From: an uncultured Planctomycetota bacterium
GTDB taxonomy: Bacteria > Planctomycetota > Planctomycetia > Isosphaerales > Isosphaeraceae
Direction: 5' to 3'
Assembly (NCBI GenBank): GCA_963823665.1
Contig: CAWGMQ010000006.1
Coordinates: forward strand, 992,001-1,056,000
DNA: 64,000 nt
Shown: one piece after another, positions 1 through 64,000 of the stretch
How the letters are laid out: every line of letters starts with the position of its first letter
Numbering within the stretch: position 1 is the first letter of the stretch
Made by a program: the position numbers and the translations under genes
Notes under the pieces: model-generated
Seen by the model: only the letters and a program-made list of their open reading frames with translations
Told to the model about the DNA's origin: nothing
The model's database searches: none

Positions 1-2
1 CG

Positions 3-1073
3 GCCTCGACCACGATGACGATTCGGACCACCTCGTTCCTTCGCAATCAGGCGATCGCGGCCGCCGGCGGTGACGGCACGACCACCATGAGTGGCGCCTT
101 CGGCGGTGCGATGGGAACCTCGGGAACGGGCGTGGTTGTGAATGTGAGCACCAGCAATTTCGTCGGCAACCAGGCGATCGCCGCGATGCCAAGCGCGACT
201 TCCACCGGCAACGTCCTGGCCGGAATCGCCGTCGGCGGCGCGATTGAAAATGACACGGGCGCTATATTCAACGTGCGCAGCAGCGCCATCACGGGGAATC
301 GCGCCGTGGGCGGCTCGAGCGGTGCAAATGCATCCGGTGGCGCAGCGTTCGGCGGCGGCATCGGCGATTTCATGAGCACCGCGATCCTGAACGTGACAAA
401 TTCGACCGTGGCGGGCAACTCGGCCTCGGGCGGCGGCGGTATGTTTGGTGTCGGCTCAGGCGCGGGAATCGCGGTCTTCCAGAACGGCCGTGCCACGATC
501 AGCGGCGTGGTGTTATCCGGCAATCGCGCTTCCGGCGCCGCGAGCGCCGACGGCAGCGCCGGCAGCACCGGCGCCGGCGGTGCCTTGCTCGTCGGCCTCG
601 ACTTCGGCTCGGGCACACCGGGCTTCACCTTCCCCGACGGCTCGTCGGTCACCGTCTCGCGCAGCTCGATCACGGGCAACGGCGCCTCGGGCGGCTCCGG
701 CTCCACGGCCGGCGATGCAGATGGCGGCGGCATCGATCTGGCGTCAGGCACCCTTTCGGTGCAATCGACCGTCCTGGCCGGCAACAGCGCACGCGGCGGC
801 ACCGGCTCTTCAGGCGGTCAATCGGGCAACGGCTCGGGAGGTGGCGCCTTCGCCGACAACGGCACGACACTCCAATTCACTCGCTCGACAATCGTCGGCA
901 ATTTCGCCGCCGGCGGCCCGGTCTTCATGGGCGCACTCGCCGGCACAGGAATCGGCGGCGGTCTCTACATCGAACCAGCCGCATCGGTCACGCTAGACAC
1001 AGCGACCCTGGTCATCGGCAACTCCGCAACAACATCGTCCAGTCAAATCTTCGGCCCCTACACGCGAACCTGA
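3..1073 (+). CDS. C-terminal part of a Gly-rich secreted beta-helix-like protein (5' partial)
   Basis: Frame is open from position 3; repeated 'GN.A.GG..G....GGGI' units; ends TLVIGNSATTSSSQIFGPYTRT. Confidence 0.75.
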   Translation, partial: ASTTMTIRTTSFLRNQAIAAAGGDGTTTMSGAFGGAMGTSGTGVVVNVSTSNFVGNQAIAAMPSATSTGNVLAGIAVGGAIENDTGAIFNVRSSAITGNRAVGGSSGANASGGAAFGGGIGDFMSTAILNVTNSTVAGNSASGGGGMFGVGSGAGIAVFQNGRATISGVVLSGNRASGAASADGSAGSTGAGGALLVGLDFGSGTPGFTFPDGSSVTVSRSSITGNGASGGSGSTAGDADGGGIDLASGTLSVQSTVLAGNSARGGTGSSGGQSGNGSGGGAFADNGTTLQFTRSTIVGNFAAGGPVFMGALAGTGIGGGLYIEPAASVTLDTATLVIGNSATTSSSQIFGPYTRT

Positions 1074-1081
1074 CCCCTGTC

Positions 1082-1107
1082 GTAGGGTCCGCCGTTGCGG
1101 ACCATCC
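1082..1107 (+). repeat. REP-like palindrome, copy 1 (GTAG-GGTCCGC-cgtt-GCGGACC-atcc)
   Basis: GTAG tetranucleotide followed by a perfect 7-bp hairpin just after a stop codon; near-identical copy at 3570-3595. Confidence 0.7.
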
Positions 1108-1200
1108 TAGCGGCCGGCACCCCGGTGAGCATCTCCTCCAGTCAGATCATCGGGTCTTACCAGCGGAGTTGAATCGACTAGGCCGAGTCTGGAATCTCGG

Positions 1201-1206
1201 TATAAT
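1201..1206 (+). promoter_or_regulatory. Putative sigma70 -10 box for the toxin-antitoxin operon
   Basis: Perfect TATAAT about 45 bp upstream of the toxin start in high-GC DNA; no clear -35. Confidence 0.4.
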
Positions 1207-1251
1207 GCACATGAATCAACGACGTCGCCACACTCGAAGGCTCTGGATTTT

Positions 1252-1560
1252 GTGCCTGCGAAGTTCACGATCGGATTCAGCGAGTCGGTTGTTCAAGATT
1301 TTGCCGAACTGCGTGCGTTCGATCGAACGAGTATACTGGACGAAATCGACAAGCAGCTTACGTATGAACCAGCGAAACAGACTCGTAACAAGAAGATTCT
1401 CGTCGGGCTGGTTCCTCCGTGGGAGCACGCTGGACCTGTCTGGGAGCTCCGAGTCGGGGAATTTAGAGTCTTTTACGAAGTAGCTGACGACGCACCGCAA
1501 GTGTCCGTGCGAGCGATCCGGTGCAAGCCGCCCCATAAAACGATCGAGGAAATCCTGTGA
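1252..1560 (+). CDS. Type II toxin, RelE/ParE family
   Basis: 102 aa with 'WELRVGEFRVFYEV' signature; GTGA overlap with the next gene. Confidence 0.85.
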   Translation: MPAKFTIGFSESVVQDFAELRAFDRTSILDEIDKQLTYEPAKQTRNKKILVGLVPPWEHAGPVWELRVGEFRVFYEVADDAPQVSVRAIRCKPPHKTIEEIL

Positions 1561-1799
1561 AAACCGTCCCAGTGGAATCTACAACGCTCGACATGTGCGT
1601 CGCCGAGGCGCAGCACCAGGGCGTGATTCTCACGCGGGATGGCCAGCCTGTCGCACTGGTCGTTCCTATCGACGGAATGGATGAGGAGCAGATTCGCCTC
1701 TGCAGCAGCCCGGAGTTTTGGAAGCTGATGGAAGACCGTCGGCGTGAAAGCACGATCAGTCGGGCCGAACTCGAGCGGCGCCTCTGCCACGCTCCGTGA
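1557..1799 (+). CDS. Antitoxin, Phd/YefM-like
   Basis: 80 aa with 'EAQHQGVILTRDGQPVALVVPI' Phd-like motif; acidic middle segment; coupled to the toxin gene. Confidence 0.75.
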   Translation: MKTVPVESTTLDMCVAEAQHQGVILTRDGQPVALVVPIDGMDEEQIRLCSSPEFWKLMEDRRRESTISRAELERRLCHAP

Positions 1800-1898
1800 C
1801 GTGCGGGTCGCCGGTGCGGCAGAAGAATGAGCAAGCAAGTCGGGCGATGGCACCGACGGGCGGGAGTTTTCAATCTTGCGATCGAGCTACGACGCCGA

Positions 1899-2219
1899 TC
1901 ATCGCTCCTCCGCCCGCGTCGCCCCGCGATTCCCCGAGTAAAACCCGAACCGCCCCTTGATGCTCTCGTGCCCGGTCTTGACCTCCGGATACACCCACGC
2001 CACGTCCTTGACAACGCGTCCGTCCGGACCGGCAAAATCCACCCAGTTGCAAGTGCCTTTCATCGGGCACGTATAAGTGCGCTCGGTGATCCGCAATACC
2101 GCGGACTTGACCGCCGCCGGATCAAAATACCAGTTCCCTTCATACTTGACCAGTTCGGGCCCGACCTCCGCCTCAGCGAGCGTTGCTCCCGAGCCGGTCT
2201 CTGAAATGGTGATCCCCAT
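1899..2219 (-). CDS. DUF427 domain protein
   Basis: Motifs 'EGNWYF', 'TCPMKG', 'AWVYP'; GGAGAG RBS upstream of ATG 2219. Confidence 0.8.
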   Translation of the reverse strand: MGITISETGSGATLAEAEVGPELVKYEGNWYFDPAAVKSAVLRITERTYTCPMKGTCNWVDFAGPDGRVVKDVAWVYPEVKTGHESIKGRFGFYSGNRGATRAEER

Positions 2220-2243
2220 GGCAATTCTCTCCACTTGTCATGA

Positions 2244-3432
2244 TCAAGGCGCTTTGGAGCCCTCGGTGTTAGCCTCTTTGAGCACGTCGTCGATCGCGCG
2301 ATCGAGCGCTGCATCGTGAACGTCCTTCGCGCGAATGATCCCAGCTTGGTCGAGGACAAGCACGAGTGGGATCGCCTGGATCCCGTAGCGGCCCTTGATC
2401 CGATCATCGTGTCCCGCGCCAGTTCCGCCACTTGATATGGTGCTCGGCGATCGCGTCCCTCATCAACTTCTCATTATGGTCGATGTTGACACCGAGTAGG
2501 ACAAACGGCTTGCCGCGCAGCCGCTCCAGGATCGCCAGTTCGTGTTTGGCCTGCTCGAGGCATGGCGGGCACCAGGAAGCCCAGAACACCAGGAGCACCA
2601 CCTTGCCGCGATAATCGCTCAGCTTGAACAGCTTGCCATCCGTGTCCTCACCGTCGATCTCCGGCGCAGGCTTCCCCGGCGCTAACACGCGCAAGCGGTC
2701 CAGCCGCCTCTGCGCGAACTCGCCGATCGTTTGGCTCGCGCGCGGGGAGAGTTTGACATCGCCAAATTCGCTGAGCGCCTGAGCATACAGGGATTCACTC
2801 TCCCCCAGGAGCGCGATCGAATCGGCGGTCAAGATCCGGTCGAGATGATCCTTCTTGTAATAGAGCTCGAGGAGTTGCGCTTTTTCCGGGCTTTCGTTCC
2901 GATGCATGAGGATCGCAGCATACCCTTCGAGCAGGTTGGCGAGGACCAGTAAAGCTGGCCCTCTCGCCCTGCGGTCCGTGTTCTTCGCGATGACTTCGCG
3001 GAGCAGATTCTCCGCATTCGGCGCCATGGACGAGCCGATCGGGAACATGACCTCAGCCATCCGCGGGCTAGTTGTCCAATCGCGGCGGAGCTGATCGACC
3101 GCCGCATTGGCAGACTCACCGCGGCCGGAAAGGATCGTTCGATGGAGCGCGTCGAAAGCGGTCGGGCTCTTTGGATCTTCCTGCGCCAGTGCAAGAAACC
3201 GCTGCGCATAAACCACGGGGTCCGGCCGCAGCGCTTTGGCGGCCTTTTCAAGCTCCTCCCTGTTCTTCGCGCTGATTCTCGCCCGGTGCCATTCCGCGAA
3301 CTTCGAGTCGTATTCCTTCGCAAGCTCGTTGAGCCTTGCTTCGATCGATTTGGAAGCACCGGCCGTCGACTGCTCGATCGGCGGACCATCGGGCAGTACC
3401 AGTAGCGCCACGACCCAGGCGACCAAGATCAT
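2244..3432 (-). CDS. Exported TlpA-family thiol-disulfide oxidoreductase (frameshift near 2415)
   Basis: Signal-like MILVAWVVALLV after GGGGAG RBS; 'PAPEIDGEDTDGK..KLSDYRGKVVLLVFWASWCPPC'; C-terminus 'YGIQAIPLVLVLDQAGIIRAK...EGSKAP*' continues in another frame. Confidence 0.85.
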
Positions 3433-3569
3433 CGGATTCTCCCCGGCCGGAAGTCTTTTGCAATGCGGACGCCATCGGCGAACATCGCTTCCGTTTATAC
3501 AAGCTCTAGAGCACCAGGCCAAGGTGCTGGTCCGCACATAGATCGGCACTTCGGGGCATCGCAGTCTTC

Positions 3570-3595
3570 GCAGGGTCCGCCGTTGCGGACCATCC
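3570..3595 (+). repeat. REP-like palindrome, copy 2 (GCAG-GGTCCGC-cgtt-GCGGACC-atcc)
   Basis: 25 of 26 nt identical to 1082-1107; intergenic. Confidence 0.7.
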
Positions 3596-3655
3596 CGACC
3601 AGTCTTTGTAGTCCCTCTATGGTGATTCAAGACGCCCCAAGCTGCGAGTTTCTCG

Positions 3656-4372
3656 TTAAGAGACCTCCGCGCGCGCGTCAATCCTGAGCGGGCAGAATCC
3701 AATCGCGTCAGCAGCGACGCAGTAATAGCGCACGCCGCGGCGCAGTCCGTGAACCGCCGCCGACCACTCCCTCTGGCTGTGAAGGTGCCCATAAACGCAG
3801 GCTGTAGCCTTCGCCTCCTCCAGCATTTCCACGCACGGCCCCGGAACGCCGTGCGCATCGAACGGAGGGTAATGCCAAAGAACGTAAAGCGGCGTCTCGG
3901 GGAGAACTCGCAGCCGACGCGCGGCTTCGAGGGCCCGCTGCAACGATTCGAGGCCCAGCTCAAGACCCTTCGACCCCGCTCCCGGCTCGCGTTCGTTCGC
4001 CGCTGGCGCACCGGCCGCCCCGCAAACGACCACTCGCTGGACCGATAGCGCATCGCCATCAACGGCCCGCAACGAATCGCGGAGCATCGGCCGTATGTGC
4101 TCGACCCCGTTCCACCACTGGTCGTGGTTCCCCGGTGAAAGCACCTTGGTTCCCGGCAGCCGATCCAGCCAGACCAGATCGTCTTGGAGGTCGCGGTGGT
4201 TCCGCGCCATCGATATGTCGCCCGGAACGAGCACCAGGTCGCCCGCCCCCACCCGCGCACGCCAGTGCTCCTCGATCCGCGCGGCGTGATCGCGCCATCG
4301 GGCCGCAAACCGCTCGCGCCGATCCGGCCGCGCGAAGGAAAGATGAAGGTCCGAGATTGCCCAAACATTCAT
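3656..4372 (-). CDS. Calcineurin-like metallophosphoesterase
   Basis: Motifs SDLH, GDIS, GNHD, HYPP, YGHLH. Confidence 0.9.
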   Translation of the reverse strand: MNVWAISDLHLSFARPDRRERFAARWRDHAARIEEHWRARVGAGDLVLVPGDISMARNHRDLQDDLVWLDRLPGTKVLSPGNHDQWWNGVEHIRPMLRDSLRAVDGDALSVQRVVVCGAAGAPAANEREPGAGSKGLELGLESLQRALEAARRLRVLPETPLYVLWHYPPFDAHGVPGPCVEMLEEAKATACVYGHLHSQREWSAAVHGLRRGVRYYCVAADAIGFCPLRIDARAEVS

Positions 4373-4428
4373 CGCAATCTGCCAGTTCCCTGGGCCATTC
4401 ATCCCGTCCGCGCCAGGCGTCCCGGACT

Positions 4429-5097
4429 TTACTGAGGATGGTAAAGCCCCGCCGCCGCGCCCACGAACGGGTTCGATCGTTTTTCGACGCCGATCGTCGT
4501 GGGCGGCCCATGCCCGGGGTAGATCACCGTCGAGTCGGGCAGCGTGAAGAGCTTGGCGTGGATGCCTCGTGCCAGTAGCCCGAAGTCGCCTCCCAGATCG
4601 GTGCGGCCGACCGAGCCCGAGAACAGGACGTCGCCGCCGATCACGAAATGCGGGTCGAATTCGTCACAGAGGAACACGACCGATCCCGGGCTGTGCCCCG
4701 GTATCTCGCGAACCTCAAACTCGAATCCCGCCACTGTGAATCGCTCGCCGTCGGCCAGCACACGGTCCGGCTCGGGGCTCACCAGCGGCTGCCCGAACGG
4801 AGCACTCATGTTGGCTTCGGGGTCCAAGAGCAGGAACGCCTCGTTCTTGCCGATGCACAACGGCGCCTCCGGAAACGCCTCCTTCATGGTGCGGTTGCCC
4901 GCGATGTGGTCGGCGTGCCCGTGTGTGTTCAAGATCGCCGCAAGCCCCAGCCCTTGCCGCGAGAGCCATTGCCGCAGCGACCAGGTGTCGAAGCCGGGAT
5001 CGAACACAATCGCTTCAGCCTGACCGGGCCGCCACAGCAGGTAAGCGTTCTGCGCGAACGGTGCGGATTCAATTGTTTCGATCGTGAATTCCGACAA
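4429..5097 (-). CDS. MBL-fold metallo-hydrolase (glyoxalase II-like)
   Basis: THGHADH, PGHSPG, GDVLF, PGHG motifs; TTG start at 5097 inferred from an upstream GGAG. Confidence 0.9.
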   Translation of the reverse strand: MSEFTIETIESAPFAQNAYLLWRPGQAEAIVFDPGFDTWSLRQWLSRQGLGLAAILNTHGHADHIAGNRTMKEAFPEAPLCIGKNEAFLLLDPEANMSAPFGQPLVSPEPDRVLADGERFTVAGFEFEVREIPGHSPGSVVFLCDEFDPHFVIGGDVLFSGSVGRTDLGGDFGLLARGIHAKLFTLPDSTVIYPGHGPPTTIGVEKRSNPFVGAAAGLYHPQ

Positions 5098-5396
5098 AGT
5101 CGCTGCACTCCGGAGTTCGCGTCCAGCCTTCCCGATCGTCACCGCCCCGCATGAGAATTCTGGCAAACTTGCGAACAGACTTGAATTCCTGACAACGCCC
5201 GATGGCGAGCACCGCGCTTCGCTCGTCTGGTTATAACAACTCGGCAACCACTGACGCCAGGTTTTCGAAAGTTCCGCGTCCAATTGCGACCGGCTTGTGA
5301 ATTGCGTGGTATACTGATTTCGCTTGATATGCGCTCGATCGTGGCAAGCAGGTGGGGGCGGCTAGTTCTTGCCTGCGCACCGGAAGCGAGAGGTCC

Positions 5397-6395
5397 ATGC
5401 CAGCGCGACCGACGGGAATGAGTCCTGCAAAAAACGATCCGGTCACGGTATGGCACGGGCTCGCCTCGCTGTGCCTGGCGACCGCTCTCACAGCCGCAAG
5501 CGGCGCCGGAGAAGATCGCACCGCCAGCTCATCCACCACCGAAAAATCCGCGCCCGCCTCCAAACCGGCCGGCGCATCGGAAAAGACCGCCGGCGAGAAA
5601 TCCCCGGCCGCCAAGGCCGCTCCCCCCTCGAACCGCCTGGCCGCCGTTGATAGCGAGATCACAAGCCGGGCCGCCAGAAAGCCCGAGAAACCGCCGGCCC
5701 ACGAAACTCCGATCGAGCGTGCCAACCGCCTCGTCGCCGAGTGCCAGGACCGCTACCAGTCCGTGCCCGACTACACCTGCACGTTTCTCAAGCGCGAACG
5801 GATCGCCGGAAAGCTGAGTCCCGCGCACATCATGGCCATGAAGGTGCGCACCAAGCCCCAGAGCATTTACTTGAAATTCCAGCAGCCCGCCCGCGGCCGC
5901 GAGGCAATCTACATCGCCGGCCGTCACGGTGGTAAGGTCCTCGCCCACGACGTCGGGTTCAACAAGCTGCTCGCCGGAACGCTCGCACTCGAGCCCACCT
6001 CCTCGCGGGCCATGACCGAATGCCGGCACCCCATTACCGAAGCCGGCATCGGCCCCCTGCTCGACACCATCTCCAAGCGCTGGGCGCTCGAGCTCAACCC
6101 CAGCGAAACCGTCGTCAACTTCGCGAACATGCTCGTCGGTGAGCAGCACTGCCTCATGATCGAGTCCACCCACCCAGAAAAGCGCCCAGACTTCATGTTC
6201 TATAGGGTGCGTCTGTACATCGACAAGGAACTCGGCTTGCCCATTCGCTTCGAAGCCTACGACTGGCCCAAGCGCCGAGGCACCGAGCCCGATCTCGCCG
6301 AGGAATACACCTACAGCGACTTGAAGCTCAACGTCGGTCTCTCCGATCTCGACTTCGACGTCGCCAACGCCGCCTATTCGTTCGGCCGCTTCTGA
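5397..6395 (+). CDS. DUF1571 domain protein, exported
   Basis: 'DYTCTFLKRERIAG', 'MKVRTKPQSIYLKF..PARGREAIY', 'RHPITEAGIG', 'EEYTYSDLKLNVGLSDLDFD'; signal-like N-terminus and low-complexity linker. Confidence 0.8.
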   Translation: MPARPTGMSPAKNDPVTVWHGLASLCLATALTAASGAGEDRTASSSTTEKSAPASKPAGASEKTAGEKSPAAKAAPPSNRLAAVDSEITSRAARKPEKPPAHETPIERANRLVAECQDRYQSVPDYTCTFLKRERIAGKLSPAHIMAMKVRTKPQSIYLKFQQPARGREAIYIAGRHGGKVLAHDVGFNKLLAGTLALEPTSSRAMTECRHPITEAGIGPLLDTISKRWALELNPSETVVNFANMLVGEQHCLMIESTHPEKRPDFMFYRVRLYIDKELGLPIRFEAYDWPKRRGTEPDLAEEYTYSDLKLNVGLSDLDFDVANAAYSFGRF

Positions 6396-6401
6396 ATTCC
6401 G

Positions 6402-6425
6402 TGCTGAGTTTAAAAAAGCTCAGCA
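6402..6425. terminator. Stem-loop after the DUF1571 gene (possible terminator)
   Basis: TGCTGAGTTT...AAGCTCAGCA inverted repeat 6 bp after the stop; no clear U-tract. Confidence 0.4.
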
Positions 6426-6872
6426 GGTCCAAAAGCTGCCGCCCACGCGAGTTGTGATGGTTTGGGCGGTCTGGCCGGGTCGTTTTCGCTCGTTTCGTCC
6501 TGCCCAATCCTCACGAACACTTGTGAAGAAGTCCGATATTACGGTAGCCAAGCGACTCACGTGGAGAATGTGAAGCGCCTGATCACGGAGAGAGACAGGG
6601 TGAGAACCAGGTACGTCGAGGCACGTGCCGCCCGGACGTTGCGCCGATCCGCCAACGGATCTTGGCAGGGAAGCGGTAACTCGCTAGAATCCCGCCGCCT
6701 CGATGCCCGAGAGCACGATCGCAATGCTCAAAACCTTCTCACGTCTCGTCCCGGAGCTAGCTTCTCCACGACGCCGCCTCCGCCGAACTTATTGGCTTAA
6801 TATTGCATAGTGGCCGTTCCAAGGCGGGAAACGGTCGTGGTTCGTTTGTTCTGTTCCATGGAAGGAGGCGCG

Positions 6873-7403
6873 ATGAGTCCGGTTCCAACCTCCCCGGCAC
6901 AGACCCGTGTGCATATTCGATGGATGATCCGGCGCGATATGCCCGAGGTCCTCGCCATCGAACACGCGAGTTTCGAGTATCCCTGGTGTGAGGAGGAGTT
7001 CCTTCGCGTCTTGAGGCAGCGAAATTGCATCGGAATGGTGGCCGAGCACAACGAGCGCATCGTCGGATTCATGATCTACGAGCTGCACCGCAACAAGATT
7101 CACGTCCTCGATTTCGCCACCCATGGCGATCTTCGGCGCCGCGGCGTCGGCCGCCAGATGATCGCCAAGCTCGTCGGCAAGCTCTCCAGCCAGCGCCGCA
7201 ACCGCATCTCGCTCTATGTGCGAGAGACCAACCTGTTTTCACAGCTTTTCTACCGTGTCATGGGATTCCGCGCGATGGAAGTCGTCCGCGAGCATTATCC
7301 CGATAGCGGCGAAGACGCCTACCTGATGCAGTACCACCTCGATGAATCGATGATCGAGGAAGACCGTCCCGCCAACCGGATTGCCAAGCAGCTTGGCGGT
7401 TGA
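6873..7403 (+). CDS. rimI: Ribosomal-protein-alanine N-acetyltransferase-like GNAT
   Basis: 'DMPEVLAIE..SF.YPW', 'RRRGVGRQM', 'VRETN..SQLFY..GF', 'EDAYLM'; GGAGG RBS. Confidence 0.85.
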   Translation: MSPVPTSPAQTRVHIRWMIRRDMPEVLAIEHASFEYPWCEEEFLRVLRQRNCIGMVAEHNERIVGFMIYELHRNKIHVLDFATHGDLRRRGVGRQMIAKLVGKLSSQRRNRISLYVRETNLFSQLFYRVMGFRAMEVVREHYPDSGEDAYLMQYHLDESMIEEDRPANRIAKQLGG

Positions 7404-7429
7404 CCGCCCCCTTCACCCGGAAGTCTCAC

Positions 7430-7480
7430 GACCGCGGCGAGGCGCCCTTCAGGCTGCCTCGCCGCGGTCTTTTCGTTTTT
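7430..7480 (+). terminator. Rho-independent terminator
   Basis: 14-bp stem GACCGCGGCGAGGC / GCCTCGCCGCGGTC followed by TTTTCGTTTTT. Confidence 0.85.
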
Positions 7481-7520
7481 CGAATTGGTGCCGGGCTTCT
7501 CCGGAAGCGATAATTCACTC

Positions 7521-8533
7521 ATGAACAACCTCGAGCCAGAGCCTCCTGGGCAGGCACACCCCGCCCCGCAGTCCGGCCGCCCCGATCCTGCAAAGGGCCC
7601 AAACGCCCTTGCCGCACTCGGTCTTTCCATCGGATTGGGGCTCCTGGCGCTTGGCTCCTTGGCCGCGGTCGTGGCTTGCCTCGAGCCCGTTTTCCTCGCG
7701 CCGCGACAGACCCATGCGCAAGAGTTCCCTCAGGCGCTTCGAGCCGTCTGGCTCGTGCTGGCGTTCGCGTTCGCGGCGTGGGCCTGCGCTGCTCGTTGCT
7801 GCGACTCTGGGCCAGCCTGCTGCAACAGCGACTCGAGCATGACGTTCAACAATTCCAGGAGCTCGAGGCCCTCCTCAACCGGGCCGTCCGATTGCTCGAG
7901 CGTATCGCCGAGGGGATCGACCGCCGCGGCGAAACCTCCGGCTTTGAGCCCCCTGCAGTCCTCGAGCGTGCGCACGCGGTCCTCGAGATCGAGACGGCCC
8001 TCCGTAAGCAGGAGTGGGCCCAGGCTGAATCGCTCCTCGACGAATTCGAGACAGCTTACCCGGGTGACCACAAGCTCACTGCACTGCGCGATTCCCTCCG
8101 CTCGGCTCGCCGGAGCGCTCTGGGCGAGCGAATCGCCGAGCTCGCCGCGGCCCGCGATGTGAACGATCCGGCGCGTGTTCTTGACCTCTACCGCACCGTC
8201 GCCCCTGAGCTCGAACCCGAACACCGCGGAACACTTCAGTCCGAGGTGGCCCGCTGGTTTCTTACACTCATCTACCGTCGCCTGCGAACCGGCAAGATCC
8301 AGGTCGATGTTGTGGAGCTCGCCGGCGAGTTCGTCCATTCCTTCGCAGCCACCACCGAAGGCGCCAGCGTCGCCGCGGCACTCCCCACCCTGAGGCGAAG
8401 CGCAGGTTTGTGTCCTCGCTGTGCGCAGCCGTACACTGGTGTCGACCAGGCGTGCCCGGAATGTCTGCGGCCCAGAGGCAAGGCGGCCGTGCCGCCCGGG
8501 CCGTCCCCAAGCGACAATCAACCGGAATCATGA
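7521..8533 (+). CDS. Hypothetical membrane protein: 2 TM segments, helical region, C-terminal CxxC...CxxC (frameshift near 7781)
   Basis: Adding one G at the TGGG run joins the hydrophobic N-terminal ORF to the ORF ending 'CPRCAQPYTGVDQACPEC'. Confidence 0.65.
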
Positions 8534-8733
8534 GCGGAAGGTCTACAAATCTCCAGAAGGATGGTACGATTAAGTGCAAAGCGCCGAAGTTGCCCCGAGG
8601 ATCTTGTTTCCCGCAGCTTGACTCGCACCGGGCAGTCGGCTAAGCAGGAATGATCGGCACATCCGGAAAGCATGATGATGATTCGCGGCTTCGCACCGGC
8701 TCCCTGGAACCGGGATCTCGAAAGGACCACTCC

Positions 8734-10176
8734 ATGTTTCGGCGACTGGTGTCAGCTTCGGTGATGGTTGGCACGATTCTGGTCGGGAGTTCGGCTCTCG
8801 CGCAGCGCCCTTTCCCGGTGAACATCATTCCCAAGCGCACATCCCTCGACCGGCTGGGCCTTGAGCGCCAGTGGTTCGGCGTGGTTCCCCTGGTCGAGAC
8901 CGAGCGGTTGCTCAATATCAGCATCGCCGGCAAGGTGAACCCGGACGACCGGTCCCTGCTCTTCGCGCAAACCAGCTATGCGATGGTACACGCGTTCGAC
9001 GCCGAGACGGGTCAGCTCCTGTGGTCGGCGCAGCTCGGTGAGCGTACGGGCTTCGCCCGCGGGGTGGCGGCCAACAGCTTCGAGGTCTTCGTAACCAACG
9101 CCGACACCTTGTTCGCTCTCGACAAGAAGACCGGCCGCCAGATCTGGCGGCACGGCATGGGTACGATTCCAACCACCTCACCAGCCTGCAACGAAGAGCT
9201 GGCGATGGTGGGGCTCACAACCGGCAAGATCTATGCGTTCGCTCTCAAGAACAGGGATGAGAAAGGCAACGTTACCATCCTGACCGCGCCTCGCGAAGCA
9301 TGGAATTGGCAAGCCGGCGGCCAGATGCTCACACGGCCGCTGCCCGCCGATACCGTCTCGGTATTCGGATCGTCGGACGGCAAGGCTTACGTCGTCATGT
9401 CCGACGAGCGCACCAACCTCTTCCGATTCGGCACCGGCGGGCCCATCGGCGCAGGCTTCGGCACTTATGGTGATCGAATGCTCCTGGTCCCTTCCGGCGA
9501 CAACAATCTCTACGCCGTCGACTTGTTCACAACGCTCGGCCTGTGGACCTTTCCATCCGGCTCACCCATCGAGCAGGAACCGCTCGTCTCCGATAAGGAC
9601 ATCTACATCGCCAACACCGCCGGCTACCTGAGCTCGCTCGACCCCGGCACCGGCGAGCCCCGTTGGACCAGGTCCACGCAGGGCGGCGCGATCGTTTCGA
9701 TCACCAACACCAGGCTCTACCTTCGCTCGTATAACCTCGACCTCTTCATCATTGATCGCAAGACCGGCCGCGTGCTCGTCGATCCCGGCGAGACGTTGCT
9801 CCGTGCCGGTCTCGATTTGCGTGAGTTCGACCTGAATATCATCAACCGCTTCAACGACCGCCTCTACTTCGCCACGCCCTCGGGGTTGATCGTCTGCATT
9901 CGCGAATCCGGCCAGTTGACTCCCCGTCCGCTCGTCGACCCCAAGGCCAAACCGTTCGGCTACGTGCCGCCGGAGGGAATCAAGCCACCCGCGCCGCCGG
10001 CTGCCACGGACGAAGCCAAACCCGAAGCCGGCGCCGAGCCCGGTGCCGACGCCGAGAAGAAGGATGCCGCCGACGCCGAGAAGAAGGATGCCGCCGACGC
10101 CGACAAGGACAAGCCCGACGCGGCAGACAAGGAAACGAAGAAAGAACCGGAGGCCGATAAGGACGAGCCGAAATGA
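8734..10176 (+). CDS. PQQ-like beta-propeller protein (BamB-like), exported
   Basis: Signal peptide ending 'SSALAQ'; repeated 'AFDAETGQLLW', 'ALDKKTGRQIW', 'SLDPGTGEPRW'; charged low-complexity tail. Confidence 0.8.
   Translation: MFRRLVSASVMVGTILVGSSALAQRPFPVNIIPKRTSLDRLGLERQWFGVVPLVETERLLNISIAGKVNPDDRSLLFAQTSYAMVHAFDAETGQLLWSAQLGERTGFARGVAANSFEVFVTNADTLFALDKKTGRQIWRHGMGTIPTTSPACNEELAMVGLTTGKIYAFALKNRDEKGNVTILTAPREAWNWQAGGQMLTRPLPADTVSVFGSSDGKAYVVMSDERTNLFRFGTGGPIGAGFGTYGDRMLLVPSGDNNLYAVDLFTTLGLWTFPSGSPIEQEPLVSDKDIYIANTAGYLSSLDPGTGEPRWTRSTQGGAIVSITNTRLYLRSYNLDLFIIDRKTGRVLVDPGETLLRAGLDLREFDLNIINRFNDRLYFATPSGLIVCIRESGQLTPRPLVDPKAKPFGYVPPEGIKPPAPPAATDEAKPEAGAEPGADAEKKDAADAEKKDAADADKDKPDAADKETKKEPEADKDEPK
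10045..10103 (+). repeat. 24-bp coding tandem repeat (ADAEKKDA), about 2.5 copies
   Basis: GCCGACGCCGAGAAGAAGGATGCC repeated. Confidence 0.8.
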
Positions 10177-11768
10177 GCGCGATCGTCCCGATTCGCCGCG
10201 CCCTGTTGAGTGTGTATGACAAGACCGGTTTGATCGACCTCGCCCGCGTTCTCGCTCGAGGTGGGGCAGAGCTGCTGGCCAGCGGCGGCACGCGGATGGC
10301 CTTGCTGGACGCCGGGATCCAGGTCACGGAAGTGGCTGACTTCACCGGGCAGCCCGAGATCCTGGGCGGCCGGGTCAAGACGCTCCATCCCAAGATCCAC
10401 GCCGGCATCCTGGCTCGCCGCGATTTGCCCGCTGACCTGGCCCAGCTCGAGGCGCAAGGTTTCCCAACCATCGATCTGGTGGTCGTGAACCTCTATCCGT
10501 TCGAGGCCACGATCGCCCGAGCCGGTGCGACCTTCGCCGAAGCCATCGAGAACATTGACGTCGGCGGGCCCACTCTCCTGCGTGCGGCCGCCAAGAACCA
10601 CCAGCACGTCGCCGTTCTCTCAAGCCCCAGAGAGTATCAATGTTTGATCGACTCGATTGAGCAGCACGCCGGCACGACACTCGAGACCCGCCGCCGGCTC
10701 GCCGCCGCCGCGTTCGAGTGCTCGAGCGAATACGACCGCGCGATCGCCGCATATATGAAACAGGCAGCGGGTGTACCGCCGGACGACGTGGCATTTCCCA
10801 GCACGCTCGCGCTTCGCTTTTCGTTACGCGGGCCGCTGCGTTACGGAGAAAATCCGCATCAGCAAGCCGCTTTTTACGTCGAGCCTGAAACGAAAGGCCC
10901 TGACCTTGCAACCGCGCGCCTGTTGCACGGCAAAGAGCTCTCATTCAACAACTTGCTCGACCTCGACAGCGCCTTGCGTCTGGTGCGCTCGTTCGCCAGC
11001 CCGGCGGCCTGCATTCTCAAACACAACAACCCCTGTGGCGCGGCCCTTGCTGAGGTTCCTTCCATCGCGTTCGAGTGGGCCTACGAAGGCGACCCGACAA
11101 GCGCCTTCGGGGGGATCGTCGCGCTGAACCGCCCCCTCGATCTGGCGTCGGCCCAGCGAATGTGCCAGCCCGGCCGATTCATCGAAGCCATTCTCTCGCC
11201 CGGTTTCGACCACGACGCGCTCGATTGGCTCACGACCAAGCCCACCTGGCGCAACAGCGTTCGCCTGCTCGACCTGGGGTCGCCCCTGGCCCCCGGTGGC
11301 GTCGGCCCCTCAGGCTTCGACCTCCGCCGCATCGAGGGGGGCCTGCTCGTCCAGACCTGGGACTCAGTCGAGCCCGACCCCTCCGCCGGCCAGGTCGCCA
11401 CCGCTCGCGCCCCCAGCGACCACGAGCGCACCGACCTCGATTTTGCCTGGCGGGTGTGCGCCTGCGTGAAATCCAACGCGATCGTCCTCGCGAAGGATCG
11501 TCAGTTGATCGGCGTCGGCGCCGGCCAGATGAGCCGGCTCGACTCGGTGCGCATCGCCGTCGAGAAAGCGGGCGACCGTGCACAAGGCTCGGTGCTCGCT
11601 TCGGACGCCTTCTTCCCGTTCCGCGACGGCCCGGACCTCGCGGCATCCCGCGGGGTCACCGCCATCATCCAGCCCGGTGGCTCTCGCCGCGACGACGAGA
11701 CCATCAAAGCCTGCAACGACCACGGTATGGCCATGCTCCTGACCGGCCGCCGCCATTTCCGGCACTGA
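10173..11768 (+). CDS. purH: Bifunctional AICAR transformylase / IMP cyclohydrolase
   Basis: 'RALLSVYDKTG', 'GGRVKTLHPKIH', 'LRYGENPHQ', 'KHNNPCG', 'GAGQMSR', 'SDAFFPF', 'RHFRH'. Confidence 0.98.
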   Translation: MSAIVPIRRALLSVYDKTGLIDLARVLARGGAELLASGGTRMALLDAGIQVTEVADFTGQPEILGGRVKTLHPKIHAGILARRDLPADLAQLEAQGFPTIDLVVVNLYPFEATIARAGATFAEAIENIDVGGPTLLRAAAKNHQHVAVLSSPREYQCLIDSIEQHAGTTLETRRRLAAAAFECSSEYDRAIAAYMKQAAGVPPDDVAFPSTLALRFSLRGPLRYGENPHQQAAFYVEPETKGPDLATARLLHGKELSFNNLLDLDSALRLVRSFASPAACILKHNNPCGAALAEVPSIAFEWAYEGDPTSAFGGIVALNRPLDLASAQRMCQPGRFIEAILSPGFDHDALDWLTTKPTWRNSVRLLDLGSPLAPGGVGPSGFDLRRIEGGLLVQTWDSVEPDPSAGQVATARAPSDHERTDLDFAWRVCACVKSNAIVLAKDRQLIGVGAGQMSRLDSVRIAVEKAGDRAQGSVLASDAFFPFRDGPDLAASRGVTAIIQPGGSRRDDETIKACNDHGMAMLLTGRRHFRH

Positions 11769-11854
11769 GACCCAAAGTCGCCTTTCGCTCCGCGAAAGTG
11801 CGTCTGCGTCAGCCCACGCTCCTGACCGGCCGCCGCCATTTCCGGCATTGAGAC
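11735..11854 (+). repeat. 37-bp direct duplication of the purH 3' end flanking a 46-bp spacer with a palindrome
   Basis: GCTCCTGACCGGCCGCCGCCATTTCCGGCA(C/T)TGAGAC at 11735-11771 and 11818-11854; spacer holds CTTTCGC-tcc-GCGAAAG. Confidence 0.9.
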
Positions 11855-11865
11855 TGCCCGGGCAA

Positions 11866-14113
11866 TCAGCGGTGTCCACCACCACCCCCATGCCCGCCGC
11901 CGCCGAACCCGCCCATTGAAGGCATTCCGCCGCCGCGGAACCCACCGCCGCTGAATCCCCCAAAACCGGATGTTCCGCCACGGAACCCATTGCTGAGCGA
12001 CGATCCGCCCAGACTCGACCCACGGTAGGCACCGGATCCACCTAGCGGCATCCCTCCCAGTCCGGGATGGGTGGCCATTCCTCCCATGGAGGGCCCGCCG
12101 ACGCCGCGGCTTCCCAGCGCCCCGCCGCCGGGCATCCCTCCTGCGCCCGCACGGCCCATACCCGCGTTGCCCATTCCGCCGCGCGCCATCGTGTTGGCGC
12201 CACCGAGTCCCTGCCCCACGCCGCCGCGAGAAAGAGCAGCCCCACCGCCCGGTTGACCCAACGTCCGTCCGGCGCTTCCCGCTCCCTGCGCTCCTCGGGC
12301 GTTCATTGCCGTGTTTGAGGCCGATGTCCCGGCTCGGTTCGTCGCATGCGAATTGGCCGCGTTATTCGCCGTTCGCCAGCCATTCGCACCCGATGAAAGC
12401 GTCGAGGCTCGGTGAACTTGCCCCGAGCCGGTTCCGGATCGGCCAGCGGTATGGCTCGCCGTGGTCGAGCCGCGATTGAACGGGTTTCCAAATGCATGCG
12501 AAGACGGCGGCGACCCTGCCCGGTTAGCGCCTCCCGCCGAACGATTGATGCTCCTCGTGCTGCTCACAGTCCGCGTGGTCGTCTTCCCATTTCGCGTCAC
12601 GCTCGTTGTTCGCGTGACCGTGCGGCTGATCGAGCGGTTGGCAAACGGCATGCGGCTCCCTCCAATTCCCCCGCGTCCCCAGCCGCCCCAGCCACGTCCC
12701 CACCATGCGCCTCCGCCCCAGCCGAACCCGCCGAACCCGCCGAACCCGAAACCGAAAAAGGGATACCCGAATCCGAACCCGAACCCGAGGAAGGGAAACC
12801 CGAACCCGCCGAACCCGCCGTATCCGCCGTATCCGCCGTATCCGCCGTAGCCGAATCCGTTGTAACCGCCAAAGCCGATTCCCAGGCCCAGCCCACCGAA
12901 GCCCACGCCCCCCGACAGTCCTCCGCCGTAAGCGTAAGTCGGATAACCGTACGAATTGAACGGCGAATAGAACCCGCCGCCAAATCCGCCATAGCCGCCA
13001 AATCCGCCGTAGCCGCCGAACCCACCCCCGAGCAAGCCGCCGTAATACCCCATGTATGGAGACCCGTACCCGCCGTACCCGCCCCCGTATCCTCCGTAGC
13101 CACCGTACTGAACTGGCTGCGCGTAGTACGGGTAGCCCGCCCCGCCGTAGTACGGATAGTCAAGGTAGCCGTAATAACCGTTCAAATAACCATAGGAGCC
13201 GTAGCCGTAGTACCGCCCGGTGTCGTCATAGGCGACGCCGGGATAGCCGTCGTAGTTCGAGTTCGGCCGTCCGAACGCACCATTCAACTGGCCGTACATC
13301 TCCGGCGAGACCTGGGTGTAAGGCTGATAAACCAGATCGCCTGCCCCTCTCGCGGTTGGCTCCACTGCCGCCGGTGTAAAGAGCGTCCCGCGATCTTCGA
13401 GCGTCCGGTCCCAGTAGCCTTCCTGGAACACCCATCCGTCCGGCTGCCGAACCCATTGTGCCGGCACCCACGACCACCCCGGCTGTACCTTGGCCCAGAA
13501 ACCCTTCTTCCACACGACGCCGTCGCCATCAGGGTAGTACTGCCCCGGGATATAGAAGCAATCCGCCGTTGGAGGCTCGCCCGGCTCGTCGTCGGGCCGG
13601 TCCTCCGGCGGTCCGTTCTTGCGGTAGTCGATCCGGTCCGTCTTCCGTTCGCTCCAGAATCCCGATACCCGATACCAGCCCCGATCGTCTCGCTTCCAGT
13701 ATCCGTTGACCCAGAACCGCCCCGGCGGGGCGACTCGCCACGTTCCGGTCACCCACAGAAAGTCTTTCCGGCCGGCATCCCACTCCCAGTAGCCCTCGAT
13801 CCATTCCGCATTCCCGGTGGGCGGGTCGATACCCGGGCCGCTCCGAAAGCGGCGCAGGCGGCGCCTTTTCGATCCGAACCGGGTTCTGGTCCTTGCGTGG
13901 CGAGAGAAATGCCTCATGCAGCGGGCCTTCCATGAGCGGCTTCACCCGCTCGTCGCCTCTCGGTCTGCTGGGCGTTTGTGCGCCCTCGAGCAATGGCGGC
14001 GGCAGATTGTCGGCGCGGTCCGACGGCGCCGGCTCCTGCGCGGTCGCGGCGGCCGCAACCAGGCTCCCCAGCACGCTCACAAGCCCAAAGCCGAGAATGT
14101 AAGTGCGGCTCAT
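11866..14113 (-). CDS. Secreted YXWGXW-repeat protein with a long Gly/Tyr/Phe-rich tail (frameshift near 13833)
   Basis: Signal peptide 'MSRTYILGFG...AAAATAQE'; 'GPLHEAF'; repeats WIEGYW, WVTGTW, WVNGYW, WKKGFW, FQEGYW; removing one G joins the two ORFs. Confidence 0.8.
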
Positions 14114-14326
14114 CGAAGGCACTCCGACCGAACGTCTCCGGACCGAGAACCACGCCCTTCCGGAATCAGTACGCTCGGCTCGATTCAAAGGAACGAGAAG
14201 ATCGCGGAATCATGGACCGGCTCAATCCCTGGAATCGCCACGACCGCTCCACGTCGATCTTCCGGCTCGTCATTGTATCAAGTCGTCGGCCGTCCTGTCC
14301 CATGTTCTTCGGGGAAAACGGTCGTT

Positions 14327-15457
14327 CTATGGGATCGTGGCCCCGGCGCCGCTGAAAGATGTGTACTGCGCGATCCGCCCGGCAATGTCGGAAAAGCCGA
14401 GTGCCTGCGGGAAGCTCGTGTGACTGAAGCCCACCCTCGAGTGAAGATCGATTTGCTCCACGCGCGCCCCCAGTGGGCCAAGCGCTGCCATGTCGTGTTT
14501 CGTGAGCCCCACCATGCCGATCGCCGGGCGGAAACCGGTGAATCGCCCCAGGATGAAGAACATGAGGGCAGCATCGCCGGTGTTGTAGATGTTGAAAAGT
14601 GCTTCGCATGAGGGAAGCGATTGATCAAGCCGCTCCCCGGGGTTGAGCCAGTGATGCCCAGCCGCGGCGTCCAGAATCACGCACCGAAATCGAAGATCGG
14701 GCCGTCCCGCGCTCAACTGCGCCGACGGTTCCCCGAAGATCGACGGCAGGACAGCTCCCGAAAGAAGGTGCATCGTGGTGAGTGCGAGGCGGCCGCCGTC
14801 GCTCTGGCCGAGAAGGCAGACACGTGAGCCCGCCGGTGACTCTTGCAAGAATCTCGCAAGGTGGAACGCCGCGATCCGCGTTCTCCTCGATTTCTCGTTC
14901 AAGTCCGCGTAAAGACCGCGCAGCTCGCGCTCGCTCGGCCAGTCGAAGATGATGAACACCGTCTCCGGTAGCAATCCGCCGGCGGCCTCGAGTTGTTCGC
15001 GAACCTTGACCGCCTCTTGAACCGCGGCTCGATAGCTGTAACCGTAACCGTGAATGAGAAGGACGGATGTGCGGCCGGCCATTCGATCCAAGAGCGCCTC
15101 GGCCGGAGCGCCGTGAAGCGGCAGGCCGAGCCCGTCGAATCGTGCGACCGTGATGCTCGACCAGGGGTCCGTTCCCATCTTCTGCTCGCAAGCCCGCGTG
15201 TGAACAACCCAGGTCTCGACAAGCGAAGTTGCCTCGGCCGGATCCGAAACCGCGTGTGTTGCCCCCGGCGCGGTGATTGCCGTGTGGAAATCCGCCGGCC
15301 CCGATTCTGGCGAGTTTGCCGTCAAAACGGGCGCAGACAACCCGGGCGTGGTGGTGCGAGCCTCCGGCCCGGTGCATCCGGCCGCGCTCGCCAGAAGCAC
15401 CACCCAGATCCATACAACCGTGCGCGCCAGCCAGCTACGGTGCCGCCTCATGCGCAT
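14327..15457 (-). CDS. Alpha/beta-hydrolase-fold lipoprotein (DUF900-like)
   Basis: Lipobox-like 'LASAAGC'; 'LLIHGY', 'FDWPS', nucleophile elbow 'GQSDGG'; start codon uncertain. Confidence 0.7.
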   Translation of the reverse strand: MRMRRHRSWLARTVVWIWVVLLASAAGCTGPEARTTTPGLSAPVLTANSPESGPADFHTAITAPGATHAVSDPAEATSLVETWVVHTRACEQKMGTDPWSSITVARFDGLGLPLHGAPAEALLDRMAGRTSVLLIHGYGYSYRAAVQEAVKVREQLEAAGGLLPETVFIIFDWPSERELRGLYADLNEKSRRTRIAAFHLARFLQESPAGSRVCLLGQSDGGRLALTTMHLLSGAVLPSIFGEPSAQLSAGRPDLRFRCVILDAAAGHHWLNPGERLDQSLPSCEALFNIYNTGDAALMFFILGRFTGFRPAIGMVGLTKHDMAALGPLGARVEQIDLHSRVGFSHTSFPQALGFSDIAGRIAQYTSFSGAGATIP

Positions 15458-15763
15458 CAGACCGACCCACCTCAATTCCGTACCGTCGTTAGGGTGGAGT
15501 TCATGCCGGAACTATACTCCACTTTCAACGGCCGTCGATCGCTCCCTCCAATCTGGCTGATGGAGTTCTGCCCATTCCCGGTATTCCCGCATGGACGATC
15601 CGAGCAGACCGTCGCGCCCGCGTTTGCAGCTTGCCAGTAGGCCAGGCTCGTGCGTCAATGGGGCGAGTCACCGCAAACGGTTGAGTCGCCATGCAAATTC
15701 TCTGTGAGGTTTTCTTCCCTGCGTTGTGTTGATTGAAGAGATTTCCGTGAAAAAGGGGATGGA

Positions 15764-16373
15764 ATGGACGAGGTGCCGGACACTCGACCGAGCCTGCTGG
15801 TCCGCCTCTGTGATCCCAAGGACGAGCGTGCCTGGACCGAGTTCACGGCCATTTACTCTCCGCTGATTTACCGATTAGCGCGCCGGAAGGGGTTCCAGCA
15901 CGCCGACTCCGAGGATCTAGTCCAGGAGGTCCTGCGCGGTCGCTTCGTCCGTCGACCGCTGGGAACCCGATCCGTGTAAACGGCCTTTTCGAAACTGGCT
16001 GTTCCGGATCGCGCGGAACATGATGCTGAACCTGGTCGCGAGCCAGCACCGACATCCGCGGGGTACGGGCTCGGAGGAAATTCAGTGGCTACTCGAGACC
16101 CAGCCTTCTCCGTCACCTGCGGACTCCGCGTTATTCGAGACCGAATACAAGCGTCAACTCTTCCTTTGGGCCGCCGAACGCGCCCGCGGCGAGTTTCGGC
16201 CGATCACCTGGGCGGCCTTCTGGGACACCGGGGTCGAGGGCAAGAAGGCACAGGTCGTCGCTGATGCTCTCGGCATAAGCGTCGGCGCCGTCTATATGGC
16301 CAAGAGTCGGGTCGTGGCCCGGATCAGGCAGGTCATCGAACAGGTCGACGGCGAGTGGGCCGGACTGGAATAG
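15764..16373 (+). CDS. ECF sigma factor (2-bp frameshift near 15938)
   Basis: 'TRPSLLVRL.D..D..AW.EF..IYSPLI', 'DSEDLVQEV', 'FRNWLFRIARN', 'VADALGISVGAVYMAKSRV'; the remnant copy at 24651 shows the intact frame LRAVASAVDRW. Confidence 0.9.
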
Positions 16374-16389
16374 CAATAGGGAGCACGCC

Positions 16390-18800
16390 ATGGTGGATCG
16401 TGCCTGTGAGTGCGAAACAGACCGGCTGAGGCGGCACGTGGAGGGCCGGCTCGGGGAGAATGAGCAGGAACTGCTGGCCGCCCATCTCGATCGTTGTGAG
16501 GAGTGCCGCGGTTCGCTCGAGGCGCTGGCCGGCGACGTCGGCTTATGGCGTGACCTGCGTTATTTCCTGGTCGGTGAGTCGGATCTCTCACCGCCCCACG
16601 TCCGTCCGTCCGGCCACGCCCCTGACGAGGGGCGGGGACGGCCCGCGCCCGATGAATGGGATGGGTGGCGGCCAGTCCTCGCTTTCCTCGATCCCCCGTC
16701 GGACCCTCAGTACATGGGTTCCTTGGGTCCGTATCAGATCCTCGAGGTCATCGGCCGAGGGGGGATGGGCGTGGTCTTGAAGGGCTCGGATTCGGTGCTG
16801 GCCCGCGTTGTCGCGATCAAGGTCCTCGCCCCCGAGCTGTCATTCCTCGGCTCGGCCCGGCTGCGTTTCGCCCGCGAGGCCAGGGCGGCGGCGTCGGTGG
16901 CCCACGAGCATGTGGTCGCGATTCACGCGGTCGACTCCTGGAAGGGCCTCCCCTATCTCGTGATGCAGTACGTCCCAGGCAAGTCGCTTCAGGGTCGGAT
17001 CGAGCGCGACGGCCCGCTCGCCGTCCGCGAGGTGCTCCGAATTGGCATGCAAGTGGCTTCGGGCCTGGCGGCTGCCCACGCACAGGGGCTCGTGCACCGT
17101 GACATCAAGCCGGCGAATATCCTCCTCGAGAACGGCATCGAGCGAATCAAGATCACTGACTTCGGTCTCGCCCGCGCGGCCGACGACGCGAGCATCAGCC
17201 AGAGCGGCGTGGCCGCCGGGACGCCGCACTACATGGCGCCTGAACAGGCCCGGTGCGAGCCCATCGACCCCCGCGTCGACCTCTTCGGCTTGGGTGGGTT
17301 GATGTACGCTATGTGCACCGGGCACCCGCCGTTCCGGGCCGAGACCGCGATGGCGGTCCTCCGTCGCGTCTGCGAAGACACCCCGAAGTCGATCCGGGCA
17401 GACCACCCTGACGTTCCGGCCTGGCTCGAGGCGATCATCGCCAGGCTGCTTGCCAAGGACCCGGGGCGCGGTTCCAGACGGCCGCGGAGGTCGCGGATCT
17501 TCTCGGTCAGTGCCTGATCTACCTCGAGCGGCCAACCGCCGCGCCGCCATTCCCGTACGAAGAGGATCACAGGCGTTTTCCCGCCCTTCGAAGCCGGCGG
17601 CGCGCCGCGGCGGTGATGTTTCTGGCGCTCGTCGCAGGGCTCGGGGCGACCGAGGCCGGCGGACTCACTGGCTTCTCCGGGTTGCTGGCGAGGGCTCTTC
17701 GCGGCAAAGTTGCCGTGCGCCAGCCCCCCGCGATCGGCTCAATCCTTGAAGCGCTCGGTCCGGTTCCGGTGACCTGCCGCGATCCAGTCACGCCCTGGCC
17801 GTTCTGGGCCGTCGGCTCCGCGTCTTATTCTCCCGACGGAACAGAGCTGGCAGTCGGCAGCGCCGACGGCTTCGTCACGCTCTGTTCCTCTCGCTCGCGC
17901 CGGCTCCGCGCGATCCTGCCGCACCCGGACCGGGTCATGTCGCTGGCGTATTCACCCGACGGGAAGATCCTCGCCGCCGCGGGGGGCGACTGGGAGATGG
18001 GCACGAGGAAGGGATTCGTCAGGCTCTGGAACGTGGCCAGCGCTCGGGAACTGGCCACCGTTGCGCCGGGGTGCGACATCGAATTCGCCGTGGCATTCTC
18101 CCCTGACGGCAAGACCCTGGCTTGGTGCGGCCGAGATCGCATCATCACGCTCTGGGACGTCGACCAGAATCGCACACGAGCGATCTGCGTCGGCCACGAG
18201 GGGACGGTTCGCGCACTGGCATTCCACCCCAGCGGCGACCGGATGGTCTCCGCCGGGTTCGATGGTACCCTCCGTTTCTGGAACACGGCCACCGGCGCGG
18301 AGGATGGGAAACCCATCCAGCTCGGCGGCAGGTCGTCGAACTGCGTCGCCGTGTCGCCGGACGGCACTGCCCTCGCCTCAAGCACCGGTGGTCCAAGGTC
18401 CGACGACCCGGGTTGGGGTGGTCCCGCGCCGGGTCCGCTCCAGGTCTGGGACTGGAAGACCCGGCAGGAACGGTTCGCCCTCAAGGGGCACCGCTACCGC
18501 ATCCTGGGAGTGTCGTTTTCTCCCGATGGGAAAACCCTCGCCTCAGCGGGAGGCCACTTTTCTGTCGGCGCCGAGGTCAAGCTGTGGGATGTCGCCTCGG
18601 GCCGCGAGCAACACAGCCTCTCGGGGCATCAGTGGTGGGTGGAGTGCGTGGCGTTCTCGCCCGACTCTCGCTTTTTGTTGAGCGCCGGAGGCTTTGAAAA
18701 GAACCCCGGAGAGGTTCGCGTCTGGGACCTGACCTCGCAAGGAAGTAGTACCGAACAAGCCGCCTCGGCCTGGACCCCATTGTCACGGCAATCGCGATAG
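16390..18800 (+). CDS. Ser/Thr protein kinase with N-terminal zinc anti-sigma motif, TM segment and WD40 repeats (frameshift near 17465)
   Basis: 'HLDRCEECR'; GRGGMGVV, HRDIKPAN, DFGLA, YMAPE; adding one G gives 'RFQTAAEVADLLGQCL' in frame with the WD40 ORF (AFSPDG..., LWDV). Confidence 0.9.
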
Positions 18801-18853
18801 ATAAAAGGAGGAGCTCGCTTCGGAGTTCGCCCTACCTCACCGAAAGGGGAATC

Positions 18854-20707
18854 ATGAGCAGAGTGTTTTTCGTCATGATCGGCGTCGTGGCCCTCGTACC
18901 GGGGGTTGACGTATCGGCCGACGAGATCGACGTCGACTTCACCAAACAGAGTTACGACCGCTTTCTGTTCCGCCCGGAGGCCGGGCTCGACGGCGGGCAC
19001 TGGCGTACCAGTGGCAACGGCCTTCACGCCTCCGTGCCGCGCGGGCAGCCGTCACGCGGACCGCTGCGATTCCGGGCTCTCCTGCATCTCGAAGGCGACT
19101 TCGAGATCGTCGCCGGCTTCGAGATCGACCGGCTCCCCCGGCCTGCCGAACCTCCGGCGAAGGGAGAAGTCAAGGACCCGACCAACAACATCGAGATCTT
19201 CCTCTATGCCCCGGACGTGATGGTCACGGTCTTTCGGGACAATCGTCCTTCCGGTGAAGGATGGGGTTTCTATGCGCACTCGCCCGAAGGGGGCTCGACA
19301 ATCCGTCACTTTCCCGCCACGGGGAAGTCCGGCCGGCTTGGCGTACGCCGCTCGGGAGATCAGCTCACGTTCCTCCATTCCGAGGCGGATGGAACGCTCG
19401 TCGAGATGGGAACCGTCAAGTTCAGCACCGGGCCGATCGCCGAGCTCGGGCTCCAGGCGCTGGCGCTGCGCAGCCCCGACGCGATCGATGCCCGTTTCGA
19501 GCGGCTGTCGATCAAGGCGGACAAGATCGTCAGGCTCGAGCAGCCGCCGTCGTCAGGCTGGGGCGGAGGAACCTGGTTGACGCTGGCCGCGGTCGCCATC
19601 CTATTCATCGGCGCCGCGGTGGCATGGCGCCTATGGTCCGGCCGCGATGCGCGAGCGAAGCCGAGGCCTGGCGTCAAGACCGCGGTTGCCTCCGCGGCAA
19701 AAACGGCGGCGAAGCGGGCCGCCGCGAAGCCGAGTCGCGGGTTCACGCTCATCGAGCTTCTGGTTGTCATCACGGTGATCGGTATTCTCATCGCCCTTCT
19801 GCTGCCGGCCGTCCAGGCCGCGCGCGAGGCGGCGCGGCGAGCGCAGTGCACGAACAACCTCAAGCAGATCGGTCTGGCCCTGTCCAGTTACCAGTCGGCC
19901 TTACGCGTCTACCCCTTCGGGGTTGGCGGCGGCGGTCCACCCTCGAGCGGCTTCAACCGCTGGTCGGCCCAGTCGCAGCTTCTCCCCTATCTCGAGCAGA
20001 CCGCCCTGTTCAATGCCCTCAATTTCGCGGGAACCCCGTGGTTGAATCTCAACCCCGAATTCGGGCCGATGAATCAGACGGCCATCACGACCACAATCGC
20101 GGGCTTCCTTTGCCCTACCGACGTCGACCGGATTGACGACCCACTCAACACTGCGCACAACAACTACCGGGCCTGCGCCGGTTCGCTCCCATACAATTTG
20201 AAAAATGACTCACCGGACCTCACCGGTCGTAACAACGGAGGTTTCTGGTACCAGAGTGCGGTGTCGCCGGGCCAGGTCACTGACGGTCTGAGCATGACGG
20301 CGTTTTGGAGCGAGCGTTGCCTCGGAAGCACGACGGCACCGGACCCGCTTTCGGACTATTATATGACGAACGATACAGTGGCCGCGTGCCGGTTGGCCGG
20401 GCCGGCAGACTCGCCCCGGCTGACCGATGCATACGAGTGGTCGGGCGAACGCTGGGCCGACGGGAACTCGCTTTATACTCGTTATAACCACGCCCTCCCT
20501 CCTGGATATCCGAGCTGCCTGCTTGGAGGATCGCAGGACTACGACAGCCAGACGGTGGTGACGGCGACGAGCCGCCACCCCGGCGGCGTGAACCTGATGA
20601 CCGGCGACGGCTCGGTCCGATTCGTGAAGGCGTCGGTGAGCGCAAGCGTCTGGACGGCCCTGGGAACGATCGCGGGAGGAGAAGTGGTCGACGCGAGTGC
20701 GTACTGA
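18854..20707 (+). CDS. DUF1559 prepilin-type protein fused behind an exported N-terminal domain (DUF1583-like) and a TM helix
   Basis: Signal peptide; 'LEGDFEIVAGFEI..L..P' domain; TM 'WLTLAAVAILFIGAAVAW'; internal 'G|FTLIELLVVITVIGILIALLLPAVQAAREAARRAQCTNNLKQIGLA'; C-terminal 'SRHPGGVNLMTGDGSVRFV'. Confidence 0.9.
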   Translation: MSRVFFVMIGVVALVPGVDVSADEIDVDFTKQSYDRFLFRPEAGLDGGHWRTSGNGLHASVPRGQPSRGPLRFRALLHLEGDFEIVAGFEIDRLPRPAEPPAKGEVKDPTNNIEIFLYAPDVMVTVFRDNRPSGEGWGFYAHSPEGGSTIRHFPATGKSGRLGVRRSGDQLTFLHSEADGTLVEMGTVKFSTGPIAELGLQALALRSPDAIDARFERLSIKADKIVRLEQPPSSGWGGGTWLTLAAVAILFIGAAVAWRLWSGRDARAKPRPGVKTAVASAAKTAAKRAAAKPSRGFTLIELLVVITVIGILIALLLPAVQAAREAARRAQCTNNLKQIGLALSSYQSALRVYPFGVGGGGPPSSGFNRWSAQSQLLPYLEQTALFNALNFAGTPWLNLNPEFGPMNQTAITTTIAGFLCPTDVDRIDDPLNTAHNNYRACAGSLPYNLKNDSPDLTGRNNGGFWYQSAVSPGQVTDGLSMTAFWSERCLGSTTAPDPLSDYYMTNDTVAACRLAGPADSPRLTDAYEWSGERWADGNSLYTRYNHALPPGYPSCLLGGSQDYDSQTVVTATSRHPGGVNLMTGDGSVRFVKASVSASVWTALGTIAGGEVVDASAY

Positions 20708-20888
20708 AGACGGCTGCCCAAACGGAGCGGCTTCAAGCACGTAGCTGTGCGGAAACCGAACAGCATCAATCAATAAACCTTACTGATGCAATTCCGTCGT
20801 GTAACGCGCCGGCGTTAAACATGTGGAGGCTTCTCGTCGGTCGTTCCACGCCGTGAGGTTTTTTTTTGAGCAAGAAGGGATGGTCACG

Positions 20889-23747
20889 ATGCGACTGAAG
20901 AAGCTGTGGGTAGCCCTCGTGGCCGTGCCGATCGCCTATGCATTGGGGTGCTCGGCCCGCTGCTCGCCCGGCAGGTGCCGGGTCTGACCGGCAGACTGTC
21001 GCAGCAACCCGGCGTAGCCGCTCTACATGCGGTTGAAAAGCAACTGAAATCGGCGGTGAGCAAAGTTACGCCTGGCGTCGTTGCTGTTGGACCGGGCGCC
21101 TCGGGAGTCATCGTCTCGGCGGACGGCTTAATCCTCACTCAGAGTCACTGCGCACCTGACCCAACGGTCAAAATATGCCTCACTGACGGAACCGAGGAGG
21201 TTGCAGATGTTCTTGGGCCTGATGATGTGTTCGATCTTTGCTTATTGAAACTGCGGAAGCCAGGTCCATACCCACATGTCGATTTTGCGGAAACCATGCC
21301 GAAGCTGGAAAGCTGGATTGTTCTGGCGGGTTATCCGTTGCCTCTGAGTTACAAGAAAGGCCGGCCGGCGGAAATACGGCTTGGCAAACTTCTCTATTCC
21401 ACTTCAACTTTGTTGCCGACTGTCCCACGATGGGTGGAGACTCAGGTGCACCGTACTTCGACCTGAACGGTCGCCTGATCGGCATCGTCGATGGTGCTAC
21501 TTTGTTTACCGATGTCCTGTACCCCGACTGCACAGTCAATCTGGGCAGCCGATGGATGCGCGGAACCCCGGTCAAAGAAGTTCGCAGTCGATTTGAACGC
21601 ATGAAAGGAGGCGAGAAAAATATCGGGCTAAGGCCCGGGGAGCTCTCCTTCCAGGATCGGGCCATGAGACTCCCCTTCACGGACTTGATTCCGGCGGAGC
21701 GACACAGCCATGGAATCAAGACGCTCGAGGCGTTCCGGGAGGCGAATGTCACCGTGAGGGAGAGCGTCGTCGAGGTGCTTGACGGCAATGAGACGGCCGC
21801 CCTTGGTGCCGTCGTGGACGCCGATGGTTTGGTCTGACCAAAGCCAGCGAGGTGCCGGACGGCGTCCGGGTCCGGCTGGCCGACGGACGCATCCTCGCAG
21901 CGGAGGTCGTCGGCGTTGACCCGGCTTATGACCTGGCTTTGCTTCGCCTGCCGACGAGCGGACTGAGGCCTGTCGCCTGGGCAGCCTCCGGTCAGCCCTC
22001 AGTCGGCACTCCGGTGATTGCTGCTGGCCCAGGGCCGCTGCCCGTCAAGATTGGAATCGTGAGCTTGCCGCTCCAGGTGTCGTCCGGACCCTTCAAGAGC
22101 ACGGTCTCGCGCCGGCCGCTCACGCCGGCGATGCCGCCGGCCGTGCTCGGCAGCGGTGTTCCGGGTCGTGGCTACTGGGTGGAGTACGTCGAAGGCAACG
22201 CGGCAGCCGCGGGAATTCGCCCGGGAGACCTGCTGGTCTCGGTCGCGGGAGTGCCCATTCGTTGCCATGAGGATGTGGGGCGCTGTGTCCAGGGCCAACG
22301 CGGCGGGAGTCAAGTGCCCGTGCAGCTTTTGAGAGAGGGCAAGATGCATCGCCTGACACTGACGTTGAAAACGGAGACGCCGAGCGTTCGTTTGATCGCG
22401 GACCGGACCGATCGCATGATTCCGCTCTTACAGTCAGCCGTCTCCCAGGGGCTCCGGCAGGTGCTTACTGACGTTTCCACTAGCCTTGTGACGGATCTTT
22501 CCGTTTTGCGGGCAGTATATAACGATTCTCATAGCCGCGAACGCTTCAGGCCCCCCGCTGCGTTCCCTGTGGCGATCCCCGTCGGCCAAGATGAGTGTGG
22601 TGGGCCGCTGATCGGCCTGGATGGCAAGGTTCTCGGGTTAGTCTGCGAGCGAGCTCATTCGACATTTACCCTGGTGATTCCGGCTGATCGGGTCGTGGAG
22701 TGCTTGAAAGACCTGAAGCAAGGCCGCCCGCTTGGTGCATTGCCCCCACGGGTTAGCACGGTCGCCAACGCCCCTGCTCCGAAGCCTGCCACCGCCACGT
22801 CCGAGGAAGTGATCACAAAGCTCAAAGAGAGAACAGACCGCTACCGTAGCTTGCTCGTCGAATATGACATCACCACGGAAGCCGACGTCGATCCCCAGTT
22901 GCTGGTCGCGTGGCAATTCTCGTTCTTCCGGGATTACCATGAACGTCATCGCGCCGCCTTTCTGGGGCCCAAGCAACTGACCGAGATCATCATCCCCGCT
23001 GGCGATGGCTTTCTTGCGCCCGCGTATGCAGCGACTCCGGACCCAGCCGCTCCCAAGGACGTCTCCCAGCGACTGGCCCAGGCCCAGAGGACGGCCGCCC
23101 AGGCAAGAGACGTCGGGCTCATCCATTGGCACTTGTTGCGCTACCGCCAATCTTCCGGATTACGACGCTTTGTGTTTGATTCGAAGACGGTGGAGTCGCA
23201 GTCGGTGTACGGTGATGAAGACCGCTTCGAAGGATACTTTGCGCCAAAGGATTACCTGGCCAACATCGGACTGCGGCCGATCAGCTTCAGACACTCATTC
23301 GATCCCTCACAGAGCACCAGGAACGGCGACCTGGCGGAAGAGCAAGCCTGGCGGCTTCCGGGGAACTTTGCGCGCCTGCCGCACTGCCGTGTCCGGCCGA
23401 ATGAAGAGAAGGTGGATGGCGCGGGCTGCGTCGTGCTCGAGGCGCCGCTCAAGGACGGAATCGAAACGATCTGGCTTGATCCGGGGCTGGGATATGCTCC
23501 GCGAAAGTGGGAGGTTCGCGCCGGCAATCGGCTGGTCTGGCGAAGGACGGGCAAGGATTTTCGCGAGTTCGCACCAGGATGCTGGCTGCCGCTGGAAGCC
23601 ACCGCGTCTTTCGGACCGCCCGCGTGGACGTCCCTCGTGCCACCAGACCAGTCGGTCTACACGCAACGCATGAGTTTGCGTTACGCTCGTGTGAACGATT
23701 TGCCTGACAGCATTTTCACAAAGGAAGTTCATGCTCGCCGTGACTGA
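20889..23747 (+). CDS. Exported trypsin-like serine protease with a second degenerate protease domain, PDZ and C-terminal domain (3 frameshifts near 20946, 21400, 21835)
   Basis: ATG 20889 'MRLKKLWVALVAVP' after AAGGGA; catalytic-like 'LTQSHC', 'DLCLLK', 'GGDSGAP'; second domain 'LTKAS', 'DLALLR', 'DECGGPL'; PDZ 'AAAAGIRPGDLLVSVAG'. Confidence 0.75.
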
Positions 23748-23792
23748 CGCTGCACTGGTCAGGAGGCTTGTTGACTTCGAGCGACGCGAACC

Positions 23793-23979
23793 ATGCTCAC
23801 GCGGCGACGCGCGCTTGCAATTCTCGGGGCGGCCGGGATTCGAACGGGCGTCTTTCAGCGTGCGTTGGCGGCGAAGGCAGCCGAAGGACCGGTTTCTCCA
23901 CAAATGGTTGCGGATGCCGAGTGGGTCGCAGGGATCAAGCTCACTCCGGCCCAGCGCGAGGCGGCAGCCAACCATCTGA
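23793..23979 (+). pseudogene. Truncated N-terminus of a Tat-exported protein (resembles planctomycete amidases)
   Basis: 'MLTRRRALAILGAAGI..GVFQRALAA...AEWVAGIKLT' ends abruptly; family from recall only. Confidence 0.4.
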
Positions 23980-24540
23980 AACGGCATCGGTTGGGACGCA
24001 TATGAGGAGCACTTCTGGGAACAGTGGATCATCCGCTTCGAGTATGCCTACGTCGGCCTGCCGGCCCTGGACGGGCCGGCGTACGCGACCGGCGAAAACC
24101 TCCTCGGCGTGGCGCTGAGCGTCTTAATGCAGCTACCAGCCGACCGCCGTGCCGAGTTGTACGCAGAGGGATTGCGACGGATTGCCGCTTCTGGAGAAAA
24201 TGATTTTCGACGCTTCCTCCTGGCCGAGTGCCTGGAGGCTTACGCCGAGATGGACGAAGCCCAGCACGAGCGACTGCACGCGTTGTTGCACCACGAAAAG
24301 TATCAAGAGGTTGAATCCCTCACGAAGACGACATACGAGCGAGGAATCGAACGAGGAATCGAACGAGGCATTGAGCAGGGCGAGCGGCGGTCGACCATCC
24401 GGCTATTGGAAACCAAGTTCGGCCCATTGTCAGACAAGGTCAAGCAGCGGGTTGAGGGCTCCTCACCCGAAGCGCTGGCCCGAATCCAGCTTGATCCTCT
24501 CGAAGCCCAAGCCCTCGAGGACCTCCGATTAGAGGAGTAA
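23980..24540 (+). pseudogene. C-terminal fragment of an Rpn-like / DUF4351 protein
   Basis: Open from 23980 after a TGA with no convincing start; 'YVGLPALDG..Y..GENLLGVALSVLM', 'TYERGIERGIERGIEQGERR...LLETKFGPLS'. Confidence 0.65.
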
Positions 24541-24572
24541 ACAGGTCTCCAAGCGGTCTAACGGTTTGTTCG

Positions 24573-24867
24573 TTACTCTCCCCAGTTTTACCGATTAGCG
24601 CGACGTAAGGGGTTTTAGCACGCTGACTCCGAGGATCTCGTCCAGCAGGTCCTCCGCGCCGTCGCTTCCGCCGTGGACCGCTGGGAAGCCGACCCGTGTA
24701 AAATGCCTTTTCGCAACTGGTTGTTCCGGATCGCGCGGAACATGATACTGAACCTGATGACCGGCGACGGCTCGGTCCGATTCGTGAAGGCGTCGGTGAG
24801 CGCGAGCGTCTGGACGGCCCTGGGGGCCATCTCGGGAAGAGAAGTGGTCGATGCCAGTGCCTACTGA
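24573..24867 (+). pseudogene. Chimeric remnant: ECF sigma fragment fused to a DUF1559 3' end
   Basis: 24573-24756 aligns to 15853-16034; 24749-24867 aligns to 20589-20707; junction TGAACCTG; in-frame TAG in the ECF part. Confidence 0.9.
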
Positions 24868-25063
24868 CCGCGGCCGGTTCCGTAGATGATGAATGTCCTC
24901 TTCGGCCCATTCGACCACTATGCGTTCCCAGGGACTCAGTTATGAAGAACCGACGATGAGCGCTGGCTGTTCTCGGCAGTGCCGGGCTCGAGACCTCTGT
25001 CCTTCAGCGTGCGCTCGCGGCGAAGGTTGGGCCATGGCGGTGGATGCGAAGACGAGCTTGCGG

Positions 25064-25249
25064 TCAAGTTACCAATAGACCGCGATCTTGGACGGTCGCT
25101 CGGTGCGCGATTGCCTGAGGTGTGACCTTTGGTGAGCTTGCCGTGCTCGAGAGAGAGTTGTCGTCGCCGCTGTAGACGACCCTGATCGCGTTGTTAAGCA
25201 CGCCGGCAGCACCCAGGTTGAGCGTCGCCTGCCTGCCAATGAGCGCCGC
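25064..25249 (-). pseudogene. C-terminal fragment of an Ig-like (Big_3-type) domain
   Basis: 'ATLNLGAAGVLNNAIRVVYSGDDNSLSSTASS' resembles the 'YSGD.NF..S' end of the Big_3 repeats in the giant gene. Confidence 0.45.
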
Positions 25250-25379
25250 TAACCCCACTCCTCACCCGTCCCTGCCCACCACAGTTTTGATTCCTCTGGA
25301 TTCTTCCCAGGTTCTCCTCAATCGCCGCAAGAATCGCCTCGTGTCCCAGTGGTCTACCGGTTAGTCGGCTGGCGTACAC
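25250..25379 (-). pseudogene. Possible C-terminal remnant of a Y1/RAYT-type transposase
   Basis: 'TGRPLGHEAILAAIEENLGR' resembles the GRPLG...LGR tail of Y1 transposases; recall only. Confidence 0.3.
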
Positions 25380-25520
25380 GACTCACACGAGCGCAGGAAC
25401 GCCCGAGAAGTCGCAACGTCTTGTGAAGGAATAAACACCGGAGTAAATGTTGCGTGTTGCCGACTGCCGACACGCGGCGATTCCGTCTTGGCTCGATGAA
25501 TCGGCAAAGTGGCCCTGCGA

Positions 25521-26273
25521 TCACGATGTCGCTGACGGAGCGGTCTCAGGGACGCGACCGGCCCTTGCGCCACGTCGACGCCGCCAGCAATAGCCGCCGG
25601 CTGTGAAGAGCCCCCCGATGACCCCCAGAAGGAGCGTGCTCGGTTCGGGGACTGACGCGCCACCGATGACGATCACATTGGAAATCGTCACGCTCGAGGA
25701 ACTATCCGGGTCGGTGCCGCCCGCCAGGCGGAAGAGGATCTCGGCGGACTGGCCGTCCAGGTTGAGCGACGACAGATCGACCGAGACGAGGGCGATGTCC
25801 CCGGACGGGACCGTGACCGTCACGCCCAGGGCGGCCTGCCCCTGCGTGATGCCATCCACAATGTCCCGGGTGTAGAAGGAGTCGGTCGTGGAGTCGACGG
25901 TCGGCACGAGCGAGGCGAGCGTGCTTGGGTTCAGCAGGGAGGCCCCGAAGAAGTCCGGCAGATAGCCGTTGGCATTGTTATTGTCGACAGTCGAATCCGG
26001 CGCGACTGAGTTCAGGGTGAACTGCAGGCTCTGGACCCCAGATGGCATCGTGAACGTGAGGAACAGGTCAGTTTCGAGCGCGAAGGTGCTCTCGGCGATC
26101 GTCGCGAGCCCGCCGGCGGCCGTCAATGTCCCACTATCGCCAGCAGTGGTCCAGCCCGAGAGGCCGTTCGGGAAGCCGAGGATGAGGTCGGCGCGGGCAG
26201 GCGGCCCCGCCGCGGCGATCATCGAGCAAACGACGAGTATTCCGAGAAATCCTGTGAACTTGCGGCATCGCAT
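25521..26273 (-). CDS. PEP-CTERM sorting-domain surface protein
   Basis: Signal peptide ending 'PARAD'; C-terminal 'VPEPSTLLLGVIGGLFTAGGYCWRRRR'; GAGG RBS; 41 bp downstream of the giant gene. Confidence 0.9.
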   Translation of the reverse strand: MRCRKFTGFLGILVVCSMIAAAGPPARADLILGFPNGLSGWTTAGDSGTLTAAGGLATIAESTFALETDLFLTFTMPSGVQSLQFTLNSVAPDSTVDNNNANGYLPDFFGASLLNPSTLASLVPTVDSTTDSFYTRDIVDGITQGQAALGVTVTVPSGDIALVSVDLSSLNLDGQSAEILFRLAGGTDPDSSSSVTISNVIVIGGASVPEPSTLLLGVIGGLFTAGGYCWRRRRGARAGRVPETAPSATS

Positions 26274-26314
26274 CAACTTTACCTCGCAGTCATGAATTAG
26301 AAGGAAGAACCTGG

Positions 26315-29300
26315 TCATGCATCCCGTCGCTCATCGGTCTCTTCGTTCCCTGGGCGGACCCGACCCGTCGGCCAGCCACGAGACACCCAGCATCCCAGCA
26401 GGAGGGCCTTGATACGAGCCATCAAGGACGGGCCGGTCGCTTCTCGGTCGGACTCCGGCTCCGAATCGGGGCGGGGATGATCGGAACCGGGTCTGGTCGC
26501 GGCCTGCGTTTCTCGGCCGGCCGTCGAGGCTGTGTCCGAGGCTTCCCGCACATCGAGAGCCAGCTCATCGGCGATCACCTCGCCGAGCCAGGCGCCGCGG
26601 TCCGGCAAGTCGGCGAAAGCCCCTCCCATGAGGGCGTTGAGGATCGACGGGTCCTGTCTGGCGGTACGATGAGGGCGTCGCGAGGCCAGCCGCCAGAGCG
26701 GGAGGGCCGGCGTCGAGGAGCCGATCGGCCGGCCATGCGTCGGGAACACGTCGGGCGAGTACCGGGCCGATGGCCTGTCGGCGGGATGCGACAGGTCCAT
26801 CGGCCGGCTGAAAGAGGAGACCGACATCATCGACGCGCCCAATGGCGGCAGGGCACCGTGGATGACGCTCGCTTGGAGGGACGGTTGCCCGGACGACAGA
26901 GTGATCGAGTCGAGGGGCTGGAGGGAGGCGGTTGCCAACGTGGCCGTGGAAACGGATGAGGTTGAGGAGGGTGGAACCCAGTTGGCCCGCTCCTCGGAGG
27001 CGGAGTCCGTCGCCGAGAGCTGCGCCTGCACGCGGATCGCGGAGGCGGTGGACGGGGCGGTGATGATAGTACTCGAGGTCCACGACGAGCTGGCCGGCGT
27101 GCCCGATGACGTCGGTCGGGGCGCCTGGCCGGGGATGGCGGCGATGTCGCCCGGTCCAGGGAAGCGGCGCTCACCGGGGGCCAGGGTCTCGGTCATGAGG
27201 TCGTCGGGATAGACCGCCGGGTCGAGGTCCGGCAGACCGAGGACATGGCCCAGTTCGTGCTCAACTACCGTGAAGAGGTCCACCTCGCCGGCGGGAACCG
27301 GGCCGGCTGCGGGGCCGCCGAGGAACCAGGCGTAGCCGTCGGCGTTACGATCGAGCAAGATCAGAGGACTCGGATTCTGGCCGAAGGGAGCCACCTCGAG
27401 ACCGAAAACGCCCTGCGGAAGGCTCAGGATCTCGAACTGGACGCGGTCGAATAAGGCAAGCTGAGAAGCGCCGAGCCCGGCAGCAGACCAGGCGCGCTCG
27501 GCGGCCGCCACGATCGGAGTGAGCTCTTCCGGCGTGAGGGCGCCGGCGGATTGAACCGCGCCAGAACCGGGCGCGACAGCCGCCTCCTGGGGCAGGGCAG
27601 AAAGAGCGAGATTGGTCCAGCCCGTAGTGTCAGACGTGACGACGTTATCGGCAGGATCGAAGACCGAGTGCCAATCGAAAATCAAGACGCTTCCATCGGT
27701 AAGCGCGACGGCCGTTCCATAGTGGACGTTCAGGCTGGGGTTATTGGGATCGGGGCTTTTCGAGACGGCACCGGCCGTGACGACACCGGGCACGATCGTT
27801 TGACTGAGAGCGATTGCCGCCTGCTTGCTGAGAGCGCGATCGATATATGCATTGGCGAAGACCGACTGGAGCTGAGCTGCCATTTGTGGGCCCAGCGAGC
27901 TCGCGGTGCCATTGACGAGTGCGTAGAGGAAATCCGCTAGCCCACCAGGCTGCAATCCCGGAACACCGCTCAAGATGCTGTTGATCTGCTGGGCGAACCC
28001 GGCATCAGCGGCCAGGGCATTGATAATCTCCCTGGTGACGTCCACGACCGAGAACGCCTCAGATTGGCGCCACACGACCCCGTTCGAGTCGACAACCTGT
28101 AGTCCCACGTAATTCGTCCCGGGGATCTTGGAAAGCCCCGCCGGCGTGTAGCTGATCGCTCCCGTCGTCGGATCGTAAGTGATCCCCGGAGTATTGCCGG
28201 AGGCCTGCGCGCTTGGAAACAGCCCCTCCCCGGGCCCAAGGGTGCTGATGTAACCCTGGATGCTGACAGGAGTCTGTCCCGTATAGCTCCCCCCGATCGA
28301 GGGTATTTGCCCAGGGATCACTACGGGGAGGGGCGTGAGAGTCAAGGCATCGCCCTGGCCCGAGATTCCCTTGGCATTTCCGCCGATGGCGATCGGCCCG
28401 AACCCCGGGACGGGTGGCAGGAACGTGAAGAAGAAATTGCCTGAACCAGGTGTGACCTGAAGGTCCGCTTGGATGTCGATCAGGAAGTTGACAAGCTGCT
28501 GTGGGAACCACACACCATTGGTCACATCGTCCACTGGGTACCGGATCAAGATCGGGAGGTCGACCAAGCCTGTGCCCGAGATAAACGAGTTAAATCTAAT
28601 TTTGTGGGAATAGTCGTACTGGACCTCGCTCTCGATCGCGTTGGCATCGTAGACGAAGACGGCGCCATGACCGTTCCCGGTGACGGGAACATCAAATGTG
28701 GCGTAGAGGTATCGGCCATCGGGAGAGATGGAAAGACCGTGTGGGAACGCCTCGGGCAGCGGTCGGGTGGCTGCGACCACGCCGCGCAACCCGCCGTTGA
28801 TGGTCGCGGCCGCGCTCGGGTCCACGGCGAAGTTGAGCGGATCTGCGATGACGGCGATGTTGCTCCCGGCAAGGTAGGGGCTATCGTACGACCACGCAAT
28901 ATTCCGCTTTGGGATGTTTTGGTTGGGGACATCAAATGCCGTCACGAACGCAAACTCGGCATCGGGGGTAAAGACGATCTTTTGCGCGCCGCTCACGTCG
29001 AACGACGCAGGAACAGCCGGTTGACCGTTGATCGGCTTGTTGAGAGTAAACGGGATGTACTGTGCGGTATTTGTAGTCAGATTCAGGAAACCGACTCCCT
29101 TGGCATCGTCGGCGATGTCCGTGAACGCCACAATATTCGGGTCGGGGCTGGCAGTGACGCCGTACGGGTACACGCCCACCGTGAGCCGCTTGGTCTGCAA
29201 TGGCTGGCCCGATGTCCAGAATGCCGTCCAGGATGGAAGACTGGGATCGACCGTCACGGTCCAGATCTTGCCGTTGTCACCGGCGTTGGCCGTAAGGTAA

Positions 29301-32300
29301 GACGTGCCCAAGGGCGCCGCGACCACGAGGTAGCGGCCGTCGCCGGAGACGTCTAATCCCGTCAGCCCGTTGGCGACGTTCAGCGATATGGTGCGATACT
29401 GAAGGTATGTGGGAGAGTTTGGATCGATGTCCACGACATATACGTTCCCGACATTCTGATCCGAGATGAACGCGTACTGGTCATTCGGACTGATGGCGAT
29501 CTGGAACGGCTTGGCGTTCGCGGGCAGCGAGATGGCGGTTGGCGAGCCCAGCCCTGAGCCCGAGGCACCAACCGACTCCAGGATCGTTTGCGCGTCAAGC
29601 TGTTGCAGCCCAACGGCGTCGATCACCGCGAACCCCCCGGACCCGACCACGAAGACGCGGCTGTTGTCGTGGGTAACCGCGAGGTATTGCGGGATGATTC
29701 CCTCGATCGGGATCGTGTCGATTTGCTGGTTGAACGTCGACGACATCGGATTTGCGTCGATGACCGAAATCGCGCCCACCGTGGGCTGCGCGGTGGGCTG
29801 CGTCGAGAATTCATAGATGGGCTTTGGTTGGATATTGATGACGTTGCTCTGCGGGCCCTCGCTGACTATGTTTCCCATCTGGTCGCGGAGAACCCGTTCC
29901 ACCGAGATCTGGGCCAGACCAAGAGTGACAGTGCGCGGGATGTTGACTGTGATTTCCGTCGAAGTCACAGTGACGGGCTGAGCCGTCCAGGTCTGCCCCT
30001 CACTGCCAGTCTGGAAATTGACCACGGTGTCAGTTGTGTCGCCGAAGTTGCTTCCATCGATGACGAGCACGGTCGAGCCGCCACTGAACTGCAAGTTGGC
30101 TTGACTTAGAACTGGGGGCTGCGCGTCGGGCGAAGGATCAACGACGATACTGACCGGATTGACCCCGGCGGCGACGGTGACCTGGCCGGTTGTCACATTG
30201 GGCGGGCCTACCTTGGGAATGACGAAGGCCATGAAGTTGTTAGGCCCCAGGGGAAGGTTGATGGCTCCGAGGTTTAATGGACTCAGAGCGACTCCCACGC
30301 CTCCTGCCACGAACGCGGCCCCAAGCCCCACGGCGAGAATTCCGGCCAACGATAACGGAATGAGAGCGACCGAGATCAGGGCAAGTCCGGTCGAGAGCGA
30401 CAGGGCGGCCAAGAGCAGCGATGTGCGATCGACACCCTTGAAGGGAGGCGAATTCGTGTGCATGTAGCCGTCCGATCCGACGACACCGGTGTCGACCTGC
30501 ATCCAGATCGGTTGTTCTACGCCCGCGTCGTCCGGCAGACTATCAGCTCGGTAGAGAAAGATCGTCGTGCCCGCCGGCACGCCGGGCATCGGAATGGCGA
30601 GCTGAACCGGCTCGCTCAGGATCCCGCTGCCGAGCTGGAGGTTGACTGCCCCGGCGAAGCTCAGCCAGCTCGGCACGGGAATCGGAAGATTCGCCAGGGT
30701 TACGGGCGTGATGCTCACGCTGGCGGGCGCCGGCAATGCGTTCGGGGCAATCTGCACGAGTGAGCCATCGGAACCTGCCACGACGCCGCCCGCAGCTCCA
30801 ATCGTGACGGGGCCTGAACGAGGCGGCTCGACGTGCACGTGGATGACCGACGTTGCCGGACCGTTGATCACCGTGACTGTCGCGTCGCCCGCGCCGACCG
30901 AGGTTATCAGGCCGTCCTTCGTCACGGCGATTACTTTGGTATTGCTAACATAGTAAAGCGTGCCGGTCGATGCCGCAGCGAGGTCAACGTTTCCTTGAAG
31001 GCTGACGTCGATCTGCCTTGACCCGCCCACACTCGGCAATGAAACAGTCGCCGGATAGATCGTGAGTCCTTCGGCGTACAGACCCTGCTGGGTCGGGTCG
31101 GTCGGCACGCCGACGGTCACGGCGGTCACCGCCTCGACGCCGTGGCTGGAGACGATCAGCACGGTCGTCCCGTCGCTCACGGCCGTAAGCAGGCCGCTGG
31201 CGGACACCGAAGCGATCGACGGCGAGATCGTCGTGATCGTGAAGTACGACGCCGGAAGCGTCGACTCGGTGCCATCGGAGAACTCGCCCGTCACGACGAT
31301 CTGCTCGCTGTTTCCCGCCTGGAGGCGGGGCTCACGCTGCTGGAAATCCATGCCGACCAGGACCGCACTGCTCACGGTCACGCTGATCGTGGCCGGGGCG
31401 GACGTGCCATACCCGTCATCGGCCACGTACTGGAAGCTGGCGGGACCGGTGTAGCCCGCGGCCGGGACGAAGGTCGCCGTCAGGCCGTCGGACGAGAGGG
31501 TCACCGTGCCGTGCAAGGCATCGAGCACACGGAAGTAGATCGGGTTGCCCGCGGGGTCGGTCGCCAGATTGGCGAGGTTCGCCGAAACCGGCAGGTCGAT
31601 GTGCGTCACCGCCTGTCCGGCCGAGGCGACCGGCGGGAGCGCGGCCTGGAAGCCGAGGTCGGCAGCCAGGAGCTCGTCGTCCGCGGCATTGACGGTGCCG
31701 TCCTGGTTGGCGTCGGCGGCGAGGAGATAGCCCGACTGGCCCACAGAGGTCCCCAGCGCCGCCCCCAGGAGCTGCGCGTCGTTGCCGTCGACCTTGCCGT
31801 CGCCATTGACGTCTCCGGCGACGAAGAGGTGCAGTGTGTACGCGCCCGATGTCGAGCCATTGGCCCCGGACAGCGAAAGCAGCTCCAGGCCGCCCTTGGT
31901 GATCGCGTACAGAGCGAAGGAGCCATGCGCCGTGGTGTGGCTCGCCACGGGGACGAGGCCGGCGATCGCCGGGATGGCCGGCTGGAATGAGCTGCCCGAA
32001 GCCGCCTGCACCGAGATCCCCACGAAGACCTCGCCGGAAGTCGTGGCCTGGATCTCCGACGGCTCGAAGCTGAAGGCATAGCGATTGGTACCGCCGGTCG
32101 CCAGCGTGCCGGACTGATCCGAGGCGAGGAACTGTCCCGAGCTGCCCAGGTCGGCCACGATCGGCAATGACGCGGCGGCCGGCGCGTACTGGACGGCGAC
32201 GCTGGTGCCGGCCGTGGGCGAGACTGCCTCGATCAGGCGATCCGAGGATGCCGATTCATAGCCATATCGGCTCGACTGGCCCGCGGCCAGGTTGCGGGCC

Positions 32301-35300
32301 GAGACCAGGTTGCCCGCGGCGTCGTAGGTGTAGACGATGCGCGTGCCGTCCGGCGCGATGGCCGACGTGATGCGGCCCGATGCGTCGTGCGTGAACACGA
32401 TGGCCTGCCCGTTCGAGGCGGTGATCCCGCTGTCATTGAAGGTCAGGCTACTGCCGTCGGGGCGGATGATTTCCTGGACGCCGCGGGCAGTGCTCACGTC
32501 GTAGGTCGTGCCGTCCGGGGCCGTGATCGTGTATTCGGGGCCGGCGTAGAGGTCGGCCGCCGGGTTATACGCCAGGCCGGTCTTGAGGTCGTCGTAGCGG
32601 TTGCCCGCCTGGACGAGCGGACCGCCGGCCGAGGTGAGCGTGTAAGCCACACCCGCGTCCGCCGTGTAGGCCGGCGTGTAATATGTCAGCCCGTTGATCT
32701 GGTGCTTGACCGGCGTGAATGTGAAGCCGACGCGCTGTCCTGTGGGCAACGTCAGGTAGACCCGCGTGCCGATCAGGAACGGGTTGTAGATGCCGGACGA
32801 CTCGAGGCCCGTCGGCGGCACGGTCGTCTGGATCTCCACGTCCTGGCTGGCCAGCCGCCAGCCATTGCCGAACGTGCCGGACTGGGTCGCGTCCAGCGAG
32901 TCATACGAGCGAACGAGGTTGAAGACCGAGCCCGCCAGGCTCACGGAGAGGTCGGTCTCGCCCCGGAGGTACTGCGTCGGCTTGGTTGCGGTGTCGGCCT
33001 CGACGGTGACGGTCGTCTGGCCCGTGCGTCCGGCGATGTCGGTAGCCGTCAGGCGCAGGACATAGGGCCCGTTCGCAATCGCCGTGGGGTCAAGAGTCGC
33101 CAGCGTCGCGTTAGAGACGGGGCTGTTACCGCTGGCAAGGGTCGTGAAGGTCGACGAACCAACCGGGGCGCGATCCAGTACCCAGGAGTCGAGGTTGGTA
33201 TCGCTGACCGTGCCGACGATTGCGGTGCTTGCGGTCAGCCGCGCGTTGGCAAGCTGAGGACTGAACGCAACGGCTGGCGGGGACTGATCGAGAGGATCGA
33301 CGACCTTGATGACCGTCGCAAACTGGCCGACGAGCCCGTCGGCGTCAGTGCCCGTTGCGGATACCGCGATCCGGCCGGGTGCCGTCGGCGTGTACGTCGC
33401 TCGGCCCTGGCTGTCGAGCACGACCGGCTTGCCCGCGATCGTGAGCGTCAGCCCGGTGATCGGCGCCAGGCTCGACGCGGCGACGTGGACGAGGACCGCC
33501 TGGCCCGGCTTGGCCGGGAAGCTGGGCGTCAGCTCAATCAGGAGCTGCGGCGGCACGGGGTTGATCTCGCCGCGGAGCACGACCGTCTGGGTGGTCGTCA
33601 GCTCGCCGTCGGAGACCGCGAACTGGACGTCGTAATCCCCGACCTGCGCCGGCCCGGGAGTCCACGACACCGCGCCGCTATGTGCGTCGAGCGTAGCACC
33701 CTGCGGCAATCCGAGAGCCGAGTAGGTCAGCACCGTGCCCTGGTCGGGATCGCTGCCTTGAAGGGTAAAACTGAGCGGTTGACCCACCGCGGCCTGGTGG
33801 CTGGTCACGACGAGGAAGGGCGGCCGGTCGACGTTGTCGATGTGGACTTTCACATCCGTCTGGTCGGTCAATCCGCCCGGGCCGGTGACGCCGAAGACGA
33901 TCGAGTAATCGCCCGACTGGTCGTAATTCGGGGTCCAGTTGAACTGGCCGGTCTTGGCGTTGAACTGCGCGTCGGCTGGCAGCCCGGAGATCGCACTGTA
34001 GCTCAAGGGACCGCCGCTCGGATCGCCGGCGGCGATCGTGAACTGGAGCGCCGTGCCCTCGCTCCCGTCCTGCTCGACGAGCGGGACGAGCTTCGGCGGC
34101 TGGATGACCGTGATCACGTAGATCGTCAGGGGCTCGGTGGTCGTCAGGTAGCCGTCGCTGGCGCCTACGACGATGCCGCCGTACGTGCCCGACTGGAACA
34201 GGTTGGGCGCCCAGGTGATGACGCCGGAGACCGGGTCAAACGTCGCCCCGGGCGGCAGGCCGGTGGCCGAATACAGCAGTGGGTCGCCGTCCGGGTCGGT
34301 GGCCTCGATCGGCAGCGTGAGCGTCTGTTGCTGGGCGATCGTCTGGGTCGCCATCGGGACCAGCACGGGCGCCTGGTCGTTCTGCCGGACGACGAGATTG
34401 ATCGACTGCTGGTCGCCCAGGACGTCGGCGGGATTGCCGTTGCCGTTGTCCACGACCGTGAAGACGACCGTGCTCCGGCCCAGGTCGCTCGATGTCGGCG
34501 TCCAGTCGAAGACGGTTTCACCATACGTCGAGGAGGGGGTGAGCGTCGCGCCCGGCGGCAGCCCGAGGGCGCCGAAGGTCAGCGGGTCCTGGTCGAGGTC
34601 GGTCGCCACGATCGTGAATTGCAGATCCTTGCCGGCGACCGCGACCTTGTCGCCGATCGCGGCCAGGTGGGGCGGGCGGTTGGGGTTGTTGACCGTGACG
34701 ACGAAGCTCTGCGACGCCGAAAGTGCTGCGGCCGGCCCGCCGCCATCGCCGTTGTCGGTGGCCGAGAGCGTGATGGTGAAGCTGCCGGAGTCGTCCACGG
34801 TGGGCGAGAACGTGAACGTGCCGGTGCCGTCGCCGTTGTCGACGAACGTCGCGTAAGCGGGCAGGCCCAGGCCCGCCGTCCCGGAGGCCGTCAGCACCAT
34901 CGGGTCGCCGTCCGGGTCGACCGCCTGGACGGGGAGGGTCAACGTCGTCGCGTCGTTGACGGTCTGGTTCGCGATGAAGGTGATCTGAGGAGCCCGGTTC
35001 ACATTGATGATCGTGATCGGCACGCTCACCGTCGCGCTCAGGGGGACGCCCGTGCCGTCGCCGTCGTTGGTGGCGGTGAAGGTGACGAGATACCTGCCGG
35101 CGTCCGTGTAGCCGGTCTGCCAGTTGAAGATGTCCGTCTGCGGGTCGAATGTCGCGCCGGCGGGCAGCCCGCTGACAGTGTAACTGATGGTTGGCGCCGT
35201 ACCCTCCAGGGGTGTCAGGGATCCGTCGGGCAACCGCTCCTGCGGGATGAAGCCGGGGTTGTTGGGATCGAGTGCGAAGGCCCGGAAGTTGATCTGCTGG

Positions 35301-38300
35301 CCCTCGTCCATGCTCCACGATCCGAGGTCATTAAAGACGGGCGGCGCGTCCACGTTGAGCACGGTGATCGTGGTGGTCACGGTCGTCGACAGCACGCCGT
35401 CGCCGACCGTGAATGGGACCTGGTAGACCCCGTGCTGGAAGTAGCCGGGCGCCCAGTCGAAGGCGCCGGTCATGGGGTCGAGGGTCGCACCGCCGGGGAG
35501 CGTCGTGCTGGAGTACGTGAGCGGATCGCCGTTGGGATCGCTTGCCAGGAGCGCGATGTGGATCGGCTGGCCCTCGAGGATGGTCTGGTCGGACGGCTGG
35601 ACCAGGGTCGGGGGCAACGGCGCCTGTGCGATCAGCAGCGTGGTGGAGACGCTCGACTGCTTCACACCGTCGCTCACGAAGAACTCGACGTTCGGGTACG
35701 TGCCGGCCTGTAGGGCGCCGGGGAGCCAGGAGAGCGTCTCGCTCGCGGTATCGTAGACCGCCCCCGGCGGGAGGTTCTCGGCCCAGGAAAAGAGCGGCAA
35801 TCCCTGCGGGTCGGTCGCGCCGAGAGCGAATTGGAAGTTCTGACCCTCCTGGCCATCGAGCTCCGTGGGCAGCGGCGGGATCGCCGGCGGGAGGTCCACG
35901 CCCGAGACCGTGATCGTGAACGGCAGGGTGGCGTCGCTGCCGGCGGAGTCGTCAACCCGCAGGACGACCGCCGCCTGGGCCGGACTGGCCACGGTGGGCA
36001 GCCAGGTGACCAGCCCCGTGCTCGGGTCGACGCTCATCCCCGCCGGCCCCCGGACCAGCAGGTAACCGAGGCCGTAGTGGTTCGGGTCGTGGGCGAGCAC
36101 CTGGAAGCGATAGGGCTGGCCGGCTGTCGCAGTGGTCACGGGCGCCGAGTCGATGACCGGGGCGGCGTTGGGCGCGGGGGTCGCGAAGACCCCGCTCTTG
36201 AACGAGAGCCTCAGCCCCGACGGGTTGGAGAACGTGATGGTCGTGGCGGCCGTGGTCTGGCCGGCGAAGAGCTCGCCGTTCGGAAGCAGGGCGCTGAGGT
36301 CGATCCACATCGTGCTGGCGGCGTTGGGCCCCGAGCCGCCCAGGAGCTGGGCGTTATTCGGCTGGAGGCCATCAAACGTCAGGTAGAACGGGGCGAGGAG
36401 TGGTGCCGGCCCGTTATTGGTGACCGTGACGCTGTACGAAGAGGTTTTCTGCGCTGCGTTGGATCTGCCGTTGGAAAACTGGATGTTGACGAGCGCAGAG
36501 ACGTCCTGAATCGCGCTAAAGTGTGCCGAGTAAGGCAAGGCCAGCGCGAGCTCGTCGGTGCTCTGGATCGTCGTGCCGACGTTGATCGTGTAGCCCCCGG
36601 CCGCGATGGCGTCGAATGTCAGCGTGGCGGTCCTCGTCGCCGGGTCATACATGACCGAGTCGATGGTGATCGGCCCGGCGGTGTCGCCGGTCAACTGGTA
36701 ATTCGCCGGGTCGAGGACCGAGCGGGGATCAGTCGGGTCGCCCTGGTCCATGTCGTGGTCGAACGTGATGCTGATGGTGCCCAGCGGCAGGTCGACGATC
36801 GAGCCATCGGGCGGGTTCGAGCCGGCGACGCGGGGCGCCTGGACCGGAGACAGGACGTCGATCTCGTTCGATTGGCTGAGCAGGACCTGGCCGAGCGCGT
36901 TCGTCGTGATCTCGTCGCCGCGCGTGCCGCCGGTGGCGACGGCCACCGTCTGGAGGGTCGCCAGGTCGACCATCGTCAGTTCGGTCCCCTGCCCGCCCTG
37001 GGGCTCGTCGTGGGTGATGAACAGCAACCCGGCGAGCCCGGTGCCGGCCAGCCCGAATGCGATCGAGTCGACGTCGGTCGCGAGCTGGAGCATCAATTGG
37101 GGGCTATAAACCTTCGTGATCGGGTTGGGGCCGGGTGTCTGCTGGACGAACGCGACGATGTCGGTGGTATCCTGGGGCCAGGTCGCGGCCCAGAGCGTGC
37201 CGTCCGGGGCGAAGGCCAGGCTGCCGACGCGCAGACTGCTGAACGGCGTGAAGCCCTCGGTGGCGGGGTTGAAGACCTCGATGCCGCCGCCCGACGAGAC
37301 GTAGATCAGCCCGGTGCCAGGCTGGACGGCCAGGCTCTGGGTGATGCTGTCGCCGTACTGGCCGAGGATGGCGCCGGTCCCGGGGTCGAGCTGGAGCAAG
37401 GGACCGCCACCGGTGGTGGCCCAGAGCCGCCCGGAGGCGTCGACCGCCATGTCGTAGATCGGGTAGGGCTCGGTCGCCAGGGGCGTGGTCGCCTGGCCGC
37501 CCTCCGCGGTAAAGCCGAACAGCTCGTTGCGGTCGGGGCCGCCGCTGACCAGCGTCGAGCCGTCCGGGAGAGTGACGATCGCCACGGGGCCGATGTTCGC
37601 CCCGCTCTGCACGAACCCGGTCGCGAACGACTCGCCGGTGAACGGCCTGAGGATGGTCTGGAACTCGGTCGGCCGGGTGGAGGACGTCGGCGCGGGGATG
37701 GCCTGCTGGGCCTGGGTGAACAGCGGGTTGGTCGACGGCTGAGGGCTCGGCTGCTGCGGCGTACCCAGGTCGGTGGTCGTGCCGGAGACGGTCGGCAGGC
37801 CGCCGAGGTTGACCTGCGAGCCGTCGGAGGGCACCGAGAGGCCCGACGGGGGCGACTCTTGGTTTCCCGCGTTGTCGGTTGCCAGCGCTAGGAACTGGTA
37901 GATATGCCCCGCCTGGCCCTGATAGAGCCCCGAGGTCCCCGTCGTCTGGTCGAGCCAGATCTGCCAGTCGCCGCCGTCCTCGGAGACGTAGACCGTCACC
38001 CCCTTGACGCCCGACCCGCCAAAGTCGTCGGTGGCAGTCCACTGGACCTGGTAGACGGGGCTGCCAGGCGCGATCGGCGTGGCCAGGAGCGTCGTGGTCG
38101 GCGCGGTCGAGTCGACCGTGCTGGTCACGGTGTTGGTGTCCTGCGGGGCAGCGGAATCGAACAGTACCCGCGCCTGGGCGCTGATCGACGTCCCGGTCGC
38201 CAGGCCCGACATCGGCTCGACGGTGTAGGTGACGAATCCCTCCGTGGAGCCGCCCGGCGCCAGCAGGCCCCGCGTCGGGTCCTGGAGCACCTCGCCGGTG

Positions 38301-40564
38301 GCCGGGTCGATCGCCTGGAGCAGCCAGGTGATCGTGCCGGAATGGATGTCGATGCCCGCGCTGACGCGGAGGATGAACCCCTTCGACTGGGTGAAGTCGA
38401 AATCCCCCTGGAACGAGCCGACGGTGTTGGGGATGTGGACCTGGAGGTCGCCGATCTGGAGGTCGCCCAGGCGGAAGCTGCGGGGATCGAGGTTGGGGTC
38501 GAGCTGGCTGACGATCCTGATCTGGCCGGCGCCCGTCGTGGACGACGGGTTTGTGAACTGTATCGTGTAGGGCAGCGGCTCTCCGGTGGGGACGAAGTCC
38601 TGCGACCCGTAGCCGAACGGCCCGATCAACTGCGCCTGGCCCGAATCCGCCCCGCCCGAGAAGAACGGCGAGAAATTGGGTGGCTGGACGGGGACGAAGT
38701 TGGGGTCCTCGGGGTTGCTCGAATCCGTGTCGGCATCCTGGTCGTAGTCGTTGGAGTAATTGACGTAGACGGTGAACGACTCGGTGTGCGTCGGGCTCGA
38801 TTGCTGGAGGTCGAAGGCGCTGGCGGGCGGGGCGTTGCCGGTGACGATGTCGCCCGCCTCGTCTTGATTGTCGACGAAGCGGCTGCCGATATAGGGGCTC
38901 GTCTGGGTCGGGTCGTTACCATACCACTGAGCGACCTGCGAGAAGAACGCGGCGAGGTTGCCGCTAGTGACGATCTGCTGGCCGGCGGGCCCGGCCAGGA
39001 TGCCGGCGGACAGCGTGGCCAGCAGGCTGACGACCTGGGGGTTCTGCTGGACCGCCGGGGGCTCGTCGGCCGGAGCGAGCAGACCGGCCTGGGTGAGCCC
39101 GGCCAGGTAGAGGTCGGCCCAGGTCGCGGCGTCCGACGCCAGGACCTGCAACGAGGCCGACGCATTGGGATCCTGTAGGATCTTCTCGCGCAGGGTCTCC
39201 GCGTATTGTTCCTGTTGGGCGATGAACTGAGCGGTTGTTAAGGCCGTCGCCGAGGCCGTGATGTCGAACTGGAACGCGGTGTCGGAGGGGGGGCTCATTC
39301 CCGCACTCGGGGGCACGCCGTCGGGATAGGTCTGGACCAGCAGGCTGAGCCCGAAGTTCGAGGCGTCGGGCATGTTCAGGGCATAGCCGCTCGCCAGGTC
39401 CTCGCCGCCGACGTCGGCCACGGGGTTGACGCTCGCCCAGGGGACGCCGCTGACCTGCGGGCTGGCGCCGGTGCCCAGGTCGGTCGAGAGGGCCAGATGC
39501 CGGTACTCATCGGGCTGCGGATAAGGCCCCGCGATCCCGTCGAGCTCGGGGACCCCGACCTGGATGAAGACATACGGGATGTCGACGTTGGTGACGCTCT
39601 GCACGGTCACGCCGTAATACGCCTGGTTGCCCGCCGTCAGGACCCGCGTGCCGCCGAGCGCCACCGCGACGTCGGGCGGTAGCGTTGCCTCCACCAGGTA
39701 GCGATAGGGGTCGACCGCCACGGAGCCGTCGGGGTTGATGACTTCGAGGTCGTACAGCCCGTGCGGGGCGCCCGTCAGGTCGAAGATGGCGGTGATGCTG
39801 GTGCTGTTGACCACCTGGCAGCTCACCGGCTCGTACTCGGCGAACCCGGGCCGCACCAGCTTGACGATCGCCTGGGGATCGAACTGGGCGCCGAGGATCG
39901 TGGTGGTCACGTACTTACCGTCGCCCCCCGTATCGGGCAGGACGTCCGTGATCTCGAAGGGCAGCACGTTGGCCACCAGGGTGACCGGAGTGTTGGCCGA
40001 CCCCTCCGACTGCCCCCGGACCAGGATCAGGTATAGGCCCGCCTGGGTCGAGGGCACGACGGCGTACTGGTTCGCCTGGAGCGCCCCCTGGTACAGGGCG
40101 TCGTACTGGAAGGCGGTCGGGACGGCCTGGTAGCGGAGGTAGAGCTCGTTGGAATCGCCCGATTTCGAGTCAGTCAGGTCGACGCGCAGCGTCTCGCCGA
40201 GCCCGACGTTGACCTCGAACAGGCGGACCTGGCCGGTGCTCAGTGTCGTACTGACGGGAACGCCAAGCTGAAGCTCGGGCACGGTCACGTTGATCGCGTC
40301 GGCCGAAGCCGTGGTGTTGTTGCCGTAGTTGCTCTCGACCACGTCGTCGAAGATGTCGGTGCGGACGATGATGCGGTACTGGCCGGCCGCGGCCGCCGGC
40401 AGGTCCGCGGTGAGCGTGGACGTGTACGAGTCGCCGGCGTCGAGCTCGCCGCTGTGCACGACCTGGCCGATCAGCGGGTCGTCGACGCTCCAGGTCGGGC
40501 CGGTCGCGAGGTAGACCGAGTCGGTCCACGTGCCGTCGGCCGGGTAGGCGCCGATGTTCTGCAC
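26315..40564 (-). other. Giant gene segment: last CARDB, propeller, putative-Ig repeats, YD repeats, dockerin-like, hydrophobic hairpin, propeller, matrixin-like metalloprotease
   Basis: 4749-aa ORF; 'LPPGATFDP..G..W.P' repeats; 'YTYDAAGNL'; 'GDVNGDGKVDGND...DANQDGTVNAAD'; 'HELGHVLGLPD...DDLM'. Confidence 0.85.
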
Positions 40565-43500
40565 GGTCCACTGCCAGCGGCACCGAATCCCCCGATTGCG
40601 CGGCCCCGGGGGCCGTGATCGTCTGGACGGTGAGGTCCGACGGCGGTGGGACGTCGAAGATCAGCGGGGTGGCCGTGGCCGTCGCGTTGTTGGCCTCGTT
40701 GTCCCCCTCGAACACCGCGCCGCGCGGCTTGTTCGCGGTGGGCGGGTCGGTGATCACGATCACGTACCAGGGGCCCGAGAGCTTTTGCGTCGCCTGGAAG
40801 GTCGCGGTGACCGTGTAGCTCTGGCCGGCCTTCAGGCCGCCGGTGTGCGGCTCGTCGCCGAGGTAAATGTCGCCGCTGTCGAGGATCGGGTCGCGCAACA
40901 GGAAGATCCAGTCATCCCACTGCGACTGCCGGGCGGGCGTGTCGCCGGCGCCGGCGTCCGTGACGGTGTAAGTCACCGTGTAGTCCTGGCCGGTCTGGAC
41001 GTGGCCCGGCTGAGTCGGGTCGGGCCCGGTCGCGGACACCGACGAGAACCTGGAGATCGGGTGGGTTCGTCAGGATGATCGGCAGCGGGGCCGCCGTGAT
41101 GTTGTTCCCCTCGCCCCGGTACTCGCCGACGCGGGCCTGCACCTTGTCGACATTGGCCTCGAAGTAGAGCCCCGGCGACGTGGCCGAGCCGATGAGGTTC
41201 GAGTCGGTGAAGACCAGGATGTAATAGTTGCCCTGGATGCCGTCGGGGATCTGCACGTTGAGCGTGGTATCGTAGTGGTCGCCCGCCTTGAGTACTACGC
41301 CGGCTACGAGTGGGTAGACCGACGCGCCAGAACATAGGACTGGTCGTCAAGAGACGGTGATTGTGAAAGGTAAACGCGGTCGTACCATGAGCCGGGCCGC
41401 GTGTCGCGGTTGCCTGTGTTGGTGACGGTAAAACTCACCGGAATGACGTCGCCCGAGTGGACCGGAGTGGTCGGGAGGGTCAGGCTCGTGACCTGGAGGT
41501 CGGGCTCGCGGTAGATGACCGGGATCGTCTGCGACCCCTGGTTGTTTGCAGCGACATCGTAGCCGTTGGTCGCGTAGTACTTCAGGCTCTGGTCGTTGTC
41601 GCCGAGCTTCGTGCTCGGCTCGCCGTTGGGGTCGGTGATCACGTAGACATAGAACGTCTGGGGATTTGCCGCGGTCCCGCCGATCCCGTCCGGCACGTTG
41701 AACGTGTACGACACGGTGTAGCTCTGGCCGGGTCCCAGCGTCGGGGCATTGCTGTGCGCGACCGAGCCGACCGGCGTGTCGCGCTGGGTGTCCAGGGTCG
41801 GGTAGGCGGAGAAGTAAACGTCGTCCACCCAGTCGGTCGTGCCGGACCAGGTCGTGTTGCCGAAGTTGGTGACCGTCCACTGGATCGTCGTGGGGTCGCC
41901 GGAATAGTTCGGCGCCTGGGTGACGATCGACGTGACGCGGAGGTCGGCCGGCACCAGGGCGTTGACGAGAGTGGGAGCAGATGCGGTGTTGTCGTTTGTG
42001 TAGGGGCCTTCCCACGTGGGCGCGTAGTCGGTGTCGCCGATCGAGCCGCCCGTGTTGGTGTCGACGATCACGAAGCGGCCCGACACCTCGGGCGAAAGCT
42101 GGAACGTCGCCTGGGCGGCGTAGCTCCCGCCCGCGATCACGCCGCCGTCGTGCTCGATGGTCCCGAGCAGCCATTGCGTCGCGCCGGGGGCGTTCAGGGT
42201 CGACTGGTCCGACAGGTAGACCTGGTCGAAGAGGATCGAATCCTCGGTTGGGCTGGTGCCCTGGTTCTGCACAGTCCAGCTTACCGTGTAAGGGTCGCCG
42301 CCCACGGCCGTCGCCTGCGGGGTGACCGACGACACAACCAGGTCAGGCGGCGGCGTGAGCAGAACCGTGATCGGTTGGGCCTTCCAGTTGTCGTTGTTCA
42401 GCTCGTTCGGATCGTCGGGGTTGACGTTGGAACTCAGCGTGCTCTTGAACACCTGGTCGAGCGAGTCGGCCCAGGCGGTGATGAAGAACTGCCCGGAGAT
42501 GTGCGTCGGCAGCGTGACTGTCGCGGTCTGGGTGTAGCTGTCGGTGGGAGTCAGCACGCTGGGATCGTCGCCCAGCGCGCCGAGTGGGGGATGGTCGCCA
42601 GGAGCACGTCGCCCTTGCTGGTCCCGGGGCGCTTCGGGTCGTGGGCCAGCCAGATCGTATCGTTCCAGTTTGAGACGTTGGTGGTATTCAGCCCCTTGTT
42701 GGTGACGGTGTAGCTGACAGTGATCGTGCTACCGTCGTACGCCTGATCGGGCGCCGCGACGTCGCCGGTGACCAGGTCCGCGGCGGGCAGCGGGTTGACG
42801 GTGATCGGCACCGAGTCCGTGTTGTTGCCCTCGTTGGGGGTCTCGTCGACCGCGTTGCCCGAATCGGTGTCGACGATGAGGTAGGCGGGCCCCGAGAACC
42901 GGTCCGGGATAATCATGTCGCCGGTGGTCGTCTGGTAGGTGCCTTGCGGCTGGAGCGCCGACTGGTTGGCGAACGAGCCCAGGAGGGTTGCGGTGCTGTC
43001 CAGAGTGGGCTTCGCCGAAAGATAGACGCTGTCGGTCCAGTGCGGCGTTGCGGTCGCGACGCTGCCCTGATTGACCACGGTAAACTCGACCGAGACCGGC
43101 CCGCCCGCGTTGGCGCTCGGCGGCGACGTCACCGACGAGACCTGCAAGTCCGGGTTGGGCGGCAGGGTGAGCGTGACGAGGCTGGGGTCCGCGTAGGTGT
43201 CGTTGCCGGTGGCCCCGCCTTCGTACAGACCGGTGGCCGTGGTCACCGAGAGCTGGAAGACCCCCTGGACATCGGCGGGGAGCCGGATCAGCTCGTCGCG
43301 GGTGTAGCTCTTGCCGGCCTGGAGCGGCTGGGTATACGTGAACGTTCCGAGATTGTACGGCTTGGCCCCGGCCACCTGGGGCGTCAACAGCAGGGTGTCC
43401 GTCCACGGCGTGTCGGCGTCGCCCGGGCCGAGGTTCTGGACGTTCCAGGAGACGTCCACCGAGGCGCCGGCCGCCGCGGTCGCCGGGCCGTTGAGCTGCG

Positions 43501-46500
43501 TCGGCGTCAGGTCGGGCGCCGGTGTCAGCGAGACGTCCACCGGCCCGCCGACGCTCGTGTTGTTATCGGTGTAGATGAACTCGTAGGGAGTTCCGACGTC
43601 AGTGGCAACAGCGGGATACCCGGTGTGGACGACGACATAGAATGTGCCCTGTAGGCCATTGGGCAGGCTGGGAGTGACCGTGTGTGTGTAGCCGCCGCCT
43701 GGGGCGATGGCGCCGTAGTGATCGATCAGGCCGAGATCCAGGACGACGTTGGAGCCGGCCGGGTCGGTCGCCAGGCTCACGTCATCGCTCCAGGCGCTCG
43801 TGTTCGTCACGCCGATGCCCTGGTTGGCGACAGTCCACGAGACCGAGATCGGCTGTCCGCTGGCCCCGGTTGCAGGCACGGTCACCGAGGAAACCACCAG
43901 GTCGGCATAGGGGATGGGCGTGACGTCGAAGAGGTTCGGCGCTTGGGCGATATCGTTTCCGGTGTTGCCGTTCTCGAACACGGTGTTCGTCGCGTTCGTC
44001 TGCACGAAGAGGTGATAACTGCCCTCGAAATGGGGAGGAAGCAAGAAGGTCTGGGTCTGCGAGTAGCTGGCGCCTACGGCGAGCGAGCCCTGATGAGGAA
44101 ACACAGCGATGGTGGTGCCGTCGGCGGGGTTGTCGTCGGGCGAGGCGATCACGGCGTCGACCCAGCTCCCGACATCGCCCGGGCCGGTGCCCTGGTTGGT
44201 CACGGTCCAGCTCACCGTGACTTGCGCGGGGTCGCCCACTGTCAGACTGGGCGCCGAGACTGCGGAGGCGGCCAGATCGGCGTACGGCGCCAGGGCCGCC
44301 GTGACGCTGGTGCTCGCGCTGTTATTGCTCTCGGCAGTGCTCGTGCCGCCGGGACCAGCCTGGTTCCACTCGAAGACCTGGTTGTAGTAGTCGGTCGTCA
44401 CTGTGACCTGGATCTGGCCCGCGCCCGGCGTGCCTTGCGGAAGCGCGAATGAAAGCTGTCGAGCTCTCGACTGCCCGGCGTCGATCGGCCCGTTGCCGCT
44501 TGCGGTGGGGTTGTATGCGACGTCCTGGGTCGTGAGCACGGCGCCCGTGGTTGTGTTGAGGACGACGACATGATCGACAAATGGGCTGTTGACCGGCGCG
44601 GTTCCGGTATTGGAGTCGCTCCACTGAATCGAAAGATCGGACCCAGATTCCAGGCCCGATGACGGCGACAGGGTCAAAGTCGGAATGACCAGGTCGGGAT
44701 AGGGTGCCAGGGCGGAAGAGACCGTCAAGCTAGAGTTATTATTAGATTCCGCAGTGCTCGAGCCGCCGGGTCCAGACGTGTTGAACTCGGCAATCTGGTT
44801 GTAGATATCAGTCGTGACCGAGTACTGGATCTGGCCAGCGCCCCGGGCCCCGTCCGGCAGGGTCAGTGCGAATTGCTGAACTCGGAATTCACCAGGGGCG
44901 ATTGGGCCATTGCCGCTGGACTGATCGTTATACGGCACCACCGCGGTGTCGATGACCTCGCCCGTGGTCGAATTGGTCACGATGACCGAGTCGTACCACG
45001 AGCCTCGGGTGGCGCCCGTGCCCGTGTTCTGATCGTCCCAGCTCAGGGTGACCGGAGCTCCCGACTGTATTCCGGAGGCGGGGCTCACGGCGATGTTAGT
45101 GACCTGGAGGTCGGGGTACGGTGCCAGCGTCGAGTTTTCCGCCACCATCGCGGTCCTGGCCGGGTCGCCCTGGGGAGTGGAAACCTGGTTGTTCACATCA
45201 GTGGTGACGGTAAAAAGGATCTGGCCCACGCCGGGAGTGTAGTCGGGGATGCGGAAGGCGTATTGCATTGGCGCCGATGCGCCGGCGGCCAGATTCCCCA
45301 GCGTGGTCGCGTTGTACGGGACGGACGCGCTGGCCAGCACCTGGTCGGTCGTGGAGTTGGTAATCGTGACCAGGTCGGTGAAAGAGCCGGCGGCGGGAAG
45401 CGTGCCAGTGTTCGTGTCACTCCACTCGACGACGAGATTGGTCCCGGACATCAGGCCGTTGGGTGGCGACGTGGTCAGCCCGGTGACCGCGAGCGAAACG
45501 GCCTTGAAGACGCCGAAGTTCTCGCCCGAGAACTGTGCGCCGCCCGAGGCGATGATCGATAAGAAACCCGAAGCAGGGGCCGTCTGAACGTATCCCGCCT
45601 GGAGCACGTCCGAGATCGTATACGACCCCGGCGCAACGCCGGTAAAGACATAGCTCCCGTCCGATGCGGTCGTGGTCGAGGCCGCCGTGGTGGTCCCATT
45701 CATGAGGTCGACGGTCCAGCCCGCCAGTCCCGAGCCGGCGCCGATTGTCCCGTCCTCGGCATAATCGTTGTAGACCTCACCGTCTAAGGTCGCCGTAGGC
45801 AGCGATTTCACCGTCTGGGTGATCGCGGTCGACGTGCTGGCGGCGAAATCGGTGCTTCCGCCGTACTGCGCGGTGATCGAATGATCGCCGGCCTCCAAGG
45901 CCGACGTCTTGAACGAGGCCGTGCCACCGGAAAGCGTCTCGGTGTCGATGGGGGTCGTGCCGTCGTAGAAAGTCAACTGGCCGCCCGGGACGCCGCTTCC
46001 CGGTGCGCTGGCCGTCACCGTCGCGGTAAAGGTCACGAACGTGCCCAGGTTCGATGGGTTGAGCGAAGACGCGACGGCCGTCGTGGTTCCGTCCTGGTTC
46101 ACAGTCTGAGTGAAGGCCGTCGAGGTGCTGCCAGTGAAGTTGTTGTCGCCGCCGTACTGCGCGGTGATCGAATGGCCGCCGATGGCGAGGCCCGATGTGG
46201 TGTACGACGCCGCACCGTTCACGATGGTCTCGGTGTCGATCGGGGTGTTGCCGTCGTAGAAGACCACCTCCCCGGTGGGCGTCCCCGTCGCCGGGGGCGT
46301 GGCGGAGACAGTGGCCGTGAAGGTGACGGACTGGCCGAAGACGGTCGGGTTGACTGATGAGCCAACCGTCGTCGTGGCGCTCCCCTGCTTGATGGTCTCG
46401 TTGATCGTCGCCGAGGTGCTGCTCGTGAAGCTGGTGTCACTGCCGTACTGGGCGCTGATCGCGTGGCCGCCCAGGGCTAGCGACGAAGTTGTGAATGTCG

Positions 46501-49500
46501 CCGAGCCGTTCACCAGTGTCTCGGTATCGACGGCGGTCACTCCGTCGTAGAAGGTGACGGTGCCGCCCGGCGTCCCGCTCCCGGGCGCAGCGGCCGTCAC
46601 TGTCGCCTGGAAGCTCACGGACTGGCCGAGGACCGCCGGATTGAGTGAGGTCGAGAGGGCGGTGCCCGTCCCGTCCTGGTTGACGGTCTGAGTGAAGGCG
46701 GTCGACGTGCTGGCGGCGAAGTCGGTGCTGCCGAGATACTGCGCTGTGATGAAGTGGCCGCTCACCGAGAGGGCCGAGGTCGTATACTCGGCCGTGCCGC
46801 CACTGAGAGATTCGGTGTCGATGGGCGTGTTGCCGTCGTAGAAGACCACCTTCCCGGTGGGCGTGCCGCTGCCCGGAGAGACGGTGGCGACGGTCGCGGT
46901 GAACGAGAGCGACTGGCCGTGGACGGTCGGATTGACCGAAGGCGCAGCGCTCGCGGCTGTACTGGCCTGGTTGACTGTGTCGATGAAGGCCGTCGAGGTG
47001 CTGCCGGTGAAGTTACTGTCGCCGCCGTAATGTGCGGTGATCGAATGGCTGCCGATGGCGAGGCCCGATGTCGTGTACGACGCCGCGCCGTTCACGAGCG
47101 TCTCGGTGTCGATCGGGGTGTTGCCGTCGAAGAAGATGACCTGGCCGGCCGGCGTCCCCGCCGCCGGGGGAGTGGCGGAGACACTCGCCGTGAAAGTGAC
47201 GGTCTGGCCGAAGACGGACGGGTTGACCGACGAGCCAACCGTCGTCGTGGCGCTCCCCTGCTTGATGGTCTCGTTGATCGTCGCCGAGGTGCTGCTCGTG
47301 AAGTTGGAGTCACTGCCGTACTGGGCGCTGATCGCGTGGCCGCCCAAGGAAAGCGCCGAAGTCGTGAATGTCGCCGAGCCGTTGACCAGGGTCTCTGTAT
47401 CGACGGCGGTCGCTCCGTCGTAGAAGGTGACGGTGCCGCTCGGCTTCCCGCTCCCGGGCGCGGCGGCCGTCACGGTTGCCTGGAAGCTCACGGCCTGTCC
47501 GAGCACGGCCGGATTGAGTGAGGTCGAGATGGCAGTGCCCGTCCCGTCCCGGTTGACGGTCTGGGTGAAGGCGGTCGAGGTGCTGGCGGCGAAGTCGGTG
47601 CTGCCGAGATACATCGCGGTGATGGAGTGGCCGCTGACGGCGAGGGCCGAGGTCGTATACACGGCCGTGCCGCCACTGAGAGACTCGGTGTCGATGGGCG
47701 TGCTGCCGTCGTAGAACACGACCTGGCCGGTAGGCGTGCCGCTGCCCGGGGAGACGGCGGCGACGGTCGCGGTGAACGAGACCGACTGGCCATGGACGGT
47801 CGGATTGAGCGACGGAGCAGCGCTGGTGGACGTACTGGCCTGGTTGACTGTCTGGACGACGGCCGTGGAGGTGCTGCCGGTGAAGTTGTTGTCGCCGCCG
47901 TATTGCGCGGTGATGGTATGGCCGCCGATGGCGAGGCTCGATGTCGTGTACGACGCCGCGCCGTTCACGAGCGTCCCGGTGTCGATCGGGGTGTTGCCGT
48001 CGAAGAAAATGACATGGCCGGTCGGCATCCCGGCCGCCGGGGGAGTGGCGGAGACACTCGCCGTGAAGGTGACGGTCTGGCCGAAGACAGACGGGTTGAC
48101 CGACGAGCCAATCGTCGTGGTGGCGCTCCCCTGCTTGATGGTCTCGTTGATCGTCGCCGAGGTGCTGCTCGTGAAGTTGGTGTCACTGCCGTACTGGGCG
48201 CTGATCGCGTGGCCGCCCAGGGAAAGCGCCGAGGTCGTGAATGTCGCCGAGCCGTTGACCAGGGTCTCGGTATCGACGGCGGTCGCTCCGTCGTAGAAGG
48301 TGACGGTGCCGCCCGGCGTCCCGCTCCCGGGCGCGGCGGCCGTCACCGTTGCCTGGAAGCTCACGGCCTGGCCGAGCACGGCCGGATTGAGCGAGGTCGA
48401 GATGGCAGTGCCCGTCCCGTCCCGGTTGACGGTCTGGGTGAAGGCGGTCGAAGTGCCGGCGGCGAAATCGGTGCTGCCGAGATACTGCGCGGTGATGGAG
48501 TGGCCGCTGACGGCGAGGGCCGAGGTCGTATACACGGCCGTGCCGCCACTGAGAGACTCGGTGTCGATGGGCGTGCTGCCGTCGTAGAACACGACCTGGC
48601 CGGTAGGCGTGCCGCTGCCCGGGGAGACGGCGGCGACGGTCGCGGTGAACGAGACCGACTGGCCGTGGACGGTCGGATTGAGCGACGGAGCAGCGCTGGT
48701 GGCCGTACTGGCCGGGTTGACTGTCTGGATGAAGGCCTTCGACTTGCTGCCGGTGAAGTTGTTGTCCCCGGAATACTGGGCCGTGATCGAATGGCCGGCC
48801 GCCTCGAGGCTCGACGTTGTGTAGGACGCCGTGCCACCGCTGAGGGTCTCGGTGTCAATGGCGGTGTTGCCATCGTAGAACGTAACCTGCCCGGTCGGTG
48901 TGCCGGCGTCCCGCGCCGCGGATGCGACGGTCGCCGTGAAGGTCTCCGACTGGCCGAAGACGCTCGGGTTGGTCGACGGCGCCACAGCCGTCGTGCTGCC
49001 GACCTGTTTGACGACCTGAGCGAGGTCCGTCGAGTTGCTGCCGCTGAAGTTCATGTCGCCGCTGTACTGGACGACGATCGCGTGCGTGCCCGCCGCGAAG
49101 GCCGACGTCGTGAACGAGGCCGAGCCGTCGGCGAGGGTCTCGGTGTCGATCGGGGTCCCCGCGTCGTAGAAGGTAACGGTGCCGGTCGGAACGAAGCTGG
49201 TCGACACGGCCGGCGTCACGTTCGCGGTGAAGGTGACGGAGTCAGCGTAATTTGAGGGATTCTCCGACGACTGCACCGCGGTCTGCGTCGTCGCTAGCTC
49301 GGACACGGCCACGAGATCCAGCTCGGTGGGGTTGCTGCCCGGGTTGAAGACGGGAGAGAATCCCGCGCACCCCCGAGATACAGGCCAAGCTCCTCGGAGA
49401 AGTCGCCGGCCTCCGAAGCGAACGTGATGACCGGATAGCTGTCTCCAGGCGGTGGCGTATAGCCGTTGATCAGGCTGACGCTGAGCGTTCCGTCGAGCGT

Positions 49501-52500
49501 CGCCACGCCGCTCACAGCGAGCTGGCCGAGCCCGCCCCCGACCGCCAGGCCGCCGACGCCTACCGCGTATGTGCCGCTCGATTCCTGGGTGTAGTTTCCG
49601 GTGACATTCAACGTGCCGGGCGCCAGGTCGATGGTCCCGGCGTTGTCCAGGTCACCGGCCGTGGTGAACGATCCGCCGTCCAGGATGGTCAGGTTTCCGC
49701 CAGGCGCGATCTGCGAAAGCGGCGACAGGCTGCTGAAATCCGCGCCCGCTCCGTCGAGCACAATCGTCGCCGCGTTCGTGGTGATGCTGGCGCCCAGCGA
49801 GATCGAGCTATTAACGTCCACGGTCCACGTCGCGCCGGTCAGCGTGCCGCCCGCGAGGTTCGTCGGCACGGTCGTCATCACCACCGCACCTCCGCCCGTC
49901 GCCTCGACCGTCCCGGCGAAAGTGCTATTACCGACGATCTCGAATGTGCCCCCTTGCACAAGGGTGGTGCCGGTGGACCCCTGGTCGAACACGGCATAGA
50001 CGAGCGAACTGTCGGTAGCCGCGGCGGACTGAACGACGGCACCATCGTTCTGGAAGGTCGTTCCAGTGCCGTCGGAATAGATCCTCGCGTTGGTAAGGAA
50101 AGTGAAGCTGGCACCCGTCTGATTATCGAAGGTGGCGCCGTCGTAGAGCCACAGGCCATAGTAGCTGCTGTTCAGGGTGGCGATGGTGGCGGCGCCCAGG
50201 TTGACCAGGGTGGCGCCGTCGAGAACTTCGACATCGGACTGGTTGGGGTCGCCGAGGGTGAGCGGTCCCTGAGCGGTGAGTGTGCCGCCGCCGGTGATGG
50301 TCCCACCGGTCCAGTCGGTCGAGCCGGTTACGGTGAGGGAGGAGAAGCCGGTCAGCGTGCCACCGCTCATGGAGAGAGCGGCGAAGGTGAAGGACCGGTC
50401 GGCGGCGAGGTTGAGCGACCCGCCGGATACCACGGTGCCCGCGGCGGAGTAGTTTCCGGCATCATTGAAGGTGGCCCTGTTGAAATAGACCGTACCTGCA
50501 CCGCTGATGGTTGATGAGCTGTCGAGGTTGAACGTACCGCCGTCGAACTCGAGGTAGGCGCCTACGTCGGCCGTCATAGTTCCGGTGATCGTACCGCCGC
50601 CCTCGAAGAACACGCCGCCACCCTGCACCTCGGTGCTGCCGGTGGCGCTCTGATTGAATATGGAGTAGATGCCGGAGGCGTTCGTGACCGCGGCCGTCTG
50701 GGTCAACAAACCGTCGTTCTGGAAGGTCGCTCCACTCCCGTCGGAATAGATTCCCGCGCTGGTGAGGTAAGTGAAGCTAGCACCGGTCTGATTGTCGAAG
50801 GTGGCGCCGTCATGGAGCCACAGGCCATAGTAGCTGCTGTTCACGGTGGCGATGGTGGCGGCGCCCGGGTTGACGAGGGTGGCGCCGTCGAGGAGTTCGA
50901 GATCGGACTGGTTGGGGTCGCCGAGAGTGAGGGAACCTCCAGCGGTGAGTGTGCCGCCGCCGGTGATGGTCCCACCGGTCCAGTCGGTCAAACCGGTCAC
51001 GGTGAGGGTGGGGAAGCCGGTGAGCGTGCCGCCGCTCATGGTGAGTGTGGGGATGGTGAAGGACTGGCCAGTGGCTAGATTGAGCGTCCCGCCGGAGATG
51101 TTGAGGCCGGCGCCAAGCTCGGTGATGGTGCCGGTGAGGTTGGCCGTCCCGCCAGAGACGACAGTGCCCGCAGCGGCGCCGTAGCTGCCGGCATCATTGA
51201 CGGTGGCCCTGGTGAAATAGACCGTACCTGCACCGCTGATGGTCGATGAGCTGTCGAGGTTGAACGTACCGCCGTCGAACTGGAGGTAGGCGCCTACGTC
51301 GGCCGTCATAGTTCCGGTGATCGTACCGCCGCCCTCGAAGAACACGCCGCCACCCTGCACCTCGGTGCTGCCGGTGGCGCTCTGATTGAAGATGGCGTAG
51401 ATGCCGGAGCCGTTCGTGACCGCGGCCGTCTGGGTCAACAAGCCGTCGTTCTGGAAGGTCGCTCCACTCCCGTCGGAATAGATTCCCGCGCTGGTGAGGT
51501 AAGTGAAGCTAGCACCGGTCTGATTGTCGAAGGTGGCGCCGTCATGGAGCCACAGGCCATAGTAGCTGCTGTTCACGGTGGCGATGGTGGCGGCGCCCGG
51601 GTTGACGAGGGTGGCGCCGTCGAGGAGTTCGAGATCGGATTGGTTGGGGTCGCCGAGAGTGAGGGAACCTCCAGCGGTGAGTGTGCCGCCGCCGGTGATG
51701 GTCCCGCCGGTCCAGTCGGTCAAACCGGTCACGGTGAGGGTGGGGAAGCCGGTGAGCGTGCCGCCGCTCATGGTGAGTGTGGGGATGGTGAAGGACTGGC
51801 CAGTGGCTAGATTGAGCGTCCCGCCGGAGATGTTGAGGCCGGCGCCAAGCTCGGTGATGGTGCCGGTGAGGTTGGCCGTCCCGCCAGAGACGACAGTGCC
51901 CGCAGCGGCGCCGTAGCTGCCGGCATCATTGACGGTGGCCCTGGTGAAATAGACCGTACCTGCACCGCTGATGGTCGATGAGCTGTCGAGGTTGAACGTA
52001 CCGCCGTCGAACTGGAGGTAGGCGCCTACGTCGGCCGTCATAGTTCCGGTGATCGTACCGCCGCCCTCGAAGAACACGCCGCCACCCTGCACCTCGGTGC
52101 TGCCGGTGGCGCTCTGATTGAAGATGGCGTAGATGCCGGAGCCGTTCGTGACCGCGGCCGTCTGGGTCAACAAGCCGTCGTTCTGGAAGGTCGCTCCACT
52201 CCCGTCGGAATAGATTCCCGCGCTGGTGAGGTAAGTGAAGCTAGCACCGGTCTGATTGTCGAAGGTGGCGCCGTCATGGAGCCACAGGCCATAGTAGCTG
52301 CTGTTCACGGTGGCGATGGTGGCGGCGCCCGGGTTGACGAGGGTGGCGCCGTCGAGGAGTTCGAGATCGGATTGGTTGGGGTCGCCGAGAGTGAGGGAAC
52401 CTCCAGCGGTGAGTGTGCCGCCGCCGGTGATGGTCCCGCCGGTCCAGTCGGTCAAACCGGTCACGGTGAGGGTGGGGAAGCCGGTGAGCGTGCCGCCGCT

Positions 52501-55500
52501 CATGGTGAGTGTGGGGATGGTGAAGGACTGGCCAGTGGCTAGATTGAGCGTCCCGCCGGAGATGTTGAGGCCGGCGCCAAGCTCGGTGATGGTGCCGGTG
52601 AGGTTGGCCGTCCCGCCAGAGACGACAGTGCCCGCGGCGGCGCCGTAGCTGCCGGCATCGTTGACGGTGGCCCTGGTGAAATAGACCGTACCTGCACCGC
52701 TGATGGTCGATGAGCTGTCGAGGTTGAACGTACCGCCGTCGAACTGGAGGTAGGCGCCTAGGTCGGCTGTCATGGTTCCGGTGATCGTACCGCCGCCCTC
52801 GAAGAACACGCCGCCGCCCTTCACTTCGGTGCTGCCGGTGGCGCTCTGATTGAAGATGGCGTAGATGCCGGAGGCGTTCGTGACCGCGGCCGTCTGGGTC
52901 AACAAGCCGTCGTTCTGGAAGGTCGCTCCACTCCCGTCGGAATAGATTCCCGCGCTGGTGAGGTAAGTGAAGCTAGCACCGGTCTGATTGTCGAAGGTGG
53001 CGCCGTCATGGAGCCACAGGCCATAGTAGCTGCTGTTCACGGTGGCGATGGTGGCGGCGCCCGGGTTGACGAGGGTGGCGCCGTCGAGGAGTTCGAGATC
53101 GGATTGGTTGGGGTCGCCGAGAGTGAGGGAACCTCCAGCGGTGAGTGTGCCGCCGCCGGTGATGGTCCCGCCGGTCCAGTCGGTCAAACCGGTCACGGTG
53201 AGGGTGGGGAAGCCGGTGAGCGTGCCGCCGCTCATGGTGAGTGTGGGGATGGTGAAGGACTGGCCAGTGGCTAGATTGAGCGTCCCGCCGGAGATGTTGA
53301 GGCCGGCGCCAAGCTCGGTGATGGTGCCGGTGAGGTTGGCCGTCCCGCCAGAGACGACAGTGCTCGCGGCGGCGCCGTAGCTGCCGGCATCGTTGACGGT
53401 GGCCCTGGTGAAATAGACCGTACCTGCACCGCTGATGGTCGATGAGCTGTCGAGGTTGAACGTACCGCCGTCGAACTGGAGGTAGGCGCTCAGGTCGGCT
53501 GTCATGGTTCCGGTGATCGTACCGCCGCCCTCGAAGAACACGCCGCCGCCCTTCACTTCGGTGCTGCCGGTGGCGCTCTGATTGAAGATGGGGTAGATGC
53601 CGGAAGATTGCGTGACTGCGGCCGCCTGAGTCAACAAACCGCTGTTCTGGAATGTTGCTCCATTCCCGTCGGAATAGATTCGCGCTGGTGAGGAAAGTGA
53701 AGCTGGCACCGGTCTGATTGTCGAAGGTGGCGCCGTCGTAGAGGAACAGGCCGTAGTAGCCGCCGTTCAGGGTGGCGATGGTGGCGGCGCCCGGGTTGAC
53801 GAGAGTGGCGCCGTCGAGTTCCTCGATGTCGTACTGGTTGGGGTCGCCGAGGGTGAGGGAACCCTGAGTAGTGAATGTGCCGCCGCCGGTGATCGTCCCG
53901 CCCGTCCAGTCCGTATGCCCCGAGATCGTCAGGCCGGCGGCCAGGGAGAGCGTCCCGCCGCTCATTGTCAGGTTGCCTGAGTCGGTCGAGTTCGTGGCGA
54001 TCGCCAGCGAGCCGTTCGAGAAGCTCAAGGTTGTCCCGATCGCGACCGTCAGGCTGTAGACCGAGTCTGCCGTATTCGCACCATGCGTGACCGTGATGCC
54101 GCTGATGTTGATCTGCGCACGGTCGTAGTCCGTCGGCACGTGGTGGTCGGTCGGGTCGGCGGCATTGACCCAGTTGCTCGCGGTATCCCAGTCGCCGCTG
54201 CCGGCGTTCGTCCAGATGATGACCTCTGGGGTCACCACCTGGTTGATGACCGGCGACTGGCTCCCGGTGAAATTCGAGTCGCCTGCATACACGACGCTGA
54301 TCGCATGGCCGCCGCCGGCGAGCAAAGAGGTCGTGTACGAAGCCGTGCCCCCGGCCAGGGTCTCGGTGTCGATGGCGGTGGTGCCGTCGTAGAACGTGAC
54401 CGTCCCTCCCGGTGTGCCGTGGGCCGGTGCCGCCGGTGAGAGGGTCGCCTTGAACGTCACCGACCGGCCGCCGATCGAGGGATCAAGCGAGCTCGCGAGG
54501 GACGTCGTGCTCCCGACCCGGTTGACGACCTGATGAAGTGCCGTCGAATTGCTGCTGCTGAAGTTGGAGTCGCCGTTGTACTGGACGATGATCGACTGCT
54601 GGCCGCCCATGAGGACCGACGTCGCGAACGAGGCCGCCCCGTTGACCAGCTTCTCGGTGTCGATTGCGGTCCCGCCGTCGTAGAAGGTGACGGTCCCCGT
54701 CGGGACCAGGCTCGTCGATCCGACCGGGCTCACGTCCGCGGTAAGCGTCACGACATCGCTGTAGTTCGACGGGTTCTCGGACGACTGGACGGTCGTGTTC
54801 GTGCCCGCCGGCTCGGAGACGACCGCCAGGTCGAGCTCCGTAGGGTTTATGCCGGGGTTGAAGATCGGCGTGAAGCCCGAGCCGTCCTCGAATGCGAGGC
54901 CGAAAAGGGCGGAAAAGTCGCCGGCCACCGAGGCGAATGTGAGGATCGGGTAGCTTGCTCCCTGCGCCGGGGCATAGCCATCGATCAGGCTCGCACTGAG
55001 GATCCCATCGAGCGTCGCCTGGCCCGACACGTCGAGTAGGCCGAACTGACTGCCGGCTGCCGGGCCGCCGAAGCTCGAGTCAAATTCGCCCGAGTTCTCC
55101 TCCGTAAAGTTGCCTTGGACGGTCAAGGTGCCTGGCGCCAGGTCGATCGTCCCGGCATTGTCGAGATCCCCGGCGGTCGTGAACGATCCGCCCTCAAGCA
55201 CCTCCAGGCGATCGCCCAATGCGATCTGAGCAAGCGGCGACAAGCTGCTAAAATCGGCGCCAGTCCCGTCAAGCGTGATGGAGGCTGCGTCGGTCGTGAT
55301 GCCCGCTCCGAGCGACATCGAGCAGTTGGCGCCGACAATCCAGATGCCTCCCGTGAGCGTCCCGCCCGCAAGGTTCGTCGGCGGAGACGTCATCACGAGG
55401 GAACCGCCCGACGTTGCCTCGACGATTCCGGCGACCGTAACTGCGCCGCTGAGCTGAAGCGTGCCCGAGGAAACCGCGACCGTGCCGGTGTCAGTGAGCG

Positions 55501-58500
55501 TGATTCCGCCGCCGATGATGCTGTTCCCGGTGCCGCCGGTCTTGCTCAGGGTGCCCTCGTTGAGGAAGGTGCCGCCCGAGGGGCTGCCGCCGTTGCTGTT
55601 GATCGAGGCGTCGGTGATGAAGGCGAAGCTGCCACCTGCCTGGTTGTCGAAGGTGGCGCCCGATGAGAGGTTCAGGCCGTAGCTGGAGCTGTAGCCGGCC
55701 AGAGTGGCGGCCCCGGCGTTCTCGAGAGTGCGCTGGTCGAGGAACTCCTGGTCGCCCGCCTGGTCGCCGAGGGTCATGCCGCCCTCGGCGACGGTCGTCC
55801 CCGTGCCCGACTCGTATCCGCCGACCCAGGTGATCGGTCCGGTGACCGTCAGCGTGCCGGCGCCGGCGAGCGTGCCGCCCGTCTGCGTCAGAGCCCCGGT
55901 ACAGGAGGCGACGCTAAAGTCGACCTCACCGCCGCCGACGAACGTCGTGCCGGAGACGCTGTAGGTGCCGGCCACGGTGACCGTGGCGCCGCTGAAGCTG
56001 ACGGTCCCCGTGCCCGTGCCGGTGATCGACGAGCCGGCCACGGCGGCGAAGGTACCCCCGCCGAAATCGAGGTCGGCGCCGGGGTCGGCCGTCAGCGTGG
56101 AGGCGCCCGAGATGGTCCCGCCCCCGCGGAGGCTAAGGGTGCCCGAGAGGGCCTGGAGCGTGCCGGTGTCAGTGAACGTGATTCCGCCGCCGATGATGCT
56201 GGTCCCGGTGCCGCCGGTCTTGGACAAGGTTCCGTCGTTGACGAACGTGCCGCGATCAGGAGTACCACCTGCATCGCCGATCTCGGCGTCGGTGACGAAG
56301 GCGAAGCTGCCCCCGGCCTGGTTGTCGAAGGTGGCGCCCGATGAGAGGTTCAGGCCGTAGCTGGAGCTGTAGCCGGCCAGAGTAGCGGCCCCGGCGTTCT
56401 CGAGAGTGCGCTGGTCGAGGAACTCCTGGTCGCCCGCCTGGTCGCCGAGGGTCATGCCGCCCTCGGCGACGGTCGTCCCCGTGCCCGACTCGGATCCGCC
56501 GACCCAGGTGATCGGTCCGGTGACCGTCAGCGTGCCGGCGCCGGCGAGCGTGCCGCCCGTCTGCGTCAGCGCCCCGGTAGAGGAGGCGACGCTAAAGTCG
56601 ACCTCACCGCCGCCGACGAACGTCGTGCCGGCGACGCTGTAGGTGCCGGCCACGGTGACCGTGGCGCCGCTGAAGCTGACGGTCCCCGTGCCCGTGCCGG
56701 TGATCGACGAGCCGGCCACGGCGGCGAAGGTACCCCCGCCGAAATCGAGGTCGGCGCCGGGGTCGGCCGTCAGCGTGGAGGCGCCCGAGATGGTCCCGCC
56801 CCCGCGGAGGCTAAGGGTGCCCGTGAGGGCCTGGAGCGTGCCGGTGTCAGTGAACGTGATTCCGCCGCCGATGATGCTGATCCCGGTGCCGCCGGTCTTG
56901 GACAAGGTCCCGTCGTTGACGAACGTGCCGCCATCAGGAGTACCACCTGCATCGCCGATCTCGGCGTCGGTGACGAAGGCGAAGCTGCCCCCGGCCTGGT
57001 TGTCGAAGGTGGCGCCCGATGAGAGGTTCAGGCCGTAGCTGGAGCTGTAGCCGGCCAGAGTAGCGGCCCCGGCGTTCTCGAGAGTGCGCTGGTCGAGGAG
57101 CTCCTGATCGCCCACCTGATCGCCGATGGCCATTCCACCAAGGGCGTCGGTCGTGCCGCTTCCCGCCATCTCGCCGCTCATCCAGGTGGTCAGCCCAGTG
57201 ACGGTCAGCGTGCCGTTGCCGGTGATTGTTCCACCCGTCTGCGTGAGATTCGGCAGGGTCGCGGCGCCGGCGACCGTTGCCGTTCCGCCGGTCAGTCCCA
57301 CCGTGCCCGTGCCGATGACATCGAGCCCGTCCTCCAGCACGAAGGCGCCGGCATCCAGGCTGACGGCGCCGGTGACCGTGACCGTTCCTCCCAGCGCGCC
57401 GCCCCCGCGGAGGCTAAGGATGCCCGAGAGGGCCTGGAGCGAGCCGGTGTCGGTGAACGTGATTCCGCCGCCGATGATGCTGGTCCCGGTGCCGCCGGTC
57501 TTGGAGAAGGTCCCGTCGTTGACGAACGTGCCGCCATCAGGAGTACCACCCGCATCGCCGATCTCGGCGTCGGTGACGAAGGCGAAGCTGCCCCCGGCCT
57601 GGTTGTCGAAGGTGGCGCCCGATGAGAGGTTCAGGCCGTAGCTGGAGCTGTAGCCGGCCAGAGTAGCGGCCCCGGCGTTCTCGAGAGTGCGCTGGTCGAG
57701 GAACTCCTGGTCGCCCACCTGATCGCCGACGGTCATGCCGCCGTCGGCGACGGTCGTCCCCGTGCCCGACTCGGATCCGCCGGCCCAGGTGATCGGTCCG
57801 GTGACCGTCAGCGTGCCGGCCCCGGTGAGCGTGCCGCCCGTCTGCACCAGATCGGGCAAGGTCGCGGCGCCGGCGACGGTCACCGTCCCGCCGGTCAGCC
57901 CCATCGTGCCCGCGCCGCTGACGTCCAGCCCGTCCGCCAGCGTGAAGTCGCCCGCGTCGAGGCTGACGGTGCCAGTGACCGTGTACGTGCCGCCCAGGCT
58001 GCCGCCTCCCCGGAGGCTGAGCGTACCCGTGCCGGCGTTGATCGCGCCCGTGCTGGTCAGCGTGACGCCGCTGCTGATGGTGCTGGTCCCGGTGCCGCCG
58101 GTCTTGCTGAGGGTGCCGGCGTTGATGAAGGTGCCGCCGTCGGGCGTGCCGCCGAAGTCCTGGATCACGGCGTCGGTGATGAAGGCGAAGCTGGCCCCCG
58201 CCTCGTTGTCGATGGTGGCGCCCGAGGAGAGATACAGGCCGTAGCCGGAGCTGTAGCCGGCCAGGGTGGCGGCGCCGGCGTTGTCGAGTGTGCGCTGGTC
58301 GAGGAACTCCTGGTTGCCTAGCTGGTCACCGACGGTCATGCCGCCGTCGGCGACGGTCGTCCCCGTGCCCGACTCGGATCCGCCGGCCCAGGTGATCGGT
58401 CCGGTGACCGTCAGCGTGCCGGCCCCGGTGAGCGTGCCGCCCGTCTGCACCAGATCGGGCAAGGTCGCGGCGCCGGCGACGGTCACCGTCCCGCCGGTCA

Positions 58501-59431
58501 GCCCCATCGTGCCCGCGCCGCTGACGTCCAGCCCGTCCGCCAGCGTGAAGTCGCCCGCGTCGAGGCTGACGGTGCCAGTGACCGTGTACGTGCCGCCCAG
58601 GCTGCCGCCTCCCCGGAGGCTGAGCGTACCCGTGCCGGCGTTGATCGCGCCCGTGCTGGTCAGCGTGACGCCGCTGCTGATGGTGCTGGTGCCGGTGCCG
58701 CCGGTCTTGGAGAGGGTGCCGGCGTTGATGAAGGTGCCGCCGTCGGGCGTGCCGCCGTGGTCCTGGATCACGGCGTCGGTGATGAAGGCGAAGCTGGCCC
58801 CCGTCTCGTTGTCAATGGTGGCGCCCGAGGAAACGTACAGGCCGTAGCCGGAGCTGTAGCCGGCCAGGGTGGCGGCGCCGGCGTTGTCGAGTGTGCGCTG
58901 GTCCAGGAACTCCTGGTCGCCCACCGGATCGCCGATGGCCATTCCGCCAAGGGCGTCGGTCACGCCACTTCCCGCCATCTCGCCGCCCATCCAGGTGGTC
59001 AGCCCGTTGACAGTCACCGTGCCGGTGCCGGTCAGCGTTCCGCCAGAGAGCGTCAGGCTGCCGGAGATGACCGATGTTGACGCCACAGATAGAGTGCCAC
59101 TAGAAATAATCAAATTGGCACTGCTCATGAGGCTGTTGACCGCGTCGGATGCCGAGGACGCGTGCGTGACCGTGATGTCGCTCATATTGATCTGAGCGTC
59201 GTCAGATGCACTCGGCACCTGGTGGTTGCTCGAGTCGGCTGAGTTGACCCAGTTGCTCGCAATATCCCAGTCGCCACCTGCCGCGTTGGTCCAGACGTAC
59301 GTCGCCAGCAGCGTCCGGGCCTCGAGCGACTCGAGCGAAGCTCGAAATCCGCGGCCGCGGGGCGGGGAGGTGGCGCGCCGGCTCGGGCGCATTTTCTTCA
59401 ACTTGCGGTTCTGCTCAGGGCTGCCGTTCAT
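26315..59431 (-). CDS. Giant (~11,000 aa) modular surface/adhesin-like protein, split by 6 apparent frameshifts (~53681, 49365, 42580, 41326, 41047, 40578)
   Basis: N-terminal 'LESLEARTLLA'; two beta-helix repeat blocks; 14 Big_3-like domains; SdrD_B-like; ~13 CARDB-like; propeller; ~9 putative-Ig; YD repeats; dockerin-like; second propeller; metzincin motif HELGHVLGLPD. Each break falls mid-domain and reading resumes in another frame. Confidence 0.85.
42551..49312 (-). other. Giant gene segment: 12 Big_3-like domains, SdrD_B-like domain, CARDB repeats
   Basis: 'SS.NP...GQ.VTFTATV....PTG.V.FYDG...YGGD.NF..S' x12; 'PDL.V..V.......V.WTV.N.G' repeats. Confidence 0.85.
45800..49290 (-). repeat. 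Ig-domain array with an 873-bp higher-order repeat (3 domains per unit)
   Basis: Homologous alternative-frame ORFs recur at 46219, 47092 and 47965 (873-bp period). Confidence 0.85.
50480..53700 (-). repeat. Near-identical 732-bp (244-aa) tandem repeats, about 4.5 copies plus diverged flanks
   Basis: Near-identical ORFs at 50812, 51544, 52276, 53008; unit contains 'GDPNQSDLELLDGATLVNPGAATIATVNSSYYGLWLHDG'. Confidence 0.95.
55480..59000 (-). repeat. Six beta-helix repeat units with 603-bp and 678-bp periods
   Basis: 'QE(F/L)LDQRTL' anchors at ~58907, 58304, 57701, 57098, 56420, 55742 (603, 603, 603, 678, 678). Confidence 0.9.
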
Positions 59432-59700
59432 CACGGAGTTCTCACCTTCCTGGAATTCCTCGGACGGATCTCAAAGTTGTGTGACCAGGGCGGTGCCGAA
59501 CGAGTGGCGCGAGCGCGGCCGCACCGCGGGGCGCGATGTCCCGATCCGCGCACGTCAAATCGTTTCTCTCGTCGGTTCCGGCTCAAGCCGTAGTTGCCCC
59601 GCTCACAGCGCAGCGCCGAACGACGCACCACCGAGTCGCAGCATGTCGCCCCATCCCGTTGCCACGTTCGTCGCTGATTCTTCTCGGCCTATGAGCGAAC

Positions 59701-59731
59701 TCCTGCGGTCTGTAAAGAAACGTTACAGGCT
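59701..59731 (-). promoter_or_regulatory. Putative ECF-type promoter for the giant gene (AGCCTGTAAC-N14-CGCAGGA)
   Basis: Both boxes identical to those upstream of the divergent ECF gene at 59869-59900. Confidence 0.65.
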
Positions 59732-59868
59732 GAACGCGAATTTTCGGGCTCGCGTCAAATGCACGGGCACCATCCGGGGCCGCGCCACCCAGACGCTCTG
59801 TGGACGTGTGTGCGCCCACGGCGACTCGAAAAATGCGCATTTTTGAAAGAATCTCGTTAGAGTAAATG

Positions 59869-59900
59869 AGCCTGTAACCTGGGCGAGGTGTTTCGCAGGA
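59869..59900 (+). promoter_or_regulatory. Putative autoregulatory ECF promoter (AGCCTGTAAC-N15-CGCAGGA)
   Basis: Ends 20 bp before GTG 59921; mirrored on the minus strand at 59701-59731. Confidence 0.65.
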
Positions 59901-59920
59901 AGAGTAGCAGCGGGTCGCTC

Positions 59921-60568
59921 GTGGCGCAGCCGTTCGAAGATGCCGAAACCGAGGAACTGCTACGATGCGCGAGCGCGAGCGGAGCCGGCGAAGTTGCGCT
60001 TGAGCAGTTGCTCACGCGCCATCGAGACCGCCTTCGGCGGATGGTGGCCGTTCGCCTCGACCGCCGCCTCGCACCCCTGGTCGACCCTTCGGACGTGGTC
60101 CAGGAAGCCCTGGCCGACGCCAGCCGCAAGCTCGATGACTTCATCCGTGACCGCCCCCTGCCGTTCTATCCGTGGCTTCGCCGGCTCACCAGCGAGCGCA
60201 TCATCCAGTGCCATCGCCGCCACCTGGGCACCCAGAAGCGCGACGTCTCTCGCACCGATCGGCTGGATCGCCCCTTGCCCGACGAATCCGCAGCGGTTCT
60301 GGCGGACCGGCTGGCTGCGAGCGGAACATCGCCCAGCCAGCGCGTGGTGCGCGACGAACAAGCCGTTCGACTCCGCGAGGTGCTCGACCGCCTGGGCCGG
60401 AACGACCGCGAGGTCCTCGTGATGTGTTACCTGGAGGAGCTTTCGTTCGCCGAGATCGCCGTCGCGCTCGGCATCACCGAGAATGCCGCCAAGGTCCGCC
60501 ATTTCCGGGCCATGGAGCGAATCAGGAAGCTGATCGAATCCCAGGACTCGGGCGAGCTCGAACGATGA
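59921..60568 (+). CDS. ECF sigma factor (kinase-associated type)
   Basis: 'RHRDRLRRMVAVRLDRRL...DPSDVVQE', 'PFYPWLR', 'ASGTSPSQ', 'EELSFAEIAVALGITENAAKVRHFRAMERIR'; ATGA overlap with the kinase. Confidence 0.92.
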   Translation: MAQPFEDAETEELLRCASASGAGEVALEQLLTRHRDRLRRMVAVRLDRRLAPLVDPSDVVQEALADASRKLDDFIRDRPLPFYPWLRRLTSERIIQCHRRHLGTQKRDVSRTDRLDRPLPDESAAVLADRLAASGTSPSQRVVRDEQAVRLREVLDRLGRNDREVLVMCYLEELSFAEIAVALGITENAAKVRHFRAMERIRKLIESQDSGELER

Positions 60569-63500
60569 GCAATGGCTTCGAGACCGGCCGCGTGGACGAG
60601 CCCGATAGCGAAGACGAAGCGCTCCTGGTCGAGTGGGCCGCTGATTTGGCCGTGCGCATCCGGCAGGGCCAGCCCGTCGACTGGACCGAGCTCGGTAAAC
60701 AACATCCAGAGCAGGCCGACGCGCTCCGTCGGATGCTCCCTGCTTTTTCCTTGATGGCCCGCATGGGCGGCTCGGCGCATCGTGATGCAGTCCGCCGTTT
60801 TCCGGCCACCGATCCGTTCGTCGAATTCGGCTGTCTAGGCGACTACGAGCTCGGCCAGGAAGTCGGGCGCGGCGGCATGGGTGTTGTCTACGAGGGCTAC
60901 CAGATCTCGCTCAAGCGCCGGGTTGCACTCAAGATCTTGCCGGCGGCAGGTGCCCTCGACGCACGCCAGCTCCAGAGGTTCCAGATCGAGGCCCAGGCCG
61001 CCGCCGCGCTCCATCATCCCAATATCGTCCCGGTCTTCGCTGTCGGCACCGAGCGCGGCGTCCCTTTTTATGCGATGCAGTTCATCGAAGGGCACACGCT
61101 GGCCCAGGTAATCCGCGAAATGCGGCATCTGGAGGGCTTGGACACCGCCAAACCAACGAAGGCGTCCGATCTGACACGCGCCATTTTATGCGAGCAGTTC
61201 TCCGCGGAGCCCGAGCCGCGCGACAACACAGGGACCCCTCGCGAGCCACCCGAGCTGCCGGCTTTCACGGCACCAGGGTGGCGACGAGATTCCGACAGCT
61301 CCTCGGCCGGCCGGCAGAGCTTCATCCGCACAATCGCTCGTTTTGGAATCCAGACTGCCGACGCGCTCGAGCACGCCCACGGCCGCGGTATCTTGCACCG
61401 CGACATCAAGCCCTCCAACCTGATGATCGATCGCTCGGGCCACCTCTGGGTGACCGACTTTGGCCTGGCTCGCGTTCCCGGCGAGAGCAGCCTGACCTTG
61501 ACCGGTGACGTGCTCGGCACGCTGCGCTACATGAGCCCGGAGCAAGCCCTGGGCAAACGCCGCATACTCGATGAATCGAGCGACGTTTATTCGCTCGGAG
61601 CCACGCTCTACGAGCTCTTGACCTTGCGTCCCGCGTTTGCCGGTGACGATCGCCAGGAGGTGTTGCGGCGCATCGCTCAGGAGGAGCCGCGCCCTCCGCG
61701 CAAGCTGAACCGGGCGATTCCCGCTGCCCTTGAGACGATTGTCTTGAAGGCGATGGCCCGCGAACCGTCCGGTCGCTACGCGACGGCCGCCGCGCTGGGC
61801 GATGATCTTGCACGGTTCCTCGACGGCCGCCCGATTCTCGGCCGGCCGGTGCCACTCTGGCAACGCTCATTTGCCTGGGCCCGCCGCCGTCCGGCCGTGG
61901 CGGCGTTACTCTCGCTCGTGATCCTGCTGGCGTGCGGCCTGGTCGGCGGCGTCGCCGCGTGGGCGAGCTGGCTCTCCGGGCACAACCGCGAGCTCGAGAT
62001 CCAGATCGCCCGCGCCGACGCAAAGGAGCGCGAGGCTGACCGGCAGCAAAAGGTCGCCCAGGATCGCCAGCTACACGCAGACCGGCACCGCTACGCCGCG
62101 AGCCTTCGTCGCGCCCGTGAGGCGCTCGACGCCCGCCAGATCGAGCTGGCCCAGGATATCCTTCACGAGATCGAGCCCGGCACCGCGGCTGGCGGTGCCG
62201 ACTTCGCCTGGGGTTACCTCTGGCGGTATGCCAATCGCGAGTTCACCCAGCTTTGGGGCCACGAAGCCAGAGTGGCTAATTCGTTGATTTCCGACGACGG
62301 AAGCACGCTGGTCACTCGCGACATCACTGGCAAGATCCTCATGTGGACGCTCCGGCCCGGCATGGAGCCCGACCGTCCGCGCGCCCTGATCGCCGCTTCC
62401 AGAAGTAGAGACGGTGAGCTCGTCCCGAGCCTCTCGCCCGATGGCCGATACCTGGCAGTTGCTCAACCGGGCTTGCCGGTCCTCCACGTCGACCTTTTTG
62501 AAACAGCCTCCGGCCAGCGCGTGACCCGATTCCAGAGCGAGGCGTCCGGAAAACTCATCGCGTGTGCGTTCGACCCGGAGAGCCGACGGATGTTGTTGTT
62601 CGCGTCGCGTCCGGACGGGACGCAGGTGATCAGGTCGTGGACGATCGCCGAGCCCCAGAGCCAAGCTCACGTCTGGACGATCGAGAAAGGCACGTACGTC
62701 ATCCACGATACGCCCGCGCTCGGTCGATCGATCGCGGCGTGGAATGGCAAAACATTCAGGCTGTTCGACCCGTGGACCGGTGCACTCAAAGGTGCCTTGG
62801 ACGGATCACCGATCGGTAGCACCGAGTCGGTGAATCTCTTCGCCTTTTCCGACGACGCGCGTGTGCTTGCTGCGCACACCAGTGCCAATCGGGTGCAGTG
62901 GTGGGAACCGGGCTCGGGGCGTGCCCTGGCCGGCTTGCCGTCCTCTGGCGGCGTGCGGATGATGTGTATCAGCCCCCGCGGGACTTTTCTCGCGGTGCTG
63001 GACGACCGCGCACATGTGACCGTATTCAATCCATCGCGCAAGGAAAAAACGACTCTGGATCGGGGAACCGGAGACTACTCGTTACGTGGTGGTTCGCTCG
63101 CCTTCGCTACAGACGAAACTCTGCTGGCGATCGTGATCGACCCGATCCCGGGCGGGATTCAGCCGGCTGAGGTCTGGGATCTTGGCTCGATGCGAAGGGT
63201 CAATGTCTTCCCCGGCCGGAACGATACTGACAGCGTGACGTTCATTCCCGGCAGTCGATCGCTGGTTGCCACCGGCGGAACCAAGCCGAGAATCTGGCGT
63301 CTGGACCCTCCTCAATTGCCAGACGCCTTGCGCGGCCATACCGACGAGGCGTGGTCCGCGGCCTTCTCCCCCGACAGCAAGGTGCTCGCCACCGGCAGTG
63401 ACGACACTGACGAGCGCGAAACGATCAAGCTCTGGGATCCCGCTTCCGGCAGCCTTCTGGCCGGCTGGGTAGCCCATACGGCCACCGTCGCCTCTCTGGC

Positions 63501-64000
63501 GTTCAGCCCCGATGGGCGCTTTCTCGCATCGTCGAGCCTCGATTCGGGAAAGCCCGAGAACCCCAATGTGCAGATATGGGAGGTTGCATCGCGATCGCTG
63601 CTGGCGACCCTCTTGGGCCATGAAGGCTCGGTTCGCTCGCTGGCGTTCAGCCCCGACGGCAAACTGCTGGCCACCGCATGCGATGATGGATCAGTTCGCC
63701 TCTGGAACATGGCCGATCGATCGATCCGCGCAGTGCTGAAGGGGCACGCCACGTACGCTATCTCCGTCGCCTTCAGCCCCGACTCCGCTCGACTGGCTTC
63801 AGGGTCGAACGATGCGACGGTGAAGGTGTGGAGCGTCTCGAGCGGCGAGCTGCTTTCCACCCTCCAGCACGGCGCGAATGCCAACGCCGTCGCATTTTCG
63901 CCCGACGGATCGCTGCTGGCGGCGGCAGGCGACGACGGCCAGATCAAGCTGTGGAATCACGAAACAAAAGAATTGACGTCAACGATCTTCTCCGCGGCCG
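60565..64000 (+). CDS. Ser/Thr protein kinase with TM segment and WD40 repeats (3' partial; absent from the ORF track because there is no stop in the window)
   Basis: Hand translation from ATG 60565: 'GDYELGQEVGRGGMGVVYEG', 'HHPNIVPVF', 'HRDIKPSN', 'DFGLAR', 'YMSPEQ', TM 'VAALLSLVILLACGLVGGVAAW', then 'GHTDEAWSAAFSPDSKVLATG' repeats. Confidence 0.93.
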   Translation, partial: MSNGFETGRVDEPDSEDEALLVEWAADLAVRIRQGQPVDWTELGKQHPEQADALRRMLPAFSLMARMGGSAHRDAVRRFPATDPFVEFGCLGDYELGQEVGRGGMGVVYEGYQISLKRRVALKILPAAGALDARQLQRFQIEAQAAAALHHPNIVPVFAVGTERGVPFYAMQFIEGHTLAQVIREMRHLEGLDTAKPTKASDLTRAILCEQFSAEPEPRDNTGTPREPPELPAFTAPGWRRDSDSSSAGRQSFIRTIARFGIQTADALEHAHGRGILHRDIKPSNLMIDRSGHLWVTDFGLARVPGESSLTLTGDVLGTLRYMSPEQALGKRRILDESSDVYSLGATLYELLTLRPAFAGDDRQEVLRRIAQEEPRPPRKLNRAIPAALETIVLKAMAREPSGRYATAAALGDDLARFLDGRPILGRPVPLWQRSFAWARRRPAVAALLSLVILLACGLVGGVAAWASWLSGHNRELEIQIARADAKEREADRQQKVAQDRQLHADRHRYAASLRRAREALDARQIELAQDILHEIEPGTAAGGADFAWGYLWRYANREFTQLWGHEARVANSLISDDGSTLVTRDITGKILMWTLRPGMEPDRPRALIAASRSRDGELVPSLSPDGRYLAVAQPGLPVLHVDLFETASGQRVTRFQSEASGKLIACAFDPESRRMLLFASRPDGTQVIRSWTIAEPQSQAHVWTIEKGTYVIHDTPALGRSIAAWNGKTFRLFDPWTGALKGALDGSPIGSTESVNLFAFSDDARVLAAHTSANRVQWWEPGSGRALAGLPSSGGVRMMCISPRGTFLAVLDDRAHVTVFNPSRKEKTTLDRGTGDYSLRGGSLAFATDETLLAIVIDPIPGGIQPAEVWDLGSMRRVNVFPGRNDTDSVTFIPGSRSLVATGGTKPRIWRLDPPQLPDALRGHTDEAWSAAFSPDSKVLATGSDDTDERETIKLWDPASGSLLAGWVAHTATVASLAFSPDGRFLASSSLDSGKPENPNVQIWEVASRSLLATLLGHEGSVRSLAFSPDGKLLATACDDGSVRLWNMADRSIRAVLKGHATYAISVAFSPDSARLASGSNDATVKVWSVSSGELLSTLQHGANANAVAFSPDGSLLAAAGDDGQIKLWNHETKELTSTIFSAA

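What the first reader, a model, noticed from the sequence alone, without database searches (positions are those of the whole stretch)
18854..20707. Pilin-like DUF1559 protein with a 296-residue leader: possible polyprotein cut by prepilin peptidase
Seen: the class III signal G|FTLIEL lies at codon 296/297 (nt 19742), preceded in frame by a signal peptide, a ~210-aa domain, a TM helix and a Lys/Arg-rich linker. Established: prepilin peptidase cleaves on the cytoplasmic face after a basic leader, and leaders are normally short. Inference: the topology (out-TM-in-pilin helix) would allow cleavage into a membrane-anchored DUF1583-like domain and a mature pilin at 1:1 ratio, or the leader may hold the pilin until processing.
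Basis: partly seen in the sequence, partly recalled or inferred. Interest (0 to 1): 0.7.

Follow-up and report, generated by a model that had tools for sequence, protein, structure and literature searches.

The report
Pilin carrying a whole protein leader
One gene, conserved across a family of planctomycete bacteria, puts a complete lectin-shaped surface protein in front of a pilus-subunit precursor, and the pilus-maturing protease likely cuts the chain into two proteins that close relatives encode as two separate neighbouring genes; a pilin "leader" that is itself a folded protein turned up in none of the papers searched.

Summary
Observation confirmed. ORF 18854-20707 reads: signal peptide, ConA/lectin-fold domain, membrane helix, basic linker, G296|F297TLIE pilin helix, DUF1559.

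Not an artefact: 13 of 32 loci in 121 same-family genomes carry it intact, and named species have it too.

The site is under selection. In 65 fused proteins, position -1 is only Gly (58) or Ala (7), the two residues prepilin peptidases accept. Glu+5 is invariant, while the linker varies from 9 to 73 residues. No internal start is conserved.

Eight relatives encode the two parts as separate adjacent genes that match the predicted products. The same pilin clade also carries kinase-containing leaders (~700 aa, 11 proteins) and glycosyltransferase leaders (5 proteins) with the site intact. The genome has a PilD-type peptidase.

Best reading (0.72): a polyprotein cut by prepilin peptidase into an anchored lectin-like protein and a pilin. 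No cleavage was shown, and function is inferred.

No precedent in nine answered paper searches. The scan noted internal prepilin sites before in unrelated families, not in this one.

The parts
18844..18849 (+). Shine-Dalgarno-like AAGGGG before the ATG
   Evidence: sequence; duplex energy -7.8 kcal/mol
18854..18919 (+). Predicted Sec signal peptide, residues 1-22 (V-S-A|D)
   Evidence: n/h/c pattern; similar N-termini in plain fused homologues; no dedicated predictor run
18920..19549 (+). Extracytoplasmic ConA/legume-lectin/GH43-C-type beta-sandwich, residues 23-232 (marginal Pfam DUF1583)
   Evidence: Pfam 24.9 bits; model block pLDDT 66-95 over residues 21-230; best fold match 5joz Z 18.4, rmsd 3.3, 183 aligned; legume lectins by Foldseek
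19577..19627 (+). Predicted transmembrane helix (out to in), residues 242-258
   Evidence: hydropathy 2.38, no charges; equivalent helix in homologues
19628..19741 (+). Basic, predicted cytoplasmic linker, residues 259-296, ending in Gly-1; no in-frame ATG/GTG/TTG
   Evidence: 11 K/R vs 1 D/E; start-codon scan
19739..19756 (+). Internal class III (prepilin peptidase) site G296|F297-T-L-I-E301
   Evidence: N_methyl and TIGR02532; -1 Gly/Ala in 65 of 65 and Glu+5 in 65 of 65 fused proteins
19742..20707 (+). Predicted mature pilin-like protein (321 aa): alpha-1 helix, DUF1559, H-X9-DG motif at 20564-20629
   Evidence: model pLDDT 92, helix 3-54; 23 of 24 fold matches at Z>=2 are pilins or pseudopilins, best Z 4.8
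15764..16373 (+). Upstream ECF-type sigma factor gene, frameshifted near 15933 in this assembly (context)
   Evidence: orthologue intact in L002; a short-read contig differs there by two bases
16390..18800 (+). Upstream Ser/Thr kinase - TM - WD40 gene, in two frames in this assembly (break near 17464) (context; in relatives this kinase is fused to the protein)
   Evidence: Pkinase and WD40; three-frame view; short-read contigs of two runs differ there by one base

Best explanation
The gene encodes one chain that joins a lectin-shaped domain, a membrane helix and a type IV pilin-like DUF1559 precursor, and the cell's prepilin peptidase likely cuts it after Gly296 into a membrane-anchored lectin-like protein and a mature pilin. 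Steps: (1) shown: one frame, conserved across the family; (2) inferred: signal peptidase I removes residues 1-22, the beta-sandwich folds outside the cytoplasmic membrane, helix 242-258 stops transfer, and the basic linker lies in the cytoplasm; (3) inferred from established PilD chemistry and from selection at -1: PilD cuts G|F and probably N-methylates Phe297, giving about 29.6 and 34.2 kDa products; (4) inferred: invariant Glu+5 means the freed pilin is handled by one of the genome's type IV filament machines; (5) weakly inferred: the two products work together at the cell surface on a glycan-related task. The fusion does the same job as the two-gene operon of relatives and fixes a 1:1 ratio.
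For: Selection at the cut site. Of 65 fused proteins, -1 is G58/A7, +5 is E 65, -2 is R 52; positions -3 to -6 are scattered; linkers are 9-73 aa and 24% G+A. On a 63-sequence tree (length 21.5) -1 changes 5 times, always G<->A, against 26-37 changes at -3 to -12; Glu+5 never changes. Gly and Ala are exactly the residues allowed at -1 (PMC10191384, passages); G-1A is processed, G-1S is not, and E5 is needed for assembly but not for cutting (PMC6497953, passages). Searches blind to the motif agree: 20 of 20 in-frame fusions among 25 hits, 13 of 13 intact genome loci, 6 of 6 fusions among 150 representatives. Not only recent fusion: the window lies in an all-fused clade of 29 tips (support 1.0, length 4.5), and G/A differences occur inside other all-fused clades. 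Natural products: 8 of 32 family loci have the two parts as adjacent genes (4 in each order), 2 more with one gene between; three checked split pilins have their own start with ribosome-binding energy -6.6 to -10; 51 of 150 domain representatives are stand-alone domain-TM-short-tail proteins. Control: N-terminally extended DUF1559 proteins in the same genome (two DUF4190 fusions and others) lack the motif, while 11 of 11 ordinary ones have 5-12 aa leaders. A PilD-type peptidase with the cysteine motifs and both aspartate motifs, plus several assembly ATPases, is in the genome.
Against: No cleavage, methylation, expression or topology was observed. The whole pilin helix is highly conserved (mean 6 changes per column), so part of the constraint at -1 could be structural. 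I found no paper showing that ordinary planctomycete DUF1559 prepilins are cut (PMC8567305 section 18 reports expression and fractionation only). A membrane-anchored leader with a linker as short as 9-16 residues might hinder access to PilD. The 65-protein set is partly ranked by a query that included the motif, its members are related, and one frameshifted protein (P0051) was left out. One domain-TM protein has a decayed site (P0148, G|FVLLP, no DUF1559). The glycan role rests only on fold and gene neighbours.
Confidence: 0.72

Rival explanations
1. The chain is mostly not cut: it stays a two-helix membrane hairpin that displays the lectin-like and DUF1559 domains side by side, and the motif is kept for helix packing or for recognition by the assembly platform.
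For: No cut shown. The pilin helix is conserved throughout. The lectin-like domain occurs in many multi-helix, multi-repeat membrane proteins that have no such motif (65 of 150 representatives have several copies). Short linkers might block the peptidase.
Against: -1 lies outside the helix yet switches only between Gly and Ala, the peptidase rule. Extended DUF1559 proteins of this genome have lost the motif. Split relatives make both parts separately.
Confidence: 0.15
2. The chain is cut, but cutting is regulated: the leader retains the pilin until a signal, or in the kinase-fused forms release of the pilin changes the state of a receptor kinase that controls the adjacent ECF sigma factor.
For: 11 of 65 fused proteins carry an N-terminal Ser/Thr kinase, 10 with VAIK, HRD and DFG intact. 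Kinase presence changes 6 times on the tree. The window's gene follows an ECF-kinase pair.
Against: The linker has no conserved Ser/Thr or other regulatory motif. Many deep-branching loci sit in glycosylation clusters with no kinase. Four of the 11 kinase fusions keep a Met and a full signal peptide after the kinase helix, with GGGAG upstream in both loci checked, so they may start separately. The other seven look like deletions of a WD40 sensor.
Confidence: 0.08
3. The pilin is translated from an internal start in the linker, so the long frame only joins two genes on paper.
For: 11 of 65 linkers contain a Met; single loci have a GTG/ATG with a fair ribosome-binding score (L071 at -3, L064 at -8, L065 at -30). 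In the window a TTG at -55 has GGAGG upstream.
Against: The window's linker has no in-frame ATG/GTG/TTG from -40 to -1; L062, L063 and L068 have none in 40 codons; positions elsewhere are not shared. The -55 TTG would still give a leader containing the membrane helix, and its GGAGG is absent in L003. True split genes have clear starts.
Confidence: 0.04
4. The fusion is an assembly error that joined two genes.
For: This assembly has frameshifts in the two genes upstream.
Against: 65 fused proteins from several databases, including named Aquisphaera and Paludisphaera species; frame kept over spacers of 153-264 nt; short-read contigs match the joint.
Confidence: 0.01

Closest known systems
Type IV (pre)pilins with a class III signal peptide (IPR012902; PF07963; TIGR02532), cut by A24 prepilin peptidases such as PilD/GspO
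   Same: Gly/Ala-1, hydrophobic +1 to +24, Glu+5, basic residues before the site, long alpha-1 helix; fold matches are almost all pilins.
   Different: The signal is described as N-terminal with a hydrophilic leader of variable length (PMC10191384; 8-18 aa in S. sanguinis, PMC6497953). Here it lies 296 residues in (up to about 720 in relatives), behind a signal peptide, a folded exported domain and a membrane helix.
Planctomycete N_methyl + SBP_bac_10 (DUF1559) + H-X9-DG proteins
   Same: Same domains; 114 DUF1559 matches in this genome. PMC8567305 (section 18) notes that such genes are often flanked by genes with type I or II signal peptides, which fits the split form.
   Different: Ordinary members here have 5-12 aa leaders (11 of 11). 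This clade has fused its signal-peptide-bearing neighbour, or a kinase, or a GT2 enzyme, in front of an intact site.
Streptococcus sanguinis PilC (minor pilin with a ConA-like lectin domain)
   Same: A pilin paired with a ConA-like domain (PMC6497953, passage).
   Different: In PilC the domain is C-terminal and stays on the mature pilin. Here it is N-terminal, has its own anchor and would be cut away.
Membrane polyproteins cut by signal peptidase: Bradyrhizobium FbcH (cytochrome b-c1; recalled, not retrieved) and viral envelope polyproteins (search listing only)
   Same: One membrane-spanning precursor, cut by a housekeeping signal peptidase into two anchored proteins that other organisms encode separately.
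   Different: Those are cut by type I signal peptidase on the outer face. This one would be cut by the prepilin peptidase on the cytoplasmic face.
DUF4190-DUF1559 and similar N-terminally extended DUF1559 proteins
   Same: A membrane-spanning extension in front of DUF1559 (L036, L039).
   Different: They lack G|FxxxE and look permanently anchored. The family studied here keeps the site.

Membership tests
Type IV prepilin (class III signal peptide) | Leader ends in Gly or Ala | tested here: met
   G296; G58/A7 in 65 fused proteins
Type IV prepilin (class III signal peptide) | 20-25 hydrophobic residues after the site with Glu at +5 | tested here: met
   residues 297-320, E301; E in 65 of 65
Type IV prepilin (class III signal peptide) | Signal at the N-terminus, with a hydrophilic leader peptide | tested here: not met
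   296 upstream residues with signal peptide, folded domain and membrane helix; no start codon in the linker. It works like a prepilin but is not a canonical one.
Type IV prepilin (class III signal peptide) | Positive-inside charge pattern before the pilin helix | tested here: met
   11 K/R vs 1 D/E; net positive in 64 of 65 linkers. Real topology not measured.
Type IV prepilin (class III signal peptide) | Pilin fold: long alpha-1 helix packed on a beta-sheet head | tested here: inconclusive
   Model pLDDT 92 with helix 3-54; 23 of 24 matches at Z>=2 are pilins, but best Z is only 4.8 (6xxd, rmsd 3.3, 114 aligned); no Foldseek match at E<=0.001
Type IV prepilin (class III signal peptide) | Host has a prepilin peptidase and assembly machinery | tested here: met
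   3 Peptidase_A24 matches, one PilD-type (L075); 19 T2SSE matches, some of them fragments
Type IV prepilin (class III signal peptide) | Cleavage after -1, N-methylation, assembly into a filament | not testable with these tools
   needs protein experiments
Planctomycete DUF1559 (SBP_bac_10) pilin-like proteins | N_methyl + DUF1559 + H-X9-DG above curated cut-offs | tested here: met
DUF1583 (PF07622) | Match to the Pfam model over its length | tested here: inconclusive
   24.9 bits vs cut-off 22.9, only positions 167-238 of 256; two homologues fall below the cut-off and one has no match
ConA-like lectin/glucanase fold | Beta-sandwich superposing on legume lectins, GH16 and GH43 C-terminal domains | tested here: met
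   Z 18.4 (5joz), many at Z 14-18; Foldseek E about 1e-8 to legume lectins
ConA-like lectin/glucanase fold | Carbohydrate binding or catalysis | not testable with these tools
   identity to solved members is 6-14%; binding residues were not assessed

The most novel reading that the evidence does not exclude
Prepilin peptidase serves these planctomycetes as a general polyprotein-processing protease whose 'leader peptides' are whole working proteins (an anchored lectin, a receptor Ser/Thr kinase with its sensor, a lipid-carrier glycosyltransferase). In the kinase forms, release of the pilin from the receptor switches the neighbouring ECF sigma factor, coupling pilin maturation directly to transcription.
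Probability: 0.12. Interest if true: 0.85.

Novelty: new variant of a known kind. Interest (0 to 1): 0.64.

Why it matters
Class III signals are treated as N-terminal tags whose leader is a short discarded peptide. If this chain is cut, the prepilin peptidase also processes polyproteins, the leader can be a second functional protein, and searches that look only at N-termini would miss such pilins (inference). The family is a ready test system: fused, split and reversed gene forms coexist, named species carry the plain form (Paludisphaera mucosa, P0096), the kinase form (Aquisphaera giovannonii P0030, A. insulae P0032) and an unfused pilin (Singulisphaera acidiphila, P0074), and the predicted products differ clearly in size. 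It also gives one of the roughly hundred DUF1559 paralogues per genome a fixed partner and a glycosylation-cluster context, a handle on a large family of unknown function.

Tried and rejected
Assembly artefact: rejected. Conserved internal start: rejected. Phosphorylation gate in the linker: no conserved Ser/Thr. Other long-leader DUF1559 proteins with an intact site in this genome: none among the 20 stretches taken around long DUF1559 frames, out of 114 matches; the long frames were non-coding run-ins or motif-less fusions. Complex prediction of the lectin-like domain with the DUF1559 head: no answer, score 0.00, controls not folded; not used either way. Full-length model from 12 sequences: DUF1559 part unusable; refolded from 90 sequences. 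PDB by sequence: only the pilin helix matches. Sequencing runs: no RNA holder listed. Promoter/terminator scan: nothing clearly above shuffles. Careful IQ-TREE run did not finish; the quick tree of the domain and FastTree trees were used, deep nodes are weak, so the direction of fusion versus fission is not claimed. One search left out 14 partial or broken proteins and any with under 230 residues of DUF1559. Metagenome scan with a GT2 fusion returned mostly plain GT2 genes: 1 in-frame GT2-pilin locus (L079) of 80. Paper searches without a precedent: DUF1559+prepilin 0; DUF1559 4 papers; listings only; zero; DUF1583 1 unrelated paper. Mahajan et al. 2020 (Mol Biol Evol, planctomycete protein architectures) is not held and could list this architecture. 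Supplements of the papers read were not opened.

Full report
Observation. The frame 18854-20707 gives 617 residues without a stop. It reads: signal-like residues 1-22, a 210-residue domain, a hydrophobic helix at 242-258, a linker with 11 K/R and 1 D/E, then G296|F297TLIE, a 24-residue hydrophobic helix, DUF1559 and an H-X9-DG motif. The DUF1583 label is marginal (24.9 bits against a cut-off of 22.9). The domain models well and superposes on GH43 C-terminal, GH16 and legume-lectin sandwiches (best Z 18.4, rmsd 3.3, 183 aligned). The part after the site models at pLDDT 92 with a 52-residue first helix; 23 of its 24 fold matches at Z>=2 are pilins or pseudopilins, though the best Z is only 4.8. 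Homologue names point to Isosphaeraceae-type planctomycetes.

The fusion is real. A search with the N-terminal part alone gave 25 proteins; 20 run in frame into DUF1559, 1 is a fragment lacking the domain, 4 leave the frame earlier. In 121 genomes of the family, 27 match, at 32 places: 13 intact fusions (9 plain, 4 with a kinase in front), 5 broken by frameshifts or a stop, 8 split into adjacent genes, 2 with one gene between, 3 in other settings, 1 not examined. Outside the family, 1 of 400 phylum genomes matched at E<=1e-25, with only 7 candidates scored per genome; it is a split pair. The spacer between domain and site varies from 153 to 264 nt and keeps the frame in 12 of 12 loci. Short-read contigs match the window across the joint. 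The same contigs differ from the window at the frameshifts of the upstream sigma and kinase genes, so those breaks are likely assembly errors. The protein and genome sets overlap and must not be added.

No internal start. The window's linker has no in-frame ATG, GTG or TTG between -40 and -1; three other loci have none in 40 codons; those found elsewhere are at unshared positions. 54 of 65 linkers have no Met. The three split pilin genes checked have starts with ribosome-binding energies of -6.6 to -10 kcal/mol. A TTG at -55 with GGAGG upstream exists in the window and L002 but not L003, and would still leave the membrane helix in the leader.

The site is under selection. Among 65 fused proteins (pooled, P0051 left out as frameshifted), -1 is Gly in 58 and Ala in 7, +5 is Glu in all, -2 is Arg in 52, and positions further up are scattered; linkers are 9-73 residues and net positive in 64. 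On a tree of 63 of them, -1 changes five times, always between Gly and Ala, against 26-37 changes at -3 to -12 and a mean of 24 in the first helix. Published rules match: leaders end in Gly or Ala (PMC10191384, passages); G-1A is processed, G-1S is not, and Glu5 serves assembly rather than cutting (PMC6497953, passages). One search was ranked with a query containing the motif, but the three motif-blind searches give 20 of 20, 13 of 13 and 6 of 6. Recent fusion does not explain it: the window sits in an all-fused clade of 29 tips with support 1.0 and length 4.5, and Gly/Ala differences occur inside other all-fused clades. As a control, extended DUF1559 proteins of this genome such as two DUF4190 fusions have lost the motif, and 11 of 11 ordinary ones have 5-12 residue leaders. 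Against this: the whole pilin helix is conserved (mean 6 changes per column), and one relative has a decayed site and no DUF1559 (P0148).

Relatives make the predicted products as separate genes. L054, L055, L060 and L029 have domain-TM-short tail, a stop, then a short-leader pilin; in L060 the two are in one frame with a single stop between them. L061, L072, L073 and L030 have the reverse order. 51 of 150 domain representatives are stand-alone domain-TM-tail proteins. Pairwise identities of the two parts track each other (r 0.93 over 703 pairs), which shared descent alone could give. Fused and unfused states change at least 12 times on the tree; some 'unfused' proteins there may be partial, and the direction is not resolved.

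Other leaders. Eleven of the 65 carry a Ser/Thr kinase and a membrane helix in place of, or ahead of, the signal peptide, putting the site at residue 576-724; 10 keep VAIK, HRD and DFG. Seven look like deletions that join the kinase helix to the end of the old signal peptide, with in-out-in-out topology preserved. Four keep a Met and a whole signal peptide, with GGGAG upstream in both loci checked, and may start separately. Five proteins put a GT2 glycosyltransferase directly in front of G|FTLxE, on two branches; one was seen as a locus (L079). Several deep-branching loci lie beside GT2, PMT_2, PIG-V-like and GT87 genes, which with the lectin fold suggests, weakly, a glycan-related surface role.

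Machinery. The genome has three A24 peptidases, one PilD-type with cysteine and aspartate motifs (motifs read by eye against recalled PilD features), and several assembly ATPases. PilD works on the cytoplasmic face and needs no other protein (PMC10191384), so an out-TM-in-pilin chain presents the site correctly if the topology is as predicted.

Mechanism and rivals. Most likely (0.72) the chain is a polyprotein: signal peptidase I opens it, PilD cuts after Gly296, and the cell obtains an anchored lectin-like protein (29.6 kDa) and a pilin (34.2 kDa) in equal amounts, as the split operons do. Shown: the frame, its conservation, the constraint at -1 and +5, the split equivalents, the peptidase gene. 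Inferred: topology, cutting, methylation, assembly, partnership. Rivals: uncut hairpin (0.15), regulated cutting linked to the kinase (0.08), internal start (0.04), artefact (0.01).

What is known. PMC8567305 (section 18 read) describes the expanded N_methyl + SBP_bac_10 family, finds 25 of 91 expressed and notes flanking genes with signal peptides; that section reports no processing and no fusion. PMC2754498 and PMC5352709 (passages) only mention DUF1559. Nine answered searches aimed at a precedent and one for context showed no prepilin with a folded, membrane-anchored leader; most were seen as listings only, most subscription journals are not held, and Mahajan et al. 2020 could not be read. 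The FbcH comparison is recalled. Earlier scan notes describe internal prepilin sites in unrelated families and none for this one; they are unchecked and not used as support.

Verdict. A real, conserved architecture that fails the 'N-terminal signal' criterion for a canonical prepilin yet meets every sequence test of a peptidase substrate. New variant of a known kind; interest 0.64.

Noticed in passing
window 15764-16373 and 16390-18800: The ECF sigma gene and the kinase-TM-WD40 gene are each frameshifted in this assembly (near 15933 and 17464); short-read contigs differ there by two bases and one base, so both are probably assembly errors.
   Followed up: yes
P0055, P0064, P0067, P0086, P0107; L079:1762-3441: A GT2 (dolichol-phosphate-synthase-like) enzyme fused directly in front of an intact G|FTLxE-DUF1559: a fully cytoplasmic leader of 250-280 residues, on two branches of the tree.
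   Followed up: partly
P0028, P0029, P0030, P0032; L062, L071: Kinase fusions that keep a Met plus a whole signal peptide right after the kinase helix, with GGGAG upstream: a candidate nested in-frame start giving a long and a short product.
   Followed up: partly
L060:6729-6731: Domain gene and pilin gene lie in one frame, separated by a single TGA followed closely by a GTG with a strong ribosome-binding score: a fission or fusion intermediate, or possible read-through.
   Followed up: partly
mature product model m6ef056ad2ff1 (window 19742-20704): DUF1559 models confidently and resembles only pilins (23 of 24 matches, Z<=4.8, aligned over residues 1 to about 300), suggesting a pilin core with a large insertion and no close solved structure.
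   Followed up: partly
P0151, P0162: Two lectin-like-domain proteins carry only C-terminal DUF1559-like pieces, with no pilin helix: possible internal deletions or misassemblies.
   Followed up: no
P0112: Leucine-rich repeats fused to the same DUF1559 clade with no pilin helix.
   Followed up: no
P0181, P0191, L028: The lectin-like domain and its helix are fused to multi-helix membrane proteins that look like GT-C glycosyltransferases (by eye; not scanned).
   Followed up: no
window 20906-23747: A trypsin/PDZ (HtrA-like) gene downstream appears in three frame pieces, again probably assembly errors.
   Followed up: no
window about 24440-24918 (-): Open frames here repeat wording of the reverse-strand frames over the 3' end of the DUF1559 gene (compare 20210-20773), suggesting a partial duplicate of that gene's end about 4 kb downstream.
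   Followed up: no
window 26315-40564 (-) and 25521-26318 (-): A 4749-residue predicted surface protein next to a PEP-CTERM protein.
   Followed up: no
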